64,000 nucleotides of DNA from an uncultured virus (IMG/VR IMGVR_UViG_3300025120_000029) (IMGVR_UViG_3300025120_000029); one strand, 5' to 3'. Shown: positions 1 through 64,000, counted from the stretch's first letter. Notes: generated by a model not told the origin, from the letters alone. Translations and numbers: made by a program.

Positions 1-963
1 CCATAAACCTACAGATAATCTAATATCATCCGGTCCATCTTGTTTAATTCTACCACCTTTACCCCACATTAGGTAAGTTTCAATATCCGTTGCAATTTTA
101 GATAAGTGAGCTGCTTCCATATTTGTAATGAAAGTTCTTGTAAGAGTTCCATTCTCAAATGCTTCTCTAGCACCAGCTTTACCCATATTTGCAACAAGTC
201 CTTCAATACTAGGTACTGATGGATTGTTTGGATCTGTGTTAAAGTTTCTCCAAATCTCAGTTACAGGTACTGTACCATCAGCGTTTAATCCGCCTTTGAT
301 CATTAAGTCTGCTCTTGAAGAAATTGAATAGTGTACATGTGCTTCTGCTCCTCCTACAAAATTGTAGAATTCACGGAAACCTGAACCTGTTTCAATGTCA
401 GAGAATCTTTCACCGTACTCACCTCTTGCAGAACCTTTTCTAAAGTACTTTGTACCTTTAGCTAAGTATTTTGCATCTAAAGTAGCGGCATTGTTATTAT
501 TTACTAATTGAACAGTGTATACAAAACCATCACCTGCAGGTACAATATCGTCTGCTGTAATGTAAAGTTCTAGTCCATTATACTTGTCATAAGTAATAAT
601 GTCACCATGTCCAAAAGTTCTTTTGTTGATCTTAATCTGGAAAGTTGTTCCATCTATACCCTTAGCAGTATTAGCAGAGTCTATATCTGCTACTATGTAA
701 GGAAGATCTTGTGCAATAGGAGTTTGCCACTTGTACTCACCTCTAGCGTTATCCACCATGATTGTATTCTTTCCACCGAATGATGCCATTTGATATAAAG
801 GCATTTCTACCTTCTGAGTCATTGCCCATAAATCAATTGGTCCCATATCCATAGGCTCAGCGTTGCCAAGCATCTGTGTTAGGTGATAAGAATCAACATG
901 TGAACTAGCCTTGTAGCTTGTATCACGTAGGAAAATCCCATTATTTAAAACTGGAGTTGCCAT
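1..963 (-). CDS. Major capsid protein (N-terminal part; runs off the window edge)
   Basis: Not in the ORF track because there is no stop in the window. ATG at 963 gives MATPVLNNGIFLRDTSYKASSHVDSYHL...GEYKWQTP...GSARGEYGERFSD...YLMWGKGG, open to position 1. It lies after terminase, portal and the acidic protein, the crAss-like head gene order. Confidence 0.8.
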   Translation of the reverse strand, partial: MATPVLNNGIFLRDTSYKASSHVDSYHLTQMLGNAEPMDMGPIDLWAMTQKVEMPLYQMASFGGKNTIMVDNARGEYKWQTPIAQDLPYIVADIDSANTAKGIDGTTFQIKINKRTFGHGDIITYDKYNGLELYITADDIVPAGDGFVYTVQLVNNNNAATLDAKYLAKGTKYFRKGSARGEYGERFSDIETGSGFREFYNFVGGAEAHVHYSISSRADLMIKGGLNADGTVPVTEIWRNFNTDPNNPSVPSIEGLVANMGKAGAREAFENGTLTRTFITNMEAAHLSKIATDIETYLMWGKGGRIKQDGPDDIRLSVGLW

Positions 964-1018
964 AAATTTGATTGTTTTTGATTAATAATTAATTTTCATT
1001 TATATTTAATTTATCTAA

Positions 1019-2329
1019 TTAAATGCGTTTAAAAATGTTGTTAGCCCTTTGTAGTTTTTTTCTACCTGTTGTTCTAGCATTTGAAGGTTCTTTGTCTTTA
1101 ACCCCTAATGAAGAAGATCCACCAGTATTAGCTTGTTCTGTTTTTAATTTTCTAACAGTTGCCTCTACACTTTTTTGTGCACCTTTATCCATTATCTTTG
1201 CTTTGTATCCGTCTGGATCTTGTAGCAACCATAATGCTTCAGATATTAAACCATAGTTTGGCTCAACAAATTGATATTTTTCTAGTAAGTGTCCTAATAA
1301 ATTAGTATTTCTACCACTCACTGATGGATAAGAAGGAGATACCAAACCATTATATAACATAGCTTGTGTTTTTTTATCTACCTTTATTTCATTAATCTTA
1401 CCATCTTTTAATGTATTATATACATTTTTCATATATTCTTGAGATGCTTGCTCTTGTTGTTTTTTCTTCAACTCTTGTTCTTGCAATTTTCTTGCAACAA
1501 CTTTTTCTTGCATCTTATCTAATTTTGGTTTAAACTTTGAAGCTTGTTTTTCTAACTTACCTAAGTCTTTCCAAATTTCTATTTCTTCTTGGATCTCTTC
1601 TGAAGTACCATAACCTGTTGCACCTAAATACTCAGTTATAATTCTTTCTTGATCCTTTTCTTCTTTTATATTTAAAGATTTACTTTCTTCAACTTGTGAT
1701 AATGTAGAAAATAAACCTTTTAAATCTTGTCCACCATCAGCTACATATCTTGCAGCTATTTGTAATTCTTGTGGTAAACTATCAAAAAATTGTTTAGGAG
1801 TCTCACGTCTAACTTGATTAGCTTTCTCATCTAAGTTAGCTTGTATAAGCTCCTCCCAGTCTTTAGCAGTATAATCCTCTAACTCTTTATCATCATCAAA
1901 AGGAACAATTTTATCATCCTTAATTAATTTTGAAAAGACATCAGATATACCATTAATTGGTTTTCTACCTTTTTTTACTTTAGCAACATCTTCTTCAGTT
2001 TCATTATCTAATGTATCTAAAATTTCAGTTGCTTCTTCTTTATTAGTTTCAGGTTCTTTAACTTCATCATTTACTTCTTCTACTTTTGCATCTACTTTTG
2101 GTTCTTCAGCTTTAGCTGTTAAATCATCAGCATCATCTTTATCTGGGTCAGCAAAAGAGAAATCTGATTTATTGTCATTCCCTGAAAAAATATTTTTTTG
2201 TTGAGGAGTTTCTTTTTTCTCCTCAGGTAAAGTCATGGTATCACCTCCTGGTGCACCATTAAAGATCTCATCTAAATTAATATCAAGTGTCTCTACTTTA
2301 CTATTCATAGTTGTTTCTTCTGAACTCAT
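1019..2329 (-). CDS. Acidic coiled-coil head protein, probable scaffold-like protein
   Basis: 436 aa with an acidic disordered N-terminus and helical Q/E/K-rich C-terminus. Lies between portal and capsid genes. Confidence 0.55.
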   Translation of the reverse strand: MSSEETTMNSKVETLDINLDEIFNGAPGGDTMTLPEEKKETPQQKNIFSGNDNKSDFSFADPDKDDADDLTAKAEEPKVDAKVEEVNDEVKEPETNKEEATEILDTLDNETEEDVAKVKKGRKPINGISDVFSKLIKDDKIVPFDDDKELEDYTAKDWEELIQANLDEKANQVRRETPKQFFDSLPQELQIAARYVADGGQDLKGLFSTLSQVEESKSLNIKEEKDQERIITEYLGATGYGTSEEIQEEIEIWKDLGKLEKQASKFKPKLDKMQEKVVARKLQEQELKKKQQEQASQEYMKNVYNTLKDGKINEIKVDKKTQAMLYNGLVSPSYPSVSGRNTNLLGHLLEKYQFVEPNYGLISEALWLLQDPDGYKAKIMDKGAQKSVEATVRKLKTEQANTGGSSSLGVKDKEPSNARTTGRKKLQRANNIFKRI

Positions 2330-2367
2330 AATTATGTTGGTTTTAATAATTAATACTTTCTATATAT

Positions 2368-2375
2368 ATAATATA
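2368..2375 (-). promoter_or_regulatory. TATATTAT candidate phage promoter element upstream of the scaffold-capsid genes
   Basis: The same octamer lies shortly upstream of four minus-strand operon starts (2368, 13043, 49809, 54838). Confidence 0.4.
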
Positions 2376-2429
2376 AGAAATGTTTATTAAAACAAACTTA
2401 TAATATTTAAAAAAATTTAAAAGTTTTTA

Positions 2430-2447
2430 GCAGTATATAGCTAACGC
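2430..2447 (-). promoter_or_regulatory. GCGTTAGCTATATACTGC motif directly after the portal stop codon
   Basis: A near-identical copy (one extra T) sits at 15970-15988 on the plus strand, also directly after a stop codon. Confidence 0.55.
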
Positions 2448-5198
2448 CTATTTTTTATCATCAGATTTTCCAACATCATACTTATTTTTGTTTTCTCTTG
2501 CTATTTGAAGTTTAGTGTCAGCTATTTGTTTTTGTGCAGATATTTTCTCTCTTTCAACGTCTAACCTGCTACTCTCCATCATTTGTTTTGAATTAGATTC
2601 TTCACGTTTAAGATTCATTTGTTCTCTATACTGAGTAGTTTCTCTAATTTCTTTCATAGCATCTTGATAATCAGATTGTTGATTTTGATTAATATCTGCT
2701 GAAGCACCAAAACCTGCTGATCTAATTTCAGCTAAAGTAATATCATTCTGTCTGTCTTTATCATTTTCAGACATCTCTACTTGTAATTTTTGTTGTTCTT
2801 CTTGTGCTTTAGCTTCAAGTGCTTGTTGCTGCATTTGTTGTTGCTGCTGCATTTCTTGTTGACGTTGTTGTTGTTGTCTTACTTCTGAATCTTTTAATAT
2901 GTCTGTTACTTCAGCAATTGAATCAGCTTTAACAATATTTCCTAATTCATATATGCTTGCTCCAGTAGTATTATTAGTTAAAGCCATTTGCTTTAAGTTT
3001 TCTAGAATAGCTCTATGATTAGTTTTAGTTGTTGCAAAAATATTAAAATCTCTTAATAATAAATCTGTACCGTTTATGGTAAAATTAACCTTTTGTGCTT
3101 CTGTAGATATATAAGATAATCTAACACTTGGGTTATTACTACAATAGTATTGTGCTAAGTCAGTTCTCATTTGATGCACTCTAGGCATTAATTGATCTGA
3201 ATGCTGCACAAAATACATCTCTGTTTGAGCGTATGATTGCTGCATAGCCTGGACTACCCCTGTTGCAGTTTGAGCTGATACAGCTCCTCCTAGACGTTGT
3301 GGGTTAATTCCTATGGCATCAAAGCATTGTTGTTTAAAGTAGTTTGCTAATTGGATTCTAGACATCAATCTACTAGTCTGCTCCATGTTCAAAGTTTGGT
3401 AATGATTGAAGTTGGTGGCATTCTCAGTATTAGTAATTGAAGTATCTAAAGGTAACATTTGAAAATCTTTCATTGCTACCCATGCTTTTGCATAATTATT
3501 TTTACCCCAGTCTTCTCCCATTGAGTGACGTGGCAAAGCATTTTGATCAAACATGATTACTGTCCCTAATTCATCTATTAGAATGTCTGCAATTTGGTTG
3601 TTAACCATATTGTACCCAACTTGATATGCCTTCATTAAATCTACTAATGAAGTTGATCTGGTATTTCTGTCTGAAAACACTCTCCCTTCTACAGGAAGTT
3701 TACATCCATAAAGTGTATTATTACCTTTAAACTGAAATGGTAATCTACCAGGTTTAGTTCTATTAATTCCTATATATATTGGGTTAATGTTATCCCCCAT
3801 AGTTGATCTCCACATAGCTGGTAAATTTGGACCTACCTTAACTCCACCCCATACTTCATTAATCCATATCCAATCTATATGCTCACCTTGTAAAAGATTT
3901 TCTTTTGTTTTGTTTTTAAAGATAGAAGTATCATATACTGCTTTTTCAGTAATCTTAAATGTTTCATCAACTACTTCTTGTGTTACTTCACCATCATTTT
4001 CTATCTTAGTTAAATGACCTAACATACGTTGAGTCTTCCAATATATTGTTGAAACTCTCATTAAATTACCTTCATCTAAAGGAGTCATGTCTTCACTCTG
4101 ATCTAGTATTTCACTTAGAATATCTCCTCCTGCTGATGGATCATTCCAATAATTACTTGTGTATTGTCTATATGCTAAACCAGGCATTTGTGTATTCCAC
4201 GCATGTGATCTAGTAGCATCATAGTATGAACCATCATTTTGATAACCATTAACTTGATATTGTGCTGATCTTGCTGGATATATTTTTTGTAAAGATTCAA
4301 GTTGTTTCTTATCCATCAAATATCCATATCTATCAACTACATCAGATACAGTCATAAGATCTACTTTACCTACATAGTTTGAATCTGCTATATATCTTTG
4401 ATCTGGAGACTTTTGATAGAAGGTTAATACAGGATTCCATAGCTCTACATCATAGTCATCTTCTAACATACGGAAATGCCAGAATTCTCTATCTGCTATA
4501 AGCATATCTCTAAATCCTCTTTCTTCTAGTTCTTGCATATGAAATCTTTCTTCATCTACTGCAAGTTGATGTGATGCCCATTCCTCTACCATACTTCTAT
4601 AAGACTTACTAAAAAAGTCTTCTATTTCAGGTAAAGTTTTTAAATTTTCAGGTGATAGTTGTTTTAATCCTTCTTCTGATCCTGGGTTCATACCCATATC
4701 AAGCATCTTCATAGTAAGTTGTCTCTCAGCATCAGCTAATAAAGATTGCTCTACCTGCATTCTTTTTTGTTCAAGCATCTCATTATAGGATGCATCATCT
4801 ACTGCTCTAAACTGAACCTTAGAATATCTTTTAGCAAACTCACCAGTTAATACATTTATAACATTTGGTACAATAGGGTAAAACTTTAATTCTAAAGCAG
4901 AGTCATTTTCTTTAGTAAGAACATCCATCATATCTTTATAATCATTGTCAGGTTCTACAATGTAATCTGTTTTATCTATTATACCTACAGCAAGTTTATA
5001 ATTTTTTAAAAGTCTTCTTGCATTTAAACGTAAAAATTCAATACCTTGTAATTCTAACCAATCAAGATTCCAAGCAGCCCAATCATCTGTTTTTTTAGAA
5101 TATGGTAAAAATTGAGTTGGTTGTGTTAGACTTGAAAACGTAGGACCGCTTTCTGCCTTAGCACCATTCTTTAATTGCATTGCATTTAATACTCTCAT
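2448..5198 (-). CDS. Portal protein
   Basis: 916 aa directly downstream of the terminase. Contains FYPIVPNVINVLTGEF, SLVDLMKAYQVGYN and GINPQRLG segments and a Q-rich coiled-coil C-terminus typical of podovirus-type/crAss portals. Confidence 0.85.
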   Translation of the reverse strand: MRVLNAMQLKNGAKAESGPTFSSLTQPTQFLPYSKKTDDWAAWNLDWLELQGIEFLRLNARRLLKNYKLAVGIIDKTDYIVEPDNDYKDMMDVLTKENDSALELKFYPIVPNVINVLTGEFAKRYSKVQFRAVDDASYNEMLEQKRMQVEQSLLADAERQLTMKMLDMGMNPGSEEGLKQLSPENLKTLPEIEDFFSKSYRSMVEEWASHQLAVDEERFHMQELEERGFRDMLIADREFWHFRMLEDDYDVELWNPVLTFYQKSPDQRYIADSNYVGKVDLMTVSDVVDRYGYLMDKKQLESLQKIYPARSAQYQVNGYQNDGSYYDATRSHAWNTQMPGLAYRQYTSNYWNDPSAGGDILSEILDQSEDMTPLDEGNLMRVSTIYWKTQRMLGHLTKIENDGEVTQEVVDETFKITEKAVYDTSIFKNKTKENLLQGEHIDWIWINEVWGGVKVGPNLPAMWRSTMGDNINPIYIGINRTKPGRLPFQFKGNNTLYGCKLPVEGRVFSDRNTRSTSLVDLMKAYQVGYNMVNNQIADILIDELGTVIMFDQNALPRHSMGEDWGKNNYAKAWVAMKDFQMLPLDTSITNTENATNFNHYQTLNMEQTSRLMSRIQLANYFKQQCFDAIGINPQRLGGAVSAQTATGVVQAMQQSYAQTEMYFVQHSDQLMPRVHQMRTDLAQYYCSNNPSVRLSYISTEAQKVNFTINGTDLLLRDFNIFATTKTNHRAILENLKQMALTNNTTGASIYELGNIVKADSIAEVTDILKDSEVRQQQQRQQEMQQQQQMQQQALEAKAQEEQQKLQVEMSENDKDRQNDITLAEIRSAGFGASADINQNQQSDYQDAMKEIRETTQYREQMNLKREESNSKQMMESSRLDVEREKISAQKQIADTKLQIARENKNKYDVGKSDDKK

Positions 5199-5203
5199 AT
5201 TTA

Positions 5204-7396
5204 CTATTTATAATTTTTAAATCCAGATCTTTTGATCTTACTACTTAAAGCACCTTTAGCTCTACCAATATTCTTAAAGGGGCTATACTTTAATTTATAC
5301 AAATTTTCTGAGTTTACCAAGGAATTGTCCTCTGATTCACGTCTTTTAGAATATCCTCTGTTAGATTGTTGTATTTTAACAAATGCAATTAATGCACCAA
5401 AAGCTACAAGTCTATCTACATTAAGACCAGGATAATATGCTAACATTTCTTTTAATAACATTTGATCAGGTATTCTTTCTACCCCTAATGTCTGTGTAAT
5501 TACATTACCACTGTCATCTAAATCTTCATCAATAACCTCTCTTATAAATTCTATTGCATATGATATCAAATGACTTTTAAATAATGTACCTGTATTTTTC
5601 CAACCATATTCTTGATAAACTGATTTATTTGATCCTAGATCTTTTAAAAATAATATTTGTTGTTTAGGTACTAAATATCTTTGTTTTCTTCTAGCAATCA
5701 TATGTTGAATAAATAAAGATATATTATTCTCTACAATTGTCCATGCATTATACCATTCTATAAGTAACTCTAATCTTTCATGAGTTTTATTTATATCATC
5801 AAATCTTCCACACCATGCTGCTACTATTTTGTCTTTCTCAATAAACTGTTCAGTATCACCAGCTACTGTTTCTCTAATTACTTCTACTGCATTTTTATAT
5901 ACAAATATACTACATAATGAATCTGAGGTTGTAGTTTTACCTTCTGATACAGGGTCAATAGATGCATAATACTGACCAAAGTCAGGACGTTTTGATGTTG
6001 GTCTTTCCCATACTACTATTACACCAGTCTTATCATGTTGTTTTCTATCTACTGGAAATCTTGATATAGGTAATTTATTAGATCTCTTAGCTACTATACC
6101 TTCTTGCTCTCTTGTTAAATCAATTAATTCATAAGGATATTCTTTTTCTTCAATCTTTTTAAGTTGTTTAGATAATACACCTTGAGGAAATATAGAAGCT
6201 TTTCTATATGCAAATGCTTCAGCAATGTTTAATGGTTTTTGTGATATTCTTAATTGAAATTGTTCACCATTTAATTCATTCTTCCATCTGTTTCTTTCTA
6301 ACTCTATTGCTTCTATTGCTTCTTCTATTTGTGAATTACCATAATCATCAATGTATGGTGGCATAGACCATTGCTCTGGAATAAACAAACCAGCCATACC
6401 TATTGTTCCGTCAGCATCTATTAGGTTTGTTTCTACTGCAAATATATCATTAGCATCAGGATTCATAATCATTTCTTTCAAAGGATTACATTGATCTAAA
6501 TCACCTACAGATCCTGCTGCTATAAACATACCTGTTGTCATCATTCCAGAAGACATAGCAGGACGTAAATACTCATATGTCTCAGACATCTTAGGAGCAA
6601 TACCAGCCTCTTCATGAAAGAAGTATGTACATGGACCCCCTACCCCTGTAGTTGCATTCTTTTCAAAAGAACCACCCTGTATCTTTGATTTAAGACCTCT
6701 TGCTGTTTTTCTGTTACCAATTTTTACTTCTATCTGTTGTTGCCATAACAAAACCTTTTCAGGATTACTTGGTCTATACCAAGCAGTATGCTCATTTAAA
6801 AATATTTTATATTCTTCTAAAAACTTCCAGGAACCTTTATCATTAATAAAGTCTTTTAGTGAAGCACCAATCTTACACGTACTACCTTCTTCAAACCAAT
6901 AGGTATTTATTATCTTACCCATGTGAAAGTATGATGAAGCTATCTGACGTTTTTTTAGTATAGCAGCATGTTGATTATTTAACTCTGCTAACCATTCATA
7001 TAATGCCATATGATACTGTGCATCCCTTACTTTAGCAAATCCGTAATGTTTTTCTTCTTTATCAAATATTGGTAAGAAGTTTAACCACATATAATAATCT
7101 CTAGTTATATACCAAGTCTTATCTTTCTCTTTGTATATAACACCATTCCTGCATTTATTCTTTTGGTCATCCCAATATGCTGTAAAATCTTTAGATCTAA
7201 ATGGACTAGAACAATAAACACCTTCTGCTGTAAATTTTTTAGCTTCCTCATTAAATTTATAAGCCATCTCAGTAAAACCATATTCACCTGGTTCACTAAA
7301 AATTGACTCAATAAATTCTCTAAACTCTAGATCATTTTTAAATTCAGTAGTTGTCCATTTATTATTATCATATGTAGGTATGATTCTACTCATCAT
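5204..7396 (-). CDS. terL: Terminase large subunit
   Basis: Walker A variant LKKRQIASS, Walker B FFHEEAG, RNase H-like nuclease YYASIDPV, IVENN and C-terminal NVDRLVAF. Confidence 0.9.
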   Translation of the reverse strand: MMSRIIPTYDNNKWTTTEFKNDLEFREFIESIFSEPGEYGFTEMAYKFNEEAKKFTAEGVYCSSPFRSKDFTAYWDDQKNKCRNGVIYKEKDKTWYITRDYYMWLNFLPIFDKEEKHYGFAKVRDAQYHMALYEWLAELNNQHAAILKKRQIASSYFHMGKIINTYWFEEGSTCKIGASLKDFINDKGSWKFLEEYKIFLNEHTAWYRPSNPEKVLLWQQQIEVKIGNRKTARGLKSKIQGGSFEKNATTGVGGPCTYFFHEEAGIAPKMSETYEYLRPAMSSGMMTTGMFIAAGSVGDLDQCNPLKEMIMNPDANDIFAVETNLIDADGTIGMAGLFIPEQWSMPPYIDDYGNSQIEEAIEAIELERNRWKNELNGEQFQLRISQKPLNIAEAFAYRKASIFPQGVLSKQLKKIEEKEYPYELIDLTREQEGIVAKRSNKLPISRFPVDRKQHDKTGVIVVWERPTSKRPDFGQYYASIDPVSEGKTTTSDSLCSIFVYKNAVEVIRETVAGDTEQFIEKDKIVAAWCGRFDDINKTHERLELLIEWYNAWTIVENNISLFIQHMIARRKQRYLVPKQQILFLKDLGSNKSVYQEYGWKNTGTLFKSHLISYAIEFIREVIDEDLDDSGNVITQTLGVERIPDQMLLKEMLAYYPGLNVDRLVAFGALIAFVKIQQSNRGYSKRRESEDNSLVNSENLYKLKYSPFKNIGRAKGALSSKIKRSGFKNYK

Positions 7397-7664
7397 ATCT
7401 TACTATGGCAAACACATCACCTTCTTGGACAAGAAGATGTTCTACATTTTGGTGCATCATTGGTGTTGGCATAGCGTGTTCTGCATATTGTACTATATCT
7501 CCTACTTCTATTTCATGTACATCTTTTCCTTTTCCTACCACAGTACCTTTGTATTCTATCTTCTGTGCTATTTCAGGAATATATAATCCAGACTTAGTTT
7601 TAGTTTCTACACTCCATTTTTTTAATAGTAATTTTTTACCTACCGGTATAACTGTCATACTCAT
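7386..7664 (-). CDS. groES: GroES/Cpn10 co-chaperonin
   Basis: 92 aa with mobile loop KTKSGLYIP, GTVVGKG, IEVGDIVQY and EGDVFAIV. Confidence 0.85.
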   Translation of the reverse strand: MSMTVIPVGKKLLLKKWSVETKTKSGLYIPEIAQKIEYKGTVVGKGKDVHEIEVGDIVQYAEHAMPTPMMHQNVEHLLVQEGDVFAIVRYDE

Positions 7665-7679
7665 ATTTAATAATTTTAT

Positions 7680-8198
7680 TTATAGTTGGTCATAAGCTAA
7701 TCCTGCACCACCACGCACAGAGCTTTCTTGTTCTTGTTTCATATCTAAAAATGCACCCTTATATGATTGTCTTATTTGTTCAAACTTAGCAGCTGCATTT
7801 ATCATAGAATTCATATTACCGTCTCTACCATGTTCTATAGGGGTTACCTCCATATACTTACCTAATCTATCTAACATAGCTTTAATACCCACATAAGCTC
7901 TATAAGTAGGTGTTTCATATAGTTTCTTACACATATCATAACCATATCTAATTGTTCCATCTTCTGGTGATTCTTCTAATTTTATTTCTTCAATGATAAT
8001 ATCTTCTTTTTGATGCTCAGGCAAATTAAAAAAAGGATTAAGATCAGGATCAGGACAACTCATATAAAATATATATTGATATACTTGCATATGTGTATCT
8101 GGATATTCATCCATTATCTTTTTTAAAAACGGAAGAGCATAACAATGTTCTGTTACAACTAAAGTTTGATTTTGTATATCAAATAGTTTTACTATCAT
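7680..8198 (-). CDS. Hypothetical protein of the packaging module
   Basis: 172 aa ORF in a tightly packed operon. Function not recognised. Confidence 0.6.
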   Translation of the reverse strand: MIVKLFDIQNQTLVVTEHCYALPFLKKIMDEYPDTHMQVYQYIFYMSCPDPDLNPFFNLPEHQKEDIIIEEIKLEESPEDGTIRYGYDMCKKLYETPTYRAYVGIKAMLDRLGKYMEVTPIEHGRDGNMNSMINAAAKFEQIRQSYKGAFLDMKQEQESSVRGGAGLAYDQL

Positions 8199-8440
8199 AA
8201 TATATTATTTTTAAACTCTTCATAACCTATTCTTAATACAATAGGTTTTTCTGCACCTTTCATTAATACTTCAGTATAATCATTCTGAAAAGCTTCTCTT
8301 CCTAAATGGAAGTATTGCTTAAAGTATGCTATATCTTCTAAATCAATAGTTATCATTGTCTCAAAAAAAGCAAAGTCAGTTGGTATTCTTGATGTAGATG
8401 ATTGTATTGGTACTGCTGCTGTAAATTCTTTTAATTTCAT
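8195..8440 (-). CDS. Hypothetical protein
   Basis: 81 aa with 4-bp ATGA overlaps with both neighbours. Confidence 0.6.
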   Translation of the reverse strand: MKLKEFTAAVPIQSSTSRIPTDFAFFETMITIDLEDIAYFKQYFHLGREAFQNDYTEVLMKGAEKPIVLRIGYEEFKNNIL

Positions 8441-9249
8441 TGGTTATCTTTTATCCACATCATTAGTGAGTTTACTTCATCTCTTAGATATGGTAGTTCA
8501 TATATTTTTATATTCTCTAAAACTGGCTCACCATCAACATGTTCATTAATTGGATAACCGTTTGAATCTTCTCCTACTTGTTTAAACTTTACATGTTGTA
8601 TAACTAACTTACCTATCTTTAGTTTAGGATTGTGCTTTTTAATAATATACGCATAAATACTGAGTTGAAGATTATAATGATTAAGATTACAATCATCTAA
8701 ATGATTGACAGGTCTGAACATTTTATTAGTAATACCCTCCCAATTTGTAAATCCTTTATCCTTTATTTCTTTATTTGTTTTATAATCTGTAATATTTATA
8801 TGTCCATTTACTACTTCAACTAAATCTGCTTGACCACATATACCAACTGACTTTAAAAATACTAAATGTTCTGGGTATACACCCTCCTCAAGTTTTTGAT
8901 TGGGTGATATTTTTATACCCTCATCATTAACTAAAGGTTTTATAATTGGTACTTCTGTACCTTCTCTTTGAATAGTTTTAAAATCTAACATATCATTCTC
9001 TCTTTGATTATGATAGAAATTGCCTAATTTTATAGCTCTTTCTGTTTCACCATCCCATGCAGCAATAATTTCTTTAGGTGTCATCCCATGCCATTTAGAT
9101 CTTTTATTTTTAGATGACTTAATTGCTTGACCATCTCTGTCAAATTTAGGTTTAAATTTACCTACAAGTCCAGTAACACTAACCCATGATATATTATCAT
9201 TATCTGTGCTTTGATATACATGTCCTTCCTCTTTAAATAGTATTGCCAT
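8437..9249 (-). CDS. PD-(D/E)xK superfamily nuclease
   Basis: SVT...G.FYH N-terminal motif, ICGQADLV...ITDYKT catalytic motif, and YNLQLSIYAY. Confidence 0.8.
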   Translation of the reverse strand: MAILFKEEGHVYQSTDNDNISWVSVTGLVGKFKPKFDRDGQAIKSSKNKRSKWHGMTPKEIIAAWDGETERAIKLGNFYHNQRENDMLDFKTIQREGTEVPIIKPLVNDEGIKISPNQKLEEGVYPEHLVFLKSVGICGQADLVEVVNGHINITDYKTNKEIKDKGFTNWEGITNKMFRPVNHLDDCNLNHYNLQLSIYAYIIKKHNPKLKIGKLVIQHVKFKQVGEDSNGYPINEHVDGEPVLENIKIYELPYLRDEVNSLMMWIKDNQ

Positions 9250-9355
9250 TATATTGTGTTTTTAAATTATATGTATCTGTAGAACACCATACAACTTCTA
9301 TATCTCCCGCTATACTAGTATTACTATTAATTAATATTGTATTTTTATTTTTCAT
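9233..9355 (-). CDS. Small hypothetical protein (40 aa)
   Basis: Below the track cutoff: MKNKNTILINSNTSIAGDIEVVWCSTDTYNLKTQYNGNTI. Fills the gap and overlaps both neighbours. Confidence 0.4.
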   Translation of the reverse strand: MKNKNTILINSNTSIAGDIEVVWCSTDTYNLKTQYNGNTI

Positions 9356-9686
9356 GTTCTTGATTTTTAATTACTTGTTCCATAACCTTTTCTTCTTGTT
9401 CTTCCGTTGCCATTGCTTTCCAATATGTCTTAGGACATTCAGATGATAATGATCTTATTTTAAATGCTAAACTACAACCACAATCTGAACAACATGGTTG
9501 TGTGCCTGGAGCAACACAGCTATCTCCAAATGCATCAAACATAGAACACTCAATACATATTTGATATCTCTCTGTAGCTACAGCTTCTACATGCTCTTTC
9601 CTAAATATATTATTCTTTATACCTTCTGTGATTTTATCTACATTCTTAAATATACCTAAAAGATTTTTAATATTATATGCTGCCAT
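9345..9686 (-). CDS. Cys-rich putative Zn-binding protein
   Basis: RYQICIEC...CCSDCGCSL..K.RS.SSECP...W pattern. Confidence 0.6.
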   Translation of the reverse strand: MAAYNIKNLLGIFKNVDKITEGIKNNIFRKEHVEAVATERYQICIECSMFDAFGDSCVAPGTQPCCSDCGCSLAFKIRSLSSECPKTYWKAMATEEQEEKVMEQVIKNQEHEK

Positions 9687-10047
9687 TTTTATTATTCTTA
9701 AAGTTTTTTTTATCTATTATACTTTTTTCAATTTGTTCTCTTGCTTTTTCCATATTATCAATATTTAATTGTATGTCTTCACTTTTAGCAAAACCATTAT
9801 AAGTTCTTTTAGCTATGTTACCCAACATACTTTTATTCCTCTTTATAGCTTTATCAAGTTTACTCTTTCTTAAAATAAAAGTACCTAATCCATCCACTTG
9901 GATTCTAGGATACTGTAAATTAGATAAATGTTTTCTTAGCTTAGCATAATAAAAAGCAATAAAATCATCTACCACTGATTGATGAACACCAACTTCTTCT
10001 GCTATTTTTTCTTTAAACTCTTTATGCTTCTTGGGATTCATTACCAA
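9673..10047 (-). CDS. HU/IHF-like DNA-binding protein
   Basis: IAEEVGVHQSVVDDFI helix and IQVDGLGTF (equivalent to V.I.GFG.F). Confidence 0.6.
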   Translation of the reverse strand: MVMNPKKHKEFKEKIAEEVGVHQSVVDDFIAFYYAKLRKHLSNLQYPRIQVDGLGTFILRKSKLDKAIKRNKSMLGNIAKRTYNGFAKSEDIQLNIDNMEKAREQIEKSIIDKKNFKNNKNGSI

Positions 10048-10393
10048 GTATTTTATAATCCAACAATACTAAACCATCCTTTTGAATATTCATATCTTTA
10101 TTAATAGAAATAGTCTTTTTATTTATGCCACTTTTTTTAAGTAATCCTTTTTTTTCTGCTTTAGTAATTGCATTTCTTGCAGACTGTGGACTTTTAAATA
10201 TATTGTCATTAACAAGTTTAATACAAAACTTAGTTAATTCTATATTATCATCCTTAGAAAGACGCATAAGAAATTTTAAATCAGAATTACTTATAATTAT
10301 TTGTTTAAAAAAACAATAAGTCATTATTTGATACATTACACATGTATCTAAATTAACTTTTAATTTTAAATCTATTTTATTTACTAATGCCAT
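10022..10393 (-). CDS. Hypothetical protein, possibly winged-helix
   Basis: 123 aa with SPQSARNAITKAEKKGLL resembling a wHTH recognition helix and wing. Confidence 0.5.
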   Translation of the reverse strand: MALVNKIDLKLKVNLDTCVMYQIMTYCFFKQIIISNSDLKFLMRLSKDDNIELTKFCIKLVNDNIFKSPQSARNAITKAEKKGLLKKSGINKKTISINKDMNIQKDGLVLLDYKILGNESQEA

Positions 10394-10394
10394 A

Positions 10395-11318
10395 TTATAA
10401 ACTCATTATCATATCAACAAAGTCTGGATGTGGATAACAATCCATTTTATCTTTCCTTACGTTGGTATGTGTTAACAAACCTTCTATTTTACCATAGTAT
10501 GCTTCTTCTTGAAAATCAAATCCTTTTGTAACACCATATTTTTTTATAAACTGTTTAAGTCCTAATCTAATATCTATATTATCTCTTTCACCTACAAACT
10601 TAATCCACTTTTCAGTTTCATTAATTTGTTTATCAGAATAAGAATGCCAATGCATCTTACCTCTAAACATTTCTTTTAACTCTGTTACCTGATCATCTTG
10701 ACATATACTATTAACATAGGTAGCTTTAGTGATACTATCTAAATATCCCATACTACATATTTCCAGTCCTACAGAATGTTTGTTCATAAAACCAGAACCT
10801 GTCTTTCCTAAATGATAAGCTTGATTCCCTGTATCAAATGCCTGAACCATTACACCATCATGTTCATCATTGCCATTTCTGTGATTAATGCCACCTAAAA
10901 CAAATTCAGTAGCAATTCTACCTCTTTTATCTCTACCCCACATGTCTACACAAGCATAAGGATTAGAGTTACCAGCAGTATGATGTAAAAATATATAATG
11001 ATTTTTTATAGGTCCTTTTACATATTCACCTTTTGGTAAAAAATATTTATGTATAGTTTGATTAAAGTTTGTAACGTAATGTTGTTTAGATAAATCATTA
11101 TCTTCATCAATCTCTTCAGATAACTTAAATGGTGTACTAATGAGTAATGTCCATGTCTGTGATCCAACTATACCATCAGCTACTAAACCATTGCTTAGTT
11201 GAAATCTTATAACATGTTTTTCTGTTTGAGGACCAAAATGACCATCTTGAGGTATATTAAGTTTAAGTTGTAACTTCTTTACCTCTATATTTTTATCACC
11301 TAACTTAAGAAGTCTCAT
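10395..11318 (-). CDS. Endolysin: peptidoglycan-binding domain plus N-acetylmuramoyl-L-alanine amidase (Amidase_2-like)
   Basis: N-terminal VKKLQ..L...DGHFGPQT...FQ..NGL.ADGIVG. Catalytic IFLHHTAG, AYHLG, SVGLEI, LTHTNVR.DK.DC.P. Confidence 0.85.
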   Translation of the reverse strand: MRLLKLGDKNIEVKKLQLKLNIPQDGHFGPQTEKHVIRFQLSNGLVADGIVGSQTWTLLISTPFKLSEEIDEDNDLSKQHYVTNFNQTIHKYFLPKGEYVKGPIKNHYIFLHHTAGNSNPYACVDMWGRDKRGRIATEFVLGGINHRNGNDEHDGVMVQAFDTGNQAYHLGKTGSGFMNKHSVGLEICSMGYLDSITKATYVNSICQDDQVTELKEMFRGKMHWHSYSDKQINETEKWIKFVGERDNIDIRLGLKQFIKKYGVTKGFDFQEEAYYGKIEGLLTHTNVRKDKMDCYPHPDFVDMIMSL

Positions 11319-11319
11319 A

Positions 11320-11619
11320 CTATCCTATATTAGATGCTGCTTTTTCCATTGCTTCTTTAAATGCTTTTGCATCTTCAGAGTCTGGGGCTGCGTTATCACC
11401 TTCTTTAGAAGCAGCATATGCTTGAGCTAAATACATTTGTGCTTGCATTCTTTCTGCTCTTGCCTTTTCTATTGTAGCTAATAGATCTTCATATTCAGCT
11501 TGTACAGTTAAATGAGGTATATTATCTTTATAAAAAGATGTGATTTCTTCTCTACGTGCTGCTAATTCTTCTTTGCTTAATTGTGGATCCTTATTTGGAT
11601 CAAGATTTAATTCTGCCAT
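11320..11619 (-). CDS. Hypothetical coiled-coil protein
   Basis: 99 aa helical ORF with a TAnnTTTG element upstream. Confidence 0.6.
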   Translation of the reverse strand: MAELNLDPNKDPQLSKEELAARREEITSFYKDNIPHLTVQAEYEDLLATIEKARAERMQAQMYLAQAYAASKEGDNAAPDSEDAKAFKEAMEKAASNIG

Positions 11620-11645
11620 TTTAATTTTTTTAGGTTAAACTAATA

Positions 11646-11653
11646 CAAACATA
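11646..11653 (-). promoter_or_regulatory. Bacteroidota sigma-70-type -7 element (TATGTTTG)
   Basis: Matches TAnnTTTG in an intergenic gap about 27 bp upstream of the ATG at 11619. Confidence 0.45.
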
Positions 11654-11692
11654 CATAATTAGTTTAAATAAAAAAAGTTTAAGACATTAATT

Positions 11693-11983
11693 TTACCACT
11701 TTACTTTATCTGCCCAGTATGCAGCACTCATTTTACCTTTGGCAATATTTCTTCCGTGTCTTGCTTTAAAACTTTTACGTCTTGCTTTTTGTTTAGCAGA
11801 TTCACCTGCTTTAGGTTTACCTGCAGTTTTTACACCTTGTTGACCAAAACGTATAGTTTTAACTTTGTCTCCTTGTTTAGCAACAACTACATGTGACTTT
11901 TTTGGATGTGAAGGAGTTCTTTTAGGTTTGTTATAACCTGACACTCCTGCTTTTGTTAACCTACTATCTTTTTTTGAAGCCAT
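11693..11983 (-). CDS. Small basic Lys/Arg-rich protein
   Basis: 96 aa with KTIRFGQQG...RRKSFKARH...SAAYWADKVKW. Confidence 0.7.
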   Translation of the reverse strand: MASKKDSRLTKAGVSGYNKPKRTPSHPKKSHVVVAKQGDKVKTIRFGQQGVKTAGKPKAGESAKQKARRKSFKARHGRNIAKGKMSAAYWADKVKW

Positions 11984-11985
11984 AA

Positions 11986-12228
11986 TTATCTATTTTTACC
12001 TTTGTGTAAACCATGACTAGCATGTTGTTTACCTTTTTTTGTAGCAGCTCTTTTCTTAGCGTTTGCTGCAGCTAATTTCTTTTTACCTTTCTTAGTACTC
12101 TTCAACTTAGAAATAGTCTTAGACGGAGCATATACTTCACCAGTGTCAGAAGATTTCTTTCCGCTTGCAGTTCTCCATTTCTGTTTGGTCCATCTAGTAA
12201 GACTTTTTTGTTGTTTAGTCTTTGCCAT
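11986..12228 (-). CDS. Small basic protein (QKSLxxWTxQxWxT motif)
   Basis: 80 aa, very Lys-rich: QQKSLTRWTKQKWRT...GEVYAP. Confidence 0.65.
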   Translation of the reverse strand: MAKTKQQKSLTRWTKQKWRTASGKKSSDTGEVYAPSKTISKLKSTKKGKKKLAAANAKKRAATKKGKQHASHGLHKGKNR

Positions 12229-12325
12229 TATTGCATATTATATCTTTATTTTGTGAGCAACACTCTTTTGGTGCTGCACATGCTGCTAATGTAAATAACA
12301 GAAATATTATTATTTTTTTACTCAT
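12215..12325 (-). CDS. Micro-lipoprotein (36 aa)
   Basis: Not in the track: MSKKIIIFLLFTLAAC-AAPKECCSQNKDIICNNGKD. Basic n-region, hydrophobic h-region and lipobox LAAC. The ATG overlaps the upstream stop (ATGA). Confidence 0.55.
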   Translation of the reverse strand: MSKKIIIFLLFTLAACAAPKECCSQNKDIICNNGKD

Positions 12326-12492
12326 TTTTTCTTAGCTTTAAGTTTTGCTGTTTTAGATAAGTCTTTAAAATGAACTAAAGGCTTACTAGTCTTGGTATGT
12401 GTCTTACCAGTATGTAGTTTACCATTTGCCATTTTGTGAGAACCACCTTTCCATTCAGTTCCGTTTTTTAAATAATGTTTTACACCTTTCAT
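12322..12492 (-). CDS. Small basic His/Lys-rich protein (56 aa)
   Basis: Likely start is the ATG at 12492: MKGVKHYLKNGTEWKGGSHKMANGKLHTGKTHTKTSKPLVHFKDLSKTAKLKAKKK. Confidence 0.65.
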   Translation of the reverse strand: MKGVKHYLKNGTEWKGGSHKMANGKLHTGKTHTKTSKPLVHFKDLSKTAKLKAKKK

Positions 12493-12496
12493 AATT

Positions 12497-12691
12497 TTAT
12501 TTTTTTGATTTATATCCGCCTCCGTTTGCTTTATATCTTTTTGCAAGCATTTGAGCTTTACGTGCAGACCATTGACCAGGAGCACCACCTTTACCACCAG
12601 CCTTAATTGAATTAAATAATCTCTTACGCATTGTGGGTTTAGTATAGTTTCCTGAACTATTTACCGTACTTTTCTTTTTTTTAACTGCCAT
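12497..12691 (-). CDS. Small basic protein (GGxPGQWSARKAQ motif)
   Basis: 64 aa: YTKPTMRKRLFNSIKAGGKGGAPGQWSARKAQMLAKRYKANGGGY. Confidence 0.7.
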   Translation of the reverse strand: MAVKKKKSTVNSSGNYTKPTMRKRLFNSIKAGGKGGAPGQWSARKAQMLAKRYKANGGGYKSKK

Positions 12692-13008
12692 TATTCTGAT
12701 ATTTGCGGATAAGACTTTTCCATTATTTTTTGTAGTTTAGCACATTTTTCATACTCCTCCGAGTCTATGTAGTGAAAGATCATATTCTCTAGTTGTTCCT
12801 GTGTAGGTCCAGCTATTGGGTCGTAAGCCATTACTGCCTCATGCCCTTTGTCAAACTTCTTTTCAAGTAAGTCATCAAAAGTTATTTGATTAGTTAAAAC
12901 AAAATAAGAATTATTATATGCTGTATCTAAGATTACTTGATCTAGTTGCATTTGTTCAAATTCTGTTAAACCTTCTTCATGCTCAGGTTCATTATCCCAT
13001 TGTGACAT
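12691..13008 (-). CDS. Hypothetical acidic protein with a UVR-like C-terminal motif
   Basis: 105 aa ending in EEYEKCAKLQK. Confidence 0.6.
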   Translation of the reverse strand: MSQWDNEPEHEEGLTEFEQMQLDQVILDTAYNNSYFVLTNQITFDDLLEKKFDKGHEAVMAYDPIAGPTQEQLENMIFHYIDSEEYEKCAKLQKIMEKSYPQISE

Positions 13009-13042
13009 AAGTTTTGTTTTTAGTTATACTACATCTATAAGA

Positions 13043-13050
13043 ATAATATA
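13043..13050 (-). promoter_or_regulatory. TATATTAT candidate promoter at the head of the leftward operon
   Basis: AAATTTTAGTATATTAT about 35 bp upstream of the ATG at 13008. Confidence 0.4.
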
Positions 13051-13201
13051 CTAAAATTTCTAGTCCCATAAAAATTATTTAGCACTAACATGCCCCCCAC
13101 CTGATTAAAAAAATTTCATCCCCCACCAAAGTTATGTATTTTGATAATTGTGGTTGGGTTACCCCCCGTAATATTTCCACGTTAATTAAAATTTATTAAT
13201 T

Positions 13202-13597
13202 ATGTTATATTTTTATTCCTTAAATCAAGGACAACGTACAGACGGTACTCAATTCCGTTCTATTATTGCAACTGACAAACCAGTTGCACAAACTAAGACA
13301 GTATCAATAGGTACGCAATCTGCAGGTGCAGGTGCTAATCTAAGAGCTGTCAAATATGGTGCATTTAACCCACAAGATGACAATGGTCAACAGTTATCAG
13401 CTGACAATCCTTGGTGGGATAGTTTCATAGAAGATTTCTCCATTGATATGGAAAATCCTACTAGGTCTACTGAAAGATTTAAAACGTACCAAGGTAGCTT
13501 TGGTATATTGTCAGAAGATTTAGAACTGTCAGATACCAATGTAGTTAAATCAGATGGTACTACTGCAGATAATCTTTACTATGTGAAAACTAAGTAG
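13202..13597 (+). CDS. Hypothetical protein, first gene of the rightward module
   Basis: 131 aa with an AT-rich leader, followed by a terminator. Confidence 0.65.
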   Translation: MLYFYSLNQGQRTDGTQFRSIIATDKPVAQTKTVSIGTQSAGAGANLRAVKYGAFNPQDDNGQQLSADNPWWDSFIEDFSIDMENPTRSTERFKTYQGSFGILSEDLELSDTNVVKSDGTTADNLYYVKTK

Positions 13598-13603
13598 AGT
13601 AAT

Positions 13604-13637
13604 AAGAGAGAGTGTAATAGCTCTCTCTTTGTTTTTC
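13604..13637 (+). terminator. Intrinsic terminator
   Basis: AAGAGAGAG-tgtaatag-CTCTCTCTT followed by TGTTTTT. Confidence 0.7.
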
Positions 13638-13989
13638 TTATGCAATCTGTCACATGTTTGTGGTTTTCCACTACATACTGACACATGTTTCCCGTTTTGC
13701 TCTCCTTTCCTCTTGTTTGCTCCCTTTCTTTTGATTGTATGCATAACATGTACATTAAAGTGAGTGTTAAACTGTATGTACCTGGTCTCATATCCACATA
13801 TTACCACTATTTACCACATAATAATAATCATAGCTACTTATAATATATATATAGCTAGCAACAATACAAGTGTAACTATTACACACAACAATACAACAAG
13901 GGTAGTCTTTGTCTCTCTCTCTATAGGATAATAGACATAGTACCCGGAATCTTAATCAAATAATCTCTAACTAAATAACAAAAACAATT

Positions 13990-14610
13990 ATGAAAAAACT
14001 ATTAATAATCTTATTCATGCCATTAATATCTATGGCACAACAACAAACATATGTACCAGATGATAACTTTGAGGCTGCCTTAGAGTATCTTGGTATAGGT
14101 AACGGAATACCAAATGATGACTTTGTCACTACATCTAACATAAGTGACATAACAAATCTATTAATATATAGTCAAGGTATAGCTGACCTAACAGGCATAG
14201 AAGACTTCCTTAGTTTAAGAGGCCTGAGTGTTCAGGATAACCAATTAACAAGTATAGATCTCAGTAATAATATTGCTTTAAAGATTTTAGATATTAATGA
14301 TAACCAGCTTACACAACTTGATCTAAGCAATAATCCTTTGATAGAAGTACTTCATGCATTCAACAATCCAGGCTTGGAATGTATAAATGTGTATGATATA
14401 ACACAAGCAAATACTTGGTATCCTGCTGTTCTTGATAACAATCAATACTTCAGTGAATCATGCATGTTAACAGACGTAGCTGAAACATACCAGTATAGGA
14501 GACTCGTAAAGATAATAGATCTATGGGGTAATGATGTAGTCAAATATAATCAGGCTGTCTTCTTTATCTATGATGATGGAAGCGTAGAAAGAAAAGTAAT
14601 AATCCAATAA
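13990..14610 (+). CDS. Secreted leucine-rich-repeat protein with a T9SS-like C-terminal sorting region
   Basis: Signal peptide MKKLLIILFMPLISMA-Q, then TYVPDDNFEAAL, IADLTGIEDF and LRR units L..L.V.DNQLTSIDLSNN. C-terminus RRLVKIIDLWG...FFIYDDGSVERKVIIQ. Confidence 0.75.
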   Translation: MKKLLIILFMPLISMAQQQTYVPDDNFEAALEYLGIGNGIPNDDFVTTSNISDITNLLIYSQGIADLTGIEDFLSLRGLSVQDNQLTSIDLSNNIALKILDINDNQLTQLDLSNNPLIEVLHAFNNPGLECINVYDITQANTWYPAVLDNNQYFSESCMLTDVAETYQYRRLVKIIDLWGNDVVKYNQAVFFIYDDGSVERKVIIQ

Positions 14611-14620
14611 ATCCGTTATC

Positions 14621-14854
14621 ATGAATCAAAAACAATATGAATCTTTATTAAGATATCTTAGTGAAGAAAGAGCACACCTCAAATTTAAGGAGGATGCAGT
14701 AGAATTAAACACGTATACGGGTGACATTGAGTTTACCCATCATGCAAATAAATATATCAGAGCTGAAGAAGGAGTGTTAGAAATGACCTTTGAACAGTTC
14801 GGATTCAAACCCAAGCAAAGCTTATTAGATAGACTTAAGTGTCTGTTTAATTAA
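14621..14854 (+). CDS. Hypothetical protein
   Basis: 77 aa ORF in the operon. Confidence 0.55.
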   Translation: MNQKQYESLLRYLSEERAHLKFKEDAVELNTYTGDIEFTHHANKYIRAEEGVLEMTFEQFGFKPKQSLLDRLKCLFN

Positions 14855-14883
14855 AAACCTATTAGTGATAATAGACTAACAAC

Positions 14884-15003
14884 ACCAGCTATTTATGTTA
14901 GATAATAACATGAGTAGTTAGGTCTTGTTTTTGTTTTTGTTAATTGTGGTTAGTTGATATGGCACCTGATACCTTTTCTTAACTTGTTTTGGTGTTAGGT
15001 GCC
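14884..15003 (+). ncRNA. Candidate structured intergenic RNA: two G-U-containing hairpins with a U-rich linker
   Basis: AGCTATTTATGTTA/TAACATGAGTAGTT (14 bp) and GGCACCTGATACC/GGTGTTAGGTGCC (13 bp). All non-Watson-Crick positions are G-U on the plus strand. Confidence 0.4.
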
Positions 15004-15043
15004 CTCTATCATAAATCAAAATACTAATACTAAATTTAAATAT

Positions 15044-15550
15044 ATGCCAAATACTTATAACATATCAAAACAAGCACTAATGAAGTTGCTTAATAAAATA
15101 CTAAATGTACAGGGTCACATGAACACTGATCACATATTCTCTATACTAATGACAGATCTAACTGATCATGCTAAAGAATCTATATTACATCTTGCATACA
15201 TGGATGATGAGTATGCACCATTACAAGTAGGAGACTATTGTATTGTTAAACCTAGATCATATCATCCAGGAAGTGAATTTGAATGGGACATACTAGATGA
15301 TCTCAAACTTAATCCAGGTAATGGCTATGTATATGCCAAAGTTATAGGAGATGGAGGTTGGAGTAGTACTGAGCCATACAATCCATTTCGTTCAACACTA
15401 GAATTAGAACTATTATATCATGATGCTGATGGTGTGCTCAGACCATTCAAAGATTCAATCAACCCAATGGAGTTAACATACGTTGACGTGGATGAGATTA
15501 AATACTTTGATATACTTGATACAGATAAACCAATATCAAATTATGCCTAG
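15044..15550 (+). CDS. Hypothetical protein
   Basis: Track ORF 14999-15550. The ATG at 15044 after an AT-rich leader is the more likely start. Confidence 0.6.
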   Translation: MPNTYNISKQALMKLLNKILNVQGHMNTDHIFSILMTDLTDHAKESILHLAYMDDEYAPLQVGDYCIVKPRSYHPGSEFEWDILDDLKLNPGNGYVYAKVIGDGGWSSTEPYNPFRSTLELELLYHDADGVLRPFKDSINPMELTYVDVDEIKYFDILDTDKPISNYA

Positions 15551-15737
15551 ACTATCATCAGAACTCATAAGAGATGAGTATAACAAATGGAGAAAGACTG
15601 GTGAAGAAACCGGTTTTGGTCCTTATATGAATCAGAAGTACTTCCTTAAAGATATAGAATTAATTAAAGAATTAGATACCAATATGGCTTTACTTAGACT
15701 ATTAAAAGATCATGTACAAGAACAAGACACACTATAA
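15543..15737 (+). CDS. Hypothetical protein
   Basis: Likely start MPRLSSELIRDEY at 15543, overlapping the previous stop. Confidence 0.55.
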   Translation: MPRLSSELIRDEYNKWRKTGEETGFGPYMNQKYFLKDIELIKELDTNMALLRLLKDHVQEQDTL

Positions 15738-15969
15738 GTTTGGAATAGTAACCCAAAAGGTTATATCTGATCCAAGCTTAAGTATACAAGCAAAAGGATT
15801 GTATTCATTACTATCCTGTTATGCAGACAAAGAGAGAAGTTGCTTTCCTTCTTTGTCAACACTAGCTGATACTCTAAATGTAACGCCTGACACAGTCAGC
15901 AGGTACATTAGAGAGTTAAAAGCACATAAATACATAAAGAGAGTTGGTAGAAAGCTATACATAATTTAA
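15712..15969 (+). CDS. Helix-turn-helix protein (replication-initiator N-terminal type wHTH)
   Basis: LSIQAKGLYSLL...CFPSLSTLADTLNVT..TVSRYIRELKAHKYIKR. Confidence 0.75.
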   Translation: MYKNKTHYKFGIVTQKVISDPSLSIQAKGLYSLLSCYADKERSCFPSLSTLADTLNVTPDTVSRYIRELKAHKYIKRVGRKLYII

Positions 15970-15988
15970 GCGTTAGCTATTATACTGC
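15970..15988 (+). promoter_or_regulatory. GCGTTAGCTATTATACTGC motif directly after a stop codon
   Basis: Second copy of the motif at 2430-2447 (minus strand). Confidence 0.55.
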
Positions 15989-16051
15989 ACTTTATTTTTG
16001 AATTTGAACCAAGATATTTAATTATTATTGTCTCAGAGCAATTTATTATTT

Positions 16052-16059
16052 TACTTTTG
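16052..16059 (+). promoter_or_regulatory. Bacteroidota -7 element (TACTTTTG)
   Basis: TAnnTTTG about 20 bp upstream of the ATG at 16079. Confidence 0.45.
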
Positions 16060-16078
16060 TTAGTATTAAATTAGTAAA

Positions 16079-16351
16079 ATGATAGTACAATTGCCCAATG
16101 GTAGAATAATTGAATGTTCATTAGAACAGTATCTCTCTCTTACAGATCAAGAGGTGCAGGATCTAAATGGATTAAGTTCAGCCTATACCAAAGAAGTGGG
16201 TAATCCTTTTTATAACAGCTTCTCCAGTACAACAACACCTAAGGAAATCAAAGATTCTATAGAGTTTATAGAAGAGTTTGAGCCAGCCTTAGATGAGATG
16301 GAGGCGTTTGAAAAGTTGGAAGACCCGTATTTCCATTCAGATGATGTCTAA
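16079..16351 (+). CDS. Hypothetical acidic protein
   Basis: 90 aa: MIVQLPNGRIIECSLEQYLSLTD. Confidence 0.65.
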   Translation: MIVQLPNGRIIECSLEQYLSLTDQEVQDLNGLSSAYTKEVGNPFYNSFSSTTTPKEIKDSIEFIEEFEPALDEMEAFEKLEDPYFHSDDV

Positions 16352-16396
16352 TAGTTAGACACATTAATCATTTATTAATTTAATAATCAAGAAAAA

Positions 16397-16963
16397 ATGC
16401 AAAATTTAAATCAAGAAGTTTCAATCGTAGCTGATGACATGGGTAATGTTATCAGACAATCACAAAACAATGCAGAGTATGGTCACATTAGACTAGTACA
16501 AGACAGAATCACAATCAATAATGGTTTTGTAAACAAGAAAGCTGTATCTACACTGCTACAGGGCCAAATGGAAGTGTTACAATCATTAGGTTGGGATGCT
16601 GATACTAAGCCAGGAGGTAGAATAGTAGTTCTAGAGTCTTTTACAGGTGATGACCGTAATCTAAAGATGGCTGGTCAGACAGGTGTAATCTGCAAGAGTG
16701 TAGATCAGGAGACTGGTGAAGAAAGAAACATCTATAGAACAACTAAGTTCAAGTCAGACCCAAATGCACAAGATACATTCATTGATCATACTAATGCTGA
16801 TGAAATCAGAACAGCAAATGGTGTCACTGTTAATAATGAAACTATGACACAGACTCCAGACCAAGCGTTTGAAGAAAGTGTAGAAGATGAAGTAGTAGAA
16901 GATGTAGTTGATGATAACAAAGAAGTTGAAGTAGAAGACCTAGAAAAGGAATTCTCACTATAA
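16397..16963 (+). CDS. Hypothetical protein with an acidic tail (possible ssDNA-binding protein)
   Basis: 188 aa with a beta-rich core and a very acidic C-terminus ending in EFSL. Confidence 0.6.
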   Translation: MQNLNQEVSIVADDMGNVIRQSQNNAEYGHIRLVQDRITINNGFVNKKAVSTLLQGQMEVLQSLGWDADTKPGGRIVVLESFTGDDRNLKMAGQTGVICKSVDQETGEERNIYRTTKFKSDPNAQDTFIDHTNADEIRTANGVTVNNETMTQTPDQAFEESVEDEVVEDVVDDNKEVEVEDLEKEFSL

Positions 16964-16979
16964 TTTAATTTGTTGGAGA

Positions 16980-17022
16980 TACAGTAGGGCTGGGGTAGGG
17001 TAATACCTCAGCTCTTTTGTAT
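16980..17022 (+). terminator. Intrinsic terminator
   Basis: AGGGCTGGGGTA-gggtaa-TACCTCAGCTCT followed by TTT. Confidence 0.65.
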
Positions 17023-17057
17023 TATTAAAAAATCATTAACTAAAAACCACTACTAAA

Positions 17058-17579
17058 ATGCTATCACAAAAACAATTACAAAAACTAGATCAACAGAAAC
17101 AACTAAATCTCTTAAAGTTGAGAGAAGAACGTTACCAATACTATGGTTTACTCAGTGAGTATCAATTACATCCTGAATCTATAGTAAATTCACTAAATTA
17201 TTCAAAACTAAACAAGTATCAAGTGTTCTTATTTAAAAGAGTACTACATGGTCTCAATGTCTACAAGCCTGATGAAGTTCAAAAGCTTCACTGGGATAAG
17301 AAACGTAGAATAAGCAGAGTATGGAGAAGAGCACAAAAAGAAATAAATGCTTGGAAACAAACCATTTGTAATAAGAAAGTAAATGCTTATCTTCGTAAGA
17401 CTTTTACAGGTAAAACAGTAGAATATATACTGTCTGTACCTGCAGAAGAAACATTAGAGGATTACAATAACACTATGACTTTCAAGGAGTTAGGTATTAA
17501 CTATGAAGATGTTATACTTAAGTTCTTATCATTAGGGTTATTGCCTAGAAACTTTTTTACAATAACAAATGGGAATTAA
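17058..17579 (+). CDS. Hypothetical basic protein
   Basis: 173 aa ORF. Confidence 0.6.
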   Translation: MLSQKQLQKLDQQKQLNLLKLREERYQYYGLLSEYQLHPESIVNSLNYSKLNKYQVFLFKRVLHGLNVYKPDEVQKLHWDKKRRISRVWRRAQKEINAWKQTICNKKVNAYLRKTFTGKTVEYILSVPAEETLEDYNNTMTFKELGINYEDVILKFLSLGLLPRNFFTITNGN

Positions 17580-17850
17580 TAATTATTCTAAAAAGATGTC
17601 TAAGTTAAATGCGGCATACACCAAGATGCGTGTGCCGTATTTAACAGACAATCCAGTATGTCATGCTAATATACACAACTGTAGTATTAAGGCCACAGAC
17701 ATACATCATAAACAAGGCAGAGGTTTAAACCATTTAAATGTAAACACATGGTTAGCTGTCTGTAGAAATTGTCACATGTGGATAGAAGAAAACACAGTTG
17801 AAGCAATTGAGCTGGGATTTTCTCTTCCAAGAATACAAGAAAATAAATGA
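17569..17850 (+). CDS. HNH-type endonuclease
   Basis: C...C...ATDIHH...R...WLAVCRNCH.WI. Confidence 0.7.
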   Translation: MGINNYSKKMSKLNAAYTKMRVPYLTDNPVCHANIHNCSIKATDIHHKQGRGLNHLNVNTWLAVCRNCHMWIEENTVEAIELGFSLPRIQENK

Positions 17851-18950
17851 CCAACAGAGAAATAGTACAAGAAGATGCATTAGATATTGCATTAAAAAAT
17901 AAAAGATGTGGGTTAGGTATATCTATGGGTGTAGGCAAGACAAGAATTGCAATACAACACCTTATGGTTAACTATAATCCTTTAATAGAAGCCTTGGTAG
18001 TGATACCAAAACACTCAGTATCTCAATCATGGGTAGATGAGTTAGGCAAAATGAATTTAGAAAAGCTAGTAAAGCATATAACATTTACTACATACCTATC
18101 ATTAAAAAAACATAATCCTAATAACTATGATATAGTATATCTGGATGAATGTCATTCATTATTACCATCACATGAGCAGTTCTTAAGTTTGTTTAAGGGT
18201 AGAGTATTGGGTTTAACTGGTACACCACCAAGAGATAAACAATCAGATAAAGGTAGACTAGTAAATAAGTATTGCCCAATCAAATATGAATTCAGTGTTG
18301 ATGATGCAACAGACTCTAACATATTAAATGATTATCAGATCATTATACATGAATTAGAACTGTCTAAGTTACCAACATTAAAGAAGACTAATAAAACAAC
18401 AGGCGGTACATGGTGGACTAATGAACTAAAAGACTATGGTTATGTAACTAATAGAGTTGCTGAAGCACAGACTCAAAAACAAAAACAATTTGCAGCTATA
18501 ATGAGGATGAGGGCGCTCATGGAATATACAACTAAAGAAGACTATACTAAATCATTACTAAAGAACTTAGGTTCCAAGTGTATTATATTTGCTAATACTC
18601 AGAAGCAAGCGGATAGAATATGTAAGTATAGTTATCACTCTACCAATAAGAAGTCAGAAGATAATCTGGAAATGTTTATTGATGGAAGAATAAACCAACT
18701 TTCTTGTGTGTTACAGTTATCAGAGGGTGTTACAATAAAAAACCTGAAGCAAGGTATTATTATGCATGCATATGGTAATGAAAAGAAAACTGCACAGAGA
18801 ATAGGAAGACTGCTCAGGTTAAATCCAACTGAGACTGCAACATGTCACATACTATGTTACAAAGGAACTCAGGATGCATCATGGGTCAAGTCTTCATTAA
18901 AAGGATTTGATCAAAACAAAATTAAATACTATAACCCACTAAAAAGATAA
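17847..18950 (+). CDS. Superfamily 2 DExH helicase
   Basis: MGVGKT, DECH, LGLTGT, LSEGV and QRIGRLLR. Confidence 0.85.
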   Translation: MTNREIVQEDALDIALKNKRCGLGISMGVGKTRIAIQHLMVNYNPLIEALVVIPKHSVSQSWVDELGKMNLEKLVKHITFTTYLSLKKHNPNNYDIVYLDECHSLLPSHEQFLSLFKGRVLGLTGTPPRDKQSDKGRLVNKYCPIKYEFSVDDATDSNILNDYQIIIHELELSKLPTLKKTNKTTGGTWWTNELKDYGYVTNRVAEAQTQKQKQFAAIMRMRALMEYTTKEDYTKSLLKNLGSKCIIFANTQKQADRICKYSYHSTNKKSEDNLEMFIDGRINQLSCVLQLSEGVTIKNLKQGIIMHAYGNEKKTAQRIGRLLRLNPTETATCHILCYKGTQDASWVKSSLKGFDQNKIKYYNPLKR

Positions 18951-18953
18951 CTA

Positions 18954-19118
18954 ATGGAAATAATATATATCATAATATCAATATCAAGCTTATTACTATG
19001 TAGACTAGCCTATGACCTAGGTAAAAGAACAGGCAAAATAAGATTTATAAATAAAATTAATAGACTAACAGTAAGCAAGATGCTTGAGCACAAGAGAACT
19101 TGTTTTAAAAAATTATAA
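18954..19118 (+). CDS. Small membrane-anchored protein (54 aa)
   Basis: Not in the track: MEIIYIIISISSLLLCRLAYDLGKRTGK... Fills the gap between two genes. Confidence 0.45.
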   Translation: MEIIYIIISISSLLLCRLAYDLGKRTGKIRFINKINRLTVSKMLEHKRTCFKKL

Positions 19119-19120
19119 CT

Positions 19121-19369
19121 ATGGGAAGAATGAAAGAAATATTTATGGCCCAAATGGAAGAGAAATACCAGGGTGATCATGATGCAATGATACAAGACAT
19201 GGCACGTGTAACATGTGAAGAATTAGTTCCAGACATGGATCACGTTTGTCCTAACTGTTTTGGAAAAAATAAAATACATAGCATGGTACGTAATGAAACA
19301 GAAGCTGGTTGCTTAGATTGTGGACAGGAGTTTGTTATAATAGATGATAACGTATTAAGATTTAAGTAA
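19121..19369 (+). CDS. Zn-ribbon protein
   Basis: CPNC...CLDC. Confidence 0.6.
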   Translation: MGRMKEIFMAQMEEKYQGDHDAMIQDMARVTCEELVPDMDHVCPNCFGKNKIHSMVRNETEAGCLDCGQEFVIIDDNVLRFK

Positions 19370-19635
19370 TGGCTAGATATACATATCATATAGATAAAAC
19401 CTTATATTGTGAGGTTGACTATACATATCATAAAAAAGAAGAAGAGGTATGGACAGAAAGCAATGGTGATCCTGGTACGCCAGGTCATCCTGCTTATGTA
19501 GAAGTACATGCAGTGTACATGCCTTTAAAAGATGAGATAGGTAATGTAGTAGGTGTTGATGTAATGCCTTTACTACATGAAATGGATATAGATTTAGAAA
19601 ACATAGAAGAAATAATAGAAAATAATTATGAGTGA
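19369..19635 (+). CDS. Hypothetical protein
   Basis: 88 aa with GDPGTPG.P. Confidence 0.6.
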   Translation: MARYTYHIDKTLYCEVDYTYHKKEEEVWTESNGDPGTPGHPAYVEVHAVYMPLKDEIGNVVGVDVMPLLHEMDIDLENIEEIIENNYE

Positions 19636-19807
19636 AGAAATAGAAAAAGACATGCAAGACATGCAAGGTAGTAATATAGAAGAAGATATAAAGTATAGAC
19701 AAGGCAGGCCTAGATGGAAGGTTGAACAAACTGAAGTTGCAGCATGCATATGTCTATTGATGTGTCTATTAGGATTAACAATAATTTGGTATATTACACA
19801 CATATGA
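19628..19807 (+). CDS. Small protein with a C-terminal hydrophobic helix (59 aa)
   Basis: MSEEIEKDMQD...YRQGRPRWKVEQTEVAACICLLMCLLGLTIIWYITHI. Overlaps both neighbours. Confidence 0.5.
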   Translation: MSEEIEKDMQDMQGSNIEEDIKYRQGRPRWKVEQTEVAACICLLMCLLGLTIIWYITHI

Positions 19808-20187
19808 AAGATCAACTATTTATAAAAGCAACAATCAAGGAAGGTAAATTACACTTCCCTATAAAAGCCTTTGAAAATAAATATAATAATTTCTTTAAGA
19901 AGCAGCCAGATGGCGCTAAGATAGAAATCTTTATTGGAGTTCAAGATGGTAAAGGAAGTAATCCTCAATTAGCTAGACTACATGTTATGATAAGAGAGAT
20001 TGCAAATGAAATAGGATACACATTTGAAGAAATAAAACTACAAGTTAAGCGTAAAGCTGGCCTATGTTTTAATAAGAATAATGTTGAGTACTGTAAGTCA
20101 TTTGGTGACTGTGATAAAGAAGAACTAAATTTAGCTATACAAGCTTGTGTTGAAATAGGAGACTTTAATAATATGCAGCTAAGATAG
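19804..20187 (+). CDS. Hypothetical protein with a NinB-like motif
   Basis: Likely start MKDQLF at 19804. Contains SNPQLARLHVMIREIANEIGYTFEEIK. Confidence 0.5.
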   Translation: MKDQLFIKATIKEGKLHFPIKAFENKYNNFFKKQPDGAKIEIFIGVQDGKGSNPQLARLHVMIREIANEIGYTFEEIKLQVKRKAGLCFNKNNVEYCKSFGDCDKEELNLAIQACVEIGDFNNMQLR

Positions 20188-20601
20188 TTTAGCTATCTCT
20201 TGTGCTAAGAAGGCTAGTCCTTCACCAGCAGATTCTTTAGTCTTAGCTATTTCAGCTAACTCAGCTAGCTTCTCCTCATCAACTGGTAGTTCTTGTTCAA
20301 TCTCTAGACCTTGTTGTTTAGCAAAAGATTTGAGTAAGTGTGTTAAGGAATATATAGTATATAGCTCATGCTCTATAGGTGTCAAAGTTTTATCATTACC
20401 TTTAAGTTTACCACTAATAATATTATGGAACTTTTCAGTTAACTCACCTATCTTACTATAATCATTATAGAATTCAGAAATGTATCTATAGTATACATTT
20501 TGTAAACCAGGAATAAAAGCAGGAGATACTTCAATATCTTTAATGACTTTGCTGAAGTTATAAGTAACTACTTTACGTACAGGCTGTTTCTTTTCTTCCA
20601 T
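20179..20601 (-). CDS. Hypothetical protein, a lone counter-oriented gene
   Basis: Likely start MEEKKQP at 20601, with TATATTTG at 20621-20628 (minus strand) upstream. Confidence 0.6.
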   Translation of the reverse strand: MEEKKQPVRKVVTYNFSKVIKDIEVSPAFIPGLQNVYYRYISEFYNDYSKIGELTEKFHNIISGKLKGNDKTLTPIEHELYTIYSLTHLLKSFAKQQGLEIEQELPVDEEKLAELAEIAKTKESAGEGLAFLAQEIAKLS

Positions 20602-20637
20602 AATAATAAGATTTAATAAACAAATATACAATAATAT

Positions 20638-21327
20638 ATGAAAAAATTAGAAATAGACATCAATAATTTAAGAGAAAGAATAAATGATACACTAGAAGAA
20701 TCAGGGTGGACACCTGCATTAGCTCCTTTTATAAATGGATTAAGCTTTGACATAATATTAAATAATTTAATTAGTATGTATGAGTCTGGTAAAAGATTTA
20801 CACCAAGGTTTAAAGATATATTTAATGCATTTAAAGAATGTCCATACAAAGAAATTAAAGTTATTGTAATAGGCCAAGATCCATATCCACAACTAGGATC
20901 AGCTGACGGAATAGCTTTTAGTTGTTCAAAGAAAGGTAAGGCTGAAAAATCCTTACAATATATACTTAAAGCACTAAATGATGAAGATGGTGATGTTGAC
21001 TTAAGACGTTGGTCAAACCAAGGCGTGCTGCTTCTTAACACAGCATTTACATGTGAAATAAATTCAATAGGTTCACATATAAACTTATGGAAACCATTTG
21101 CTATATATCTGTTTGAGTTATTAAACAGACATCACAGAAATATACCTGTTATAATGATGGGAAAGAAAGCAGAAGACTGGCAAGTATATTTATCAAACCA
21201 AAAATTATATAAAGTAGCACACCCGGCCTCAGCTGCATATAGAGGAGGACAATGGGATTGCAAAGATGTGTTTAATCAAGTAAATATAGAGCTTGAAAAG
21301 CAACAAAAGACTTGTATAAAATGGTAA
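20638..21327 (+). CDS. ung: Uracil-DNA glycosylase, family 1
   Basis: KVIVIGQDPYP, ADGIAFS, QGVLLLNTA and HPAS. Confidence 0.9.
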   Translation: MKKLEIDINNLRERINDTLEESGWTPALAPFINGLSFDIILNNLISMYESGKRFTPRFKDIFNAFKECPYKEIKVIVIGQDPYPQLGSADGIAFSCSKKGKAEKSLQYILKALNDEDGDVDLRRWSNQGVLLLNTAFTCEINSIGSHINLWKPFAIYLFELLNRHHRNIPVIMMGKKAEDWQVYLSNQKLYKVAHPASAAYRGGQWDCKDVFNQVNIELEKQQKTCIKW

Positions 21328-21365
21328 AATTACTTATATTTATAACCTTAAAAAACCAATAAAAT

Positions 21366-21962
21366 ATGTGGGATTTATTCCAAGTGATGTTAAAAAAAAA
21401 CGTCACACCTAATCAAGTACTTCTTATGTTTGGTATTAAAAATGGTGTAACTACACCACCAAAAGATACTAGACTATTAGATAAAAATCATTTAGTTTCA
21501 ATAGGTTTTTTAGAACATAAAAATGGAGTATACCTTATGACTGCAGAAGCTAAAGCATTCTGTGTTAGACTTGATAATTACTTTATTAAAGCAAAAAAGA
21601 AAACAGATATACAACTTATGGGTAAGAACTTTGTAGATAAAATAAATAAATACAGAGAGATATTCCCAGCTAAGAAATTACCAAGCGGTAAACCAGCAAG
21701 AAATAATGTAAAAGCTCTAGGAGAAGCATTCAGGTGGTTATTTCAGACTTATGAGTATACATGGGATGAAGTACTTAAAGCTACCAGAATGTACGTAAAT
21801 GAGTATAGAGATGCTGAATACTTATATATGCAAACAAGTCAGTACTTTATCTGTAAACAAGATAAACACAGAGTAAAGCACTCTACACTGGCTGATTATT
21901 GTGATATGATTAAAGAAGGTGTTAGTAATGAAGATGATCATTTTAAAGAAAACGTAGTATGA
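21366..21962 (+). CDS. Hypothetical protein upstream of DnaB (possible initiator or loader)
   Basis: 198 aa with a 4-bp overlap with the helicase gene. Confidence 0.55.
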   Translation: MWDLFQVMLKKNVTPNQVLLMFGIKNGVTTPPKDTRLLDKNHLVSIGFLEHKNGVYLMTAEAKAFCVRLDNYFIKAKKKTDIQLMGKNFVDKINKYREIFPAKKLPSGKPARNNVKALGEAFRWLFQTYEYTWDEVLKATRMYVNEYRDAEYLYMQTSQYFICKQDKHRVKHSTLADYCDMIKEGVSNEDDHFKENVV

Positions 21963-22912
21963 AAGCAAAAGAATCATGGGTTGGACAATATGCTGCCTTT
22001 AATGAGGCGCTTAAATATATGTATGCCAGATCAACTGGTGAAGAGAAATCAATATATACTCCTTGGCCTAAGTTTAATGACGCAGCTACTGATGGTATAG
22101 AGTGGAACACATTGACTGTAATTGGTGGTAGACCTGGTTCAGGTAAAACATTAATTAAAGATCAAATTATTAGAGAATCATTTGCACTTAATCCTCATGA
22201 TAAATTTAGGGTATTAGAATTTCAATTTGAGATGGTTGGTAGAACATCAGCCATTAGAGAATTTAGTTCTATAACTGGTAAAACATATAAAGAATTATGT
22301 AGTGCTGGATCAACACTAAATACTGACACACTTAATCAATGTCATCAATATGCAAAGGAAAGAGTTAAACATCCGGTAGACATCATTAGTACACCAATGA
22401 CTGTTAATCAGATGCGTGAGCAGATAGATGCATATATGAATTTGCATAAAGGAGTAAATACAATGATAACTCTTGATCATACAATGTTAGTAAAGAGAGC
22501 ACCATATCAGAATAGTACATTAGATATGCTATTTGAGTTAGGTGAGTTCTTTACTCAGTGTAAAAGAGATTATCCTTGTTTGTTTCTGGCCTTATCACAA
22601 CTTAATAGAAACATAGACAACCCGGATAGGGCTATAGATGGCAAGTATGGTAACTATATATTAGAGTCAGATATATTTGGTTCAGATGCAATGCTACAGC
22701 ATGCAGATATGTTAATAGGTATCAACAGGCCAGCTAAACAGAAGATTAGGTTTTATGGACCTGATAGATATATAATAGAAAATGATAGAACATTAGTACT
22801 ACACTTTCTTAAGGCAAGAAATGGTGATGCAAGAATGAGTTTCTTTAGAGCAAAGTTTGAGCAAATGCAAATTGAAGAGATGGCTACACCTGGACAACAA
22901 GAACGTAGATGA
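21959..22912 (+). CDS. dnaB: DnaB-like replicative helicase (SF4)
   Basis: GGRPGSGKT, FQFEM, LDH, LSQLNR, ESDIFGSDAMLQHAD and LKARNG. Confidence 0.85.
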   Translation: MKAKESWVGQYAAFNEALKYMYARSTGEEKSIYTPWPKFNDAATDGIEWNTLTVIGGRPGSGKTLIKDQIIRESFALNPHDKFRVLEFQFEMVGRTSAIREFSSITGKTYKELCSAGSTLNTDTLNQCHQYAKERVKHPVDIISTPMTVNQMREQIDAYMNLHKGVNTMITLDHTMLVKRAPYQNSTLDMLFELGEFFTQCKRDYPCLFLALSQLNRNIDNPDRAIDGKYGNYILESDIFGSDAMLQHADMLIGINRPAKQKIRFYGPDRYIIENDRTLVLHFLKARNGDARMSFFRAKFEQMQIEEMATPGQQERR

Positions 22913-23083
22913 TAAATACTAAAAATATAAACAATAAAGATATGGGACTAACACCCGCACAACGTAAAGAAACAAATGCAAATTGAAGAGATGGCTACAC
23001 CTGGACAACAAGAACGTAGATGATAAATACTAAAAATATAAACAATAAAGATATGGGACTAACACCCGCACAACGTAAAGAAA
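22862..23083. repeat. Tandem duplication, 111-bp period
   Basis: CAAATGCAAATTGAAGAG...CAACGTAAAGAAA starts at 22862 and again at 22973. Confidence 0.9.
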
Positions 23084-23701
23084 AAGTTGCAAAACTTAAA
23101 GAAGAGCATCAGGAATACTTTGATATAAATAATATTCCTAGTGCACTATATATTCCTAAGATGGCTTATAGACCATCTGGTAAGGATGAGCTACATGTTA
23201 GCTTTTTTCCTAGTGAATTTGATAAAGACTCAGATATATATACAGAATTTGTAAGTATAGATTATGACTCTGAAGATCCTAAAAGAACATTATATTTGTT
23301 AAAGCATAACCCTCATTGGAAAGAGGAGTATGAGCTAATTACAAGTAACTCAGGATTTTATAGATTATGACTCTGAAGATCCTAAAAGAACATTATACTT
23401 GTTAAAGCATAACCCTCATTGGAAAGAGGAGTATGAGCTAATTACAAGTAACTCAGGATTTCAAAGACACATGGTACCCGCTAGTGAGCTTAAGGTGATC
23501 AATGACGTAGTAACTAGGTCCAATGACAAAACAACTGCTATGGAAGAAGGTTATGATCACAAAGGAGAAATTGATTTTGCAAATCCAAGTATACCAAATC
23601 CGGATGATAAGGTAATCAATGATCCTTTAATAGATAAGCTAGAAGAGATTAATCAAACATTAATAACATTAACTAAAGTAATCAATAAAATAGTAAAATA
23701 A
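23020..23701 (+). CDS. Hypothetical protein, apparently split by a 103-bp tandem duplication
   Basis: Track ORFs 23020-23370 and 23399-23701 share the duplicated peptide. Removing one 103-bp copy gives a single 192-aa ORF. Confidence 0.65.
23256..23461. repeat. Tandem duplication, 103-bp period, one mismatch
   Basis: TATAGATTATGACTCTG...CTCAGGATTT at 23256 and 23359. The copies differ at T23295 versus C23398. Confidence 0.9.
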
Positions 23702-24385
23702 ATGGCACAAAGCGTATTAGTAATTGCAGATTCAGGTACAGGAAAGTCTACCTCAATCAGGACATTAAATCCAAAAGAGACTTTCATAATAAACATAGCA
23801 AATAAACCTCTACCTTTTAAAGGTTATAAGAGTAAGTATACTCAGATAACTAAAGATAATCCTAAAGGTAATATAACATCAGCAGCCTCAGCAGCTGGTA
23901 TTATTAAGGCTATAAAACATGTTGATGAAAAAATGCCACACATTAAAACTCTAGTGGTAGATGACTGGCAATATATGAGCTCCTTTGAATACTTTGATAG
24001 AGCTAATGAGAAAGGTTATGATAAGTTTACACAAATAGCAGCAAATTTAGCAATGGTTGCTAAGATGCCTAAAGACTTAAGAGATGACCTTACTGTTATA
24101 TTTCTGACACACTCAGAAGATTCAACAGATATAAATGGAAATAGAAAAATCAAAGCAAAAACTATTGGTAAAATGATAGATAATACTTTAACTTTGGAAG
24201 GTCTATTTTCAATTGTTTTATTTGGAAAAGTAAATAAAAATGATGATGGTGTACTTGAATATGGTTTTGAAACTCAAAACAATGGAGAGAACACATGTAA
24301 ATCACCTATGGGTATGTTTGAGGATATGTTTATCCCTAATGACCTTAAGTATGTAAAAGAATGCATACAAAAATATGAAGAGTAA
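23702..24385 (+). CDS. Sak4-like / AAA_24 P-loop ATPase (recombination)
   Basis: ADSGTGKST, LVVDDWQY, FLTHSE, TIGKMID and KSPMGMF. Confidence 0.75.
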   Translation: MAQSVLVIADSGTGKSTSIRTLNPKETFIINIANKPLPFKGYKSKYTQITKDNPKGNITSAASAAGIIKAIKHVDEKMPHIKTLVVDDWQYMSSFEYFDRANEKGYDKFTQIAANLAMVAKMPKDLRDDLTVIFLTHSEDSTDINGNRKIKAKTIGKMIDNTLTLEGLFSIVLFGKVNKNDDGVLEYGFETQNNGENTCKSPMGMFEDMFIPNDLKYVKECIQKYEE

Positions 24386-24411
24386 TAATCAATTAATTAA
24401 AAAGAAAAATT

Positions 24412-25086
24412 ATGTTAAGTACTAAAGACATGTCTGTTGGATCAGGCACTATCAAACCAGTAATTGGAACAGGTAATCACAAATTAAAAATCAATTCAAT
24501 TACTTTTGACCAAACGCCTTATGATGCAGACGCATTTAATATTATGTTACATGTAGAAGGTGAACCAGTATCTGGAGATTTCAATGGATTCTTAAAAGAT
24601 ATGAATAACCCTAATGGTGACCGTTATGTTGGTCAGGTGGGTAGAGTTAGATTCTCACCGTATCCATATAAAGATGCCACATTAAATAATGGTAATGAAA
24701 TCAAGAGAGATACTGAAGTATTAAAAGCTATGGTATTTTTATCTGAAGTTGTTGGTAAAAGAAATGAGCTAGATGCTATTGAAGCAAATACAATTGAAGA
24801 GTTTATGTCTGCAGCTGGAGCTGTATGTTCAGAAACTGGATTCATTAATGCATGCTTAGGTGCACGTGAATGGGAAAACAAAGAAGGTTATGTAAATAAT
24901 GATTTGTTTTTACCTAAGATGAATAAAGAAGGTGTACCATTAGAAGCTCTAGAAACAGAGAATTCTAAAATGTTAACGTTTGACAAAACAAACACACAAC
25001 ATTTTAGACCATTAATGAAAAAAGAGTCAACTGCAGCTGCTAGCTTTGAACCAGCTAAAGCAAAAGGAGATGACTTTGATTTATAA
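24412..25086 (+). CDS. Probable single-stranded DNA-binding protein
   Basis: Follows the Sak4-like ATPase and has an acidic-aromatic C-terminus GDDFDL. Confidence 0.5.
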   Translation: MLSTKDMSVGSGTIKPVIGTGNHKLKINSITFDQTPYDADAFNIMLHVEGEPVSGDFNGFLKDMNNPNGDRYVGQVGRVRFSPYPYKDATLNNGNEIKRDTEVLKAMVFLSEVVGKRNELDAIEANTIEEFMSAAGAVCSETGFINACLGAREWENKEGYVNNDLFLPKMNKEGVPLEALETENSKMLTFDKTNTQHFRPLMKKESTAAASFEPAKAKGDDFDL

Positions 25087-25093
25087 ATAAAAA

Positions 25094-25202
25094 ATATGAG
25101 GAGAGAGTGTGGATGAACGGCATTTTGCCAACCAACTTTAACCGGGAGTATAAGAGCTTCCTGTTTTTAATTAGATTTTATACCCACTCTCTCTCTTTAT
25201 AT
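25094..25202 (+). ncRNA. Candidate multi-branched intergenic RNA
   Basis: Closing stem GAGAGAGTG/CACTCTCTC with extensions, enclosing the hairpins GGCA-ttt-TGCC and GGGAG-tataagag-CTTCC. Confidence 0.4.
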
Positions 25203-25216
25203 AATAATAAGAATAT

Positions 25217-26191
25217 ATGATAAGCACAAAGAACTTAGTATTACAACCTGCTGATGTTCCAAGTTATTGGGTGTTTCAATATTATTTAAATCTACCAGAA
25301 ACCTTAACAGGACAGGATATAAAGATTAAGTCTATCTTTAATCCTAATGAGAATACACCTAGTTTTTGTATTTATGTTGATAAATTAGTAATGCAATATA
25401 AATTTAAAGATTTCTCAACCGGTAAGAGTGGTGACAAAGTTGATCTAGTTAAACAAATGTTTGATATAGATTTTCCTAAAGCTTCAATGAAAATAATAAA
25501 TGACTACAATCAATATGTAAAGACTTCAGATTATAAAACACAAACCTTAAAGCCTGTAGCTAAGTGGGAAGTTGACTTTATTAAAAATAGAGAGTGGACA
25601 ACTGATGATAGCGCCTTTTGGTTAGACTTTAATATAGGTAAAACTATGTTAGATAACTATAACGTTAGACCAATTGAGTATTATAACTTAGTTAAAGAAG
25701 AGAACTTTAAAGTTAAGTCACTTAAAATAGAAGGTAAGTATATGTACGGATACTATGATAAAAATGGTAAGGCCTATAAGTTATATCAACCTCATAGTAA
25801 ACATAAGTTTCATAAGATTAATAAACATCTACAAGGATTTGATCAGCTTAAATATAATAAACCATATTTGGTAATATGTTCATCTCTTAAGGATGCAATG
25901 TGTCTTGCCAGTATTGGCTATAATATAGAGGTAATAGCTCCTGACTCAGAGAATACTATGATTAAACCACATGTAATAGAATATCTTAAGAAGAAGTACA
26001 AAAAAGTAATAACACTTTTTGACAATGATGATGCAGGTAAAGCTGCTATCATGAAGTATGGTTCTATGTACAAACTAGATGGTCTAATATTTCCTACCGC
26101 CAAAGATATTTCTGATGGTATGAAAGAAAATGGTCTTGATTATGTGCATCTTATAATACAACCAATACTAAAAAAAGTAATAAATAAATAA
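25217..26191 (+). CDS. DNA primase (TOPRIM)
   Basis: SIFNPNENTPSFCIY, FKDFSTG.SGD, SSLKDAM, LFDNDDAG and KDISD. Confidence 0.8.
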   Translation: MISTKNLVLQPADVPSYWVFQYYLNLPETLTGQDIKIKSIFNPNENTPSFCIYVDKLVMQYKFKDFSTGKSGDKVDLVKQMFDIDFPKASMKIINDYNQYVKTSDYKTQTLKPVAKWEVDFIKNREWTTDDSAFWLDFNIGKTMLDNYNVRPIEYYNLVKEENFKVKSLKIEGKYMYGYYDKNGKAYKLYQPHSKHKFHKINKHLQGFDQLKYNKPYLVICSSLKDAMCLASIGYNIEVIAPDSENTMIKPHVIEYLKKKYKKVITLFDNDDAGKAAIMKYGSMYKLDGLIFPTAKDISDGMKENGLDYVHLIIQPILKKVINK

Positions 26192-26192
26192 T

Positions 26193-26588
26193 ATGAGAAA
26201 AATAAGATGGTGGATACCAGGTAACGTACCCTCTAGTAAAAATGGAAGACGTTGGACAGGTAAATACTTTATTGCTAGCAAAGCTGTAATGAATTATAGA
26301 AAAGCTACTAAAGATATATATTTAAAATATACTGAGGATTTTAAGCAAGAACTAGAGAAGTTAGAATTACCAGTAAAAATATCTTTTGAATTTATCAGAG
26401 GCAGCCGTCATAAGTTTGACTATATAAATCCTGCACAGACAGTGCAAGATGATATGGTTAAGTATGGGTGGATTGAAGATGATAATGCTGAATATATAAT
26501 TCCTGCATTTGAACAATATACATATGATAAAGAAAACCCTGGTGTATGGATAGAACTAATTTTAGATGAAGAAAATAATATCACTTGA
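26193..26588 (+). CDS. RusA-like Holliday junction resolvase
   Basis: IPGNVPSSKN, FDYINPAQTVQDDM...WIEDDN and DKENPGV. Confidence 0.7.
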   Translation: MRKIRWWIPGNVPSSKNGRRWTGKYFIASKAVMNYRKATKDIYLKYTEDFKQELEKLELPVKISFEFIRGSRHKFDYINPAQTVQDDMVKYGWIEDDNAEYIIPAFEQYTYDKENPGVWIELILDEENNIT

Positions 26589-26880
26589 TGAGTTTTTTAT
26601 GCTAAAGAAAATGATCTCAGCTTCCAAAGAAGACTTAGAAGTTGCTTTGGCTATATGGACTACCCAGTTTAAAGATAGAGAAATTTTAGATAGATTAATG
26701 TGTAAGGCATTAGCTTTTGATAAAAGAGTAAACTTCTCTATTGCTGTAGAGTATACTTTTACATACAAGGGATACAATTCTATGTCTGATATGAGTACAC
26801 ATAAAATACATGCATATATAAATGGAAAGAAACTAAATGATGTATATAATAAAATATTAAAAAAGATAACAGATGATTAA
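26566..26880 (+). CDS. Hypothetical protein
   Basis: 104 aa, overlapping both neighbours. Confidence 0.55.
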   Translation: MKKIISLDEFFMLKKMISASKEDLEVALAIWTTQFKDREILDRLMCKALAFDKRVNFSIAVEYTFTYKGYNSMSDMSTHKIHAYINGKKLNDVYNKILKKITDD

Positions 26881-28036
26881 TATACAAGATCAGGTTGCTA
26901 GAACAACTAAAACTCTAATATTTGATGAGCCCTTTTATGGGCTCTTTTTGATTGGTATCAATAAGAAGTACAGTTTACATATACCTACTGCTGGTGTAAG
27001 CAAACATGGTATTGGTATGCAATTGACTATAAACCCAGAGTTCTTTACAGAGCTCAAGCCGGAAGAAAGATATGGCTTAATAAAACATGAGTTATTACAT
27101 ATAGCTTTTGGACACTTAATTTTAAGAGACAAGTATTCTAATCATAAACTATTTAATATAGCTGCTGATTTAGAAATTAACCAATACATATTGGAAAGCA
27201 ATCTACCAGAAGGAGGATTGTTATTGTCAAGTTTCCCAGAGCTTAATTTACCTAAAAAAGCAGGTACAAGTAAATATTATGAACTTTTACAACAAGCACA
27301 GCAAGATGGTACAAGCCCTACGTTAGATTCTTTAATGAGTCAAATGGATGGTACTACACCACATTGTCATAGCACATGGAATGAGTTTAATGATTTATCT
27401 GAAGCTGAGAAGAAGCTAGTAGAAAAACAAATTGAACATCAACTAAAAGAATCTGCTGAACAAACCATTAAAAGATCTGGTACGGTACCTGGTGAGTTAG
27501 CTGATCTTATAAGGAAGCTTACACATGTTGAGCCTGCTAAATTTGATTGGAAAGGATACTTAAGAAGATTTGTTGGTAATTCTAGTGTGGTGTATACTAA
27601 AAAGTTAAGACGTAAGTATAACAAACGGTATGCAGCTAATCCTGGCCTTAAAATTAAGTTTAAGAATCATATACTCGTTGGTGTTGATACTAGTGGTTCA
27701 GTCAACAATGAAGAGTTAACAGAATTCTTTAGTGAATTAACACACATGCACAAGACAGGCCACAAAATTACCGTAGCACAATGTGATACACGCTTAGGAA
27801 GCGTGAAGGAATTTAAACCTAATCAAGATTGGGAAATACATGGTCGTGGTGGAACTAGCTTTCAACCAGTTATTGATCACTACAATGAAAAGAAAGGGCA
27901 ATATACAGCTCTAATATATTTAACAGATGGTGAAGCATATGCACCTGAAGATTGTCCAAAGAATACCTTATGGTGTTTGAGTAGTATATCTCAGATGAAT
28001 GATGAGTTACCAGGAAAAGTAATAAAATTTAATTAA
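26873..28036 (+). CDS. Zincin metallopeptidase plus VWA domain protein (DUF2201-type)
   Basis: HELLH, NIAADLEIN, VGVDTSGSV MIDAS motif, GRGGTSF and YLTDG. Confidence 0.85.
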   Translation: MINIQDQVARTTKTLIFDEPFYGLFLIGINKKYSLHIPTAGVSKHGIGMQLTINPEFFTELKPEERYGLIKHELLHIAFGHLILRDKYSNHKLFNIAADLEINQYILESNLPEGGLLLSSFPELNLPKKAGTSKYYELLQQAQQDGTSPTLDSLMSQMDGTTPHCHSTWNEFNDLSEAEKKLVEKQIEHQLKESAEQTIKRSGTVPGELADLIRKLTHVEPAKFDWKGYLRRFVGNSSVVYTKKLRRKYNKRYAANPGLKIKFKNHILVGVDTSGSVNNEELTEFFSELTHMHKTGHKITVAQCDTRLGSVKEFKPNQDWEIHGRGGTSFQPVIDHYNEKKGQYTALIYLTDGEAYAPEDCPKNTLWCLSSISQMNDELPGKVIKFN

Positions 28037-28043
28037 TAAAAAA

Positions 28044-29312
28044 ATGGCACAAGTAAATTTAAACGTAACAGAATTAAAAGGTTTTGTAAATCATATAATA
28101 ACTAATAATAGATTTCTACAACAAGGAGGAAAACATCCTGTATCAGTAGAAGTAGTAGGTGAATCAGGTATTGGTAAAACCTCAAGTATTGTTGAACTAG
28201 CATCAGAAAATAATCTGAAATTTGTTAAGTTAAACTTGGCTCAGATAGAAGAGCTAGGTGATCTTGTTGGCTTTCCAGTACGTCAGTTTCAAATGTATAA
28301 AGAAAAGATAGTACAACCAAAAAACAATAATGTAAACATGGTAACTGCAACACAAAGAGCAGCAGGTACTAGTCTAGCTAATCTAAACTCTTCAGTAACT
28401 AAAAAAGTAGGAATGTGGGTTGATGAGTTGGCTGTACAAGAGTACTTAAAGCAGGGTTATAAAATGACAGGTAAGAATAGAATGTCTTATTGTGCTCCAG
28501 AGTGGATTGCTGATGCAAAGGCCGGTGGTATCTTATTACTAGATGACTGGAACCGTGCAGATACAAGGTTTATTCAAGCAGTTATGGAATTAATAGACAG
28601 ACAAACATATATCTCATGGACTTTACCAAAGGATTGGCATATTATACTTACAGCTAACCCGGATAATGGTGACTACATGGTTAATACTGTAGACAGTGCA
28701 CAGAAGACTAGATATATTACTGCAAACTTAAAGTTTGATGTAAATGTATGGGCACAGTGGGCAGAGGGTGCAGGTATTGACACAAGATGTATTAACTTCT
28801 TACTGTTGAATCCAGAACTAGTAACTCAAGAAACAAATGCAAGGTCTATTACAACATTCTTTAATGCTATATCAAGTTTTGATAACTTTGAAGATAATCT
28901 AAGTATTATACAAATGATTGGTGAAGGTAGTGTTGGTGATGAGTTTGCATCAATGTTTACAACGTTTATAAATAATAAACTAGATAAGCTGGTTACTCCT
29001 AAAGATTTATTGACACATGATAATGAGTCATATATTCTTGGTGAGTTAAGAGGTTGTATAGGAGAGGATGATAGTTACCGTGCAGACATTGCATCAACGT
29101 TATCAACTAGGCTAGCTAACTTTGCAGTTGTATATTCAAAAGAAAATACAATAAACCAAAAGATTACTGACAGACTTATATCATTATGTACAAAAGATTA
29201 TTTTACTAATGACCTTAAGTACTTGATAGTTAGAACAATCTTCAGTGGTAATAAACAGAAGTTTAATAAAATGATGATGAATCCAGAAATAATTAAAATG
29301 ACAATTAAATAA
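28044..29312 (+). CDS. MoxR-like AAA+ ATPase
   Basis: GESGIGKT, GDLVGFP, LLLDDWNRAD and LTANP. Adjacent to the VWA gene. Confidence 0.8.
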   Translation: MAQVNLNVTELKGFVNHIITNNRFLQQGGKHPVSVEVVGESGIGKTSSIVELASENNLKFVKLNLAQIEELGDLVGFPVRQFQMYKEKIVQPKNNNVNMVTATQRAAGTSLANLNSSVTKKVGMWVDELAVQEYLKQGYKMTGKNRMSYCAPEWIADAKAGGILLLDDWNRADTRFIQAVMELIDRQTYISWTLPKDWHIILTANPDNGDYMVNTVDSAQKTRYITANLKFDVNVWAQWAEGAGIDTRCINFLLLNPELVTQETNARSITTFFNAISSFDNFEDNLSIIQMIGEGSVGDEFASMFTTFINNKLDKLVTPKDLLTHDNESYILGELRGCIGEDDSYRADIASTLSTRLANFAVVYSKENTINQKITDRLISLCTKDYFTNDLKYLIVRTIFSGNKQKFNKMMMNPEIIKMTIK

Positions 29313-29313
29313 A

Positions 29314-30351
29314 ATGGCAAATAAATCAGTATACCAGGTTTATAGTACTGATGCTTTGACACACTTTGACCTAACTAGTGATCCCAAATACGGGATCCTA
29401 GTTGGTAATGAGTTTGAAGAAGTATTATGTACTCAAGACCAAACAACATATGAGAAAATACACAGCATATTAACTGTCCCTACAGAAGATGGACAAACTT
29501 TTAGAAATAAAAAGAAAGCTTTTATATTACCTAAGTGTAAGGTATCACAAGATAGATTAAAAGCAGCTTTAAAAGAGCATAGTATAACTGTAACTAATGA
29601 TTATGAAAAAGCAGATTTAATTGTAGGTCATGATTCTATAGCTGATAGTTTGCAAAATGGTAATAGCATTGCCTCTACACTTATGTTAACTAAGTTATGG
29701 AACTATGAACTTACTGGCGGATCAAGTCAGATCACTAGTGTATTAAATACACAAATACAAAATTTAAACTGTCTAGCAATAATTACAGATAAAATTCTTG
29801 ATAAAATTAGCTATTACAAATTAGATGTAGAACAGGATAGTTTATATGATAGTTGGATGATAACAGGTATGGCTATGAACATAGCTCATCTTATTGAAAC
29901 TACTGATTTAAGTGTAATAGATACTGAAACCATCTTGCGTAGTTCATCAAATATGATTACTTTAGATGAGCAATTATTAAAGGATCTTAAGTCTCAATTA
30001 AATACTAATCATTGGACAGATGATAAAGGTTTAGCAGCTAAAATTATACCTAGTATAGATTATAAAACTAACTATCATCTACTGTGGGAGCTGGCTACAC
30101 AATGTGGAAATTTATTCCATGACTTCAATAGAGATAAAGACTTATGGTTTTGGATTGAAGAGTCTAACCTGCGTACATTCAGCCGCAAGAGTGCACAGGA
30201 CATGATCCTTTGGTTAGAAAAAAAAGAGTTACTTAATAAAAGAAACTTTAAACATTTAGAGCCAATAGTTAGACAAGAGATTAGTATACATAACAGAGAC
30301 CTTTATACATTTAAAGTGGCTGTAAAAAAAGAATATTTAAAATACTTATAA
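29314..30351 (+). CDS. Hypothetical protein with a BRCT-like segment
   Basis: KKAFILPKCKVSQDRLK...ITVTNDYEKADLIV. Confidence 0.55.
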   Translation: MANKSVYQVYSTDALTHFDLTSDPKYGILVGNEFEEVLCTQDQTTYEKIHSILTVPTEDGQTFRNKKKAFILPKCKVSQDRLKAALKEHSITVTNDYEKADLIVGHDSIADSLQNGNSIASTLMLTKLWNYELTGGSSQITSVLNTQIQNLNCLAIITDKILDKISYYKLDVEQDSLYDSWMITGMAMNIAHLIETTDLSVIDTETILRSSSNMITLDEQLLKDLKSQLNTNHWTDDKGLAAKIIPSIDYKTNYHLLWELATQCGNLFHDFNRDKDLWFWIEESNLRTFSRKSAQDMILWLEKKELLNKRNFKHLEPIVRQEISIHNRDLYTFKVAVKKEYLKYL

Positions 30352-30352
30352 A

Positions 30353-31510
30353 ATGACTGAAAATCAAAATTATATAATAAACTTTAGAACTGACCAGCAA
30401 TTTTGGTCCAATGATCAATTGAATGAGAACGGTGTGTCTTCAGAAGAAGCTGGCATATTCTTATTGCATGGTGCCAGTTGGCAAATAACAGGTGATGACT
30501 TAGAATTCTTGGGGATTAATAAATTACCAAATGACTTTGACATTACTGATAAAAAACTATATAGATATCCTAAGTTAGATTTACCTAGACAAAAGGTAGA
30601 TCTATTAAAAGAAAAGTATAATGTTAAAGTAATCAGAGATCCAAATAAATCTGATATACAAATTACATCTCTTAAGTTTTTTAATAGTATAGCACATAGT
30701 AGTTGGAATAAATCATTTAGTAAAAATGATTTTTATGAAATATGTAAAGAGTTAGTTAAAAGAAATCTTTTGTCTGATAATGCAAAGAAATCTATTGGTA
30801 ATATTTTACAAAATTCACATTCAACTGCTGTATTTGATATACGTTGTCATAAAAAAAATTGGGAATCTGCACAAGCAAACAAATCTAAAACTTTAGAGGA
30901 GGTTGTACATGCAATGAAAAAAGAATTGGAAGGTAAATATTGCAAGAGCTATATAATCAAAGAACCTAAACACATTGATACATATAATGAGCTTATAAAA
31001 GCAAAGATGCTTGTTCTTGATAGAGATATAAGTAAAATATGTTCAGAAGGTTTGGCAATACTTACTAAAGATGATTATACTCAGATGTATAAAATGATAA
31101 CAAGTAATGATATAGAAAATAGAACTTTGGCTTTAGAAACTTTAGCTAATTGTAATGTAGAAGCTTCTTTTGATGTTGTAGCTTTACTAATGTATTATGA
31201 ATTTGAGTGGGTTAAATCAACAAGCAACTGGAATACTGTTAATGTTAAAGCTTTAAGAAATAGATTCTCTGCTATGTCAACTTACGGAAACAGTAGTAAT
31301 GGAAACTATCATACTCAGATTGTCATGTATTTATACAATGAAGGATACTTAACTAAGTTTGCAGCTGATACTATTAAAGAAAAAGTTTTTAGTAAAGTTT
31401 TAGCATCTGCAGGAATAGGTTCACCTACTTCAGCTTGGGAAATAAATCTTGATGATATAAAATTTAAAACTCCATTTAAAGAATCAATAATAGATAACAT
31501 ATGTTTATAA
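30353..31510 (+). CDS. Hypothetical protein with a BRCT-like segment, apparent paralogue of the previous gene
   Basis: KKLYRYPKLDLPRQKVD...VKVIRDPNKSDIQI. Later MITSNDIENRTLALETLANCN. Confidence 0.55.
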   Translation: MTENQNYIINFRTDQQFWSNDQLNENGVSSEEAGIFLLHGASWQITGDDLEFLGINKLPNDFDITDKKLYRYPKLDLPRQKVDLLKEKYNVKVIRDPNKSDIQITSLKFFNSIAHSSWNKSFSKNDFYEICKELVKRNLLSDNAKKSIGNILQNSHSTAVFDIRCHKKNWESAQANKSKTLEEVVHAMKKELEGKYCKSYIIKEPKHIDTYNELIKAKMLVLDRDISKICSEGLAILTKDDYTQMYKMITSNDIENRTLALETLANCNVEASFDVVALLMYYEFEWVKSTSNWNTVNVKALRNRFSAMSTYGNSSNGNYHTQIVMYLYNEGYLTKFAADTIKEKVFSKVLASAGIGSPTSAWEINLDDIKFKTPFKESIIDNICL

Positions 31511-32493
31511 CAAATAAAGAAAAGGAAGAGGTTTTCTATGCAAATAAAGATTTTTGCTTTAGTTACTCTTCCTTAAATAAATTATTATTTTCACCATCCT
31601 TATTCTATAAGGATTATATATTATTTGACCGTGAGGTTAGAACAGATAAACATCTGATTGAAGGAAAGCTTATACACTGCCTGCTATTTGAAGCAGAGAA
31701 CGTTGATAAAAAATTCAGCGTTGTTCCAGGTAAAAGCCCAAGTGATAACATTAGAAAGGTATTAAAAGACATGTCTCTTCATACTGATGCAAAAACTCTA
31801 GCTAGCTGTGAGGATTTTATAATTTTAGATTCACTTAAATCTTTAAATCTGTATCAGTCTCTAAAAGCGGATGAGTCAAGAATAGCTAAGATAAGAACTG
31901 AAGACAATGAACCATATTGGAAGTTCCTGGGTAATAATAACATTGATGTTGTTGACCAGGATACTTTATCAAGATGTGAAGAAAGAGTTGAAGTACTTAA
32001 ACAAAATAAAGATGTAATGTCTTTGTTTAATGAAGTACAAACAGACTTTGATTTAGATCCTATTGAAACATTTAGTGAGAAGTATCTAAAATCTGAACTA
32101 ATTGATTGTGATTTTGGCCTGCACGGATATGTAGATTACTATTCAGTAGATACAGATAAAAAGGAAGTTGTTATATGTGATCTTAAAACAACAGGGAAGA
32201 CCGTCTCTGAGTTTAAAGACACTGTAGATTTTTATAATTACTGGCTCCAAGCTGCTATTTATATGAAACTTGTTTATGATACTTTAGGTGATGATAAAGA
32301 AGAATATAATATAGATTTTAAATTCATTGTAATAGACAAATATGATCAGGTTTATGTTTTTGATGTATCAAATAATACAGTAAATGATTGGGCGGATGGT
32401 CTTGGAGGTGCAATAAATACTGCAAAATTTCATTATAATAGTAGAAATTACTCATTACCTATTGAATTCTTAACAAATAAGATTAAATTATAG
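31501..32493 (+). CDS. PD-(D/E)xK exonuclease (RecE/DUF3799-like)
   Basis: FSYSSL, G.LIHC.L, LHGYVDY...ICDLKTT and YWLQAAIY. Confidence 0.75.
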   Translation: MFITNKEKEEVFYANKDFCFSYSSLNKLLFSPSLFYKDYILFDREVRTDKHLIEGKLIHCLLFEAENVDKKFSVVPGKSPSDNIRKVLKDMSLHTDAKTLASCEDFIILDSLKSLNLYQSLKADESRIAKIRTEDNEPYWKFLGNNNIDVVDQDTLSRCEERVEVLKQNKDVMSLFNEVQTDFDLDPIETFSEKYLKSELIDCDFGLHGYVDYYSVDTDKKEVVICDLKTTGKTVSEFKDTVDFYNYWLQAAIYMKLVYDTLGDDKEEYNIDFKFIVIDKYDQVYVFDVSNNTVNDWADGLGGAINTAKFHYNSRNYSLPIEFLTNKIKL

Positions 32494-32494
32494 T

Positions 32495-33079
32495 ATGAGT
32501 AATGTATATACAGAATATTTTCAGAAGAGTAAAGTTTTTCTATACCCCTTGCTAGATTTAGGTAGGGGTATAAAGTATGTACCTAAGGAAACTTATTGTG
32601 CATGGGAAGATGTATACTCTACTGATGATATGATGTTCTTATGTGTATATAAATGTAAGCTTACCCTTGATTTTAAAAAGTTTGCAAATAGACATCTAAT
32701 AGCACACCCTTTGTTTAGGGATCATATCTCTTTAGGTACAAACAGACAGTTGTTTGTATTTAATTTTGATAAATATTCTCATGATTATAAGAACTTTCTT
32801 AAAGGGAAGTATTCTCAATACTCAATAAATGGAAAGATTTCAATACTAGAATTCTTTGAGACAGCTGAAGAAGAGCAAGTACAATATATACAAGGTTTTT
32901 TGCAGCCAGATGAAGTACATGAAGCATATGCTATAGACTTAAATGTAGACATAGAGTTATTAGAAGATGTTTATGAAGTCTGTTCTGCACCAAACATGGA
33001 AAAGGAAATATTAATTGATAATAATCATATTTTGACTCAATTATTAAAAGAAAGTTCCATATATTTGACAAATAAATAA
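32495..33079 (+). CDS. Hypothetical protein
   Basis: 194 aa with KSKVFLYPLL and FLKGKYSQ. Confidence 0.6.
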   Translation: MSNVYTEYFQKSKVFLYPLLDLGRGIKYVPKETYCAWEDVYSTDDMMFLCVYKCKLTLDFKKFANRHLIAHPLFRDHISLGTNRQLFVFNFDKYSHDYKNFLKGKYSQYSINGKISILEFFETAEEEQVQYIQGFLQPDEVHEAYAIDLNVDIELLEDVYEVCSAPNMEKEILIDNNHILTQLLKESSIYLTNK

Positions 33080-33087
33080 TATATAAA

Positions 33088-33504
33088 ATGGCACAAATAG
33101 GACAAAATATGATGTTAGTAAATTCTACATTTAGAAATGCTAAATCATTTACATTAATTCCAGTGAGTATGGACTCACCTTATACAGAAGCTATGTTTGA
33201 CCCTGCGTCAGGCATCTTAGCTGTCATCAGCAAAGTGATGAAACAATCTTATCATATGGTACCTAAGTTAGATGATGATGGTCAGCCACAAAGACTTAAA
33301 ACACCTAACCAGCAAACAGGTAAGACACATAAAGAAGAGAGAAGATTGGTTGACACATTCTCTGAGTTCTATCTTAGTGATAGAGCTGATATTGAAACTT
33401 TTATTCATATGTTTGCTGTAAATGCAGAAAACTTTTCAGTTGAAGAATTCTTTGTAGACTTAAAGAAAACTGAACCATCAAAAATTATATTACCTGGTCA
33501 ATAG
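33088..33504 (+). CDS. Hypothetical protein
   Basis: 138 aa, with TATATTTG at 33060-33067 upstream. Confidence 0.65.
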   Translation: MAQIGQNMMLVNSTFRNAKSFTLIPVSMDSPYTEAMFDPASGILAVISKVMKQSYHMVPKLDDDGQPQRLKTPNQQTGKTHKEERRLVDTFSEFYLSDRADIETFIHMFAVNAENFSVEEFFVDLKKTEPSKIILPGQ

Positions 33505-33533
33505 TGTTGAGTTGAGTAATATCCTTATTGACT

Positions 33534-33568
33534 AAAAAAAAGAAAGCTCATTGATTTGGGCTTTTTTT
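33534..33568 (+). terminator. Intrinsic terminator, possibly bidirectional
   Basis: A-tract, then AGAAAGCTCA-ttgatt-TGGGCTTTTT, then T-tract. Confidence 0.65.
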
Positions 33569-33587
33569 GGCTCTAATAAAAAAAATC

Positions 33588-33872
33588 ATGGCAGAAATAA
33601 CTAATGAACAAATAATGGATGTAAATATTCTATTAGCAATGAATAGATGTATGTCTGAAATAGCACATAATTTACAATATATACACACTCAACAGGTCAA
33701 ACAAAGAATTAAGCACGTTATAAAAACTGTAGACCTATATGATAGAGAAGTTAAAAGAAAGTTAAACACAGATCAGTCACAAGCAATAGAAGATATATAT
33801 GACTGTATAATGGACTTAGTTCTAGAAGCTAGAGAAGTTACTCTTAAAAATGCCAAGAATGAAAGAGTATAA
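33588..33872 (+). CDS. Hypothetical protein
   Basis: Likely start MAEITNEQ at 33588. Confidence 0.55.
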   Translation: MAEITNEQIMDVNILLAMNRCMSEIAHNLQYIHTQQVKQRIKHVIKTVDLYDREVKRKLNTDQSQAIEDIYDCIMDLVLEAREVTLKNAKNERV

Positions 33873-34032
33873 TACATATATCATGCAAATAGGAGAAGGT
33901 ATGGCCGGTGCTCTTAAAGCTCCTGAAAAGAAGAAGTATACACGTATAGATAAGAGGACTAAGAAATATGGTAATCCTAGAAAACGTAAAGATGATTGGC
34001 AAGGTACAATATATAAAACAAAAAAAGTATGA
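33850..34032 (+). CDS. Small basic hypothetical protein
   Basis: 60 aa, overlapping the polymerase start. Confidence 0.45.
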   Translation: MPRMKEYNTYIMQIGEGMAGALKAPEKKKYTRIDKRTKKYGNPRKRKDDWQGTIYKTKKV

Positions 34033-36023
34033 AAAATCATTGGGTAATGGATTATGAAACTCTATTTGATTGTTTCACTGCCGTATTTGAAGATTACAAA
34101 ACTAACAAAACAGAAGTCTTTGTAATATGCAGGCTAAGAAATGATCTGACAGAGTTTATACAATTTTTACAACAAAATATAGAAAAGAAAGAATGGCATA
34201 TATCATATAATGGTTTAGGATTTGATGCTCAGGTTACACACTATATCTTAGACAACCATAAAAGTTGGTGGAATATAGATGGTAATGACGTAGCTTACAC
34301 TATATATAAATATGCACAGAGAACAATTGAGAAAAGTAATAATAGAGAGTTCAGTGATTATCCACAATGGAAAATGCAGATAGGTCAGATAGACTTATTT
34401 AAGTTACATCATTGGGATAACCCGGCTAAACGTTCAAGTCTTAAGTGGATACAATATAGTATGGACTGGGAGAATATCCTAGACATGCCTATACATCATA
34501 CATCTAAGATAGATAACCAAGAAGATCTAGACACTATTCTAGAGTATTGCGTTAATGATGTAAGATCTACTAAAGAAATATTTAATAGGTCTACTGATTT
34601 AATAAGACTAAGGAAAGAACTAACTAATACATATGGTATTAATATGTTTAGTGCATCAGAGCCAAGGATTAGTAAAGAAGTATTTGGTTATTTCTTAACA
34701 CGTATGTTAAATATACCTAAGAGAGATCTTAGAAACATGAAGACTTATCGTGATACTGTAAAAGTAAAAGATATAATATTACCATACATCTCTTTCACAT
34801 CACCAGAGTTTAATATGTTACTTGATAGGTTTAAATCTATTGAAGTAAAAGGAGATAAACTTAAAGGTAGTTTTAAATATAGTGTAAACTATAAAAATGT
34901 TAAGACACACTTTGGTTTAGGTGGTGTTCATGGTGCTGCTAGCAAAGGAGTATATGAGTCTTCAGATGATATGGTTATAATGTCTTCTGACGTAACAAGT
35001 TTTTACCCTAATCTAGCAATTAAGAATCAATTTGCTCCTGCACATTTTCCAAAGAAAGCATTTTGTGATCAGTATGAGTGGTTCTTTACTGAAAGAAAGA
35101 AAATACCTAAAAGCAACCCTATGAATTATGTATATAAAATTATACTTAACTCAACGTTTGGTCTTAGTAATGATGAAAAGAGTTTCTTTTATGACCCTGA
35201 GCTGTGTTTACGTATTACAATTAATGGCCAGCTTACTCTAATGATGTTATATGAACAGATTATGGAAAGAATACCTGGTGCTGTTCCTTTGTTACAGAAT
35301 ACAGACGGTGTAGAGACTTTAATACCAAGGGAATACGTGGATGATTATATGGGTATTTGTAAAGAATGGGAAGAAAAGACAAATCTTAACCTAGAACATG
35401 ATGAATATCAAAAACTAGTATTAGCTGATGTCAACAATTATATAGGTGTGAATAACTTTATAGATGTTGATATTACTAAATGGAGAGAAGTTAAACAAAG
35501 TCAACCTCATTACCTATTTAAGGTAGAGAATGACAAGTTTAGCTTTGCTCCTGTTAAGTTAAAGGGACGTTTTGATTTTCATAATTTACAATTGCATAAG
35601 AATAAGTCCAAACTAGTTATACCAAAAGCTATATATCAATACTTTGTTAATAATATATTGCCTGAAGACTATCTAGATGAAAATAAAAATATTCTAGATT
35701 ACTGTATAGGAGGTAAATCAAAAGGTGATTGGGAACAAGTAGCTAGATACATTAAAGATGGTGCATTTGCTGAAGATAAATTACAAAAGATAAATAGATA
35801 TTTCATCTCTAATGATGGAGTAAAGATTATCAAAGTAAATAAAAAAGACAATAGAGAAATACAACTAGAGTCTGGCAGATGGGTTCAAACTATTTTTAAC
35901 GTATTAAAGGTAGAGCCTAAGTGGGAAAACTATAATATTAATAAAGCATATTACATGCAAGCAATAGAGACTGAGATCAATAGTATCTTGACAGTCTCAA
36001 CTAATCAATTAAAACTATTTTAA
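34029..36023 (+). CDS. DNA polymerase, family B
   Basis: Exonuclease DYET, YNGLGFD and YCVNDV. Polymerase SDVTSFYPN, YKIILNSTFG and QNTDG. Confidence 0.9.
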   Translation: MKNHWVMDYETLFDCFTAVFEDYKTNKTEVFVICRLRNDLTEFIQFLQQNIEKKEWHISYNGLGFDAQVTHYILDNHKSWWNIDGNDVAYTIYKYAQRTIEKSNNREFSDYPQWKMQIGQIDLFKLHHWDNPAKRSSLKWIQYSMDWENILDMPIHHTSKIDNQEDLDTILEYCVNDVRSTKEIFNRSTDLIRLRKELTNTYGINMFSASEPRISKEVFGYFLTRMLNIPKRDLRNMKTYRDTVKVKDIILPYISFTSPEFNMLLDRFKSIEVKGDKLKGSFKYSVNYKNVKTHFGLGGVHGAASKGVYESSDDMVIMSSDVTSFYPNLAIKNQFAPAHFPKKAFCDQYEWFFTERKKIPKSNPMNYVYKIILNSTFGLSNDEKSFFYDPELCLRITINGQLTLMMLYEQIMERIPGAVPLLQNTDGVETLIPREYVDDYMGICKEWEEKTNLNLEHDEYQKLVLADVNNYIGVNNFIDVDITKWREVKQSQPHYLFKVENDKFSFAPVKLKGRFDFHNLQLHKNKSKLVIPKAIYQYFVNNILPEDYLDENKNILDYCIGGKSKGDWEQVARYIKDGAFAEDKLQKINRYFISNDGVKIIKVNKKDNREIQLESGRWVQTIFNVLKVEPKWENYNINKAYYMQAIETEINSILTVSTNQLKLF

Positions 36024-36024
36024 A

Positions 36025-36342
36025 ATGACGTATAGACCATTGCCTGAAGGGACTACTATTAAAGAGTCCCTTCTCCATGGCCTTGGATTATATTCTACTA
36101 AATCTATTAGTAAGGATACAGTCCTAGGCATATCACATATTAGAAATACAAAATATCAAAACAATTATATTAGAACCCCGCTAGGAGGTTTTATAAATCA
36201 TAGTGACACACCTAATCTAAGAAAGATTGGTAGTGCTGAATCAAGAGATATAGAAGCAGGGGTTATGATGATCCAAACAACTAAAGACATCCTCCCCGGG
36301 GAAGAGCTAACACTTAAATATAATCTATATGCAATTGAATGA
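36025..36342 (+). CDS. SET-domain protein (putative lysine methyltransferase)
   Basis: HGLGLYST..I, GGFINHSDTPN and KDILPGEELTLKY. Confidence 0.85.
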   Translation: MTYRPLPEGTTIKESLLHGLGLYSTKSISKDTVLGISHIRNTKYQNNYIRTPLGGFINHSDTPNLRKIGSAESRDIEAGVMMIQTTKDILPGEELTLKYNLYAIE

Positions 36343-36556
36343 AGTCAAGAAAGGAACAAAACTAAAATTAATTAAAAGAATGCATTACTTAGGTAAAAAA
36401 CCTGAGGCAATGAATATATTAGATGGAGAGCTTCTAGTATTTGAAGCTAATGATGGCTTATATTCTATTTGTACAGATAGAGAAGGCAACCAATACAACA
36501 TTCCAGGATGGTCTAAGGTAGAAATAATTGAAGAACCTTTGGCTGACTCAGAATAA
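36329..36556 (+). CDS. Hypothetical protein
   Basis: 75 aa. Confidence 0.55.
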   Translation: MQLNEVKKGTKLKLIKRMHYLGKKPEAMNILDGELLVFEANDGLYSICTDREGNQYNIPGWSKVEIIEEPLADSE

Positions 36557-36589
36557 TTTATTATATTTACACTTTAAAAGTTTATAATT

Positions 36590-37444
36590 ATGGGGTATAC
36601 AAAACCTAAAGAAACAACAAGATGGCATTTAGAAAATGCACCCTTACCTAACCATGGTGAGTCATATACAGTAATATCACATGGAGAAGTGATAGAAAAC
36701 ACATATAAATTATTATCAGATAGTGGATTTATGGTCTCTAGAGAGATGTATAGATCCAGTAAGAATGCTAACATAGCTCAAGGAGTATATCATATATACC
36801 CAACTAATCCAACAGATGGAGACATTATAATGGAAAAGGAACTTGGAATGATGTTTGCTTGGACTAATTCATATGATAAAACAAAAAGCTTTGCTTCAGC
36901 AATTGGGGCCTACGTTGCAGTTTGTAACAACGGTATGATAGCCGGAGACATGATGAACTATAAAAGAAAACATAGATGGTCTGCCTCACATGATATACAT
37001 GTTCACATGAGTGATCAGATGAAGTCAGCAGAGAAGTACTATAAAAGACTGATAAAAGATAAAGAGGCACTAAAGAATGTTATAGTTACACATAAAGAAG
37101 CAGCTGAACTAGCTGGCCGTTTATTTATTGAAGAGGAGTTGCTTGATTCACAACAGTTATCTTGTGTTAAACAAGAACTAATCAAACCTTCTTATAACTA
37201 TTCAGTAGGTGCAGAGTCAGGATGGGCCTTTTATAATCATATAACACATGCATTAAAGAAAGCACATCCACGGGACTGGGTCAATGATCAGCAGAACTTT
37301 CATGACTTTATAACTGTTGAGTTATTAGGATCACCTGCATCTAAACCTATGTTTGAAAAGCCTGCAGAGTATGTAGACATGGGTCAACTTAGTATTGATG
37401 TGGATTTAGTAGAGCAAGATAAATTTACATTTGATATATTATAG
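36590..37444 (+). CDS. DUF932-like protein
   Basis: YTVISH, WTNSYDKT.S, VAVCNNGMI and WAFYNHITHALK. Confidence 0.65.
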   Translation: MGYTKPKETTRWHLENAPLPNHGESYTVISHGEVIENTYKLLSDSGFMVSREMYRSSKNANIAQGVYHIYPTNPTDGDIIMEKELGMMFAWTNSYDKTKSFASAIGAYVAVCNNGMIAGDMMNYKRKHRWSASHDIHVHMSDQMKSAEKYYKRLIKDKEALKNVIVTHKEAAELAGRLFIEEELLDSQQLSCVKQELIKPSYNYSVGAESGWAFYNHITHALKKAHPRDWVNDQQNFHDFITVELLGSPASKPMFEKPAEYVDMGQLSIDVDLVEQDKFTFDIL

Positions 37445-37447
37445 AGT

Positions 37448-37525
37448 ATGCTAGAGGATATGCTATTATTTTTTTTATTTCTATTCCTCTTATGGTTTGC
37501 TTTAACAGATCAAATGGACAAATAG
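37448..37525 (+). CDS. Possible hydrophobic micro-peptide (25 aa)
   Basis: MLEDMLLFFLFLFLLWFALTDQMDK, starting 3 bp after the previous stop. Confidence 0.35.
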   Translation: MLEDMLLFFLFLFLLWFALTDQMDK

Positions 37526-37576
37526 GGAGAAACCAACTGGGGTCTGAGTTTTTGCATTCTTAGGCCCCGCCCTCCC
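37525..37576 (+). other. GC-rich intergenic hairpin
   Basis: GGGAG...GGGGTCTGAG-tttttgcatt-CTTAGGCCCC...CTCCC with two G-U pairs and no following U-tract. Confidence 0.5.
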
Positions 37577-37606
37577 AATATAATACCTGTAAAGATTTAG
37601 TAACAC

Positions 37607-37798
37607 ATGAAAAAATTTATTGAGTTTGCACTAATTTGGTACAGTCAACAGATGGCCATACCATTTTGGATCGTTGGTCATATACATTTAAGCGTAAACA
37701 TATATCAAGACATACATGAAATACTAGCTAGCATGGGGTTAAATCTAATCGTACTAGTTGGGTTTATAATAGACTATAAAAAAAATAAAGACAAATGA
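37607..37798 (+). CDS. Small membrane protein
   Basis: 63 aa with two hydrophobic segments. Confidence 0.55.
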   Translation: MKKFIEFALIWYSQQMAIPFWIVGHIHLSVNIYQDIHEILASMGLNLIVLVGFIIDYKKNKDK

Positions 37799-38097
37799 AT
37801 TCAAAAGAAAGAAAAGAGAGACCAGTCTATACTGGAGTATTAAAATATTTTCCTGATGCTATCCTGGAAGTAGCAAGGGTATCGTTAGCTGGGAACAAAC
37901 AACATCATCCTGATCAACCATTACACTGGGATCGTACAAAGTCTAATGATGACCTAGATGCTTTATCTAGACATCTTATAGATGCTGGTAAAATAGATAA
38001 TGATGGTATACGTCACTCTGCTAAAGTAGCGTGGAGGGCCTTGGCTAACTTACAAAAAGAAATAGAAAAAGCTTATATAATTAAAAATGACTTATGA
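37795..38097 (+). CDS. dATP/dGTP diphosphohydrolase-like protein (DUF5664-type)
   Basis: FPDAILEVARVSLAGNKQH...WDR.KS.D.LDAL.RHL...HSAKVAWRALA.LQ. Confidence 0.7.
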   Translation: MNSKERKERPVYTGVLKYFPDAILEVARVSLAGNKQHHPDQPLHWDRTKSNDDLDALSRHLIDAGKIDNDGIRHSAKVAWRALANLQKEIEKAYIIKNDL

Positions 38098-38276
38098 TAT
38101 ACTGGGATATATACTATATACCGTGGGATAAACTTTTATTAAAAGATCCTGCTCGTTATACTGAATGGATGATAATAATGGCAGATGATAAAGGAAGTGC
38201 TAAAGAGGCAGGAAGACAAGAAGGCATGGTAACTAAGGTAACTCATCTTAATAAAAATAGAGATACAAGATTTTAA
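38094..38276 (+). CDS. Hypothetical protein
   Basis: 60 aa, the last gene of the plus-strand block. Confidence 0.5.
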   Translation: MIYWDIYYIPWDKLLLKDPARYTEWMIIMADDKGSAKEAGRQEGMVTKVTHLNKNRDTRF

Positions 38277-38377
38277 ATATGATAAGGGATAAGAAGGAGT
38301 GGGAATAATCCCATAATTTTACAGGCGTAAGATGCCTTAATATTAAATGTTTTACTCCTTTTTATTTCTTATTATAT
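38277..38377 (+). ncRNA. Candidate multi-branched RNA at the convergent junction
   Basis: 24-bp closing stem ATATGATAAGGGATAAGAAGGAGT/ACTCCTTTTTATTTCTTATTATAT with four G-U pairs and no mismatch. It encloses TGGGA-ataa-TCCCA and AGGCGT-aag-ATGCCT. Confidence 0.45.
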
Positions 38378-38538
38378 CCTTCTTTAATAATTGTATTCAT
38401 AGTACCTAGTACTGTAGAATCAGGATTAGGTCTAAAACCACCTTTACCTCCACCTTCTGAATACTTTACAACAGAACCAGATTCTCTTTTTATACCTGGT
38501 TCTACATTACCTAATACTTTATTTGTTTTATTGCTCAT
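38362..38538 (-). CDS. Small hypothetical protein (58 aa)
   Basis: MSNKTNKVLGNVEPGIKRESGSVVKYSEGGGKGGFRPNPDSTVLG... Confidence 0.55.
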   Translation of the reverse strand: MSNKTNKVLGNVEPGIKRESGSVVKYSEGGGKGGFRPNPDSTVLGTMNTIIKEGYNKK

Positions 38539-38545
38539 AATTTAT

Positions 38546-38965
38546 TTATTTCCAGAATATACCACCTACAACATCACCTGCTCCTACTGCATTAGTATTA
38601 CCATTGGCAGATCCTGATGTTAAATTCATACCTATTCCTAATTTAAATGCAATACCAATTGGTAAGGATACATCTAAATAACTATCTGCTGCTACACAAA
38701 AGATTGCTGCAGGTATATCTGCATTGACTGGTGCACTAGCTTTATCAAATAATCTTACAAATACATCAGAGCTGGTATTGTTATGTAAGCTTATAGAATA
38801 CACACTACCTCCCCCTTTTTTTATAAAATCTAAATTAGTTGATGCTGTTGAAATTATTTTATGAACTTCTAGTCCTCCAAATCCATATTGGTTTGGAACT
38901 GACATGCTTTTTGGATAGTCTGAGTTTAGACTAGATGATTCTGATGTGTTAAATTGTACTCCCAT
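38546..38965 (-). CDS. Probable virion structural beta-protein
   Basis: 139 aa, beta-rich, in the structural block. Confidence 0.55.
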   Translation of the reverse strand: MGVQFNTSESSSLNSDYPKSMSVPNQYGFGGLEVHKIISTASTNLDFIKKGGGSVYSISLHNNTSSDVFVRLFDKASAPVNADIPAAIFCVAADSYLDVSLPIGIAFKLGIGMNLTSGSANGNTNAVGAGDVVGGIFWK

Positions 38966-38984
38966 TTTATTTTATTTTTAATTG

Positions 38985-41900
38985 TTATATGCTAAATCCT
39001 ATGGCTATTAGCTCTTGTCTTACAAGATTGTAGTAATATACACTACCATTAGATGGCTGATTTGATACACTACCAACATAAGTTATTCTTTTTGGTGCTG
39101 TACTTGAAAAACTTTGTAAACTTTGTGTATTTACAGTATATGCTAATGCTTCTGGGTTGTAACTAGTATTATAACCTAAAGCATTACGTCCTCCTGTTTC
39201 AGCAAAACCACCTGGACCCATTATTTCTTCCAAGTCATTGTTGGCATTAGTTAGTACCCTAAAGGCTATACCTCTATATATTGAATTGTTACCAGCTACT
39301 CCTTCTAGTGCATTAATAAATCCTCTTGTTGCGGATACATCTGCTACTAATACTGTATTTACTGAACCTCCAGGCATTCCTCTATCATTCCAAGTATCAG
39401 CACCAACTTCAGTAGGACCAGCCTTGTAAGTATTGGTTTGTGGGGGAGGTCCAGTGTTAGTGCCTGATTCATCAGCCCATGCCATTACAACAATGCTTTC
39501 TGCATCTGGAAAATATCCTGTTGAACCTATTGTTGCTACTTGGAAACCACCTTGTGCTTGGAAACCTAAATAACCAATCGGTCTTTCTTGAGGATTGTGG
39601 TACCAATATAAATGACTATCATACATATCTTGTCCATTAGTTGCTGAATTTGTATTACCACTAGCAAATGTACCACCTGTTGCATAGTAATCTTGAAGTA
39701 AGTTTCTAAAGTTATTAGAACCATTGTAGGCTGTTTCTTTTTGATCTTGAGTTAAAGTAAATGTTAGAACATCATTAGCAGTTGCAAAATGTACCTGGTC
39801 TAACTCTAAGTCAAGCGTTGCATTACTAGGGGTGCCTCCACCACCTGAATCTACTTTAGTACCTGCAGTAATTCCATTACCTGAAACTTCCATACCATCT
39901 ATAATACATAAAAAAGAATCATCTACTAATCCTGATGGATCATTAACTCTTCCTGCTTGATTTCCACTAGCCAGTCTTAGAGTTTTAGAACCAGTAAAAC
40001 CCCCATTAGATTTACTTGTTACTACAGGTACACTACTCATTTGTGCTGTCTCTTGAATTGTGGTAATCATAGATCCTGAAGTATCACTACAGAATACAAA
40101 GTATGAATCTTTTGTTACTGTTAATCCACCAATAGTAAATGATTGTGAACCTAAATTAGGATCTGGATCTCTAACTTCCATTATAACTTCAAAGTTACCA
40201 CCAGCAATTGGATAAGTTCCTGCTAAAGTTCCTGTACAGTTATTAGTTGGATCAGGAGTAAAAGTTAACCAACTAGGACTTGGTTGTCCAGAAGGTAAAG
40301 GCCATATTTGTACAGCCCCAGTACTATTTGCATTTACTGTAATTACATAAGTTAAGAGATTACATGGATGATCTGCATCAGATGTAGTCCAGGTATATGT
40401 CCAAGCATCTCCGCCTGTTAAGTTAGGATATGTGTTTGCATCTACTGGATCTTGGGAAGTCCATATTGGAGGTTCAGCTACTGGTGTAATATTTAAGACA
40501 ATTGTACCTGGAGCACTATCACAGTAACCATCATTATAAGTATATGTAAATGTTGTACTTCCATTAAAGTTTGTAGTAGGTGTAAATACAAATGCACCCG
40601 TACTTGAATTAAAAACTAATGTTCCTGCTGCAGGATTAGCTAATGCACTTGCTGTATATACCCCTGTATACCCTCCATAACCATCATCTACTGCAGTAAC
40701 AGTTTGAGATATAGGATTGTCTTCAAGCGCAGTATAGGTTGCATTACTAACAGTTGGACATGTGTTTAAAGAAAATAATTTACAACAAGACTCCCAGTAT
40801 AACACATATTTATATGCAAAACCTCCTCCAGGGATCTCGTAGTTATGATATTTGAATTTAAGTGACTCACCATATTTAAGTGTTGATGTAGGATAACCGT
40901 TATCAAATCCTGCTGCCCAGCTTATTTTACTATTATATAGATTACCAACAGTACCCCACCCAATAGGAAATCTTAGTACATCATCTGCTAGAAATGTTCC
41001 TTGCTTTACATTTTCTGCTATAACAACTCCTGTCTGACCATCAGTTAATGTAGTCATACCTTTAATTGATCTATACGGTACTGTAGTATCATCTAGTGAT
41101 ATGTATGCATTTAAAAATGTCTGATTCCAATCTGCTGTAGTACTCATTGTAAGAGTATCAAATCCTACAGGAGGAACAATTGTAGCAACATTTCTAAATT
41201 TAACTTCATTAGCAGAACTCGCATCTCTTACTAATACTTCTGTAAGTGTGTCATCTTGTGTTACAGTATCTAGATATAGTTCTTTTGTTTGTTGTAGACT
41301 ACCATCATTAGTAAGTTTTTGATTAGTAAAATTAGGATCAGCCACTGGATAATTTGCAGGAGGTTGAACCATACCACTTTGTATTAATAGTGAACTCTGT
41401 AAATTTAATCCATCAGGAGACCATAAAGGTACTCTTCTAAGTGTGCTAGTTCCTGTAAGACCAATACTATTTGCAAATCTAAATTTAACTTGACCTGTAC
41501 TTGTATCTAGTACAAGAACCTTTTCTTGTGTAGCATCTTGAGGTACATCTAGTAATTTCATTGTACCTGTATTTATCCACTTACCAGAATTTGTAATTGT
41601 TTGAGTAGCAAAACTTGGATCTACAATTGGAAGATTATTATCTTGAACTAATAGAGAATCTATTAACGTATTAGTAGTATTAAATGCAGATAATCTGAAT
41701 GGAGTTCCACTACCATTAATTCCTGGATTGGGAGCCCAGCTAGGGAAACCATTTGGTCCTCCAGATGTTAAAACATCATTATTATTACCTGTCCCAAGTG
41801 CTCCAGAAGTGAAAGATCCAACTGCTGGAACAATAGTACCAGAAGGTGGCTGAGGGTTTTTATATCCTATAATTAATTCACCAAATTGTAAATCTGGTAT

Positions 41901-42656
41901 TGCCTGATCTCCCCATAAAACTCTTCCGTCTGATACACCTGCGTTGTTTGGATCTTCTCTTGCTATAAGTACTTGACCTATATTTGGTAATCCCGTACCA
42001 CCACCTGATGAAGCAGCATCAAACACAGGACCACTTAAAATAAGTTTGTTATTAACTCTAGTACTAGTAGGTGGTGAGCTAGCACCAGTAGTAATACTTC
42101 CAAAACTAGTATTTACAAATCCATTAACTAAAAAGTTGTTGCCGTTAGTAAAAGTAAAACTATCATTTGTTTGTAGTTCTCCATCTTTATCTGCAAAAAC
42201 CACTTGACCACGGAAATTTGGGAAAGGATTGTTTGGTTGTAACTTAGGAATAAAAACTCTATCATAAACAGTGAGTGAAGCGGGTTTAAATGATGTGCCA
42301 ACATATATCATTGGATCTCCAACACCTATTTCCTGACTCATTATAGAATTCTTTATTGTATCCCAATTACATTGTCCTGATGGGACAGTATATACAGGAA
42401 TTATACCAGGTTCTCCAGAATATTTTTCAGTGCTTGTAAATCTACCAAGACCCATGGGTCCTGTTTGACTACATAACCAACTACCAGCACTAATTGATAA
42501 AGCCTGACCTTGAGGAGCAAAACCTCCTGCTGAAGTTTTTGCTCTAGACAAAGCACCTTTTCTTACAAACTGAAAATAATCATCAGTTGGATTTAAAGAT
42601 GTCTTAACAAAATTTCTTTTTAATAGTCCTAGTACTTCCTGTACAAATATGCTCAT
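38985..42656 (-). CDS. Large fibre/spike protein with cadherin/Ig-like (Big_9-type) domains and a possible vWA-like C-terminal domain
   Basis: EDNP...A.DD...GTL.FN..GAF.FTP..NFNG..TFTY..NDG Ig-like unit, a second Ig-like unit P.WLTF, FCSDTSGSM, and internal repeats (GT..R.......L.xSLL.Q). Confidence 0.65.
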   Translation of the reverse strand: MSIFVQEVLGLLKRNFVKTSLNPTDDYFQFVRKGALSRAKTSAGGFAPQGQALSISAGSWLCSQTGPMGLGRFTSTEKYSGEPGIIPVYTVPSGQCNWDTIKNSIMSQEIGVGDPMIYVGTSFKPASLTVYDRVFIPKLQPNNPFPNFRGQVVFADKDGELQTNDSFTFTNGNNFLVNGFVNTSFGSITTGASSPPTSTRVNNKLILSGPVFDAASSGGGTGLPNIGQVLIAREDPNNAGVSDGRVLWGDQAIPDLQFGELIIGYKNPQPPSGTIVPAVGSFTSGALGTGNNNDVLTSGGPNGFPSWAPNPGINGSGTPFRLSAFNTTNTLIDSLLVQDNNLPIVDPSFATQTITNSGKWINTGTMKLLDVPQDATQEKVLVLDTSTGQVKFRFANSIGLTGTSTLRRVPLWSPDGLNLQSSLLIQSGMVQPPANYPVADPNFTNQKLTNDGSLQQTKELYLDTVTQDDTLTEVLVRDASSANEVKFRNVATIVPPVGFDTLTMSTTADWNQTFLNAYISLDDTTVPYRSIKGMTTLTDGQTGVVIAENVKQGTFLADDVLRFPIGWGTVGNLYNSKISWAAGFDNGYPTSTLKYGESLKFKYHNYEIPGGGFAYKYVLYWESCCKLFSLNTCPTVSNATYTALEDNPISQTVTAVDDGYGGYTGVYTASALANPAAGTLVFNSSTGAFVFTPTTNFNGSTTFTYTYNDGYCDSAPGTIVLNITPVAEPPIWTSQDPVDANTYPNLTGGDAWTYTWTTSDADHPCNLLTYVITVNANSTGAVQIWPLPSGQPSPSWLTFTPDPTNNCTGTLAGTYPIAGGNFEVIMEVRDPDPNLGSQSFTIGGLTVTKDSYFVFCSDTSGSMITTIQETAQMSSVPVVTSKSNGGFTGSKTLRLASGNQAGRVNDPSGLVDDSFLCIIDGMEVSGNGITAGTKVDSGGGGTPSNATLDLELDQVHFATANDVLTFTLTQDQKETAYNGSNNFRNLLQDYYATGGTFASGNTNSATNGQDMYDSHLYWYHNPQERPIGYLGFQAQGGFQVATIGSTGYFPDAESIVVMAWADESGTNTGPPPQTNTYKAGPTEVGADTWNDRGMPGGSVNTVLVADVSATRGFINALEGVAGNNSIYRGIAFRVLTNANNDLEEIMGPGGFAETGGRNALGYNTSYNPEALAYTVNTQSLQSFSSTAPKRITYVGSVSNQPSNGSVYYYNLVRQELIAIGFSI

Positions 42657-42671
42657 AATATGTGTTTTTTA

Positions 42672-42679
42672 CAAATATA
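42672..42679 (-). promoter_or_regulatory. Bacteroidota -7 element (TATATTTG)
   Basis: TAnnTTTG about 16 bp upstream of the ATG at 42656. Confidence 0.4.
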
Positions 42680-42686
42680 TTAAATT

Positions 42687-45600
42687 TTATGCATATACTG
42701 TAATGTTAATATTTGGGTTAATACCACTTGGTGTACCATTAGCACATGTTTTTAATACTACAATAAAGCCTGATGTTGTTTTAGTTCTTATTTCACAATA
42801 TACACAACCACCAGCATTTTCTATTTCTGGATTAGCATTAACTAAATATGTAGCATTAGATCTTGTTTGGTTAAAAGTTACTTCATATACATAACCTGTT
42901 ACAGATACAGTGTTATTTCCAGAAAATAAAGATTTTCCTTGATTTTCAATTCCTCCTGTGCTCATAGCAAAGTAATCAGTTGGTTGTCTATCTACTGCTA
43001 CTGCAGCTCCACTTGATGCAGCAGTAAGTCTTCCTTGTTGGTCTACTGTAATAGTAGAACTAGTATACGTACCTGGAGTTACAGATGTATCAGAAATTTT
43101 AATTTCTATAGTGTCATTACCTGCTGATGTTGTTGCTACACCAGTTCCTCCAGATAAAATTAATGTATTTCCATCTGTAATTGAATTTGTAGTTCCAGTA
43201 TCTCCTTTAGCACTAAATGAATACTGAGCAGTATCTGTCCACGGAACATTAACTACTAATTGTTCAGCAGCGTTAATTTGTAATCCATATGTTCTACTAG
43301 CTATAGCACTTACTGCATTTGCAGCAACTGTCTGAGTTATATCTGAACTTAATTCAGCACCACCACGTGCAGTAGCTGTCATTAAAGGTAATGCGTAATC
43401 ATTCCATGGTACATTAACTACCATCTGACCTGCAGCATTTAATTGGATACCATATGTTCTAAGTGCAGTAGTACTTATTGAAGCAGAAGCAACTGTTTGA
43501 ACTGTATTTGAAAACAATTCAACTCCACCAAGTACAGTTGCTGTTGCAACTGGTAAAGTGTAAGCTCCAGCATACTGGGGTATGTTAAGAACACCACTAC
43601 TTAATGTAGCTGCACCTGAAGTTCCTGTCGTAGTTAAACTAACAAATGTTGGTGCTGAACCTGCTACAACACTAGTTACATGTCCTTGTGCATCTGTAAC
43701 TACTGAACTTGGATAAGCAAATGTACCTGCTGTACCAAACGCATTATGATTAACTGTAATTGTGTCTGGAGCTGAAGTAACTGAAGTTAATGCAGTTCCT
43801 CCTAATACCTTAACGGCATTTCCACTTGCAACAGTTTGTGCAAGTCCTGAATCTCCTTGTATAGTAAAGCCTTCATAGTAACCAGGCATAGTATTAATTG
43901 CAACCTTATAAACATTAGTATCAGTTAGATCACTAAATGCTATAAAGTCTTCTGGTGCTGCTACTACTGTAGATCTTAAGTTAATATAGTTATCAGCACC
44001 TAAATAATCCAAGTTAAAAGTAATTCCGGATGCTGTATTTAGTGTTGTTATACCTAGTCCTCCTGCAAAATCTACTATGTTACCACTATTTATAGTAACA
44101 TTTGATCCTGCATCTGCTTGAGTTACCCAAGTATAACCACCTGCAGGACCATTTGCTGCTGCTGTTAGTCTACCTTGTGCGTCAACTGTTATATTAGCAT
44201 TTGTATATGAACCAGCTGTTACTGCTGTGTTATCTAAATCAAGTGTAAGCTTTCTTGTACCTGCTAAAGTTGATGTTAAACCAACGCCTCCTAAAACTTC
44301 TAATATTTCACCATTAGCTACTGTTTGATTTGCTCCTACATCAGAACCAACAGTCCATGATGTCATTCCAGCACCACCACTGCTTGCTGTAGTTATTCTT
44401 CCATATGTATCAACAGTTACATTTGCATTTGTATAAGATCCTGCTACTACACCACTTGCTGTGCTGTTTATATTAATTGTATCTCCTCCTGAGTTTACAG
44501 TAGTTAGAGTACCTGTAGTATTTCTAAATTTAATTACTTCATCCTTTAAAACCTCTATATTAGTACCTGTTACTGAATCTGCAAGCCATCTATAGTTAGT
44601 TGGAAAACTTGATAGTAATGATTTTTTAATAGTGCTGTCTGTTGCATCACTAAACCAAAAGAAATCATCTGGATCTGGTGCAGCTGTGTTTGCAAATAAT
44701 ATTGCATTAGTTGCACTAGCATATGTTATATTTACTGTAGGCGTTAGCGTTGCTGTTCCTGTTACAGTTATCCCATTTCCACCTGATACTGAAGTCACTG
44801 TACCACCAGATGCATAATTAGGAATATTTAATACTCCTGAATTTAATGTTGCAGCTCCTGATGTTCCAGTAGTTGTTAAACTTGTGAAAGGAATTGTTAA
44901 CGTAGCTAAATTACCTTGACCTGTTATATATTGAGCTGCGCTTCCTGCCCATGTAAATCCTAAAGCTGGTGCAGTTGTAGGGTTTGCAACAGTTACATCA
45001 AAAGCATCTCCTGCAATTGTTGCACTTACTGTAGTTACACTACCAGATCCTGCCGGTATTGCCCATGTATTATCTCCTCTAAGGAATGTAGTATTACCTG
45101 GAGTTCCTGTTGCTGATAAATCTCCTGTAATTGTACCTGCAGCTGTTATTGTTCCACCAGTTACATTTACAAATGTTCCATTAGATGTTGCTACAGAAGT
45201 TACTGTACCTGCAGGAATAGCCGGAAAAGTAACTAAGTCTCCCTCTCCATTTATATATTGAGAAGCTGTACCTGCCATTGTAAAAGATACATTTCCTGCA
45301 GTTGTTACAGCAGATCCGTCAATAAATGCATTACCATCAGTTTGTAAACCAACAGAAGTTACTGTCCCAGTTCCTACTGTAGGAAAGGTTACTAAATCAC
45401 CTGCACCATTCACATATTGAGATGATGAACCTGCCCAAGTAAAAGCTAATGTACCAGAAGAAGTAATAGGAGTTCCTGCCACATCTAATGCATTACCAGC
45501 TGTTGATGCTGCAACACTTGTAACTGTTCCAGTTCCACCAGAAGCAGTAATTGTAACTTGGTTTGATCCGTTATCTGATAGTGTTATATTATTACCAGCT

Positions 45601-45902
45601 ACTAATTTTACTGTATCTACACTTGCATCTGACCCTGTAAGTTTTAAATCTACACTCCCTCCAGGTGCTTGTATACTACTATAATCATAAGTAGTATTTG
45701 CAGCTACTACAATAGCATCTGCAAATTGTTTAGCTGAAATTAAATTTTGATCTACTTTAGGTAAGTAAGCCATTACATTTAATGAACTATCTCCTTTATT
45801 AGATAGTACAAAATAATCATCCTCGCTTGGTACATAAGGTAGAGGTTTTACAAATTTTTTCTTTGAAAATAGTGTTAAAACATCTTGAAGTAGTGAGCCC
45901 AT
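42687..45902 (-). CDS. Tail fibre protein (Gly/Thr/Ser-rich repeats)
   Basis: Repeated GTVTSV, AG.ASQY.NG.G.L.TFP, GSYTNANITVD.QGRLTAA and TTTGTSGAATL..GVLNIP.Y units. Confidence 0.75.
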   Translation of the reverse strand: MGSLLQDVLTLFSKKKFVKPLPYVPSEDDYFVLSNKGDSSLNVMAYLPKVDQNLISAKQFADAIVVAANTTYDYSSIQAPGGSVDLKLTGSDASVDTVKLVAGNNITLSDNGSNQVTITASGGTGTVTSVAASTAGNALDVAGTPITSSGTLAFTWAGSSSQYVNGAGDLVTFPTVGTGTVTSVGLQTDGNAFIDGSAVTTAGNVSFTMAGTASQYINGEGDLVTFPAIPAGTVTSVATSNGTFVNVTGGTITAAGTITGDLSATGTPGNTTFLRGDNTWAIPAGSGSVTTVSATIAGDAFDVTVANPTTAPALGFTWAGSAAQYITGQGNLATLTIPFTSLTTTGTSGAATLNSGVLNIPNYASGGTVTSVSGGNGITVTGTATLTPTVNITYASATNAILFANTAAPDPDDFFWFSDATDSTIKKSLLSSFPTNYRWLADSVTGTNIEVLKDEVIKFRNTTGTLTTVNSGGDTININSTASGVVAGSYTNANVTVDTYGRITTASSGGAGMTSWTVGSDVGANQTVANGEILEVLGGVGLTSTLAGTRKLTLDLDNTAVTAGSYTNANITVDAQGRLTAAANGPAGGYTWVTQADAGSNVTINSGNIVDFAGGLGITTLNTASGITFNLDYLGADNYINLRSTVVAAPEDFIAFSDLTDTNVYKVAINTMPGYYEGFTIQGDSGLAQTVASGNAVKVLGGTALTSVTSAPDTITVNHNAFGTAGTFAYPSSVVTDAQGHVTSVVAGSAPTFVSLTTTGTSGAATLSSGVLNIPQYAGAYTLPVATATVLGGVELFSNTVQTVASASISTTALRTYGIQLNAAGQMVVNVPWNDYALPLMTATARGGAELSSDITQTVAANAVSAIASRTYGLQINAAEQLVVNVPWTDTAQYSFSAKGDTGTTNSITDGNTLILSGGTGVATTSAGNDTIEIKISDTSVTPGTYTSSTITVDQQGRLTAASSGAAVAVDRQPTDYFAMSTGGIENQGKSLFSGNNTVSVTGYVYEVTFNQTRSNATYLVNANPEIENAGGCVYCEIRTKTTSGFIVVLKTCANGTPSGINPNINITVYA

Positions 45903-45912
45903 TGTTTATTGT

Positions 45913-46257
45913 TTATAAGTACAGAGCAGATAGCTTTACGCTTGTCTGTGCTGAACATGTTATTGTTATATTACCAGTAGCATCATTAAAAGCATCAACT
46001 TCAAAAGGTCCTAAAAATCCTTCCTCACCAGCCGCTAAGCTAAGTACTGCATTTTCTTTTTTAAGTGTACCCAATAAAGGATCCACTACTGTTGTAACAA
46101 CTGGAACTACTGTAGCTGTCATAGTTACACCTCCACCATTTTCAACATGAAAAAATTGTATTGCTGTATTTGCAAGTGTATCACCACTTACACCTGGAGT
46201 AACCGTTACAGGTTTTAATCCAGCTTGAGTTATTTGTTGTGCTGTTAATACTGCCAT
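45913..46257 (-). CDS. Probable virion structural protein
   Basis: 114 aa, beta-rich. Confidence 0.55.
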   Translation of the reverse strand: MAVLTAQQITQAGLKPVTVTPGVSGDTLANTAIQFFHVENGGGVTMTATVVPVVTTVVDPLLGTLKKENAVLSLAAGEEGFLGPFEVDAFNDATGNITITCSAQTSVKLSALYL

Positions 46258-46267
46258 AATATTTTAT

Positions 46268-46513
46268 TTATTTACCGTTTACATATCCACTTCTAAAAGC
46301 AGCTGACTGAACTGGTTCTGCAGCTCTAGTAGACTTTTGTGGTGGATTTAAATTTGTTTTCTTTGCTAGCTTAATTCTAGCTGCAACTTTTTTCTTATTC
46401 TCAGCATTCTGTAATGATTGTTGAATAGATGTAGGATTATAATATCCATTAGTTGTTTCTCTGTTATACACCTCTCCTTGCATAGGAAAGGATGCTTTAT
46501 TTGCTTTACCCAT
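46268..46513 (-). CDS. Small basic protein
   Basis: 81 aa. Confidence 0.55.
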   Translation of the reverse strand: MGKANKASFPMQGEVYNRETTNGYYNPTSIQQSLQNAENKKKVAARIKLAKKTNLNPPQKSTRAAEPVQSAAFRSGYVNGK

Positions 46514-46518
46514 TTTTT

Positions 46519-46602
46519 TTATTTTTTAAGTAAGTGTGATCCATCACAAATTCCTTCAGAATTCTGCGTGCCACCACATGTACATTGATTTCTATTATTC
46601 AT
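46519..46602 (-). CDS. 27-aa CDGSH-motif micro-protein (putative [2Fe-2S]/Zn ligand)
   Basis: MNNRNQCTCGGTQNSEGICDGSHLLKK. It fills the gap between two genes, starting 1 bp after the upstream stop and ending 5 bp before the downstream ATG. Confidence 0.65.
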   Translation of the reverse strand: MNNRNQCTCGGTQNSEGICDGSHLLKK

Positions 46603-46603
46603 T

Positions 46604-46801
46604 TTATTTTTTCATTTTACCTAATGTTAAAGCAAGCCTAGCACGCTGTGCAGTCTTACCACTTCCTTTTGCTTTCTCTCTCAACCAGCTTTTTTTAATT
46701 GTACCATCTGCCTTCATGGCTCCTGCTCTTTTTGCAGTTGCTTTTAAAGCACCAGGCTTTTTAATTGCCCCTTTGATCCAATTTTTTTTCTTAGCTGCCA
46801 T
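46604..46801 (-). CDS. Small basic protein
   Basis: 65 aa: NWIKGAIKKPGAL...RARLALTLGKM. Confidence 0.65.
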   Translation of the reverse strand: MAAKKKNWIKGAIKKPGALKATAKRAGAMKADGTIKKSWLREKAKGSGKTAQRARLALTLGKMKK

Positions 46802-46806
46802 CCTTA

Positions 46807-47250
46807 TTATTTTTTACGTCCACTTGATCTGTTACCAGAATAAGCTCTTTTACCTGCAGCTTTTTTAGCTCCTTTACTTTCATCTCTTCTAGACTTCATA
46901 GATTGTTTCTTCTTTCCGTTTCTCATTCCTAAAGACTCATTTAATCTAGAATTGTAACCCTGCTTTTTCTTTTTCTTTTTAACAGCTCCACCTTTTTTCA
47001 TCATTCCTTGTACAGGATCTAATACTGAACCACCATTATCTTTAAACATTTCTAAACCACCAGCTGCAGCCATTGTATCCATAGCCATAGCTTGTGGAGT
47101 AAGATCTCTCATTCCATCAATTGATGATGTAAAGCCTCCCATTCCGGTTCCTCCCATATCATATCTTTTCATGTTATTTACTTTTTTCTTTTTTTTCTTT
47201 GCTGAAGAGCTTCCACCTATTTTGTAAGCATTTCTCATATTGTTTGGCAT
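46807..47250 (-). CDS. Basic low-complexity protein with repeated xxxGG motifs
   Basis: YKIGG, YDMGG, KDNGG and MKKGG motifs, poly-Lys tracts and QGYNSRLNESLG. Confidence 0.6.
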   Translation of the reverse strand: MPNNMRNAYKIGGSSSAKKKKKKVNNMKRYDMGGTGMGGFTSSIDGMRDLTPQAMAMDTMAAAGGLEMFKDNGGSVLDPVQGMMKKGGAVKKKKKKQGYNSRLNESLGMRNGKKKQSMKSRRDESKGAKKAAGKRAYSGNRSSGRKK

Positions 47251-47262
47251 AATTTCTAAATT

Positions 47263-47664
47263 TTATTTGTTATTGTTTTTTACTTTTTCTAATGAACGTC
47301 CTCCAAAGTATGCACCTATTACTGTAATTAAAACTAATTGTAATAAATCCACCCAAGAAGCTTTGACATCAAATGAAATAAAACCTGCATCAACAAATAC
47401 TAATAGTACTGTTGATACAACTAAAAATATTAATGTCATTGGTCTTACGTTCTTACTTAACCAACTATCTGAATTCATATCTGAACTCCATCTTGTTGAA
47501 ATTTCTTTCTCCATATCTACTTCATGCTTGGAGATTAACTCTTTTATCTTTAACTCAGCAGCAAGCTTTTCATCAGCTGAAGTATGTAGCTCGTCTATAA
47601 CTCCACCAATACCTTTAACTAATTCTTTAGCTCCTCCTGAAAATATTTTACTTAGTATACTCAT
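47263..47664 (-). CDS. Holin-like membrane protein (3TM-holin type)
   Basis: RWSSDMNSDSWLSKNVRP, two hydrophobic helices, and GAYFGGRS.EK. Confidence 0.6.
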   Translation of the reverse strand: MSILSKIFSGGAKELVKGIGGVIDELHTSADEKLAAELKIKELISKHEVDMEKEISTRWSSDMNSDSWLSKNVRPMTLIFLVVSTVLLVFVDAGFISFDVKASWVDLLQLVLITVIGAYFGGRSLEKVKNNNK

Positions 47665-47668
47665 AATT

Positions 47669-49291
47669 TTATGGATAAATTATAATTTCTATTCCTGTTC
47701 TTTCTAATACACTATCAGCTTGAGTTAAAGATGAAGTCTCATAGGTAAATATATTAAAGCTATTAGTAGTTGCTGATGTTATATTTGTTAATGAAGGTCC
47801 GTTCTTATAATTTCCTGTTGCAGCTGTCATATATACTTTATTTACATCAGCTAATGCAGATGACCATGTAGCTCTATAATTTCCTACTCCTACACGTACA
47901 TAAGTTAATGTTTTACCTGTTGTGTTTTCTAAGACTGTTTCTACTGGATTTCCATTTGTTGTCTGAGTTAACAGAGCTCTATAAACTGTAGAACCAACAG
48001 AACCTGCTGTTATAGAAGTAACATGTCCTTGTGCATTTGTTGTAATTGATGAAGGAGATGCATATGTTCCCGCTGTACCATAATCATTATGATTTATAGT
48101 TACTCTTTTCTGTTGAGCTTGACCAGTTGGTGTGAGCTCAGCACCAACAGTACCTAAGGCTGTACCTCCTACAATATTTAAATCTTCTTCATTTGTTACA
48201 GCACTGCTTCCTACAAGTATATTATTAGCTCTAACTAAAAAACCATTATAAAAACCAGGCATAAGATAAATCTGTTGCTTTATAAGTTGATCACCTGCAC
48301 TACTATCACTATACATTATATAGTCTACAGTTGCTGGAGTAACTGTAGGTCTTGACATTATTAAGTTATCTGTACCTAAAGCATTCACACCTATTGTTAC
48401 TGTGTCAGCTGCACTTACTCCTATTTTAAGACCACCTTCTGTTGATGATAAATTTGATTGTGTAAAAGTTACTGTATCATTATTAGCTATAGCCTGTGTT
48501 GTAGATCCATCTGTTATATTAAATGTATAACTACCTCCTCCACCTGATCCATTACTTGCTGCAGTCAATCTACCCTGTTGATCTACAGTAATGTTTGCAT
48601 TGGTGTAAGATCCCGGTGTAACAGCGGTGTCATCTAAGTCAATTTCTAATGTACCATTTAGACCTGATGCAGCCATACTAGTTGTAATTCCTGTATCTCC
48701 ACTAATCAATAAACTAAATCCTGACCCTACACTTATGCTAGGGTTTAAACCACCATCTGATCTTACTACCCAATTATATGTATTAGTAATTGTTAGCTCA
48801 TCAGCAGTTTGTCCAATAGTAATATTAGTTCCCTCAACTAATGTTCTAAAGTTAAGTGTCTCACCAACTTTATTTTTCCATACTTCTTTACCAGTTCCTA
48901 CATTAGCTGCAAGATTAGGTTCACCTGTTGTTGTAATTTCTATATAATCATCATCTGCAGAAGTAGCAAGAGTAAGGTTGCTGCTCATTGATTTAAGGGA
49001 TCTATAAAATACAGTACACTTTTGTGTAGTTGGATCAACTACAGTTTTTTGATATACTTGCCCTGTACCAGCAGCTGGTATAGCTGGAGAATTTGCATGG
49101 TCACAATGTTCAGCAGCAACCTTAAAATCTCTTACCTTTATTACTTTTATGCTTTTGTAAGGAATAGGAGAAGCAACACCAGTCATATCTGGTTCTTCAT
49201 TCACACCTAAAACTAATACATCATCAAGACCTGCTGTCTTTGCATATACAGATCTTTTTATTAAACTTAATACATCAGTTAAAATGTTCAT
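47669..49291 (-). CDS. Fibre-like structural protein related to the 1071-aa fibre
   Basis: Shares DTAVTPGSYTNANITVDQQGRLTAA and H...GTAGTYA.PSS.TT.AQGHVTS..AG units. Confidence 0.65.
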   Translation of the reverse strand: MNILTDVLSLIKRSVYAKTAGLDDVLVLGVNEEPDMTGVASPIPYKSIKVIKVRDFKVAAEHCDHANSPAIPAAGTGQVYQKTVVDPTTQKCTVFYRSLKSMSSNLTLATSADDDYIEITTTGEPNLAANVGTGKEVWKNKVGETLNFRTLVEGTNITIGQTADELTITNTYNWVVRSDGGLNPSISVGSGFSLLISGDTGITTSMAASGLNGTLEIDLDDTAVTPGSYTNANITVDQQGRLTAASNGSGGGGSYTFNITDGSTTQAIANNDTVTFTQSNLSSTEGGLKIGVSAADTVTIGVNALGTDNLIMSRPTVTPATVDYIMYSDSSAGDQLIKQQIYLMPGFYNGFLVRANNILVGSSAVTNEEDLNIVGGTALGTVGAELTPTGQAQQKRVTINHNDYGTAGTYASPSSITTNAQGHVTSITAGSVGSTVYRALLTQTTNGNPVETVLENTTGKTLTYVRVGVGNYRATWSSALADVNKVYMTAATGNYKNGPSLTNITSATTNSFNIFTYETSSLTQADSVLERTGIEIIIYP

Positions 49292-49295
49292 TGTT

Positions 49296-49397
49296 TTATT
49301 TTTTACTATCTTTGGTTTTACATAAGTGCTTTCTACAATAACCCATACAGATTTTTCCTCTTGAAAGCCATTGTATTAATAAACATAAGTTTCTCAT
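49296..49397 (-). CDS. Cys-rich basic micro-protein (33 aa)
   Basis: MRNLCLLIQWLSRGKICMGYCRKHLCKTKDSKK, with an ATGA overlap with the upstream ORF. Confidence 0.45.
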   Translation of the reverse strand: MRNLCLLIQWLSRGKICMGYCRKHLCKTKDSKK

Positions 49398-49528
49398 CTT
49401 CCTTGACCTCTATATTTTTTTTTATAATTCTTACTACTTACTAAATTTGAGTTTTTAGACTTAGAGTGTACTCCTGGTCTTTTAGCTCTACTAGGTTTAG
49501 CATATGTATTGTGTAATATCCTAGACAT
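49394..49528 (-). CDS. Basic micro-protein (44 aa)
   Basis: MSRILHNTYAKPSRAKRPGVHSKSKNSNLVSSKNYKKKYRGQGR, with a TAATG overlap with the upstream gene. Confidence 0.55.
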   Translation of the reverse strand: MSRILHNTYAKPSRAKRPGVHSKSKNSNLVSSKNYKKKYRGQGR

Positions 49529-49782
49529 TACTTTATTTCTTTTTTCTTTCTGCCTTTTCTAGCATTACCTTTTACTGCACCTGCAATATCACCCATTTGA
49601 TTTCCTACTTCTTTAAGTGCTTTAGCAACATCTTGAATTTCAGATGCTGTCAAACCATATCTGTACTGTAAGTCAGAAGCTAACGCTCTTACTTTTTCAT
49701 CTAAAGATGTTTTAGACCAAAGTTTTATCCAATAGTCTTGTGGGCTATATGTCCATAATATACTTACAAATTTTTTAAACAT
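49528..49782 (-). CDS. Hypothetical protein
   Basis: 84 aa, the first gene of the leftward structural operon. Confidence 0.6.
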   Translation of the reverse strand: MFKKFVSILWTYSPQDYWIKLWSKTSLDEKVRALASDLQYRYGLTASEIQDVAKALKEVGNQMGDIAGAVKGNARKGRKKKEIK

Positions 49783-49808
49783 AATAATTAATTTTAAACA
49801 CTATATTA

Positions 49809-49856
49809 ATAATATACAAAATTTGAAGCACTCAGTCAAATAATATATTATATTTG
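49809..49856. promoter_or_regulatory. Divergent promoter region: TATATTAT (minus, 49809-49816) and TATATTTG (plus, 49849-49856)
   Basis: Back-to-back elements between the structural operon and nrdB. Confidence 0.45.
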
Positions 49857-50002
49857 TTCTATAAGTGTAATTAGTGTATAATAATAATATACAAAATATA
49901 TTACAATTATAAAATCATTAAGTAAGTAAATGCAAAATATGAAAATATCATCTGTAAGGTTTTTTTGTCTTACCAATTTTTCTTAAATTATAATTACTCA
50001 AT

Positions 50003-50035
50003 GGCTACATTTCTTACTCAGGAGGTGTGGCTTTT
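50003..50035 (+). terminator. Terminator-like hairpin in the nrdB leader
   Basis: GGCTACATTTCTT-actc-AGGAGGTGTGGCT followed by TTT, with several G-U pairs. Confidence 0.45.
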
Positions 50036-50065
50036 GTGTCCTTAACAATTAAATACATATAAAAT

Positions 50066-51043
50066 ATGAAAGACATCTTTAAACCCAGACTAAATATACT
50101 ACCCTATCAATATCCACAATTATTAGAATACAAAGATGCAATAAGACATTCATATTGGATAGATACAGAATTTAATTTCACAGAAGACATACAAGACTTT
50201 AAAATCACTATAACACCTAAAGAAAAAGATGTTATTAAAAAAACAATGTTGGCCATTGCTCAGATAGAAGTTAATGTAAAAACTTTTTGGGGAGACTTAT
50301 ATAAGCGTATGCCTATTACAGAAATAGGAGATGTAGGTTTTACTTTTGCAGAATCTGAAGTAAGACATAAAGATGCCTATGCTAGACTGTTGAGGATCTT
50401 AGGTTTAGAAAAAGAATTTGAAACTGTTGTTGAGGTACCAGCTATTAAAGGTAGAATTAAATACTTAAAAAAATATTTAGATGGTACAAGAAGTAGTGAT
50501 GATAAAATGTATACTAAGTCTGTCCTTCTATTCTCTTTGTTTATAGAGCATGTTAGTTTGTTTAGTCAGTTCTTAATCATGATGTCTTTTAACAAAGAGA
50601 AAAACCTTTTTAAAGGAATCTCTAACGTTGTTGAAGCCACCAGTAAAGAAGAAGAAATACATGGAAACTTTGGTGCAGAATTAATAAACATAATAAAAAA
50701 AGAAAACCCACATTGGTTTAACTCACAGTTCAGGCAGTTAATTTATTCTGCTTGTCACAAGGCTTATGAAGCAGAATGTAAAATATTAGACTGGATATTT
50801 GAAAAAGGTGAACTATCTTTTCTTCCAAAAGAAACAATTGAAAACTTTATAAAGAATAGATTCAACAACTCACTACAAAAAATAGGAATGAAAACTATAT
50901 TTGAAGTAGATGAAAACAAATTAAAACAAGTAGAATGGTTTGATATAGAGATAACAGCTACTAAAGAAGGAGATTTCTTCTATAAAAAAAGTGTAGACTA
51001 CAATAAAAAAAGTAAAAGTATAACTGAAGATGATCTCTTTTAA
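50066..51043 (+). CDS. nrdB: Ribonucleotide reductase class I beta subunit
   Basis: Ferritin-like ligands QIE, ESEVRHKDAY (radical Tyr), IEHVSLFSQF, KEEEIHG, and C-terminal DFF.K.SVDY. Confidence 0.9.
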   Translation: MKDIFKPRLNILPYQYPQLLEYKDAIRHSYWIDTEFNFTEDIQDFKITITPKEKDVIKKTMLAIAQIEVNVKTFWGDLYKRMPITEIGDVGFTFAESEVRHKDAYARLLRILGLEKEFETVVEVPAIKGRIKYLKKYLDGTRSSDDKMYTKSVLLFSLFIEHVSLFSQFLIMMSFNKEKNLFKGISNVVEATSKEEEIHGNFGAELINIIKKENPHWFNSQFRQLIYSACHKAYEAECKILDWIFEKGELSFLPKETIENFIKNRFNNSLQKIGMKTIFEVDENKLKQVEWFDIEITATKEGDFFYKKSVDYNKKSKSITEDDLF

Positions 51044-51053
51044 AAAAGCAAAC

Positions 51054-52679
51054 ATGGAATACAAAAAATATTACTGGCTTAATCAAGATAGCAGAACGTT
51101 TCTGTCTAGAGGTTATATAACTGAAACACCAGAACAAAGAATAAAAGACATTGCTATTAAGGCAGAAAAATATTTAAACATCAAAGGCTTTGCTGAAAAG
51201 TTTGAAGACTATATGGCACGTGGTTTTTACTCTTTATCTACTCCTGTATGGATTAACTTTGGTAAACAAAAAGGTTTGCCTATTAGTTGTTATGGTTCTA
51301 ATATAGATGATAACTTAGATAGTATACTAAACGCAGGCCGTGAAATAGGTATGATGTCTAAGTATGGCGGAGGGACAAGTGCTTTCTTAGGAAACATTAG
51401 ACCAAGAGGTAGTGAGATATCTACAGGCGGTCATGCTGATGGTCCTATTCACTATGCTAGGATGTATGATACAGTAGTTGATGTATGTAAACAATCAGAA
51501 GCTAGACGTGGTGCATGTGCAGTATATTTACCTGTAGAGCATCCAGATATTGCTGAGTTCCTAGACATAGGTACTGAAGGTAACCCTATACAAAACTTAC
51601 AGTATGGTATTACTGTTACTGATGAATGGATGAAAGAAATGAAAGAAGGAGACAGAAAAAAACGTAAAGTTTGGGCTAAGATTATACAGCGTAGATCTGA
51701 GTTTGGATATCCTTATATAATGTTTAAAGATAATAGTAATAATAATTCTCCATATAAAGAAATAGGACTTGAAATTACAGCATCAAATCTATGTTCAGAG
51801 ATACAGCTGCCAACAGATAGTTATAATTCTTTTGTGTGTTGTTTAGGATCTATAAATCTATTACACTGGGATGAGATCAAAGAGACTGATGCAGTACAAA
51901 CTTATGTATACTTTTTAAATGCTGTTATGGATGAGTTCATTATCAAGTCAGAAACAATGCCCGGAATGAAAAGAGCATATAACTTTGCAGAAAAACACAG
52001 AGCAATTGGCTTAGGTGTATTAGGATACCATTCTTTATTTCAATCAAAGCTTATAGAGTTTGAATCACTAGAAGCTAAACAACTTAACTCAGAGATATTT
52101 AGAACAATAAAAGATAGAAGTGAAATAGCCTCAAGAAAACTAAACTCTGAATATGGATATAGGTGTTTAAGAGAAGGTTATGCTAACACTACACTTATGG
52201 CTATTGCTCCTACTAAATCTAGCTCCTTTATACATGGTGCAGTCTCTATGGGTATAGAACCTATTAAGTCTAACTACTTTATTAAGGATCTTGCTAAGTC
52301 TAAAACAGTTTATAAAAATCCTTTTTTAGAGTGTGAGTTAGAAAAACATGGTATTAATAATGATAAGACATGGAAATCTATACTTAAAAAAGACGGAAGT
52401 GTACAACACTTAGACTTTCCTACTAAGGCTGTGTTTAAATCATTTGTAGAGATAACACCAAAGGAACTTGTACTACAAGCAGCACAAAGACAAAAGTATA
52501 TTGATCAATCACAATCACTTAACTTAATGATAGACCCTTCTGTATCAGCTAAACAAATTAATCAGTTGTATTTGTATGCACATGAGGAAGGAGTAAAAAC
52601 CTTATACTATCAGTTTAGTAAGAGTTCTGCACAGGACTTTGCAAGAAACATTTTAGAGTGTGGTAGCTGTGAGGGTTAG
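51054..52679 (+). CDS. nrdA: Ribonucleotide reductase class I alpha subunit (short form, no ATP cone)
   Basis: STPV, PISC, RRGA, SNLCSEI, VCCLGS, IAPT.SSS, DQSQSLNL, KTLYY and C-terminal CGSCEG. Likely start is the ATG at 51054. Confidence 0.9.
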   Translation: MEYKKYYWLNQDSRTFLSRGYITETPEQRIKDIAIKAEKYLNIKGFAEKFEDYMARGFYSLSTPVWINFGKQKGLPISCYGSNIDDNLDSILNAGREIGMMSKYGGGTSAFLGNIRPRGSEISTGGHADGPIHYARMYDTVVDVCKQSEARRGACAVYLPVEHPDIAEFLDIGTEGNPIQNLQYGITVTDEWMKEMKEGDRKKRKVWAKIIQRRSEFGYPYIMFKDNSNNNSPYKEIGLEITASNLCSEIQLPTDSYNSFVCCLGSINLLHWDEIKETDAVQTYVYFLNAVMDEFIIKSETMPGMKRAYNFAEKHRAIGLGVLGYHSLFQSKLIEFESLEAKQLNSEIFRTIKDRSEIASRKLNSEYGYRCLREGYANTTLMAIAPTKSSSFIHGAVSMGIEPIKSNYFIKDLAKSKTVYKNPFLECELEKHGINNDKTWKSILKKDGSVQHLDFPTKAVFKSFVEITPKELVLQAAQRQKYIDQSQSLNLMIDPSVSAKQINQLYLYAHEEGVKTLYYQFSKSSAQDFARNILECGSCEG

Positions 52680-52783
52680 TCTTTAATAAAAACTACAATA
52701 TCACAACCATGACAAAAGTAATATTTGTCATCACCTGCACCAGAATAATAAGTCATTGCTGAATTGCATTTTTTACATCTCAT
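52676..52783 (-). CDS. Zn-ribbon micro-protein (35 aa)
   Basis: MRCKKCNSAMTYYSGAGDDKYYFCHGCDIVVFIKD with two CxxC motifs. Confidence 0.5.
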   Translation of the reverse strand: MRCKKCNSAMTYYSGAGDDKYYFCHGCDIVVFIKD

Positions 52784-52785
52784 GT

Positions 52786-52872
52786 TTATTTTTGTTTTAA
52801 GTCATCTATTAATAGTTGACAAACTGTAAAAATAATAAATATATAAAATACTAAAAGTGTATACTTTTCCAC
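52786..52872 (-). CDS. Possible hydrophobic micro-peptide (28 aa, GTG start)
   Basis: MEKYTLLVFYIFIIFTVCQLLIDDLKQK, abutting both neighbours. Confidence 0.3.
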   Translation of the reverse strand: MEKYTLLVFYIFIIFTVCQLLIDDLKQK

Positions 52873-53292
52873 TTAGTAACTTGCTTCACGCCTAACTACT
52901 TCTATAGCTCTGACCATTTTGTTATAGTCTACAGGGCATAATAGATCAAGCTTAGCTCTTGCTGTAAATTTAATGTATGCATCACCCTTTAAATATAATA
53001 GTAGGGTTGGTGCCATTCTAATTCTAAGTTCTTTTTTTAATTTTGGTGATGTTGCAATATCACATCTATAATATGTGACTCCTTCAAGTTTGTTAATTTT
53101 TTCCCAGTCTTGAAACGCATTATCTTTATTAAACTCTGCCCAGAATTCTACTACAATTACATCATCTTCTTCATTTTCATCAAAAGCTGATCCTGCTGTA
53201 ACTTTTTCTTCAAAGTTTTTATCTGTTATCCATTCCTGAGACAGTACAGTTGTTGTTGTTAAAAGCAATAATACTGTAAGGAGATACTTCAT
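52873..53292 (-). CDS. Secreted thioredoxin-fold protein lacking CxxC
   Basis: Signal peptide MKYLLTVLLLLTTTTVLS-Q. ITDKNF...VIVVEFWAEFN replaces FWAxWCxPC. Also YYRCDI...IRMAPTLLLY. Confidence 0.7.
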   Translation of the reverse strand: MKYLLTVLLLLTTTTVLSQEWITDKNFEEKVTAGSAFDENEEDDVIVVEFWAEFNKDNAFQDWEKINKLEGVTYYRCDIATSPKLKKELRIRMAPTLLLYLKGDAYIKFTARAKLDLLCPVDYNKMVRAIEVVRREASY

Positions 53293-53293
53293 T

Positions 53294-53584
53294 TTAATTC
53301 TTTTTAGTTAACTCGTAGATTCTCTCTTCCATTTTGTCAAACTTTTCTAATAAAGCTTCTACATCTTCTTGAGTATCCATAATGGTTTGTCTAATAAGCT
53401 CATCTTTTAAATCATACTCTACTCTTTCTATTGGAGGTTTTGGATTCTCCATTGCCGTAGCTATGTCTGCTTTTAATGTAAACCACATTGTAGAAAGTGA
53501 GATTGTAAAGCCCACAACCATACCAATTGTTTTTAAATCTAAAGTTATTTTTGTTTTTTCTCCTATTTCTGGTACTCCTGCCAT
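53294..53584 (-). CDS. Single-pass membrane protein with a C-terminal coiled coil
   Basis: TM segment TIGMVVGFTISLSTMWFTL and coiled coil TQEDVEALLEKFDKMEERIYEL. Confidence 0.65.
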   Translation of the reverse strand: MAGVPEIGEKTKITLDLKTIGMVVGFTISLSTMWFTLKADIATAMENPKPPIERVEYDLKDELIRQTIMDTQEDVEALLEKFDKMEERIYELTKKN

Positions 53585-53596
53585 TGTTTTATTTTT

Positions 53597-54799
53597 TTAC
53601 TTGAATGTATAATTTAATCCTAATGTTGTTTGAAACAGCTCACTGTCCCACATCTTAGAGTATTCTCCTTCCATAAATAACCCTATATTTTTATTTATCT
53701 TCCAGCCTAAGTTAGCACCAAAAGAATAGTCTGCCCATTGTTCTGGGTCATTATCCTCTATCAATCCTCCCTTACCCCAATTATTTCTGTTTAAATAAGA
53801 AACAACCTCATCACCTTTTAAGTAGTTATGGTAAGGTAATATATAGTTAGCATATGCATGCAACCAAAAGTTTCTTTTATAATGATAAAAGTCCATCCCT
53901 ACTATTGGTGCTATCTCACCAAATGCAGGCACCTCTTCTAACATTTCTCTATTATAACGGTTCATTAAATCTGTAAATACAGTTTCTCTAAAATCAATAT
54001 CAGAATAAGCTACAATAGTTCCATCTTGATCTCTCCATATCCAGTCTTGCATTTGTTGACCTGTTTCAGCATCTGTGTATGTAGTAAGATGATCAGTATA
54101 ACCATATTCAAACCCTAATGTATACCAATAGTTAACTGGATATTCTTGACCGTTAATTATTTGTGTTTCATTTAACCAGATTTCAATAGGGTTATAACCA
54201 TATGCACGGCTATGAGTTCTATAAATTGCACCTGCAGAGATACTAAACTTTTCTCCTAAAGGCAACCTTAATCTTGCTTCTGCTGATTCATAGGCTAGAT
54301 TTATCTTTCCTACCTCTCTTGACTCAACTTTAAAGATGTGATGGTCTCCTGTATGCTTTATGAAGAATCTGTGATTTCTAAACATCTCACCTCTCCAACG
54401 TTCTTTCTCCCAATGTAATTGATATTCTAAGCCTTTTAATGCAGAACTTGGAGCACTAAACGCTAACTGTTCTTCTGTACCATCATAAAAGTTTCTTGGT
54501 TTTCTCTCGTAACTAAACCTTGCTAGCTTTCTAATACCAAAACCAATTCTATAATCATATGGATAGTCAGGTGTATTGTCTACTACAACAGGTATATCAT
54601 ACAGACCATTGCCATCTCCTGTTCTTACAAAATAGGTTGACACATCTTCTTCTATAGAGTTGTTTATATCAACAGCTCCGTATACAGTACCATATTTAAT
54701 AAAATCTTTATATAGGGATTTAAAAAATGGTGAACCATCTTGAGCAGAAGCACCATTCATAACCAATATACACACTAATAAACTTACATATCTTTTCAT
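53597..54799 (-). CDS. Putative outer-membrane beta-barrel protein
   Basis: Signal peptide ending ASA-Q, many amphipathic aromatic strands, and C-terminal TTLGLNYTFK resembling a BAM beta-signal. Confidence 0.65.
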   Translation of the reverse strand: MKRYVSLLVCILVMNGASAQDGSPFFKSLYKDFIKYGTVYGAVDINNSIEEDVSTYFVRTGDGNGLYDIPVVVDNTPDYPYDYRIGFGIRKLARFSYERKPRNFYDGTEEQLAFSAPSSALKGLEYQLHWEKERWRGEMFRNHRFFIKHTGDHHIFKVESREVGKINLAYESAEARLRLPLGEKFSISAGAIYRTHSRAYGYNPIEIWLNETQIINGQEYPVNYWYTLGFEYGYTDHLTTYTDAETGQQMQDWIWRDQDGTIVAYSDIDFRETVFTDLMNRYNREMLEEVPAFGEIAPIVGMDFYHYKRNFWLHAYANYILPYHNYLKGDEVVSYLNRNNWGKGGLIEDNDPEQWADYSFGANLGWKINKNIGLFMEGEYSKMWDSELFQTTLGLNYTFK

Positions 54800-54837
54800 A
54801 TTGTAGTTTTGTTATGTTAATACTATTGGTTTATATA

Positions 54838-54845
54838 ATAATATA
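54838..54845 (-). promoter_or_regulatory. TATATTAT candidate promoter upstream of the beta-barrel cassette
   Basis: TTCTTATATTAT, the same as the element at 2368, about 39 bp upstream of the ATG. Confidence 0.4.
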
Positions 54846-54892
54846 AGAACTTTTTATGAATCTAAGAAGAACTTAACCTGAAAATTTGGCAT

Positions 54893-57800
54893 TTAATTAC
54901 CAATATACCAACTGTCAAGTTTCTCAAAAGATTCCCACTTTTGTATGCTTGATAGAATTGGTGCTGCGTCAGCCAAGTTTTTCCAGAACTTTAAGTCTCC
55001 TTTTCTTGGTTTATTTTGATACACAAGATCACTATCCTCTCTAAACTCTGGGCTATCAAAACCATAATATGATCCATATGCTAAAGTACCTAGACCTACA
55101 GAAAAGGCTTCTGCTAACTCACCAAGAGTTCTTGTAGAAGCAATTGGACTACCAATCATAGCAAAGAGTTCTTGTACACCATCAGGTGATATTGGAACAA
55201 ACATTACCATTTCTTTATATGTTCTTTGTGTTTGATATTTTGCAAAGTTCTTTATTTTCTTAACCCATAGCGGCTCATCACCTTCATCATCATCCCATGC
55301 ATTTTCTAATAGTGACATCATCATCATGCTTAATATAATCATAGATGCTTCACCAACAGTTCTATTTATATTACCAACTTTGTTTTGTACTAAAGCTTCC
55401 ATATCTGAAGCACTTATTTCCCCACCACTATCTGTTTGATTGTTTTCTCTGACAGAGTTTTTATATTCTGATACTACCTCACTCATTTTTACTTTTCCTG
55501 TTGCCACTTGTTTAAGTGAATATCTAAGAAACTGTAAAGATGATCTATATCTTCCTTCCATCCAACCTAAATTCTGATCATAGTACTGTTGTTGAAATCT
55601 AGCTCTCATTGCTGGTGGAAACCACTTATGAAACTGAAATAGTACTACACCCAACCAATGATTCTGTGCAACCGTTCTATCTATTCTAGCATAGTTACCA
55701 TGTGTCTGTTTGTTTACTTCTCTTATTTCATTTCTTATATCAGCAAAGGCTTTAGTAGATTGAGTCAGAGGCCCTCCTATTTCAACTTCTATTCCTGTTA
55801 CTTTATTAGGAACATACTTAATCCACTTTTTATCATATGTAATCTCTTTCTTAACAGGATCCCATTGTGCAGCATCATACATACTAGCACTTGTGCCATC
55901 CTTTGCTATAAGCTGAGTATCAAATAATACAGCAGATCCAATTTTAGTTTGTACAGCATATTCAAATCCATCCTGTAATGTATAACCTATAGCTTTAAAT
56001 CTTTCCCAAATAGTTTTTTGTCCAGATGATTCTCTACCAGATTCTCTTATATCTTGACTGTCATCCATCATTCTCCAGAACTCATTTACACCTTCATATT
56101 TATTTGTAGGTTTATTTGGATCATATGAACGTCCTGCAAAGTTTGTTGCACCTATAGTAGATACATCCACAACCTCTGGAATACCATACATTGCTGTTCT
56201 TTTAATAATTCCAGCCATTCCTTCTGTATTAAACTCTTTTTCTGCCCGCAAGTATGCTTTTCTTGAAAAGAATCTACCACCTATACCTTCTATTGTATTA
56301 TTGACTTGACCTAATACAAAGTTATTTATGTTACCAAAAGGGTTAAAGGCTACATAAGCTAAGGATGAAACTGAAACTAACACCTCAACAAATCTGTCAA
56401 CAAAACCTTTACTATCTTTAGCATTATTATATAATACCATCTTTTGCCACATTCGTGCTCTACGTACTACATTCTTTTGAAGTCCTTCATTACCAGCTTC
56501 ACCTTTAATATTCCATTTTTCTGGTGTAACTTTATCTAACATTCCTGTAACTAAATTTCCTCCTGATTCAATGTATGATCTTTTTTCTAATACTTTTATT
56601 AATGCATTAATTGTATCTTCTACAGCACCCATAGTCTCAAAATGTTCAGCCATTCTATTAAACTGTAATAAACTATCTGTTAAATCAGTGCTTACCTCAC
56701 CTATAGTAGGCTGGCTTCTTTGTTTTTGTACTAAGCCTTCTAATATATTTCTTTGTTTATTATATTCTTTTAGTTTTATCTTTTTGTTTTTATAATCCTC
56801 TTTGAGCTGTGTAATTTTATTTTCTAACTGAGTAAGTCTTTCTTCTACTCTAGGGTTACCAGTAAAAAATATAGGCATGCTATCCACTCTTTCTCCTAAT
56901 TCATTAACAACAACAGTTTTCTGTTCTGTAGTAGATGTAAATAAATTTTTCATACTTCTACTTGACTTAGCCCACATTCTGGTAAAGAATCCTCCATAAG
57001 CGTTTTTCTTTAAGTCATCTGCAATATTACTTTTTACCAACGGTATACTACCTAACATCTTTTGTCTTGTCTGTGGGGGTAATTTACTAAGCATCTCTCC
57101 TTCATACAACTCTATAAACATATCATAGTATTCTCTACGTGCTACAGCTAATGCATCATTAACCTTAGGATCCATTATATCTATGTACTTTTGACTTCGC
57201 ATATCTTCTGGCTTACCTGTTTTTGGATCTATAGGTCTAGCTATTAGTCTAGGTTCAATGTAATCTTGCTTTACAGATGGATAAGTTTCATCACGTTTAA
57301 TTTGACCTGTAGGCTCACCTGCCTTTTTAAAAGCTTTTACATAATCTGTAGTTCTATAATACTTAGCTCTATATTTAGTGTAGTCATTTTTTGATACACC
57401 ACTACGCTTTTCCCAACTAAAAGACCTAGAGTTCCACTCTTCATAAACATTACGCACATCTTTAAACTCTTGTGTATATCTATGATAGTCACCATCTATT
57501 GGTTGTTTCTGATCATTGATTATTTCAGCTCTCATAAACTGATTCACATTAGTCTTTAATCTAGATAGTTTTTTATTCCATTCTATATCTTTTCTACCTT
57601 GAGCTGTCTTTTTTGCTTCTTCAAGATTTGTAACATCTGCATATTGAAAAGGTACACCCGCTTCATCTTGTGTTGCAGCAAACAAATCTCTACGTCTTTC
57701 ACGGAATTTTAAACTTAATGGTTGTACATATGCATCAGGTTTTAGCTGACCGTTCTCATCAAAATTTAACATGAAATCATAGAGCCTATTTTTAGATACA

Positions 57801-60682
57801 CCAGGTTGAAGTAATCTAAGCTTTTCAGCTGCAGCTATAACTTTGCTATCACGCATAGAAATATTAGTTAATAACTTTTGCATTTGAGCTTTATAGATTT
57901 TATCCATTGTTGCTAATATAGCATCTTTACTTGTTGATAAATCTTTTGAATATAAGGCTGAATTAGATATATCAGGAACTGTTGTTAAAAGGGCTTGAAA
58001 GTCTGCCAAAGTAAATGTCATACCTGAATGATCTTGAATAATAACTTTATCAGTTGGATCAAAACCATCTCTCATGTTTACTCTAACAACTTCTTCAGCA
58101 AAATCAAACAGTGCTCTATTTACTAATCCTTGTCTATCAATCTTTCTATTAACTACTGAGGCAGGACCATTTAGTTCAATTAATACTGCATTAATATTAT
58201 TTATTAAATATCTTTGTGTAGCATTTAATTGTTCTATTAAACCTTTGTTTTGTTTAAAGCTATACAAACCCTCAAAGGTTGTCATAAATCTATTAAAACC
58301 TAATACTTTATTAATAAAACCATCTTCTTTGACATTATCTGGATTACTAATATAATCTTTGTATTCTTTCATTTGTCTTAATGAATCCTGCAACAATGTT
58401 GTATATGTAGTAGATATATCTTTATTATTTTCTGGATCAATCAATGCTAGATCTATAATAGCTAAAGTATTATCTATTTGTTCTTTAGCTTCTGCACTAC
58501 TTCTTTCCATGTAGATATTACTTTTTACTTTGTCTAACATTTCTTGTTTAGTAACAATAGCTAATCTATAATCTTTGATTGCACCAAATACAGAACTTAA
58601 AGCTACATTTTCATATGGATCTACAACTTCTATGTCTTCCATTAATGCATCTTCTATTTCTTCTTTTCTTGAATCATATGCAATTCCATCAGTACCACCT
58701 TCGTCTAATTTTTGATCTAGCATTTCTCCTTCAACATTATAAACTGTCTCAGGAATTAAATAGTCTACATTAATACCATTATCCATTTCATTATGCGGAA
58801 CTGTACTTGTATATTCTAGTTTAGGGAGTGTAGATATATCATCATTTATTTGAATATTTATAGTTGATCTAGCAAATTTATCCATATCCACCTTATATCC
58901 CATGTTGGTAGCCATTCTAGCTATAAGATTTATCTGAATAGCATCTTGTACTCTAAGAGGTAGCTCAGAAACATTATTATTTTTTAATCTGTTACCAGAT
59001 GCTAATGGAACTAAGACATCTTCATATCCAGATGCTTGATCAGAATTAATTATATTAATTTTTATAATTTTTAAATTACCAAACTTATCAACTAATACTA
59101 TATCTGCTTTTGCAGCAACATTAGTTTTAGGGTCAGAAAAAATAACATTAGTTAATATAACATCACTATCATTTTTGATTGTTACAATATCAGCTTTAAT
59201 GTTTTCAAATGCTGCTTGTGCTAATTCTTTGTCCAATGATAAACCTTCAGATATTTCTTCAAAAGTTTTATATGATGCCACTGCATCAACTATAGTACTA
59301 ATATCATTTTTAATTGCTGTAGAAAACTTATCAGTTTTACCTATAACCTCACCAGCTGATTGATATGCTTCTCTTGTATTTATATCATAAAAAGTATTAT
59401 TGTCTTTGTTAAGAACCACTAGGTTGTTAATAAAGTTATTAGGTGTGTTAGCAGATAATGAATCTGATAAAGCAGCTGTTTCTTTTATATTATGAAACAT
59501 TTCATTAATAACTGTTTTTTGTTGGTCTGTCCTAGAAGACTTCAAAGCTTGATTTACTAAACTTTGTTTTTCTGGTGTAAGATTATATCTTACTCTACCA
59601 TTGATAGATTGACCTGTTTCAAAAGATATACCTGAAGTATTTAATAACTTAGCTACGTCAGACAAAGTTAGATCAGATCTTATTGCTTGTACTGGTAATT
59701 TTCTACCAGTTATATATTGATTAAGGTTTTCAATTATATTTTTAAACCACTTAAGCAATTCTTCTATACTATTTAAAAAAGACTGTGTAGGACTTTCTTC
59801 ATACTCTTTATTAAAATGTCTTGACAAAGCTTGAGTAACTACTTCCATTTCCCTTTCCTCTGCAGTTATATTTCTTTTCTTATTATATGCATCTTCTATT
59901 TGTTGAGTCATCTCAGGAAACATACGTCTAGATTCATCTAATAAAGTTTCATACAATGGAATGTTATCTACCTTTACTGCCTCTATAAAAGGATGTAGCA
60001 TTTCTTCAATTAGTATTTCATCAGTGACTCTACCTTTAATTAAAATAGCATTATTAGCAACATAAAAAGAATTAACCTGTGAAAAAGGTACTTTAGCTTT
60101 TCTCCACTGTGGTAATAAATCATACTTCTTTTTTGCTTCTGTAGGTGTAAGTAATTGTACACTTACATCAGGAAACATCCTCATTAAATGTTTTACTACT
60201 TGCCTTGCTCTAGGGGTGTCCCAAGATCTTGATTGAGGAAGCATGTCTTTTGCTGTAAATAAATTACTATTAACTGACACTGCATATGTTTTAGGAGTCT
60301 TATCTATATTTAATGAGTCTGCTGGTAAATTATTAGCCTCTAAATATCTTTTTGCTCTTCTAACATTTGAATCTATTAATGAATCACTTATCTGTAATGT
60401 ATCTTGATCAGTATTATTTATATAGTAAGAACCTTGATGACTATGAATAATCTTTTCTCTACTTAGATTATTTAATAAGGCTTGTCCAAATTCTTTTTGC
60501 TTTAAATTGTTTAAAGCTCTTTTATCTTTAACATATGAAGCAGCCTCTACTACAGTAGGAATTGCATCACTATCAGTTGATTCTTGCCAACTATTAATAA
60601 CATTAGTAGTTATAAGATCTGTTTTATAAACTTCTAATAATGCTATATACTCTGCCGTGTTTTTATTTGGACATTTTGCCAT
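54893..60682 (-). CDS. Giant virion (probably ejected) protein
   Basis: 1929 aa directly downstream of the vRNAP gene, as with crAss-like giant virion proteins. Contains EEMLHPF (zincin-like variant). Confidence 0.6.
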   Translation of the reverse strand: MAKCPNKNTAEYIALLEVYKTDLITTNVINSWQESTDSDAIPTVVEAASYVKDKRALNNLKQKEFGQALLNNLSREKIIHSHQGSYYINNTDQDTLQISDSLIDSNVRRAKRYLEANNLPADSLNIDKTPKTYAVSVNSNLFTAKDMLPQSRSWDTPRARQVVKHLMRMFPDVSVQLLTPTEAKKKYDLLPQWRKAKVPFSQVNSFYVANNAILIKGRVTDEILIEEMLHPFIEAVKVDNIPLYETLLDESRRMFPEMTQQIEDAYNKKRNITAEEREMEVVTQALSRHFNKEYEESPTQSFLNSIEELLKWFKNIIENLNQYITGRKLPVQAIRSDLTLSDVAKLLNTSGISFETGQSINGRVRYNLTPEKQSLVNQALKSSRTDQQKTVINEMFHNIKETAALSDSLSANTPNNFINNLVVLNKDNNTFYDINTREAYQSAGEVIGKTDKFSTAIKNDISTIVDAVASYKTFEEISEGLSLDKELAQAAFENIKADIVTIKNDSDVILTNVIFSDPKTNVAAKADIVLVDKFGNLKIIKINIINSDQASGYEDVLVPLASGNRLKNNNVSELPLRVQDAIQINLIARMATNMGYKVDMDKFARSTINIQINDDISTLPKLEYTSTVPHNEMDNGINVDYLIPETVYNVEGEMLDQKLDEGGTDGIAYDSRKEEIEDALMEDIEVVDPYENVALSSVFGAIKDYRLAIVTKQEMLDKVKSNIYMERSSAEAKEQIDNTLAIIDLALIDPENNKDISTTYTTLLQDSLRQMKEYKDYISNPDNVKEDGFINKVLGFNRFMTTFEGLYSFKQNKGLIEQLNATQRYLINNINAVLIELNGPASVVNRKIDRQGLVNRALFDFAEEVVRVNMRDGFDPTDKVIIQDHSGMTFTLADFQALLTTVPDISNSALYSKDLSTSKDAILATMDKIYKAQMQKLLTNISMRDSKVIAAAEKLRLLQPGVSKNRLYDFMLNFDENGQLKPDAYVQPLSLKFRERRRDLFAATQDEAGVPFQYADVTNLEEAKKTAQGRKDIEWNKKLSRLKTNVNQFMRAEIINDQKQPIDGDYHRYTQEFKDVRNVYEEWNSRSFSWEKRSGVSKNDYTKYRAKYYRTTDYVKAFKKAGEPTGQIKRDETYPSVKQDYIEPRLIARPIDPKTGKPEDMRSQKYIDIMDPKVNDALAVARREYYDMFIELYEGEMLSKLPPQTRQKMLGSIPLVKSNIADDLKKNAYGGFFTRMWAKSSRSMKNLFTSTTEQKTVVVNELGERVDSMPIFFTGNPRVEERLTQLENKITQLKEDYKNKKIKLKEYNKQRNILEGLVQKQRSQPTIGEVSTDLTDSLLQFNRMAEHFETMGAVEDTINALIKVLEKRSYIESGGNLVTGMLDKVTPEKWNIKGEAGNEGLQKNVVRRARMWQKMVLYNNAKDSKGFVDRFVEVLVSVSSLAYVAFNPFGNINNFVLGQVNNTIEGIGGRFFSRKAYLRAEKEFNTEGMAGIIKRTAMYGIPEVVDVSTIGATNFAGRSYDPNKPTNKYEGVNEFWRMMDDSQDIRESGRESSGQKTIWERFKAIGYTLQDGFEYAVQTKIGSAVLFDTQLIAKDGTSASMYDAAQWDPVKKEITYDKKWIKYVPNKVTGIEVEIGGPLTQSTKAFADIRNEIREVNKQTHGNYARIDRTVAQNHWLGVVLFQFHKWFPPAMRARFQQQYYDQNLGWMEGRYRSSLQFLRYSLKQVATGKVKMSEVVSEYKNSVRENNQTDSGGEISASDMEALVQNKVGNINRTVGEASMIILSMMMMSLLENAWDDDEGDEPLWVKKIKNFAKYQTQRTYKEMVMFVPISPDGVQELFAMIGSPIASTRTLGELAEAFSVGLGTLAYGSYYGFDSPEFREDSDLVYQNKPRKGDLKFWKNLADAAPILSSIQKWESFEKLDSWYIGN

Positions 60683-60684
60683 AA

Positions 60685-63600
60685 CTATAAATTACATTTT
60701 TTAATTTGATCAATTAATTCTTGTGGGCTACCCCACATAGAGTTAGGATTCCTATCATACAAATCTAATAAATCTTCTAAACTATTAATATTATTTTCTC
60801 TTTTAAAGTTTTTAACCTCTGTACTAAATGAACCATCTTCTATATTGCTATCCCAAAACTCTGTTATTTCAGGATGACTAATAAAAGGATCAAACATATC
60901 TAACTGACCTATCAACTCCTGTCTATTCTCACTAATAGGAAGCTCTTCTACTTCTAATATACCTAGTTCTTCAGAAGTAATATTGTCTGTTGCCTCTGCA
61001 ATTGATGCCGCAATAGCATCTAATTCTGCAGTGTCTACTATATTTACACTATCTATAATTACTGATTCGTCTGTTACATCCAGATTAATAGATTGATTAC
61101 GGAATATTTGTGGTACAGTTTTACTTGTATCTTCTGTTTCTTTAACAACCTCTGGTGTGCTTTTTGATACTTCAGGTTTCTCCATCATTTGTTTTAGAGT
61201 AGGTCTATTACCAAACATAAATCCTGCACCAAACTGTAAAGGAGAACCTATCAAATCAACTGATGTTTTTTCTTGATCATTTCTTTGATATATAGTTGAT
61301 TCTATACCGGTCTGACGGTCTATAGTATCCATCCTTTTTATTGCAATTGAATCAGTTTCAGAATTAAACTTTCTTGGTAATAACTTAGCATTAGATGCAG
61401 ATAGCAAATAGTTTTCTACAAAAGATGTCGTACCTCCAGCATCTGTAAATTCTTTAGATCTTAAATATTTTTCTGTAGAATTAATTTCAGATAAATAGTC
61501 TTCTAGAACATACGGGCTAATTGATTCTAATAAACCACCCGGTGCTAATTGTAAACCATCTTTAACCATAATATAATTTATAACAGTTTTTGCAAATTGT
61601 CTTGTATCAGGGTTATTGTATAATTTATTAAATGAGGTTTGTAGATCATATTTTTGTAATCTATTTAGCTTTCTCCATGTGTTTGCTTGAGCTAGATACA
61701 AACCTGATCTATTACCCTTATCAGTTGGTTTGTATGTTGTAACAAAATCAAATAAAAAGAAATTGCCAGGATCACTTATTCTAAGTTGTTCTACTGCATG
61801 CCATACATTACCTTGTTCATTATCTTGTCCTGGATATAGTATACCGTTACTTAAAGGATTATTTTTATCTATATTTTGATATGCACTTAATGTGACAAAT
61901 GCTAATACATCTTTTTTAACTTTTGTTCTAACGGCCTCACTATTCTTATATAAGTTTGTATCTAATCTTCCAACTAATTCTGATGTAATTCTTTTTACAC
62001 CTGGTGTCTGTGATAAAAACATCTTTGGTAAAATATTTACATTTATGTCTGATAGTTGTTCAGATAATCCAGATAGATATGAACTACTCAACATATTTCT
62101 TACCTTTATAAAATAAGGATTTTTTATAAAATCATTTATGCTTTCTACCCTTTGAGAAATACTATCAATGTTTTTTCCTAATCCATTGTTAAGACTTACT
62201 AGACTATTTAATTTAACCGTAAAATTAGATATAGTAATTACTTTTGCAAAAACCTGTAAGGCCCCTTGTAATTCAAGTACTTCTAAATTATCAGCTACTC
62301 CTCTTTCTAAAGCATCTTTATCAGGAACTATACCCTTTACTATTTTTCCTTTATCATCTCTTTCTATTAGATCATTTATTCTATCTCCAATAGAAGGAGA
62401 TATACCATCACTATTATCAATTTGTCTATATATATCTTGTATAATTTTTTGATTTAAAAGTAGTATAGAAGTTTCTAACGGAACACCAAGTTGAATCATA
62501 TTTGATAACATACGTGTAGCATGAGCGTTCAAACCTAACTTACTTACCAAAAACTCTTTAGCATTGTCTGTCATAGCAACTATTAGAGAAGACATTAAAT
62601 CTTGTTTTCTCATTCCGTTTTCATTTAAAGTTCCACCAAAAGACTTATACTCTTTACCATCAAGCTCAAACTTTAAAGTACCTAAACCTATTTTATATTC
62701 TTTAAATAAAGACAAATATAAATTTGGTGAAACTACTGAACCAATTGAAGCACCCTTATTGTTTGTAAAAGCAACAGTTTGTCCAGTAAGGGTATCTATA
62801 TCTTTACCTGCTTGGTTAGTTCTTTCTGAAAAACCAGGTAATTTTCTAACACTCTCCCAAACATTCTTTAATAAATCTAAGTTAGACGGTCTATAAGCTA
62901 TTGGATATGTACCTGATGTTAAATAATCATTACTTACTAATTGACGTTTATAATCTACTAGTTTATTGCTTACAGGTGCTTCATAAGGAGCCTGCTTATT
63001 ATCTTTTACAAATTGATTAAACTCACTTTGAGTAATAGGCATACCTAATACTTTTAAAGCACCAACAGCATTCTTACTAAAGCCAGCATTTTCAGCAGGT
63101 GTTTGATCTATATCAACTAATGAATCAGATATTATAACACCTTGTAGTTTATATAATTTTATAGCTTCAGAATATTGGTTTCCTGTTTCATTAACCTTTT
63201 TGTTTACATAATTAATATAACTAGAATAATTATTTTCATATGCTTTAAACTCACCTTTCTCTACATAAAACTCCTTCATGTGTATGTATGCTTGATCTAT
63301 ATCAAAATCTGCACCAGACACTTCTATAAGTTCATTTGAAAACATTGCTGAACCTCCCATGAAGTTGGGTAAAAAATCTACAACCTTTACATTAAAGGCA
63401 GAATGATAGTCTTCACTAGGTATACGTACAGCATACATCTCACTAACTACATCAGGTATAGTATTTTTATATCTTCTATATTTACTCTTATAAGCCAATA
63501 AGTCATTTACTTCTTTTGATTGAGGAGGCATAATTGCTTCAGAATATCTTTGACCTTGATATTCACCACCTTTATATTCTTTTAAGTTATATCTTAAACG

Positions 63601-64000
63601 GTCTACTATAATAACACCTTCAGCTGGTAAAGGATCACCAGTGTTTAATTCTTCAAGGCTTCTATTATCTAATGTAAAGTTTCCATTAAGAAATTCATTT
63701 TCTCTTATTACTTCTTGTCTATCAGGAGTAACTTTACCATTAAAGGTTTCTATACTAAATACTCTTCTGTATACATTCTTTCCTAATGATGATACTAATG
63801 CAACACTAGTTCCATTTACTTTTTCTTGAAAAACACCTTGACTAAAGTATGTCAAGAACAGCTGTTCATATTTACTTATAGTATAAGGGTTATCTAAATT
63901 ATATTTAAGTTGATTGTTTTCATCAGAACTAAAAAATTCAATTAGATTACTAGTTGATTGACCAGCCTGTAAAGAATTAACTGCATACTTAGAAAACAAT
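60685..64000 (-). CDS. Virion RNA polymerase (C-terminal part; runs off the window edge)
   Basis: RIPSEDYHS...VVDFLP...G...E...SGADFDID, the DFDID catalytic motif of crAss-like virion RNAPs. Also AMTDNAKE...KLGLN. Confidence 0.85.
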   Translation of the reverse strand, partial: LFSKYAVNSLQAGQSTSNLIEFFSSDENNQLKYNLDNPYTISKYEQLFLTYFSQGVFQEKVNGTSVALVSSLGKNVYRRVFSIETFNGKVTPDRQEVIRENEFLNGNFTLDNRSLEELNTGDPLPAEGVIIVDRLRYNLKEYKGGEYQGQRYSEAIMPPQSKEVNDLLAYKSKYRRYKNTIPDVVSEMYAVRIPSEDYHSAFNVKVVDFLPNFMGGSAMFSNELIEVSGADFDIDQAYIHMKEFYVEKGEFKAYENNYSSYINYVNKKVNETGNQYSEAIKLYKLQGVIISDSLVDIDQTPAENAGFSKNAVGALKVLGMPITQSEFNQFVKDNKQAPYEAPVSNKLVDYKRQLVSNDYLTSGTYPIAYRPSNLDLLKNVWESVRKLPGFSERTNQAGKDIDTLTGQTVAFTNNKGASIGSVVSPNLYLSLFKEYKIGLGTLKFELDGKEYKSFGGTLNENGMRKQDLMSSLIVAMTDNAKEFLVSKLGLNAHATRMLSNMIQLGVPLETSILLLNQKIIQDIYRQIDNSDGISPSIGDRINDLIERDDKGKIVKGIVPDKDALERGVADNLEVLELQGALQVFAKVITISNFTVKLNSLVSLNNGLGKNIDSISQRVESINDFIKNPYFIKVRNMLSSSYLSGLSEQLSDINVNILPKMFLSQTPGVKRITSELVGRLDTNLYKNSEAVRTKVKKDVLAFVTLSAYQNIDKNNPLSNGILYPGQDNEQGNVWHAVEQLRISDPGNFFLFDFVTTYKPTDKGNRSGLYLAQANTWRKLNRLQKYDLQTSFNKLYNNPDTRQFAKTVINYIMVKDGLQLAPGGLLESISPYVLEDYLSEINSTEKYLRSKEFTDAGGTTSFVENYLLSASNAKLLPRKFNSETDSIAIKRMDTIDRQTGIESTIYQRNDQEKTSVDLIGSPLQFGAGFMFGNRPTLKQMMEKPEVSKSTPEVVKETEDTSKTVPQIFRNQSINLDVTDESVIIDSVNIVDTAELDAIAASIAEATDNITSEELGILEVEELPISENRQELIGQLDMFDPFISHPEITEFWDSNIEDGSFSTEVKNFKRENNINSLEDLLDLYDRNPNSMWGSPQELIDQIKKCNL

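Follow-up and report, generated by a model that had tools for sequence, protein, structure and literature searches.

A phage-encoded trio of a predicted outer-membrane barrel, a membrane coiled-coil protein and an exported cysteine-less thioredoxin, and its linkage to lysis genes

The trio locus

The window, the whole stretch of 64,000 nucleotides that was analysed, comes from an uncultured marine phage of 108 kb, and the phage origin and the Bacteroidota-type (Flavobacteria-type) host signal are upheld. Three genes on the minus strand, in the order p400, p96 and p139, encode a predicted outer-membrane barrel, a predicted inner-membrane coiled-coil protein and a thioredoxin that lacks its active site and is predicted to be exported (Table 1). 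They directly follow a long minus-strand block of giant genes, which starts with the terminase, portal and capsid genes, and p400 lies closest to a conserved non-coding spacer. All five open reading frames that an earlier sequence-only reading had placed here, namely the trio and two micro-ORFs, are present on the minus strand where it had put them.

Table 1. Features of the trio locus and the lysis genes of the window
Feature	Coordinates	Strand	Description
p400	53597..54799	minus	signal-peptide protein, 400 aa; predicted outer-membrane beta-barrel of ~12 strands with ~96-residue insert (197-292)
p96	53294..53584	minus	96 aa; short conserved N-terminus, one TM segment (20-37), acidic heptad-repeat helix (38-96)
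p139	52873..53292	minus	139 aa; predicted exported thioredoxin-fold protein without CxxC site (EFWAEFNKDN)
p28 micro-ORF	52786..52872	minus	hydrophobic, GTG start; doubtful, outside the conserved set
p35 micro-ORF	52676..52783	minus	CxxC...CxxC; lineage-restricted, outside the conserved set
Conserved non-coding block 1 (CAAATTTnCAG)	54878..54888	minus	~89 nt upstream of p400 start
Conserved non-coding block 2 (TATATTATnnTATAAACCA)	54828..54846	minus	ends ~29 nt upstream of p400 ATG; candidate promoter of the sequence-only reading
Holin-family gene	47263..47664	minus	phrog_3427 'holin', E 7.6e-31
Endolysin	10395..11318	minus	PHROG endolysin families

The micro-ORFs have the hydrophobic and CxxC...CxxC character claimed for them, but their membership of the conserved set fails: p28 has a tblastn match in three of the 34 viral loci, all of them at least 92% identical in p400, and p35 is matched in six of the 34. 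The zinc-ribbon Pfam matches of p35 are weak (E 0.005 and worse, below the cut-off).

The operon had also been credited with a candidate promoter of its own. A sigma-70 consensus scan called no site in the 93-nt spacer upstream of p400; what stands of the claim is a pair of conserved blocks, both invariant across seven aligned sequences (the window and six loci). Block 1 lies at -88 to -92 in 11/11 loci of the window's subgroup, is missing upstream of p400 in the 29 further loci that were listed, and has a single exact match in the window, where near-matches are at chance level. It may be a promoter, operator or processing site. Block 2 likewise has a single exact match in the window, and TATAAACC is found at -36 to -40 in all 11 subgroup loci. 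Block 2 is invariant even though the identity of the flanking giant gene is as low as 36-38% in five of the six aligned loci.

Predicted folds and export signals

Judged by its sequence, p400 begins with a signal peptide, MKRYVSLLVCILVMNGASA, followed by QD; it ends in LGLNYTFK. The signal is of the signal-peptidase-I type (ASA before Q) and has no lipobox. All 31 full-length homologues share an N-terminus of this kind, with [AGS]Q at its end in about 26 of them. A C-terminal beta-signal ends in an aromatic residue; F is the second-last residue of the window protein (...NYTFK), and many divergent homologues end in F. An AlphaFold2 model based on a 33-sequence alignment (mean pLDDT 75.4, pTM 0.65) contains 12 long strands and the insert in its DSSP string; the choice between 12 and 14 strands, as well as barrel closure, is a prediction that rests on fold matches and not on coordinates. 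Foldseek returned 32 matches to this model at E<=1e-3, and among the matches listed all are membrane beta-barrels, namely bacterial outer-membrane proteins and one mitochondrial TOM entry. The best 50 VIA matches are nearly all membrane beta-barrels (top Z 10.4), with no family prominent. The 12-stranded specific channels among the matches, NanC (Foldseek TMt 0.51) and Tsx (VIA Z 8.0), are level with other barrels. The modelling and fold search predict a membrane barrel, in agreement with the 400-residue signal-peptide barrel that had been proposed from the sequence.

An unnamed viral homologue of p400 matches in BFVD (E 2.7e-28, TMq 0.71), and the nearest Atlas clusters are viral and likewise without a name. 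The family comprises 2313 clusters at E<=1e-3 and 249 clusters at 50% identity. No sequence match was found in Pfam, PHROG or PDB; no Pfam family was hit at E<=0.1, and none was common to more than two of 33 homologues at E<=1. Divergence is faster in p400 than in the portal (portal/p400 identity 89/75, 87/83, 75/66 and 70/31%). The stretch after strand 2, residues 92-122, has a conservation of 0.57 and a gap fraction of 0.01, equal to the strands, whereas the long outer loops have a conservation of 0.36-0.47 and carry most insertions and deletions. Given a correct 12-strand topology, residues 92-122 would face the periplasm. Conserved charged residues at inward-facing strand positions suggest a filled or narrow lumen, which is a judgement from the alignment and the model and not a measurement.

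As read from its sequence, p96 has a single hydrophobic segment (I20-L37) and then a conserved charged region in which hydrophobic residues recur at 3-4-3-4 spacing between about residues 64 and 92, in line with the TM plus coiled-coil protein described earlier. Its predicted topology is N-in, C-out, with a periplasmic part of only 59 residues. The layout of an N-terminal TM segment followed by a helical repeat is that of i-spanins. Among 21 aligned sequences, 22 columns are invariant and flank the TM segment on both sides. The protein collection contains at least 8000 clusters of this family. No significant PDB match was found, and members match only PHROGs without assigned function, save one member with one 'lipoprotein' match; phrog_1009 (function not assigned) is weakly matched by 16 of the 21 (best E 1.8e-4). 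In locus L033, a p96 paralogue with the same N-terminus and TM segment adjoins a Tyr/Pro-rich lipoprotein.

The exported Cys-less thioredoxin of the sequence-only reading is supported. p139 scores 28.1 bits against Pfam Thioredoxin PF00085 (cut-off 23.5), a profile built from its alignment recovers classical thioredoxins from the PDB (7e-8), pairing VDFWAEWCGPC with VEFWAEFNKDN, and its model (pLDDT 80.8) matches E. coli-type thioredoxins at TMt ~0.8 and rmsd ~2.1 A. FNKDN stands where thioredoxins have CGPC, and CxxC is present at the site in 0/21 homologues. The cis-proline P95, aligned with the thioredoxin P of 'IPT', is invariant (21/21). By its sequence, p139 is of thioredoxin fold and descent and is not a redox-active member of PF00085. 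The fold matches include PDB 1t7p chain B, the E. coli thioredoxin bound to T7 DNA polymerase. E. coli thioredoxin acts redox-independently as a subunit of this polymerase, and p139 is likewise proposed to use the classical fold for binding instead of disulphide exchange. Unlike the polymerase subunit, p139 is phage-encoded and is predicted to reach the periplasm, and both cysteines are gone from all 21 homologues.

Gln directly follows the predicted signal-peptide cleavage site of p139 in 21/21 homologues. Gln after the cleavage site is described as the Bacteroidetes Q-rule (PMC5837995, PMC10653852), and the signal peptides of both p139 and p400 fit this rule.

Co-inheritance and gene neighbourhood

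Synteny across phages shows that the trio is kept as a unit. In 33 of the 34 viral loci, p400, p96 and p139 keep one order and one strand, and the remaining locus is on a contig that ends after p96. The full trio is present in 8 of 12 MAG contigs, with p400 homologues of a mere 30-32% identity among them. No fusion proteins of trio members were found, and a literature search found no published description of the module. G005, a 68-kb record rated complete, has the trio and no match to the portal or terminase of the window phage, which indicates that the trio is mobile as a unit between unrelated phages. The whole trio is absent from two complete genomes of related phages, G011 (portal 76% identical) and G013 (62%), and neither a paralogue nor a lipoprotein substitute was found in either. 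The same slot in G011, from the giant gene to the convergent ribonucleotide reductase (RNR) gene, measures ~480 bp and holds one unrelated 121-aa ORF. Because these related genomes do without it, the trio is a dispensable, accessory cassette.

Outside the window's subgroup, a gene of the PHROG lysis category lies within 1.5 kb of the trio and is co-directional with it in 15 of 20 non-redundant loci, which represent few lineages only and not 20 independent events. The nearby endolysins belong to phrog_894/Peptidase_M15_3 in seven loci, to the PG-binding plus amidase type in three and to phrog_3000/33083 in three; a holin is the only trio-linked lysis gene in two further loci. The smallest gaps between lysis gene and trio are 11-47 nt (L035, L025, L015, L012), and the endolysin ORF of L037 overlaps the p400 start by 4 nt.

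The window's subgroup has RNR genes after the trio and no lysis-cassette placement. The window endolysin is 42 kb from the trio; the holin is 5.2 kb from it, and two RNR genes on the other strand lie in between. In L045, a holin gene located 1.3 kb downstream of p400 is 76% identical to this holin, and the window endolysin is an orthologue of the trio-adjacent endolysins of L015 and L044 (45-48% identity). RNR genes occur in 26 of 46 loci, about as often as lysis genes do. Most loci of the M15-endolysin lineages (L010, L012, L027, L028/L029, L035), and likewise L031/L032, have an adjacent lysis gene and no RNR gene within the fetched DNA, which extends to at most 4 kb on either side. An RNR gene lies 2.6 kb from the trio in L030 and 0.2 kb from it in L037.

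The window phage yielded no spanin that could be recognised. A lipobox scan of the whole phage picked up two short ORFs and no others, one of 36 aa at 12215-12325 and one of 42 aa on the plus strand at 48402-48530, the latter inside a 540-aa gene. Spanins are described as seldom recognised in flavobacterial phages (PMC8776804, PMC12596118). Some cassettes carry lipoprotein and TM-helix genes in addition to the trio, as in L033, and these are possible real spanins; L015 has a weak Rz-like match (E 5e-4). Where such genes are real spanins, the trio might be redundant or otherwise employed.

A possible barrel-based analogue of spanins

The trio may be an accessory, lysis-linked trans-envelope complex that serves as a barrel-based analogue of spanins, a reading that we prefer but hold tentatively. 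An infected Bacteroidota-type host would make the trio as a phage-encoded accessory envelope set. p400 would leave the cytoplasm through Sec, have its signal removed by signal peptidase I and assemble in the outer membrane as a ~12-stranded barrel, and p96 would be anchored in the inner membrane and extend its acidic heptad-repeat helix into the periplasm. p139, a periplasmic thioredoxin fold whose redox chemistry is lost, would act as a binding adaptor; it retains an invariant surface where the active site used to be. The analysis itself gives the folds, the export signals, the co-inheritance and the linkage to lysis genes in other lineages, whereas we infer the topology, the assembly of the three proteins into one complex, its timing and its function. 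Together they would link the inner and outer membranes and act at the last lysis step, in which the outer membrane is breached or released after the endolysin removes the wall, in a useful but dispensable manner.

This reading gains from the predicted locations of the three proteins, their co-inheritance and mobility as a unit, the lysis linkage and the i-spanin layout of p96. It also gains because no spanin is recognised in the phage and because residues 92-122 of p400 are conserved and would be periplasm-facing if the topology is right. Superinfection exclusion, uptake, receptor masking and a non-canonical spanin had all been offered as roles, and the spanin alone receives contextual support, from the lysis linkage in 15/20 loci. 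However, the reading is weakened because the window trio lies outside a lysis cassette, RNR neighbours are as frequent, and relatives live without the trio. It is further weakened because p400 is no lipoprotein, other spanins are possible, the lineages are few, the 59-residue periplasmic part of p96 is short and p400 diverges fast.

Two-component spanins of the lambda Rz/Rz1 type (surveyed in PMC6139136) share with the trio a gene for a small protein of the inner membrane, in which an N-terminal TM segment precedes a helical repeat, beside a gene for an outer-membrane-targeted protein. In many lineages, the pair also lies in a lysis cassette, co-directional with endolysin and holin. In contrast to the small lipoprotein of these systems, the outer-membrane partner in the trio is a 400-aa beta-barrel with a signal-peptidase-I signal, and p400 was rejected as an o-spanin on account of its length, its barrel model and the absence of a lipobox cysteine. 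The trio also differs by its constant third member, the thioredoxin-fold protein, by lacking conserved cysteines that could form disulphide links, and by genes arranged without embedding or overlap. Sequence comparison found no similarity to spanin PHROGs. Unimolecular spanins (T1 gp11 type) and the disruptin phiKT gp28, described as an alternative route for the outer-membrane lysis step (bioRxiv 10.1101/515445), are comparable with the trio as proposed alternative solutions to this step. Bacteroidetes phages are stated to use only unimolecular spanins (PMC12596118). Unlike these, the trio consists of three separate proteins and does not combine a lipoprotein signal and a C-terminal TM segment in one chain; unlike the disruptin, it has no cationic amphipathic peptide.

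The barrel itself resembles lambda Lom, cyanophage DUF680 and the barrels of huge phages in being virus-encoded, bearing a signal peptide and presumably being made in the infected cell. However, p400 has ~12 strands and a large insert, compared with 8 strands in Lom and 6+6 in DUF680. It is fixed in a three-gene set linked to lysis genes and has no sequence relation to these barrels and no Pfam match. An assignment of p400 to the Lom/Ail type was rejected on the strand number and the lack of a match to the family Pfam.

The accessory nature of the cassette would also suit superinfection exclusion, receptor masking or protection of progeny, in which the barrel loops bind or hide a host receptor while p96 and p139 assemble or anchor the barrel. 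Lambda Lom has a reported receptor interaction with LamB, and T5 Llp with FhuA offers a receptor-masking parallel. The clean presence or absence between related genomes, the cassette's own conserved element upstream, where a long gene block ends, the movement between unrelated phages and the concentration of insertions and deletions in the outer loops of p400 all agree with such a role. So does the report that outer-membrane barrels are common in huge phages, where receptor interference is discussed (bioRxiv 10.64898/2026.10.24.761521); that study has a 200-kb limit, and the window phage is below it. We nevertheless consider this role unlikely, because it leaves unexplained both the constant co-inheritance of an inner-membrane helical protein and a periplasmic adaptor and the placement between holin-like and endolysin genes, once with overlapping frames. 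No recurrent linkage to receptor-binding genes was noticed in a casual, not systematic, look.

The same lysis-cassette context could point to a regulator or sensor of lysis timing, in which an envelope-spanning device delays or triggers holin firing with a logic comparable to that of T4 holin T and its periplasmic antiholin RI. The conserved cytoplasmic N-terminus and TM segment of p96, common to its paralogue, the predicted soluble periplasmic nature of p139 and the dispensability of the trio are compatible with this. However, no similarity to known holins or antiholins was found, the PHROG matches of p96 being without function bar the 'lipoprotein' one, and we know of no antiholin system that needs a 400-aa outer-membrane barrel, which makes a timing role distinctly unlikely.

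The frequency of RNR neighbours, the window's included, and the presence of NanC and Tsx among the structural matches of p400, albeit no better than other barrels, raise the idea of an uptake channel in auxiliary metabolism, for example a pore for nucleosides or nutrients that would supply the adjacent ribonucleotide reductase pathway. This is improbable: most M15-endolysin loci and L031/L032 have the lysis gene without RNR, the p400 lumen is judged to be filled or narrow, and p96 and p139 are given no role. Shared backbone synteny and the descent of p139 from a thioredoxin could also account for the RNR linkage. Although the genes directly follow a block that starts with terminase, portal and capsid genes, it is highly improbable that they encode ordinary virion components or no envelope proteins at all, given the cleavable signal peptides with the host-specific Gln rule in two of the three proteins, a barrel model that matches almost only membrane barrels, and the lysis or replication-side contexts of the trio in other phages.

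The barrel-based analogue of spanins can be extended to a broader proposal, which we regard as doubtful. The trio would then represent a third architectural class of outer-membrane disruption, a 'spanin' of three components anchored by the barrel, with a redox-dead thioredoxin that would couple the inner-membrane coiled coil to the BAM-inserted barrel. If this is true, such a class would be used by a very abundant set of marine Bacteroidota phages, whose canonical spanins mostly escape recognition.

The p400–p96–p139 unit and its distribution

The genes p400, p96 and p139 form a unit. A scan of viral contigs with p400 yields 34 loci (L numbers) at 54-100% identity; p96 follows p400 in all of them and p139 comes next in 33, the sole miss being L023, which stops after p96. 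The intergenic gaps are mostly 2-15 nt, and four loci (L006, L010, L021 and L023) have one additional gene, a lipoprotein or a p96 paralogue, between p400 and p96. A species-genome scan with a single peptide pattern gives 12 contigs, eight of which carry all three genes, four of these with a p400 only 30-32% identical. All 12 come from MAGs and none from an isolate genome, and their labels are scattered over Woesearchaeota, Pelagibacter, Nitrosopelagicus, Flavobacteriaceae and others; they are read as mis-binned phage DNA, and a cellular origin of the trio was rejected on this single-pattern scan. The five ORFs exist as the sequence-only reading described them, and the synteny that it proposed to look for is present in both collections. 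The two micro-ORFs 3' of p139, which it had included, drop out of the cassette, p28 (3/34 loci) and p35 (6/34) recurring only in the closest relatives. A full-text search of the literature found no published description of this gene set.

The one real exception is L036, where p400 is present and neither partner occurs in the following 920 nt; L046 and L047 stop inside p400. In L041 a p96-like ORF with an N-terminal extension precedes the contig end, and assignment of this extension to a secretion-ATPase N-domain has no Pfam support. In L045, whose p400 homologue is only 31% identical, the trio is spread across about 4.8 kb with other genes in between; the paralogues and the repeat protein interleaved there (Table) have no family match.

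The phage genome to which the window belongs measures ~108 kb. PHROG matches identify genes for the portal (phrog_6547, 8e-92) and the large terminase (phrog_6681, 2e-63), for a capsid-like protein, for replication and ribonucleotide reductase (RNR), and for an endolysin and a holin family. The best cultured-phage matches of the portal are remote (Leptolyngbya phage Lbo-JY46, 33%; Cellulophaga phages phi4:1 and phi17:2, 27%; crAss-like phages, 22-24%), and in a cultured-phage collection of 50,697 records, from which close relatives of the window may be missing, neither a DNA match to the trio region nor a tblastn match to p400, p96 or p139 was found. The nearest record, G001 (108,143 bp, rated 94% complete), has 97% of the window's sampled words in common. 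From its position 108143 to the trio runs a single uninterrupted minus-strand series of very large genes; the trio stands at its end, faced by two RNR genes on the opposite strand. One giant ORF in this region comprises ~4400 aa in all, and the very large genes of the series encode 2219, over 1172, 841, 934, 1103 and 1929 aa; those compared with families gave no match.

Seven long contigs carry a related portal. p400 is found in five of them (portal 88-92% identical) and is absent from two records rated complete, G011 (portal 76%) and G013 (portal 62%). The trio is present in four of the six portal-related records rated at least 90% complete, including G001 and G002. p96 is missing from G011 as well, which retains the endolysin (62%), the giant gene (40%) and the RNR large subunit (81%); where the trio would stand, it has ~480 bp containing a single unrelated 121-aa ORF in the other orientation. 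The trio is absent as a whole from related complete genomes and is therefore an all-or-none, dispensable cassette. A complementary distribution was looked for and not found: neither the p96 paralogue nor a Tyr/Pro-rich lipoprotein was found in the trio-less G011 and G013. Flanks vary while the trio persists: a 68-kb record rated complete (G005) carries the trio and has no match to the portal or terminase of the window phage. p400 diverges faster than the portal (portal/p400 identity 89/75, 87/83, 75/66 and 70/31%).

Predicted features of the proteins and of the upstream spacer

No sequence relative of p400 was found in Pfam, PHROG or PDB, and its Atlas matches are viral unnamed clusters only. 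A YfaZ match (E 0.27) was dismissed as noise, and the nearest named Atlas clusters (Lsa36, Chlam_OMP, DUF6850 at 0.93) are leads only, DUF6850 not matching the phage record. The AlphaFold2 model from a 33-sequence alignment (mean pLDDT 75.4, pTM 0.65) has long strands at residues 38-46, 82-91, 123-135, 138-150, 154-163, 168-181, 185-196, 293-308, 311-320, 357-367, 372-383 and 386-397, with an insert of helices and small hairpins at 197-292; the number of strands (12, or perhaps 14) and the side on which each loop lies are read from the secondary-structure string. Foldseek against the PDB gives 32 matches at E<=1e-3, and all those listed are membrane barrels, including Flavobacterium johnsoniae BamA, NanC, FapF, autotransporter barrels, OmpG and one mitochondrial TOM entry; the query-normalised TM-scores are low (0.2-0.3), and the target-normalised maximum is 0.51, for the 12-stranded NanC. 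A second, Foldseek-independent fold search reaches Z ~10 for Omp33, EstA, CdiB, BamA, TamA, CymA, LpxR, PorV, NanC and others, and no family stands out. In a viral structure library, one unnamed homologue matches (E 2.7e-28, TMq 0.71), followed far more weakly by phage porins. From these fold matches and the missing sequence relatives, p400 is therefore a predicted outer-membrane barrel of no known family, which agrees with the barrel first suspected from amphipathic strands. Residues 92-122 hold the most conserved motif of the family (GIRKLARFxYE...FYDGTE), their conservation of 0.57 being level with that of the strands and the long outer loops scoring 0.36-0.47; this stretch would lie on the periplasmic side if the 12-strand topology is right.

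p96 consists of a single hydrophobic segment (20-37) followed by a charged helix-type region with heptad spacing, and 22 columns in all, spread over both sides of the membrane segment, are invariant among 21 homologues. One gene call, P0271, joins a p96 paralogue and p96 in tandem and is possibly an artefact. p139 is a classical thioredoxin by Pfam, PDB profile search and fold. Its WCGPC site reads F-N-K-D-N, and CxxC occurs there in none of 21 homologues, in which E49, F50, W51, A52, F54, N55, N58, F60 and the cis-proline show little or no variation. p139 was not found inside a longer protein, which is weak evidence. In L026, the trio's Cys-less exported thioredoxin is directly followed by a gene of the phage thioredoxin-domain family phrog_22 and then by a QueC-like gene; this arrangement bears on a possible descent of p139 from an RNR-adjacent phage thioredoxin.

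Gln stands directly after the cleavage site in 21/21 homologues of p139 and in about 26 of 31 full-length homologues of p400. Such a Gln right behind the cleavage site of exported proteins is described as the Bacteroidetes 'Q-rule' (PMC5837995, PMC10653852), and obedience to it points to a Bacteroidota host.

The spacer upstream of p400 is 93-104 nt long and contains two invariant blocks, CAAATTTnCAG and TATATTATnnTATAAACCA, the latter ending ~29 nt before the p400 ATG. Both are present in 11/11 loci of the window's subgroup, in most of which the giant gene upstream shows just 36-38% identity. Within the window each block occurs once and does not recur above chance, so no regulon is defined; the two look like a private regulatory element. 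Such an element fits the promoter of its own formerly proposed for the operon; a sigma-70 consensus scan of the spacer gave no site.

Lysis genes and other surroundings of the trio

The trio of the window does not lie within a lysis cassette. The window endolysin is 42 kb away and is 45-48% identical to the endolysins right after the trio in L015 and L044; in this phage the orthologous endolysin has thus been relocated. A holin-family gene is located 5.2 kb from the trio, on the far side of the RNR genes. Three large proteins without a PHROG match surround it; the two whose sequences were read (540 and 1071 aa) have common Gly/Thr-rich repeated motifs, for example VTPGSYTNANITVDQQGRLTAAS, and a tail-fibre-like appearance; therefore this 'holin' lies among such genes and not beside the endolysin. 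A simple scan of the whole phage for lipoproteins gives only one plausible candidate, a 36-aa ORF ~0.9 kb upstream of the endolysin that may not be a real gene; the other match, a 42-aa ORF, runs antisense to the gene for the 540-aa protein. At least half of the sampled words of the window stretch are present in 16 sequencing runs. Contigs covering the trio and its neighbours occur in X17, X18 and X20 (recorded as RNA) and X19 (probably DNA); they come from relatives, because they are mostly 90-99% alike, and as contigs in RNA libraries they are no proof of transcription and cannot rank genes.

In other phages, lysis genes are often close by. The context was assessed in 20 non-redundant loci outside the window's subgroup by comparing flanking ORFs with PHROGs, 19 ORFs in one pass and 77 of 113 listed in another; the other 36 are RNR ORFs known from tblastn, ORFs of L018/L027 (all but two in the first pass) and of L029 (nearly identical to L028), and, in L037, three small ORFs next to its RNR genes. 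A lysis-category gene co-directional with the trio lies within 1.5 kb in 15/20 loci (L010, L012, L015, L018, L021, L024, L025, L027, L028, L030, L031, L035, L037, L044 and L045). The five others are L026, L033, L040, L042 and L043, of which L040 is all but lacking in downstream flank and L042 extends only ~1.5 kb downstream. The endolysins are of different families, namely phrog_894/Peptidase_M15_3 (seven loci), PG-binding plus amidase (three) and phrog_3000/33083 (three), and two loci have only a holin (phrog_3427). The spacing is as short as 11 nt in L035, 12 nt in L025, 25 nt in L015 and 47 nt in L012, and in L037 the endolysin ORF overlaps the start of p400. Because the 20 loci stem from just a few lineages, the count overstates independence; linkage that survives replacement of the endolysin is the stronger argument. 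Several lineages have a conserved small two-TM protein ahead of p400 and, behind the endolysin, a holin with four hydrophobic segments. The protein with two hydrophobic segments in L015 and its homologues in one group of lineages (Table) is a holin- or antiholin-like candidate without a PHROG match.

Positions of the trio and of other genes discussed
Record	Position	Strand	Feature
Window	54799..53597	-	p400
Window	53584..53294	-	p96
Window	53292..52873	-	p139
Window	52872..52786		p28
Window	52783..52676		p35
Window	10395-11318		endolysin
Window	12215-12325	-	36-aa ORF, lipobox-like signal (LAAC), Cys-rich 21-residue mature part
Window	47263-47664		holin-family gene
Window	47669-49291, 42687-45902, 38985-42656	-	three large proteins around holin-family gene
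Window	60685-63999	-	C-terminal part (1104 aa) of giant ORF
L048	1-10035 (= G001 64000-74034)		>3345 further residues of giant ORF
L132	819-1184 (= G011 about 92618-92983)	-	121-aa ORF, HExxH-like motif (AHEVFH), between giant gene and RNR
L015	2975-3265		84-96 aa, two hydrophobic segments, directly upstream of p400; homologues in L016, L018-L025, L044
L026	5962-6219		85 aa, phrog_22, E 1.4e-8
L037	5546-6004		endolysin ORF (p400 start 6001)
L041	5583-5990		135-aa membrane protein upstream of divergent p400; mechanosensitive-channel beta-domain PF00924, E 1.6e-5
L041	7092-7697		p96-like; N-terminal extension of ~110 residues with poly-proline linker
L045	2567-2968, 3001-3378, 7259-7630		three ~125-aa paralogues ending ...GVF(G)V or similar
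L045	3734-5971		745-aa signal-peptide protein of Cys-containing repeats (GCxDxxxxNY...)
L033	6443-6874, 6878-7213		Tyr/Pro-rich lipoprotein family (136-148 aa) and 111-aa p96 paralogue
L006	5152-5562		lipoprotein family or p96 paralogue
L027	6550-6960		same
L030	7076-7516		same
L028	8331-8777		same
L036	7551-7994		same
L010	5221-5526		same

A possible envelope complex and its alternatives

It is supported that the three proteins are predicted for three envelope layers, are co-inherited and are co-directional with lysis genes in many phages. In its simplest model, the trio is tentatively read as a lysis-linked, spanin-like envelope complex. The inner membrane would hold p96, whose helix would reach into the periplasm, p400 would reside in the outer membrane, and p139 would clamp the two together through its invariant former active-site surface. 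Like spanins, such a complex would come into play once the wall is gone after endolysin action. The conservation of residues 92-122 of the p400 model on the would-be periplasmic side fits this proposal. So does L033, where a p96 paralogue that shares the N-terminus and TM segment of p96 stands beside a Tyr/Pro-rich lipoprotein that may be its o-spanin-like partner.

The lipoprotein and the p96 paralogue, which has a different helix from p96 and belongs to phrog_20984, are found repeatedly within the trio or near it, at times between p400 and p96; in L033 they lie side by side, resembling an o-spanin/i-spanin pair whose order is reversed. Cassettes that have the trio plus possible canonical spanin pairs weigh against the spanin-like complex, as do the dispensability of the trio and the failure of p400 to qualify as an o-spanin. 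Cultured flavobacterial phages are described as mostly showing only an endolysin, spanins having been recognised in only a few North Sea flavophages (PMC8776804), and a 2025 survey reports only unimolecular spanins in Bacteroidetes phages (PMC12596118).

Among the alternatives, superinfection exclusion or receptor masking is unlikely, if the best placed. For phages larger than 200 kb, a 2026 preprint describes outer-membrane barrels, with receptor interference as the role under discussion; its text, supplements apart, mentions neither thioredoxin nor spanin (bioRxiv 10.64898/2026.10.24.761521). That the trio serves as a lysis-timing device is less likely still. RNR genes neighbour the trio in 26/46 loci, about as often as lysis genes do, and an uptake channel tied to RNR is improbable. 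A virion or non-envelope role is very improbable. The remaining probability falls to something else.

The gene families of the trio are very common in ocean data, p96 with at least 8000 clusters and p400 with 2313 clusters at 90% identity (E<=1e-3) and 249 at 50% identity. Should the trio be the outer-membrane device, lysis machinery would gain a new type, the trio could serve as a marker by which lysis cassettes of uncultured marine phages are recognised, and a thioredoxin fold would have been recruited to the periplasm as a structural adaptor. Should it instead serve exclusion or masking, such a device would here have three parts and span the envelope. On either reading, the trio is a self-contained, testable cassette of about 2 kb.
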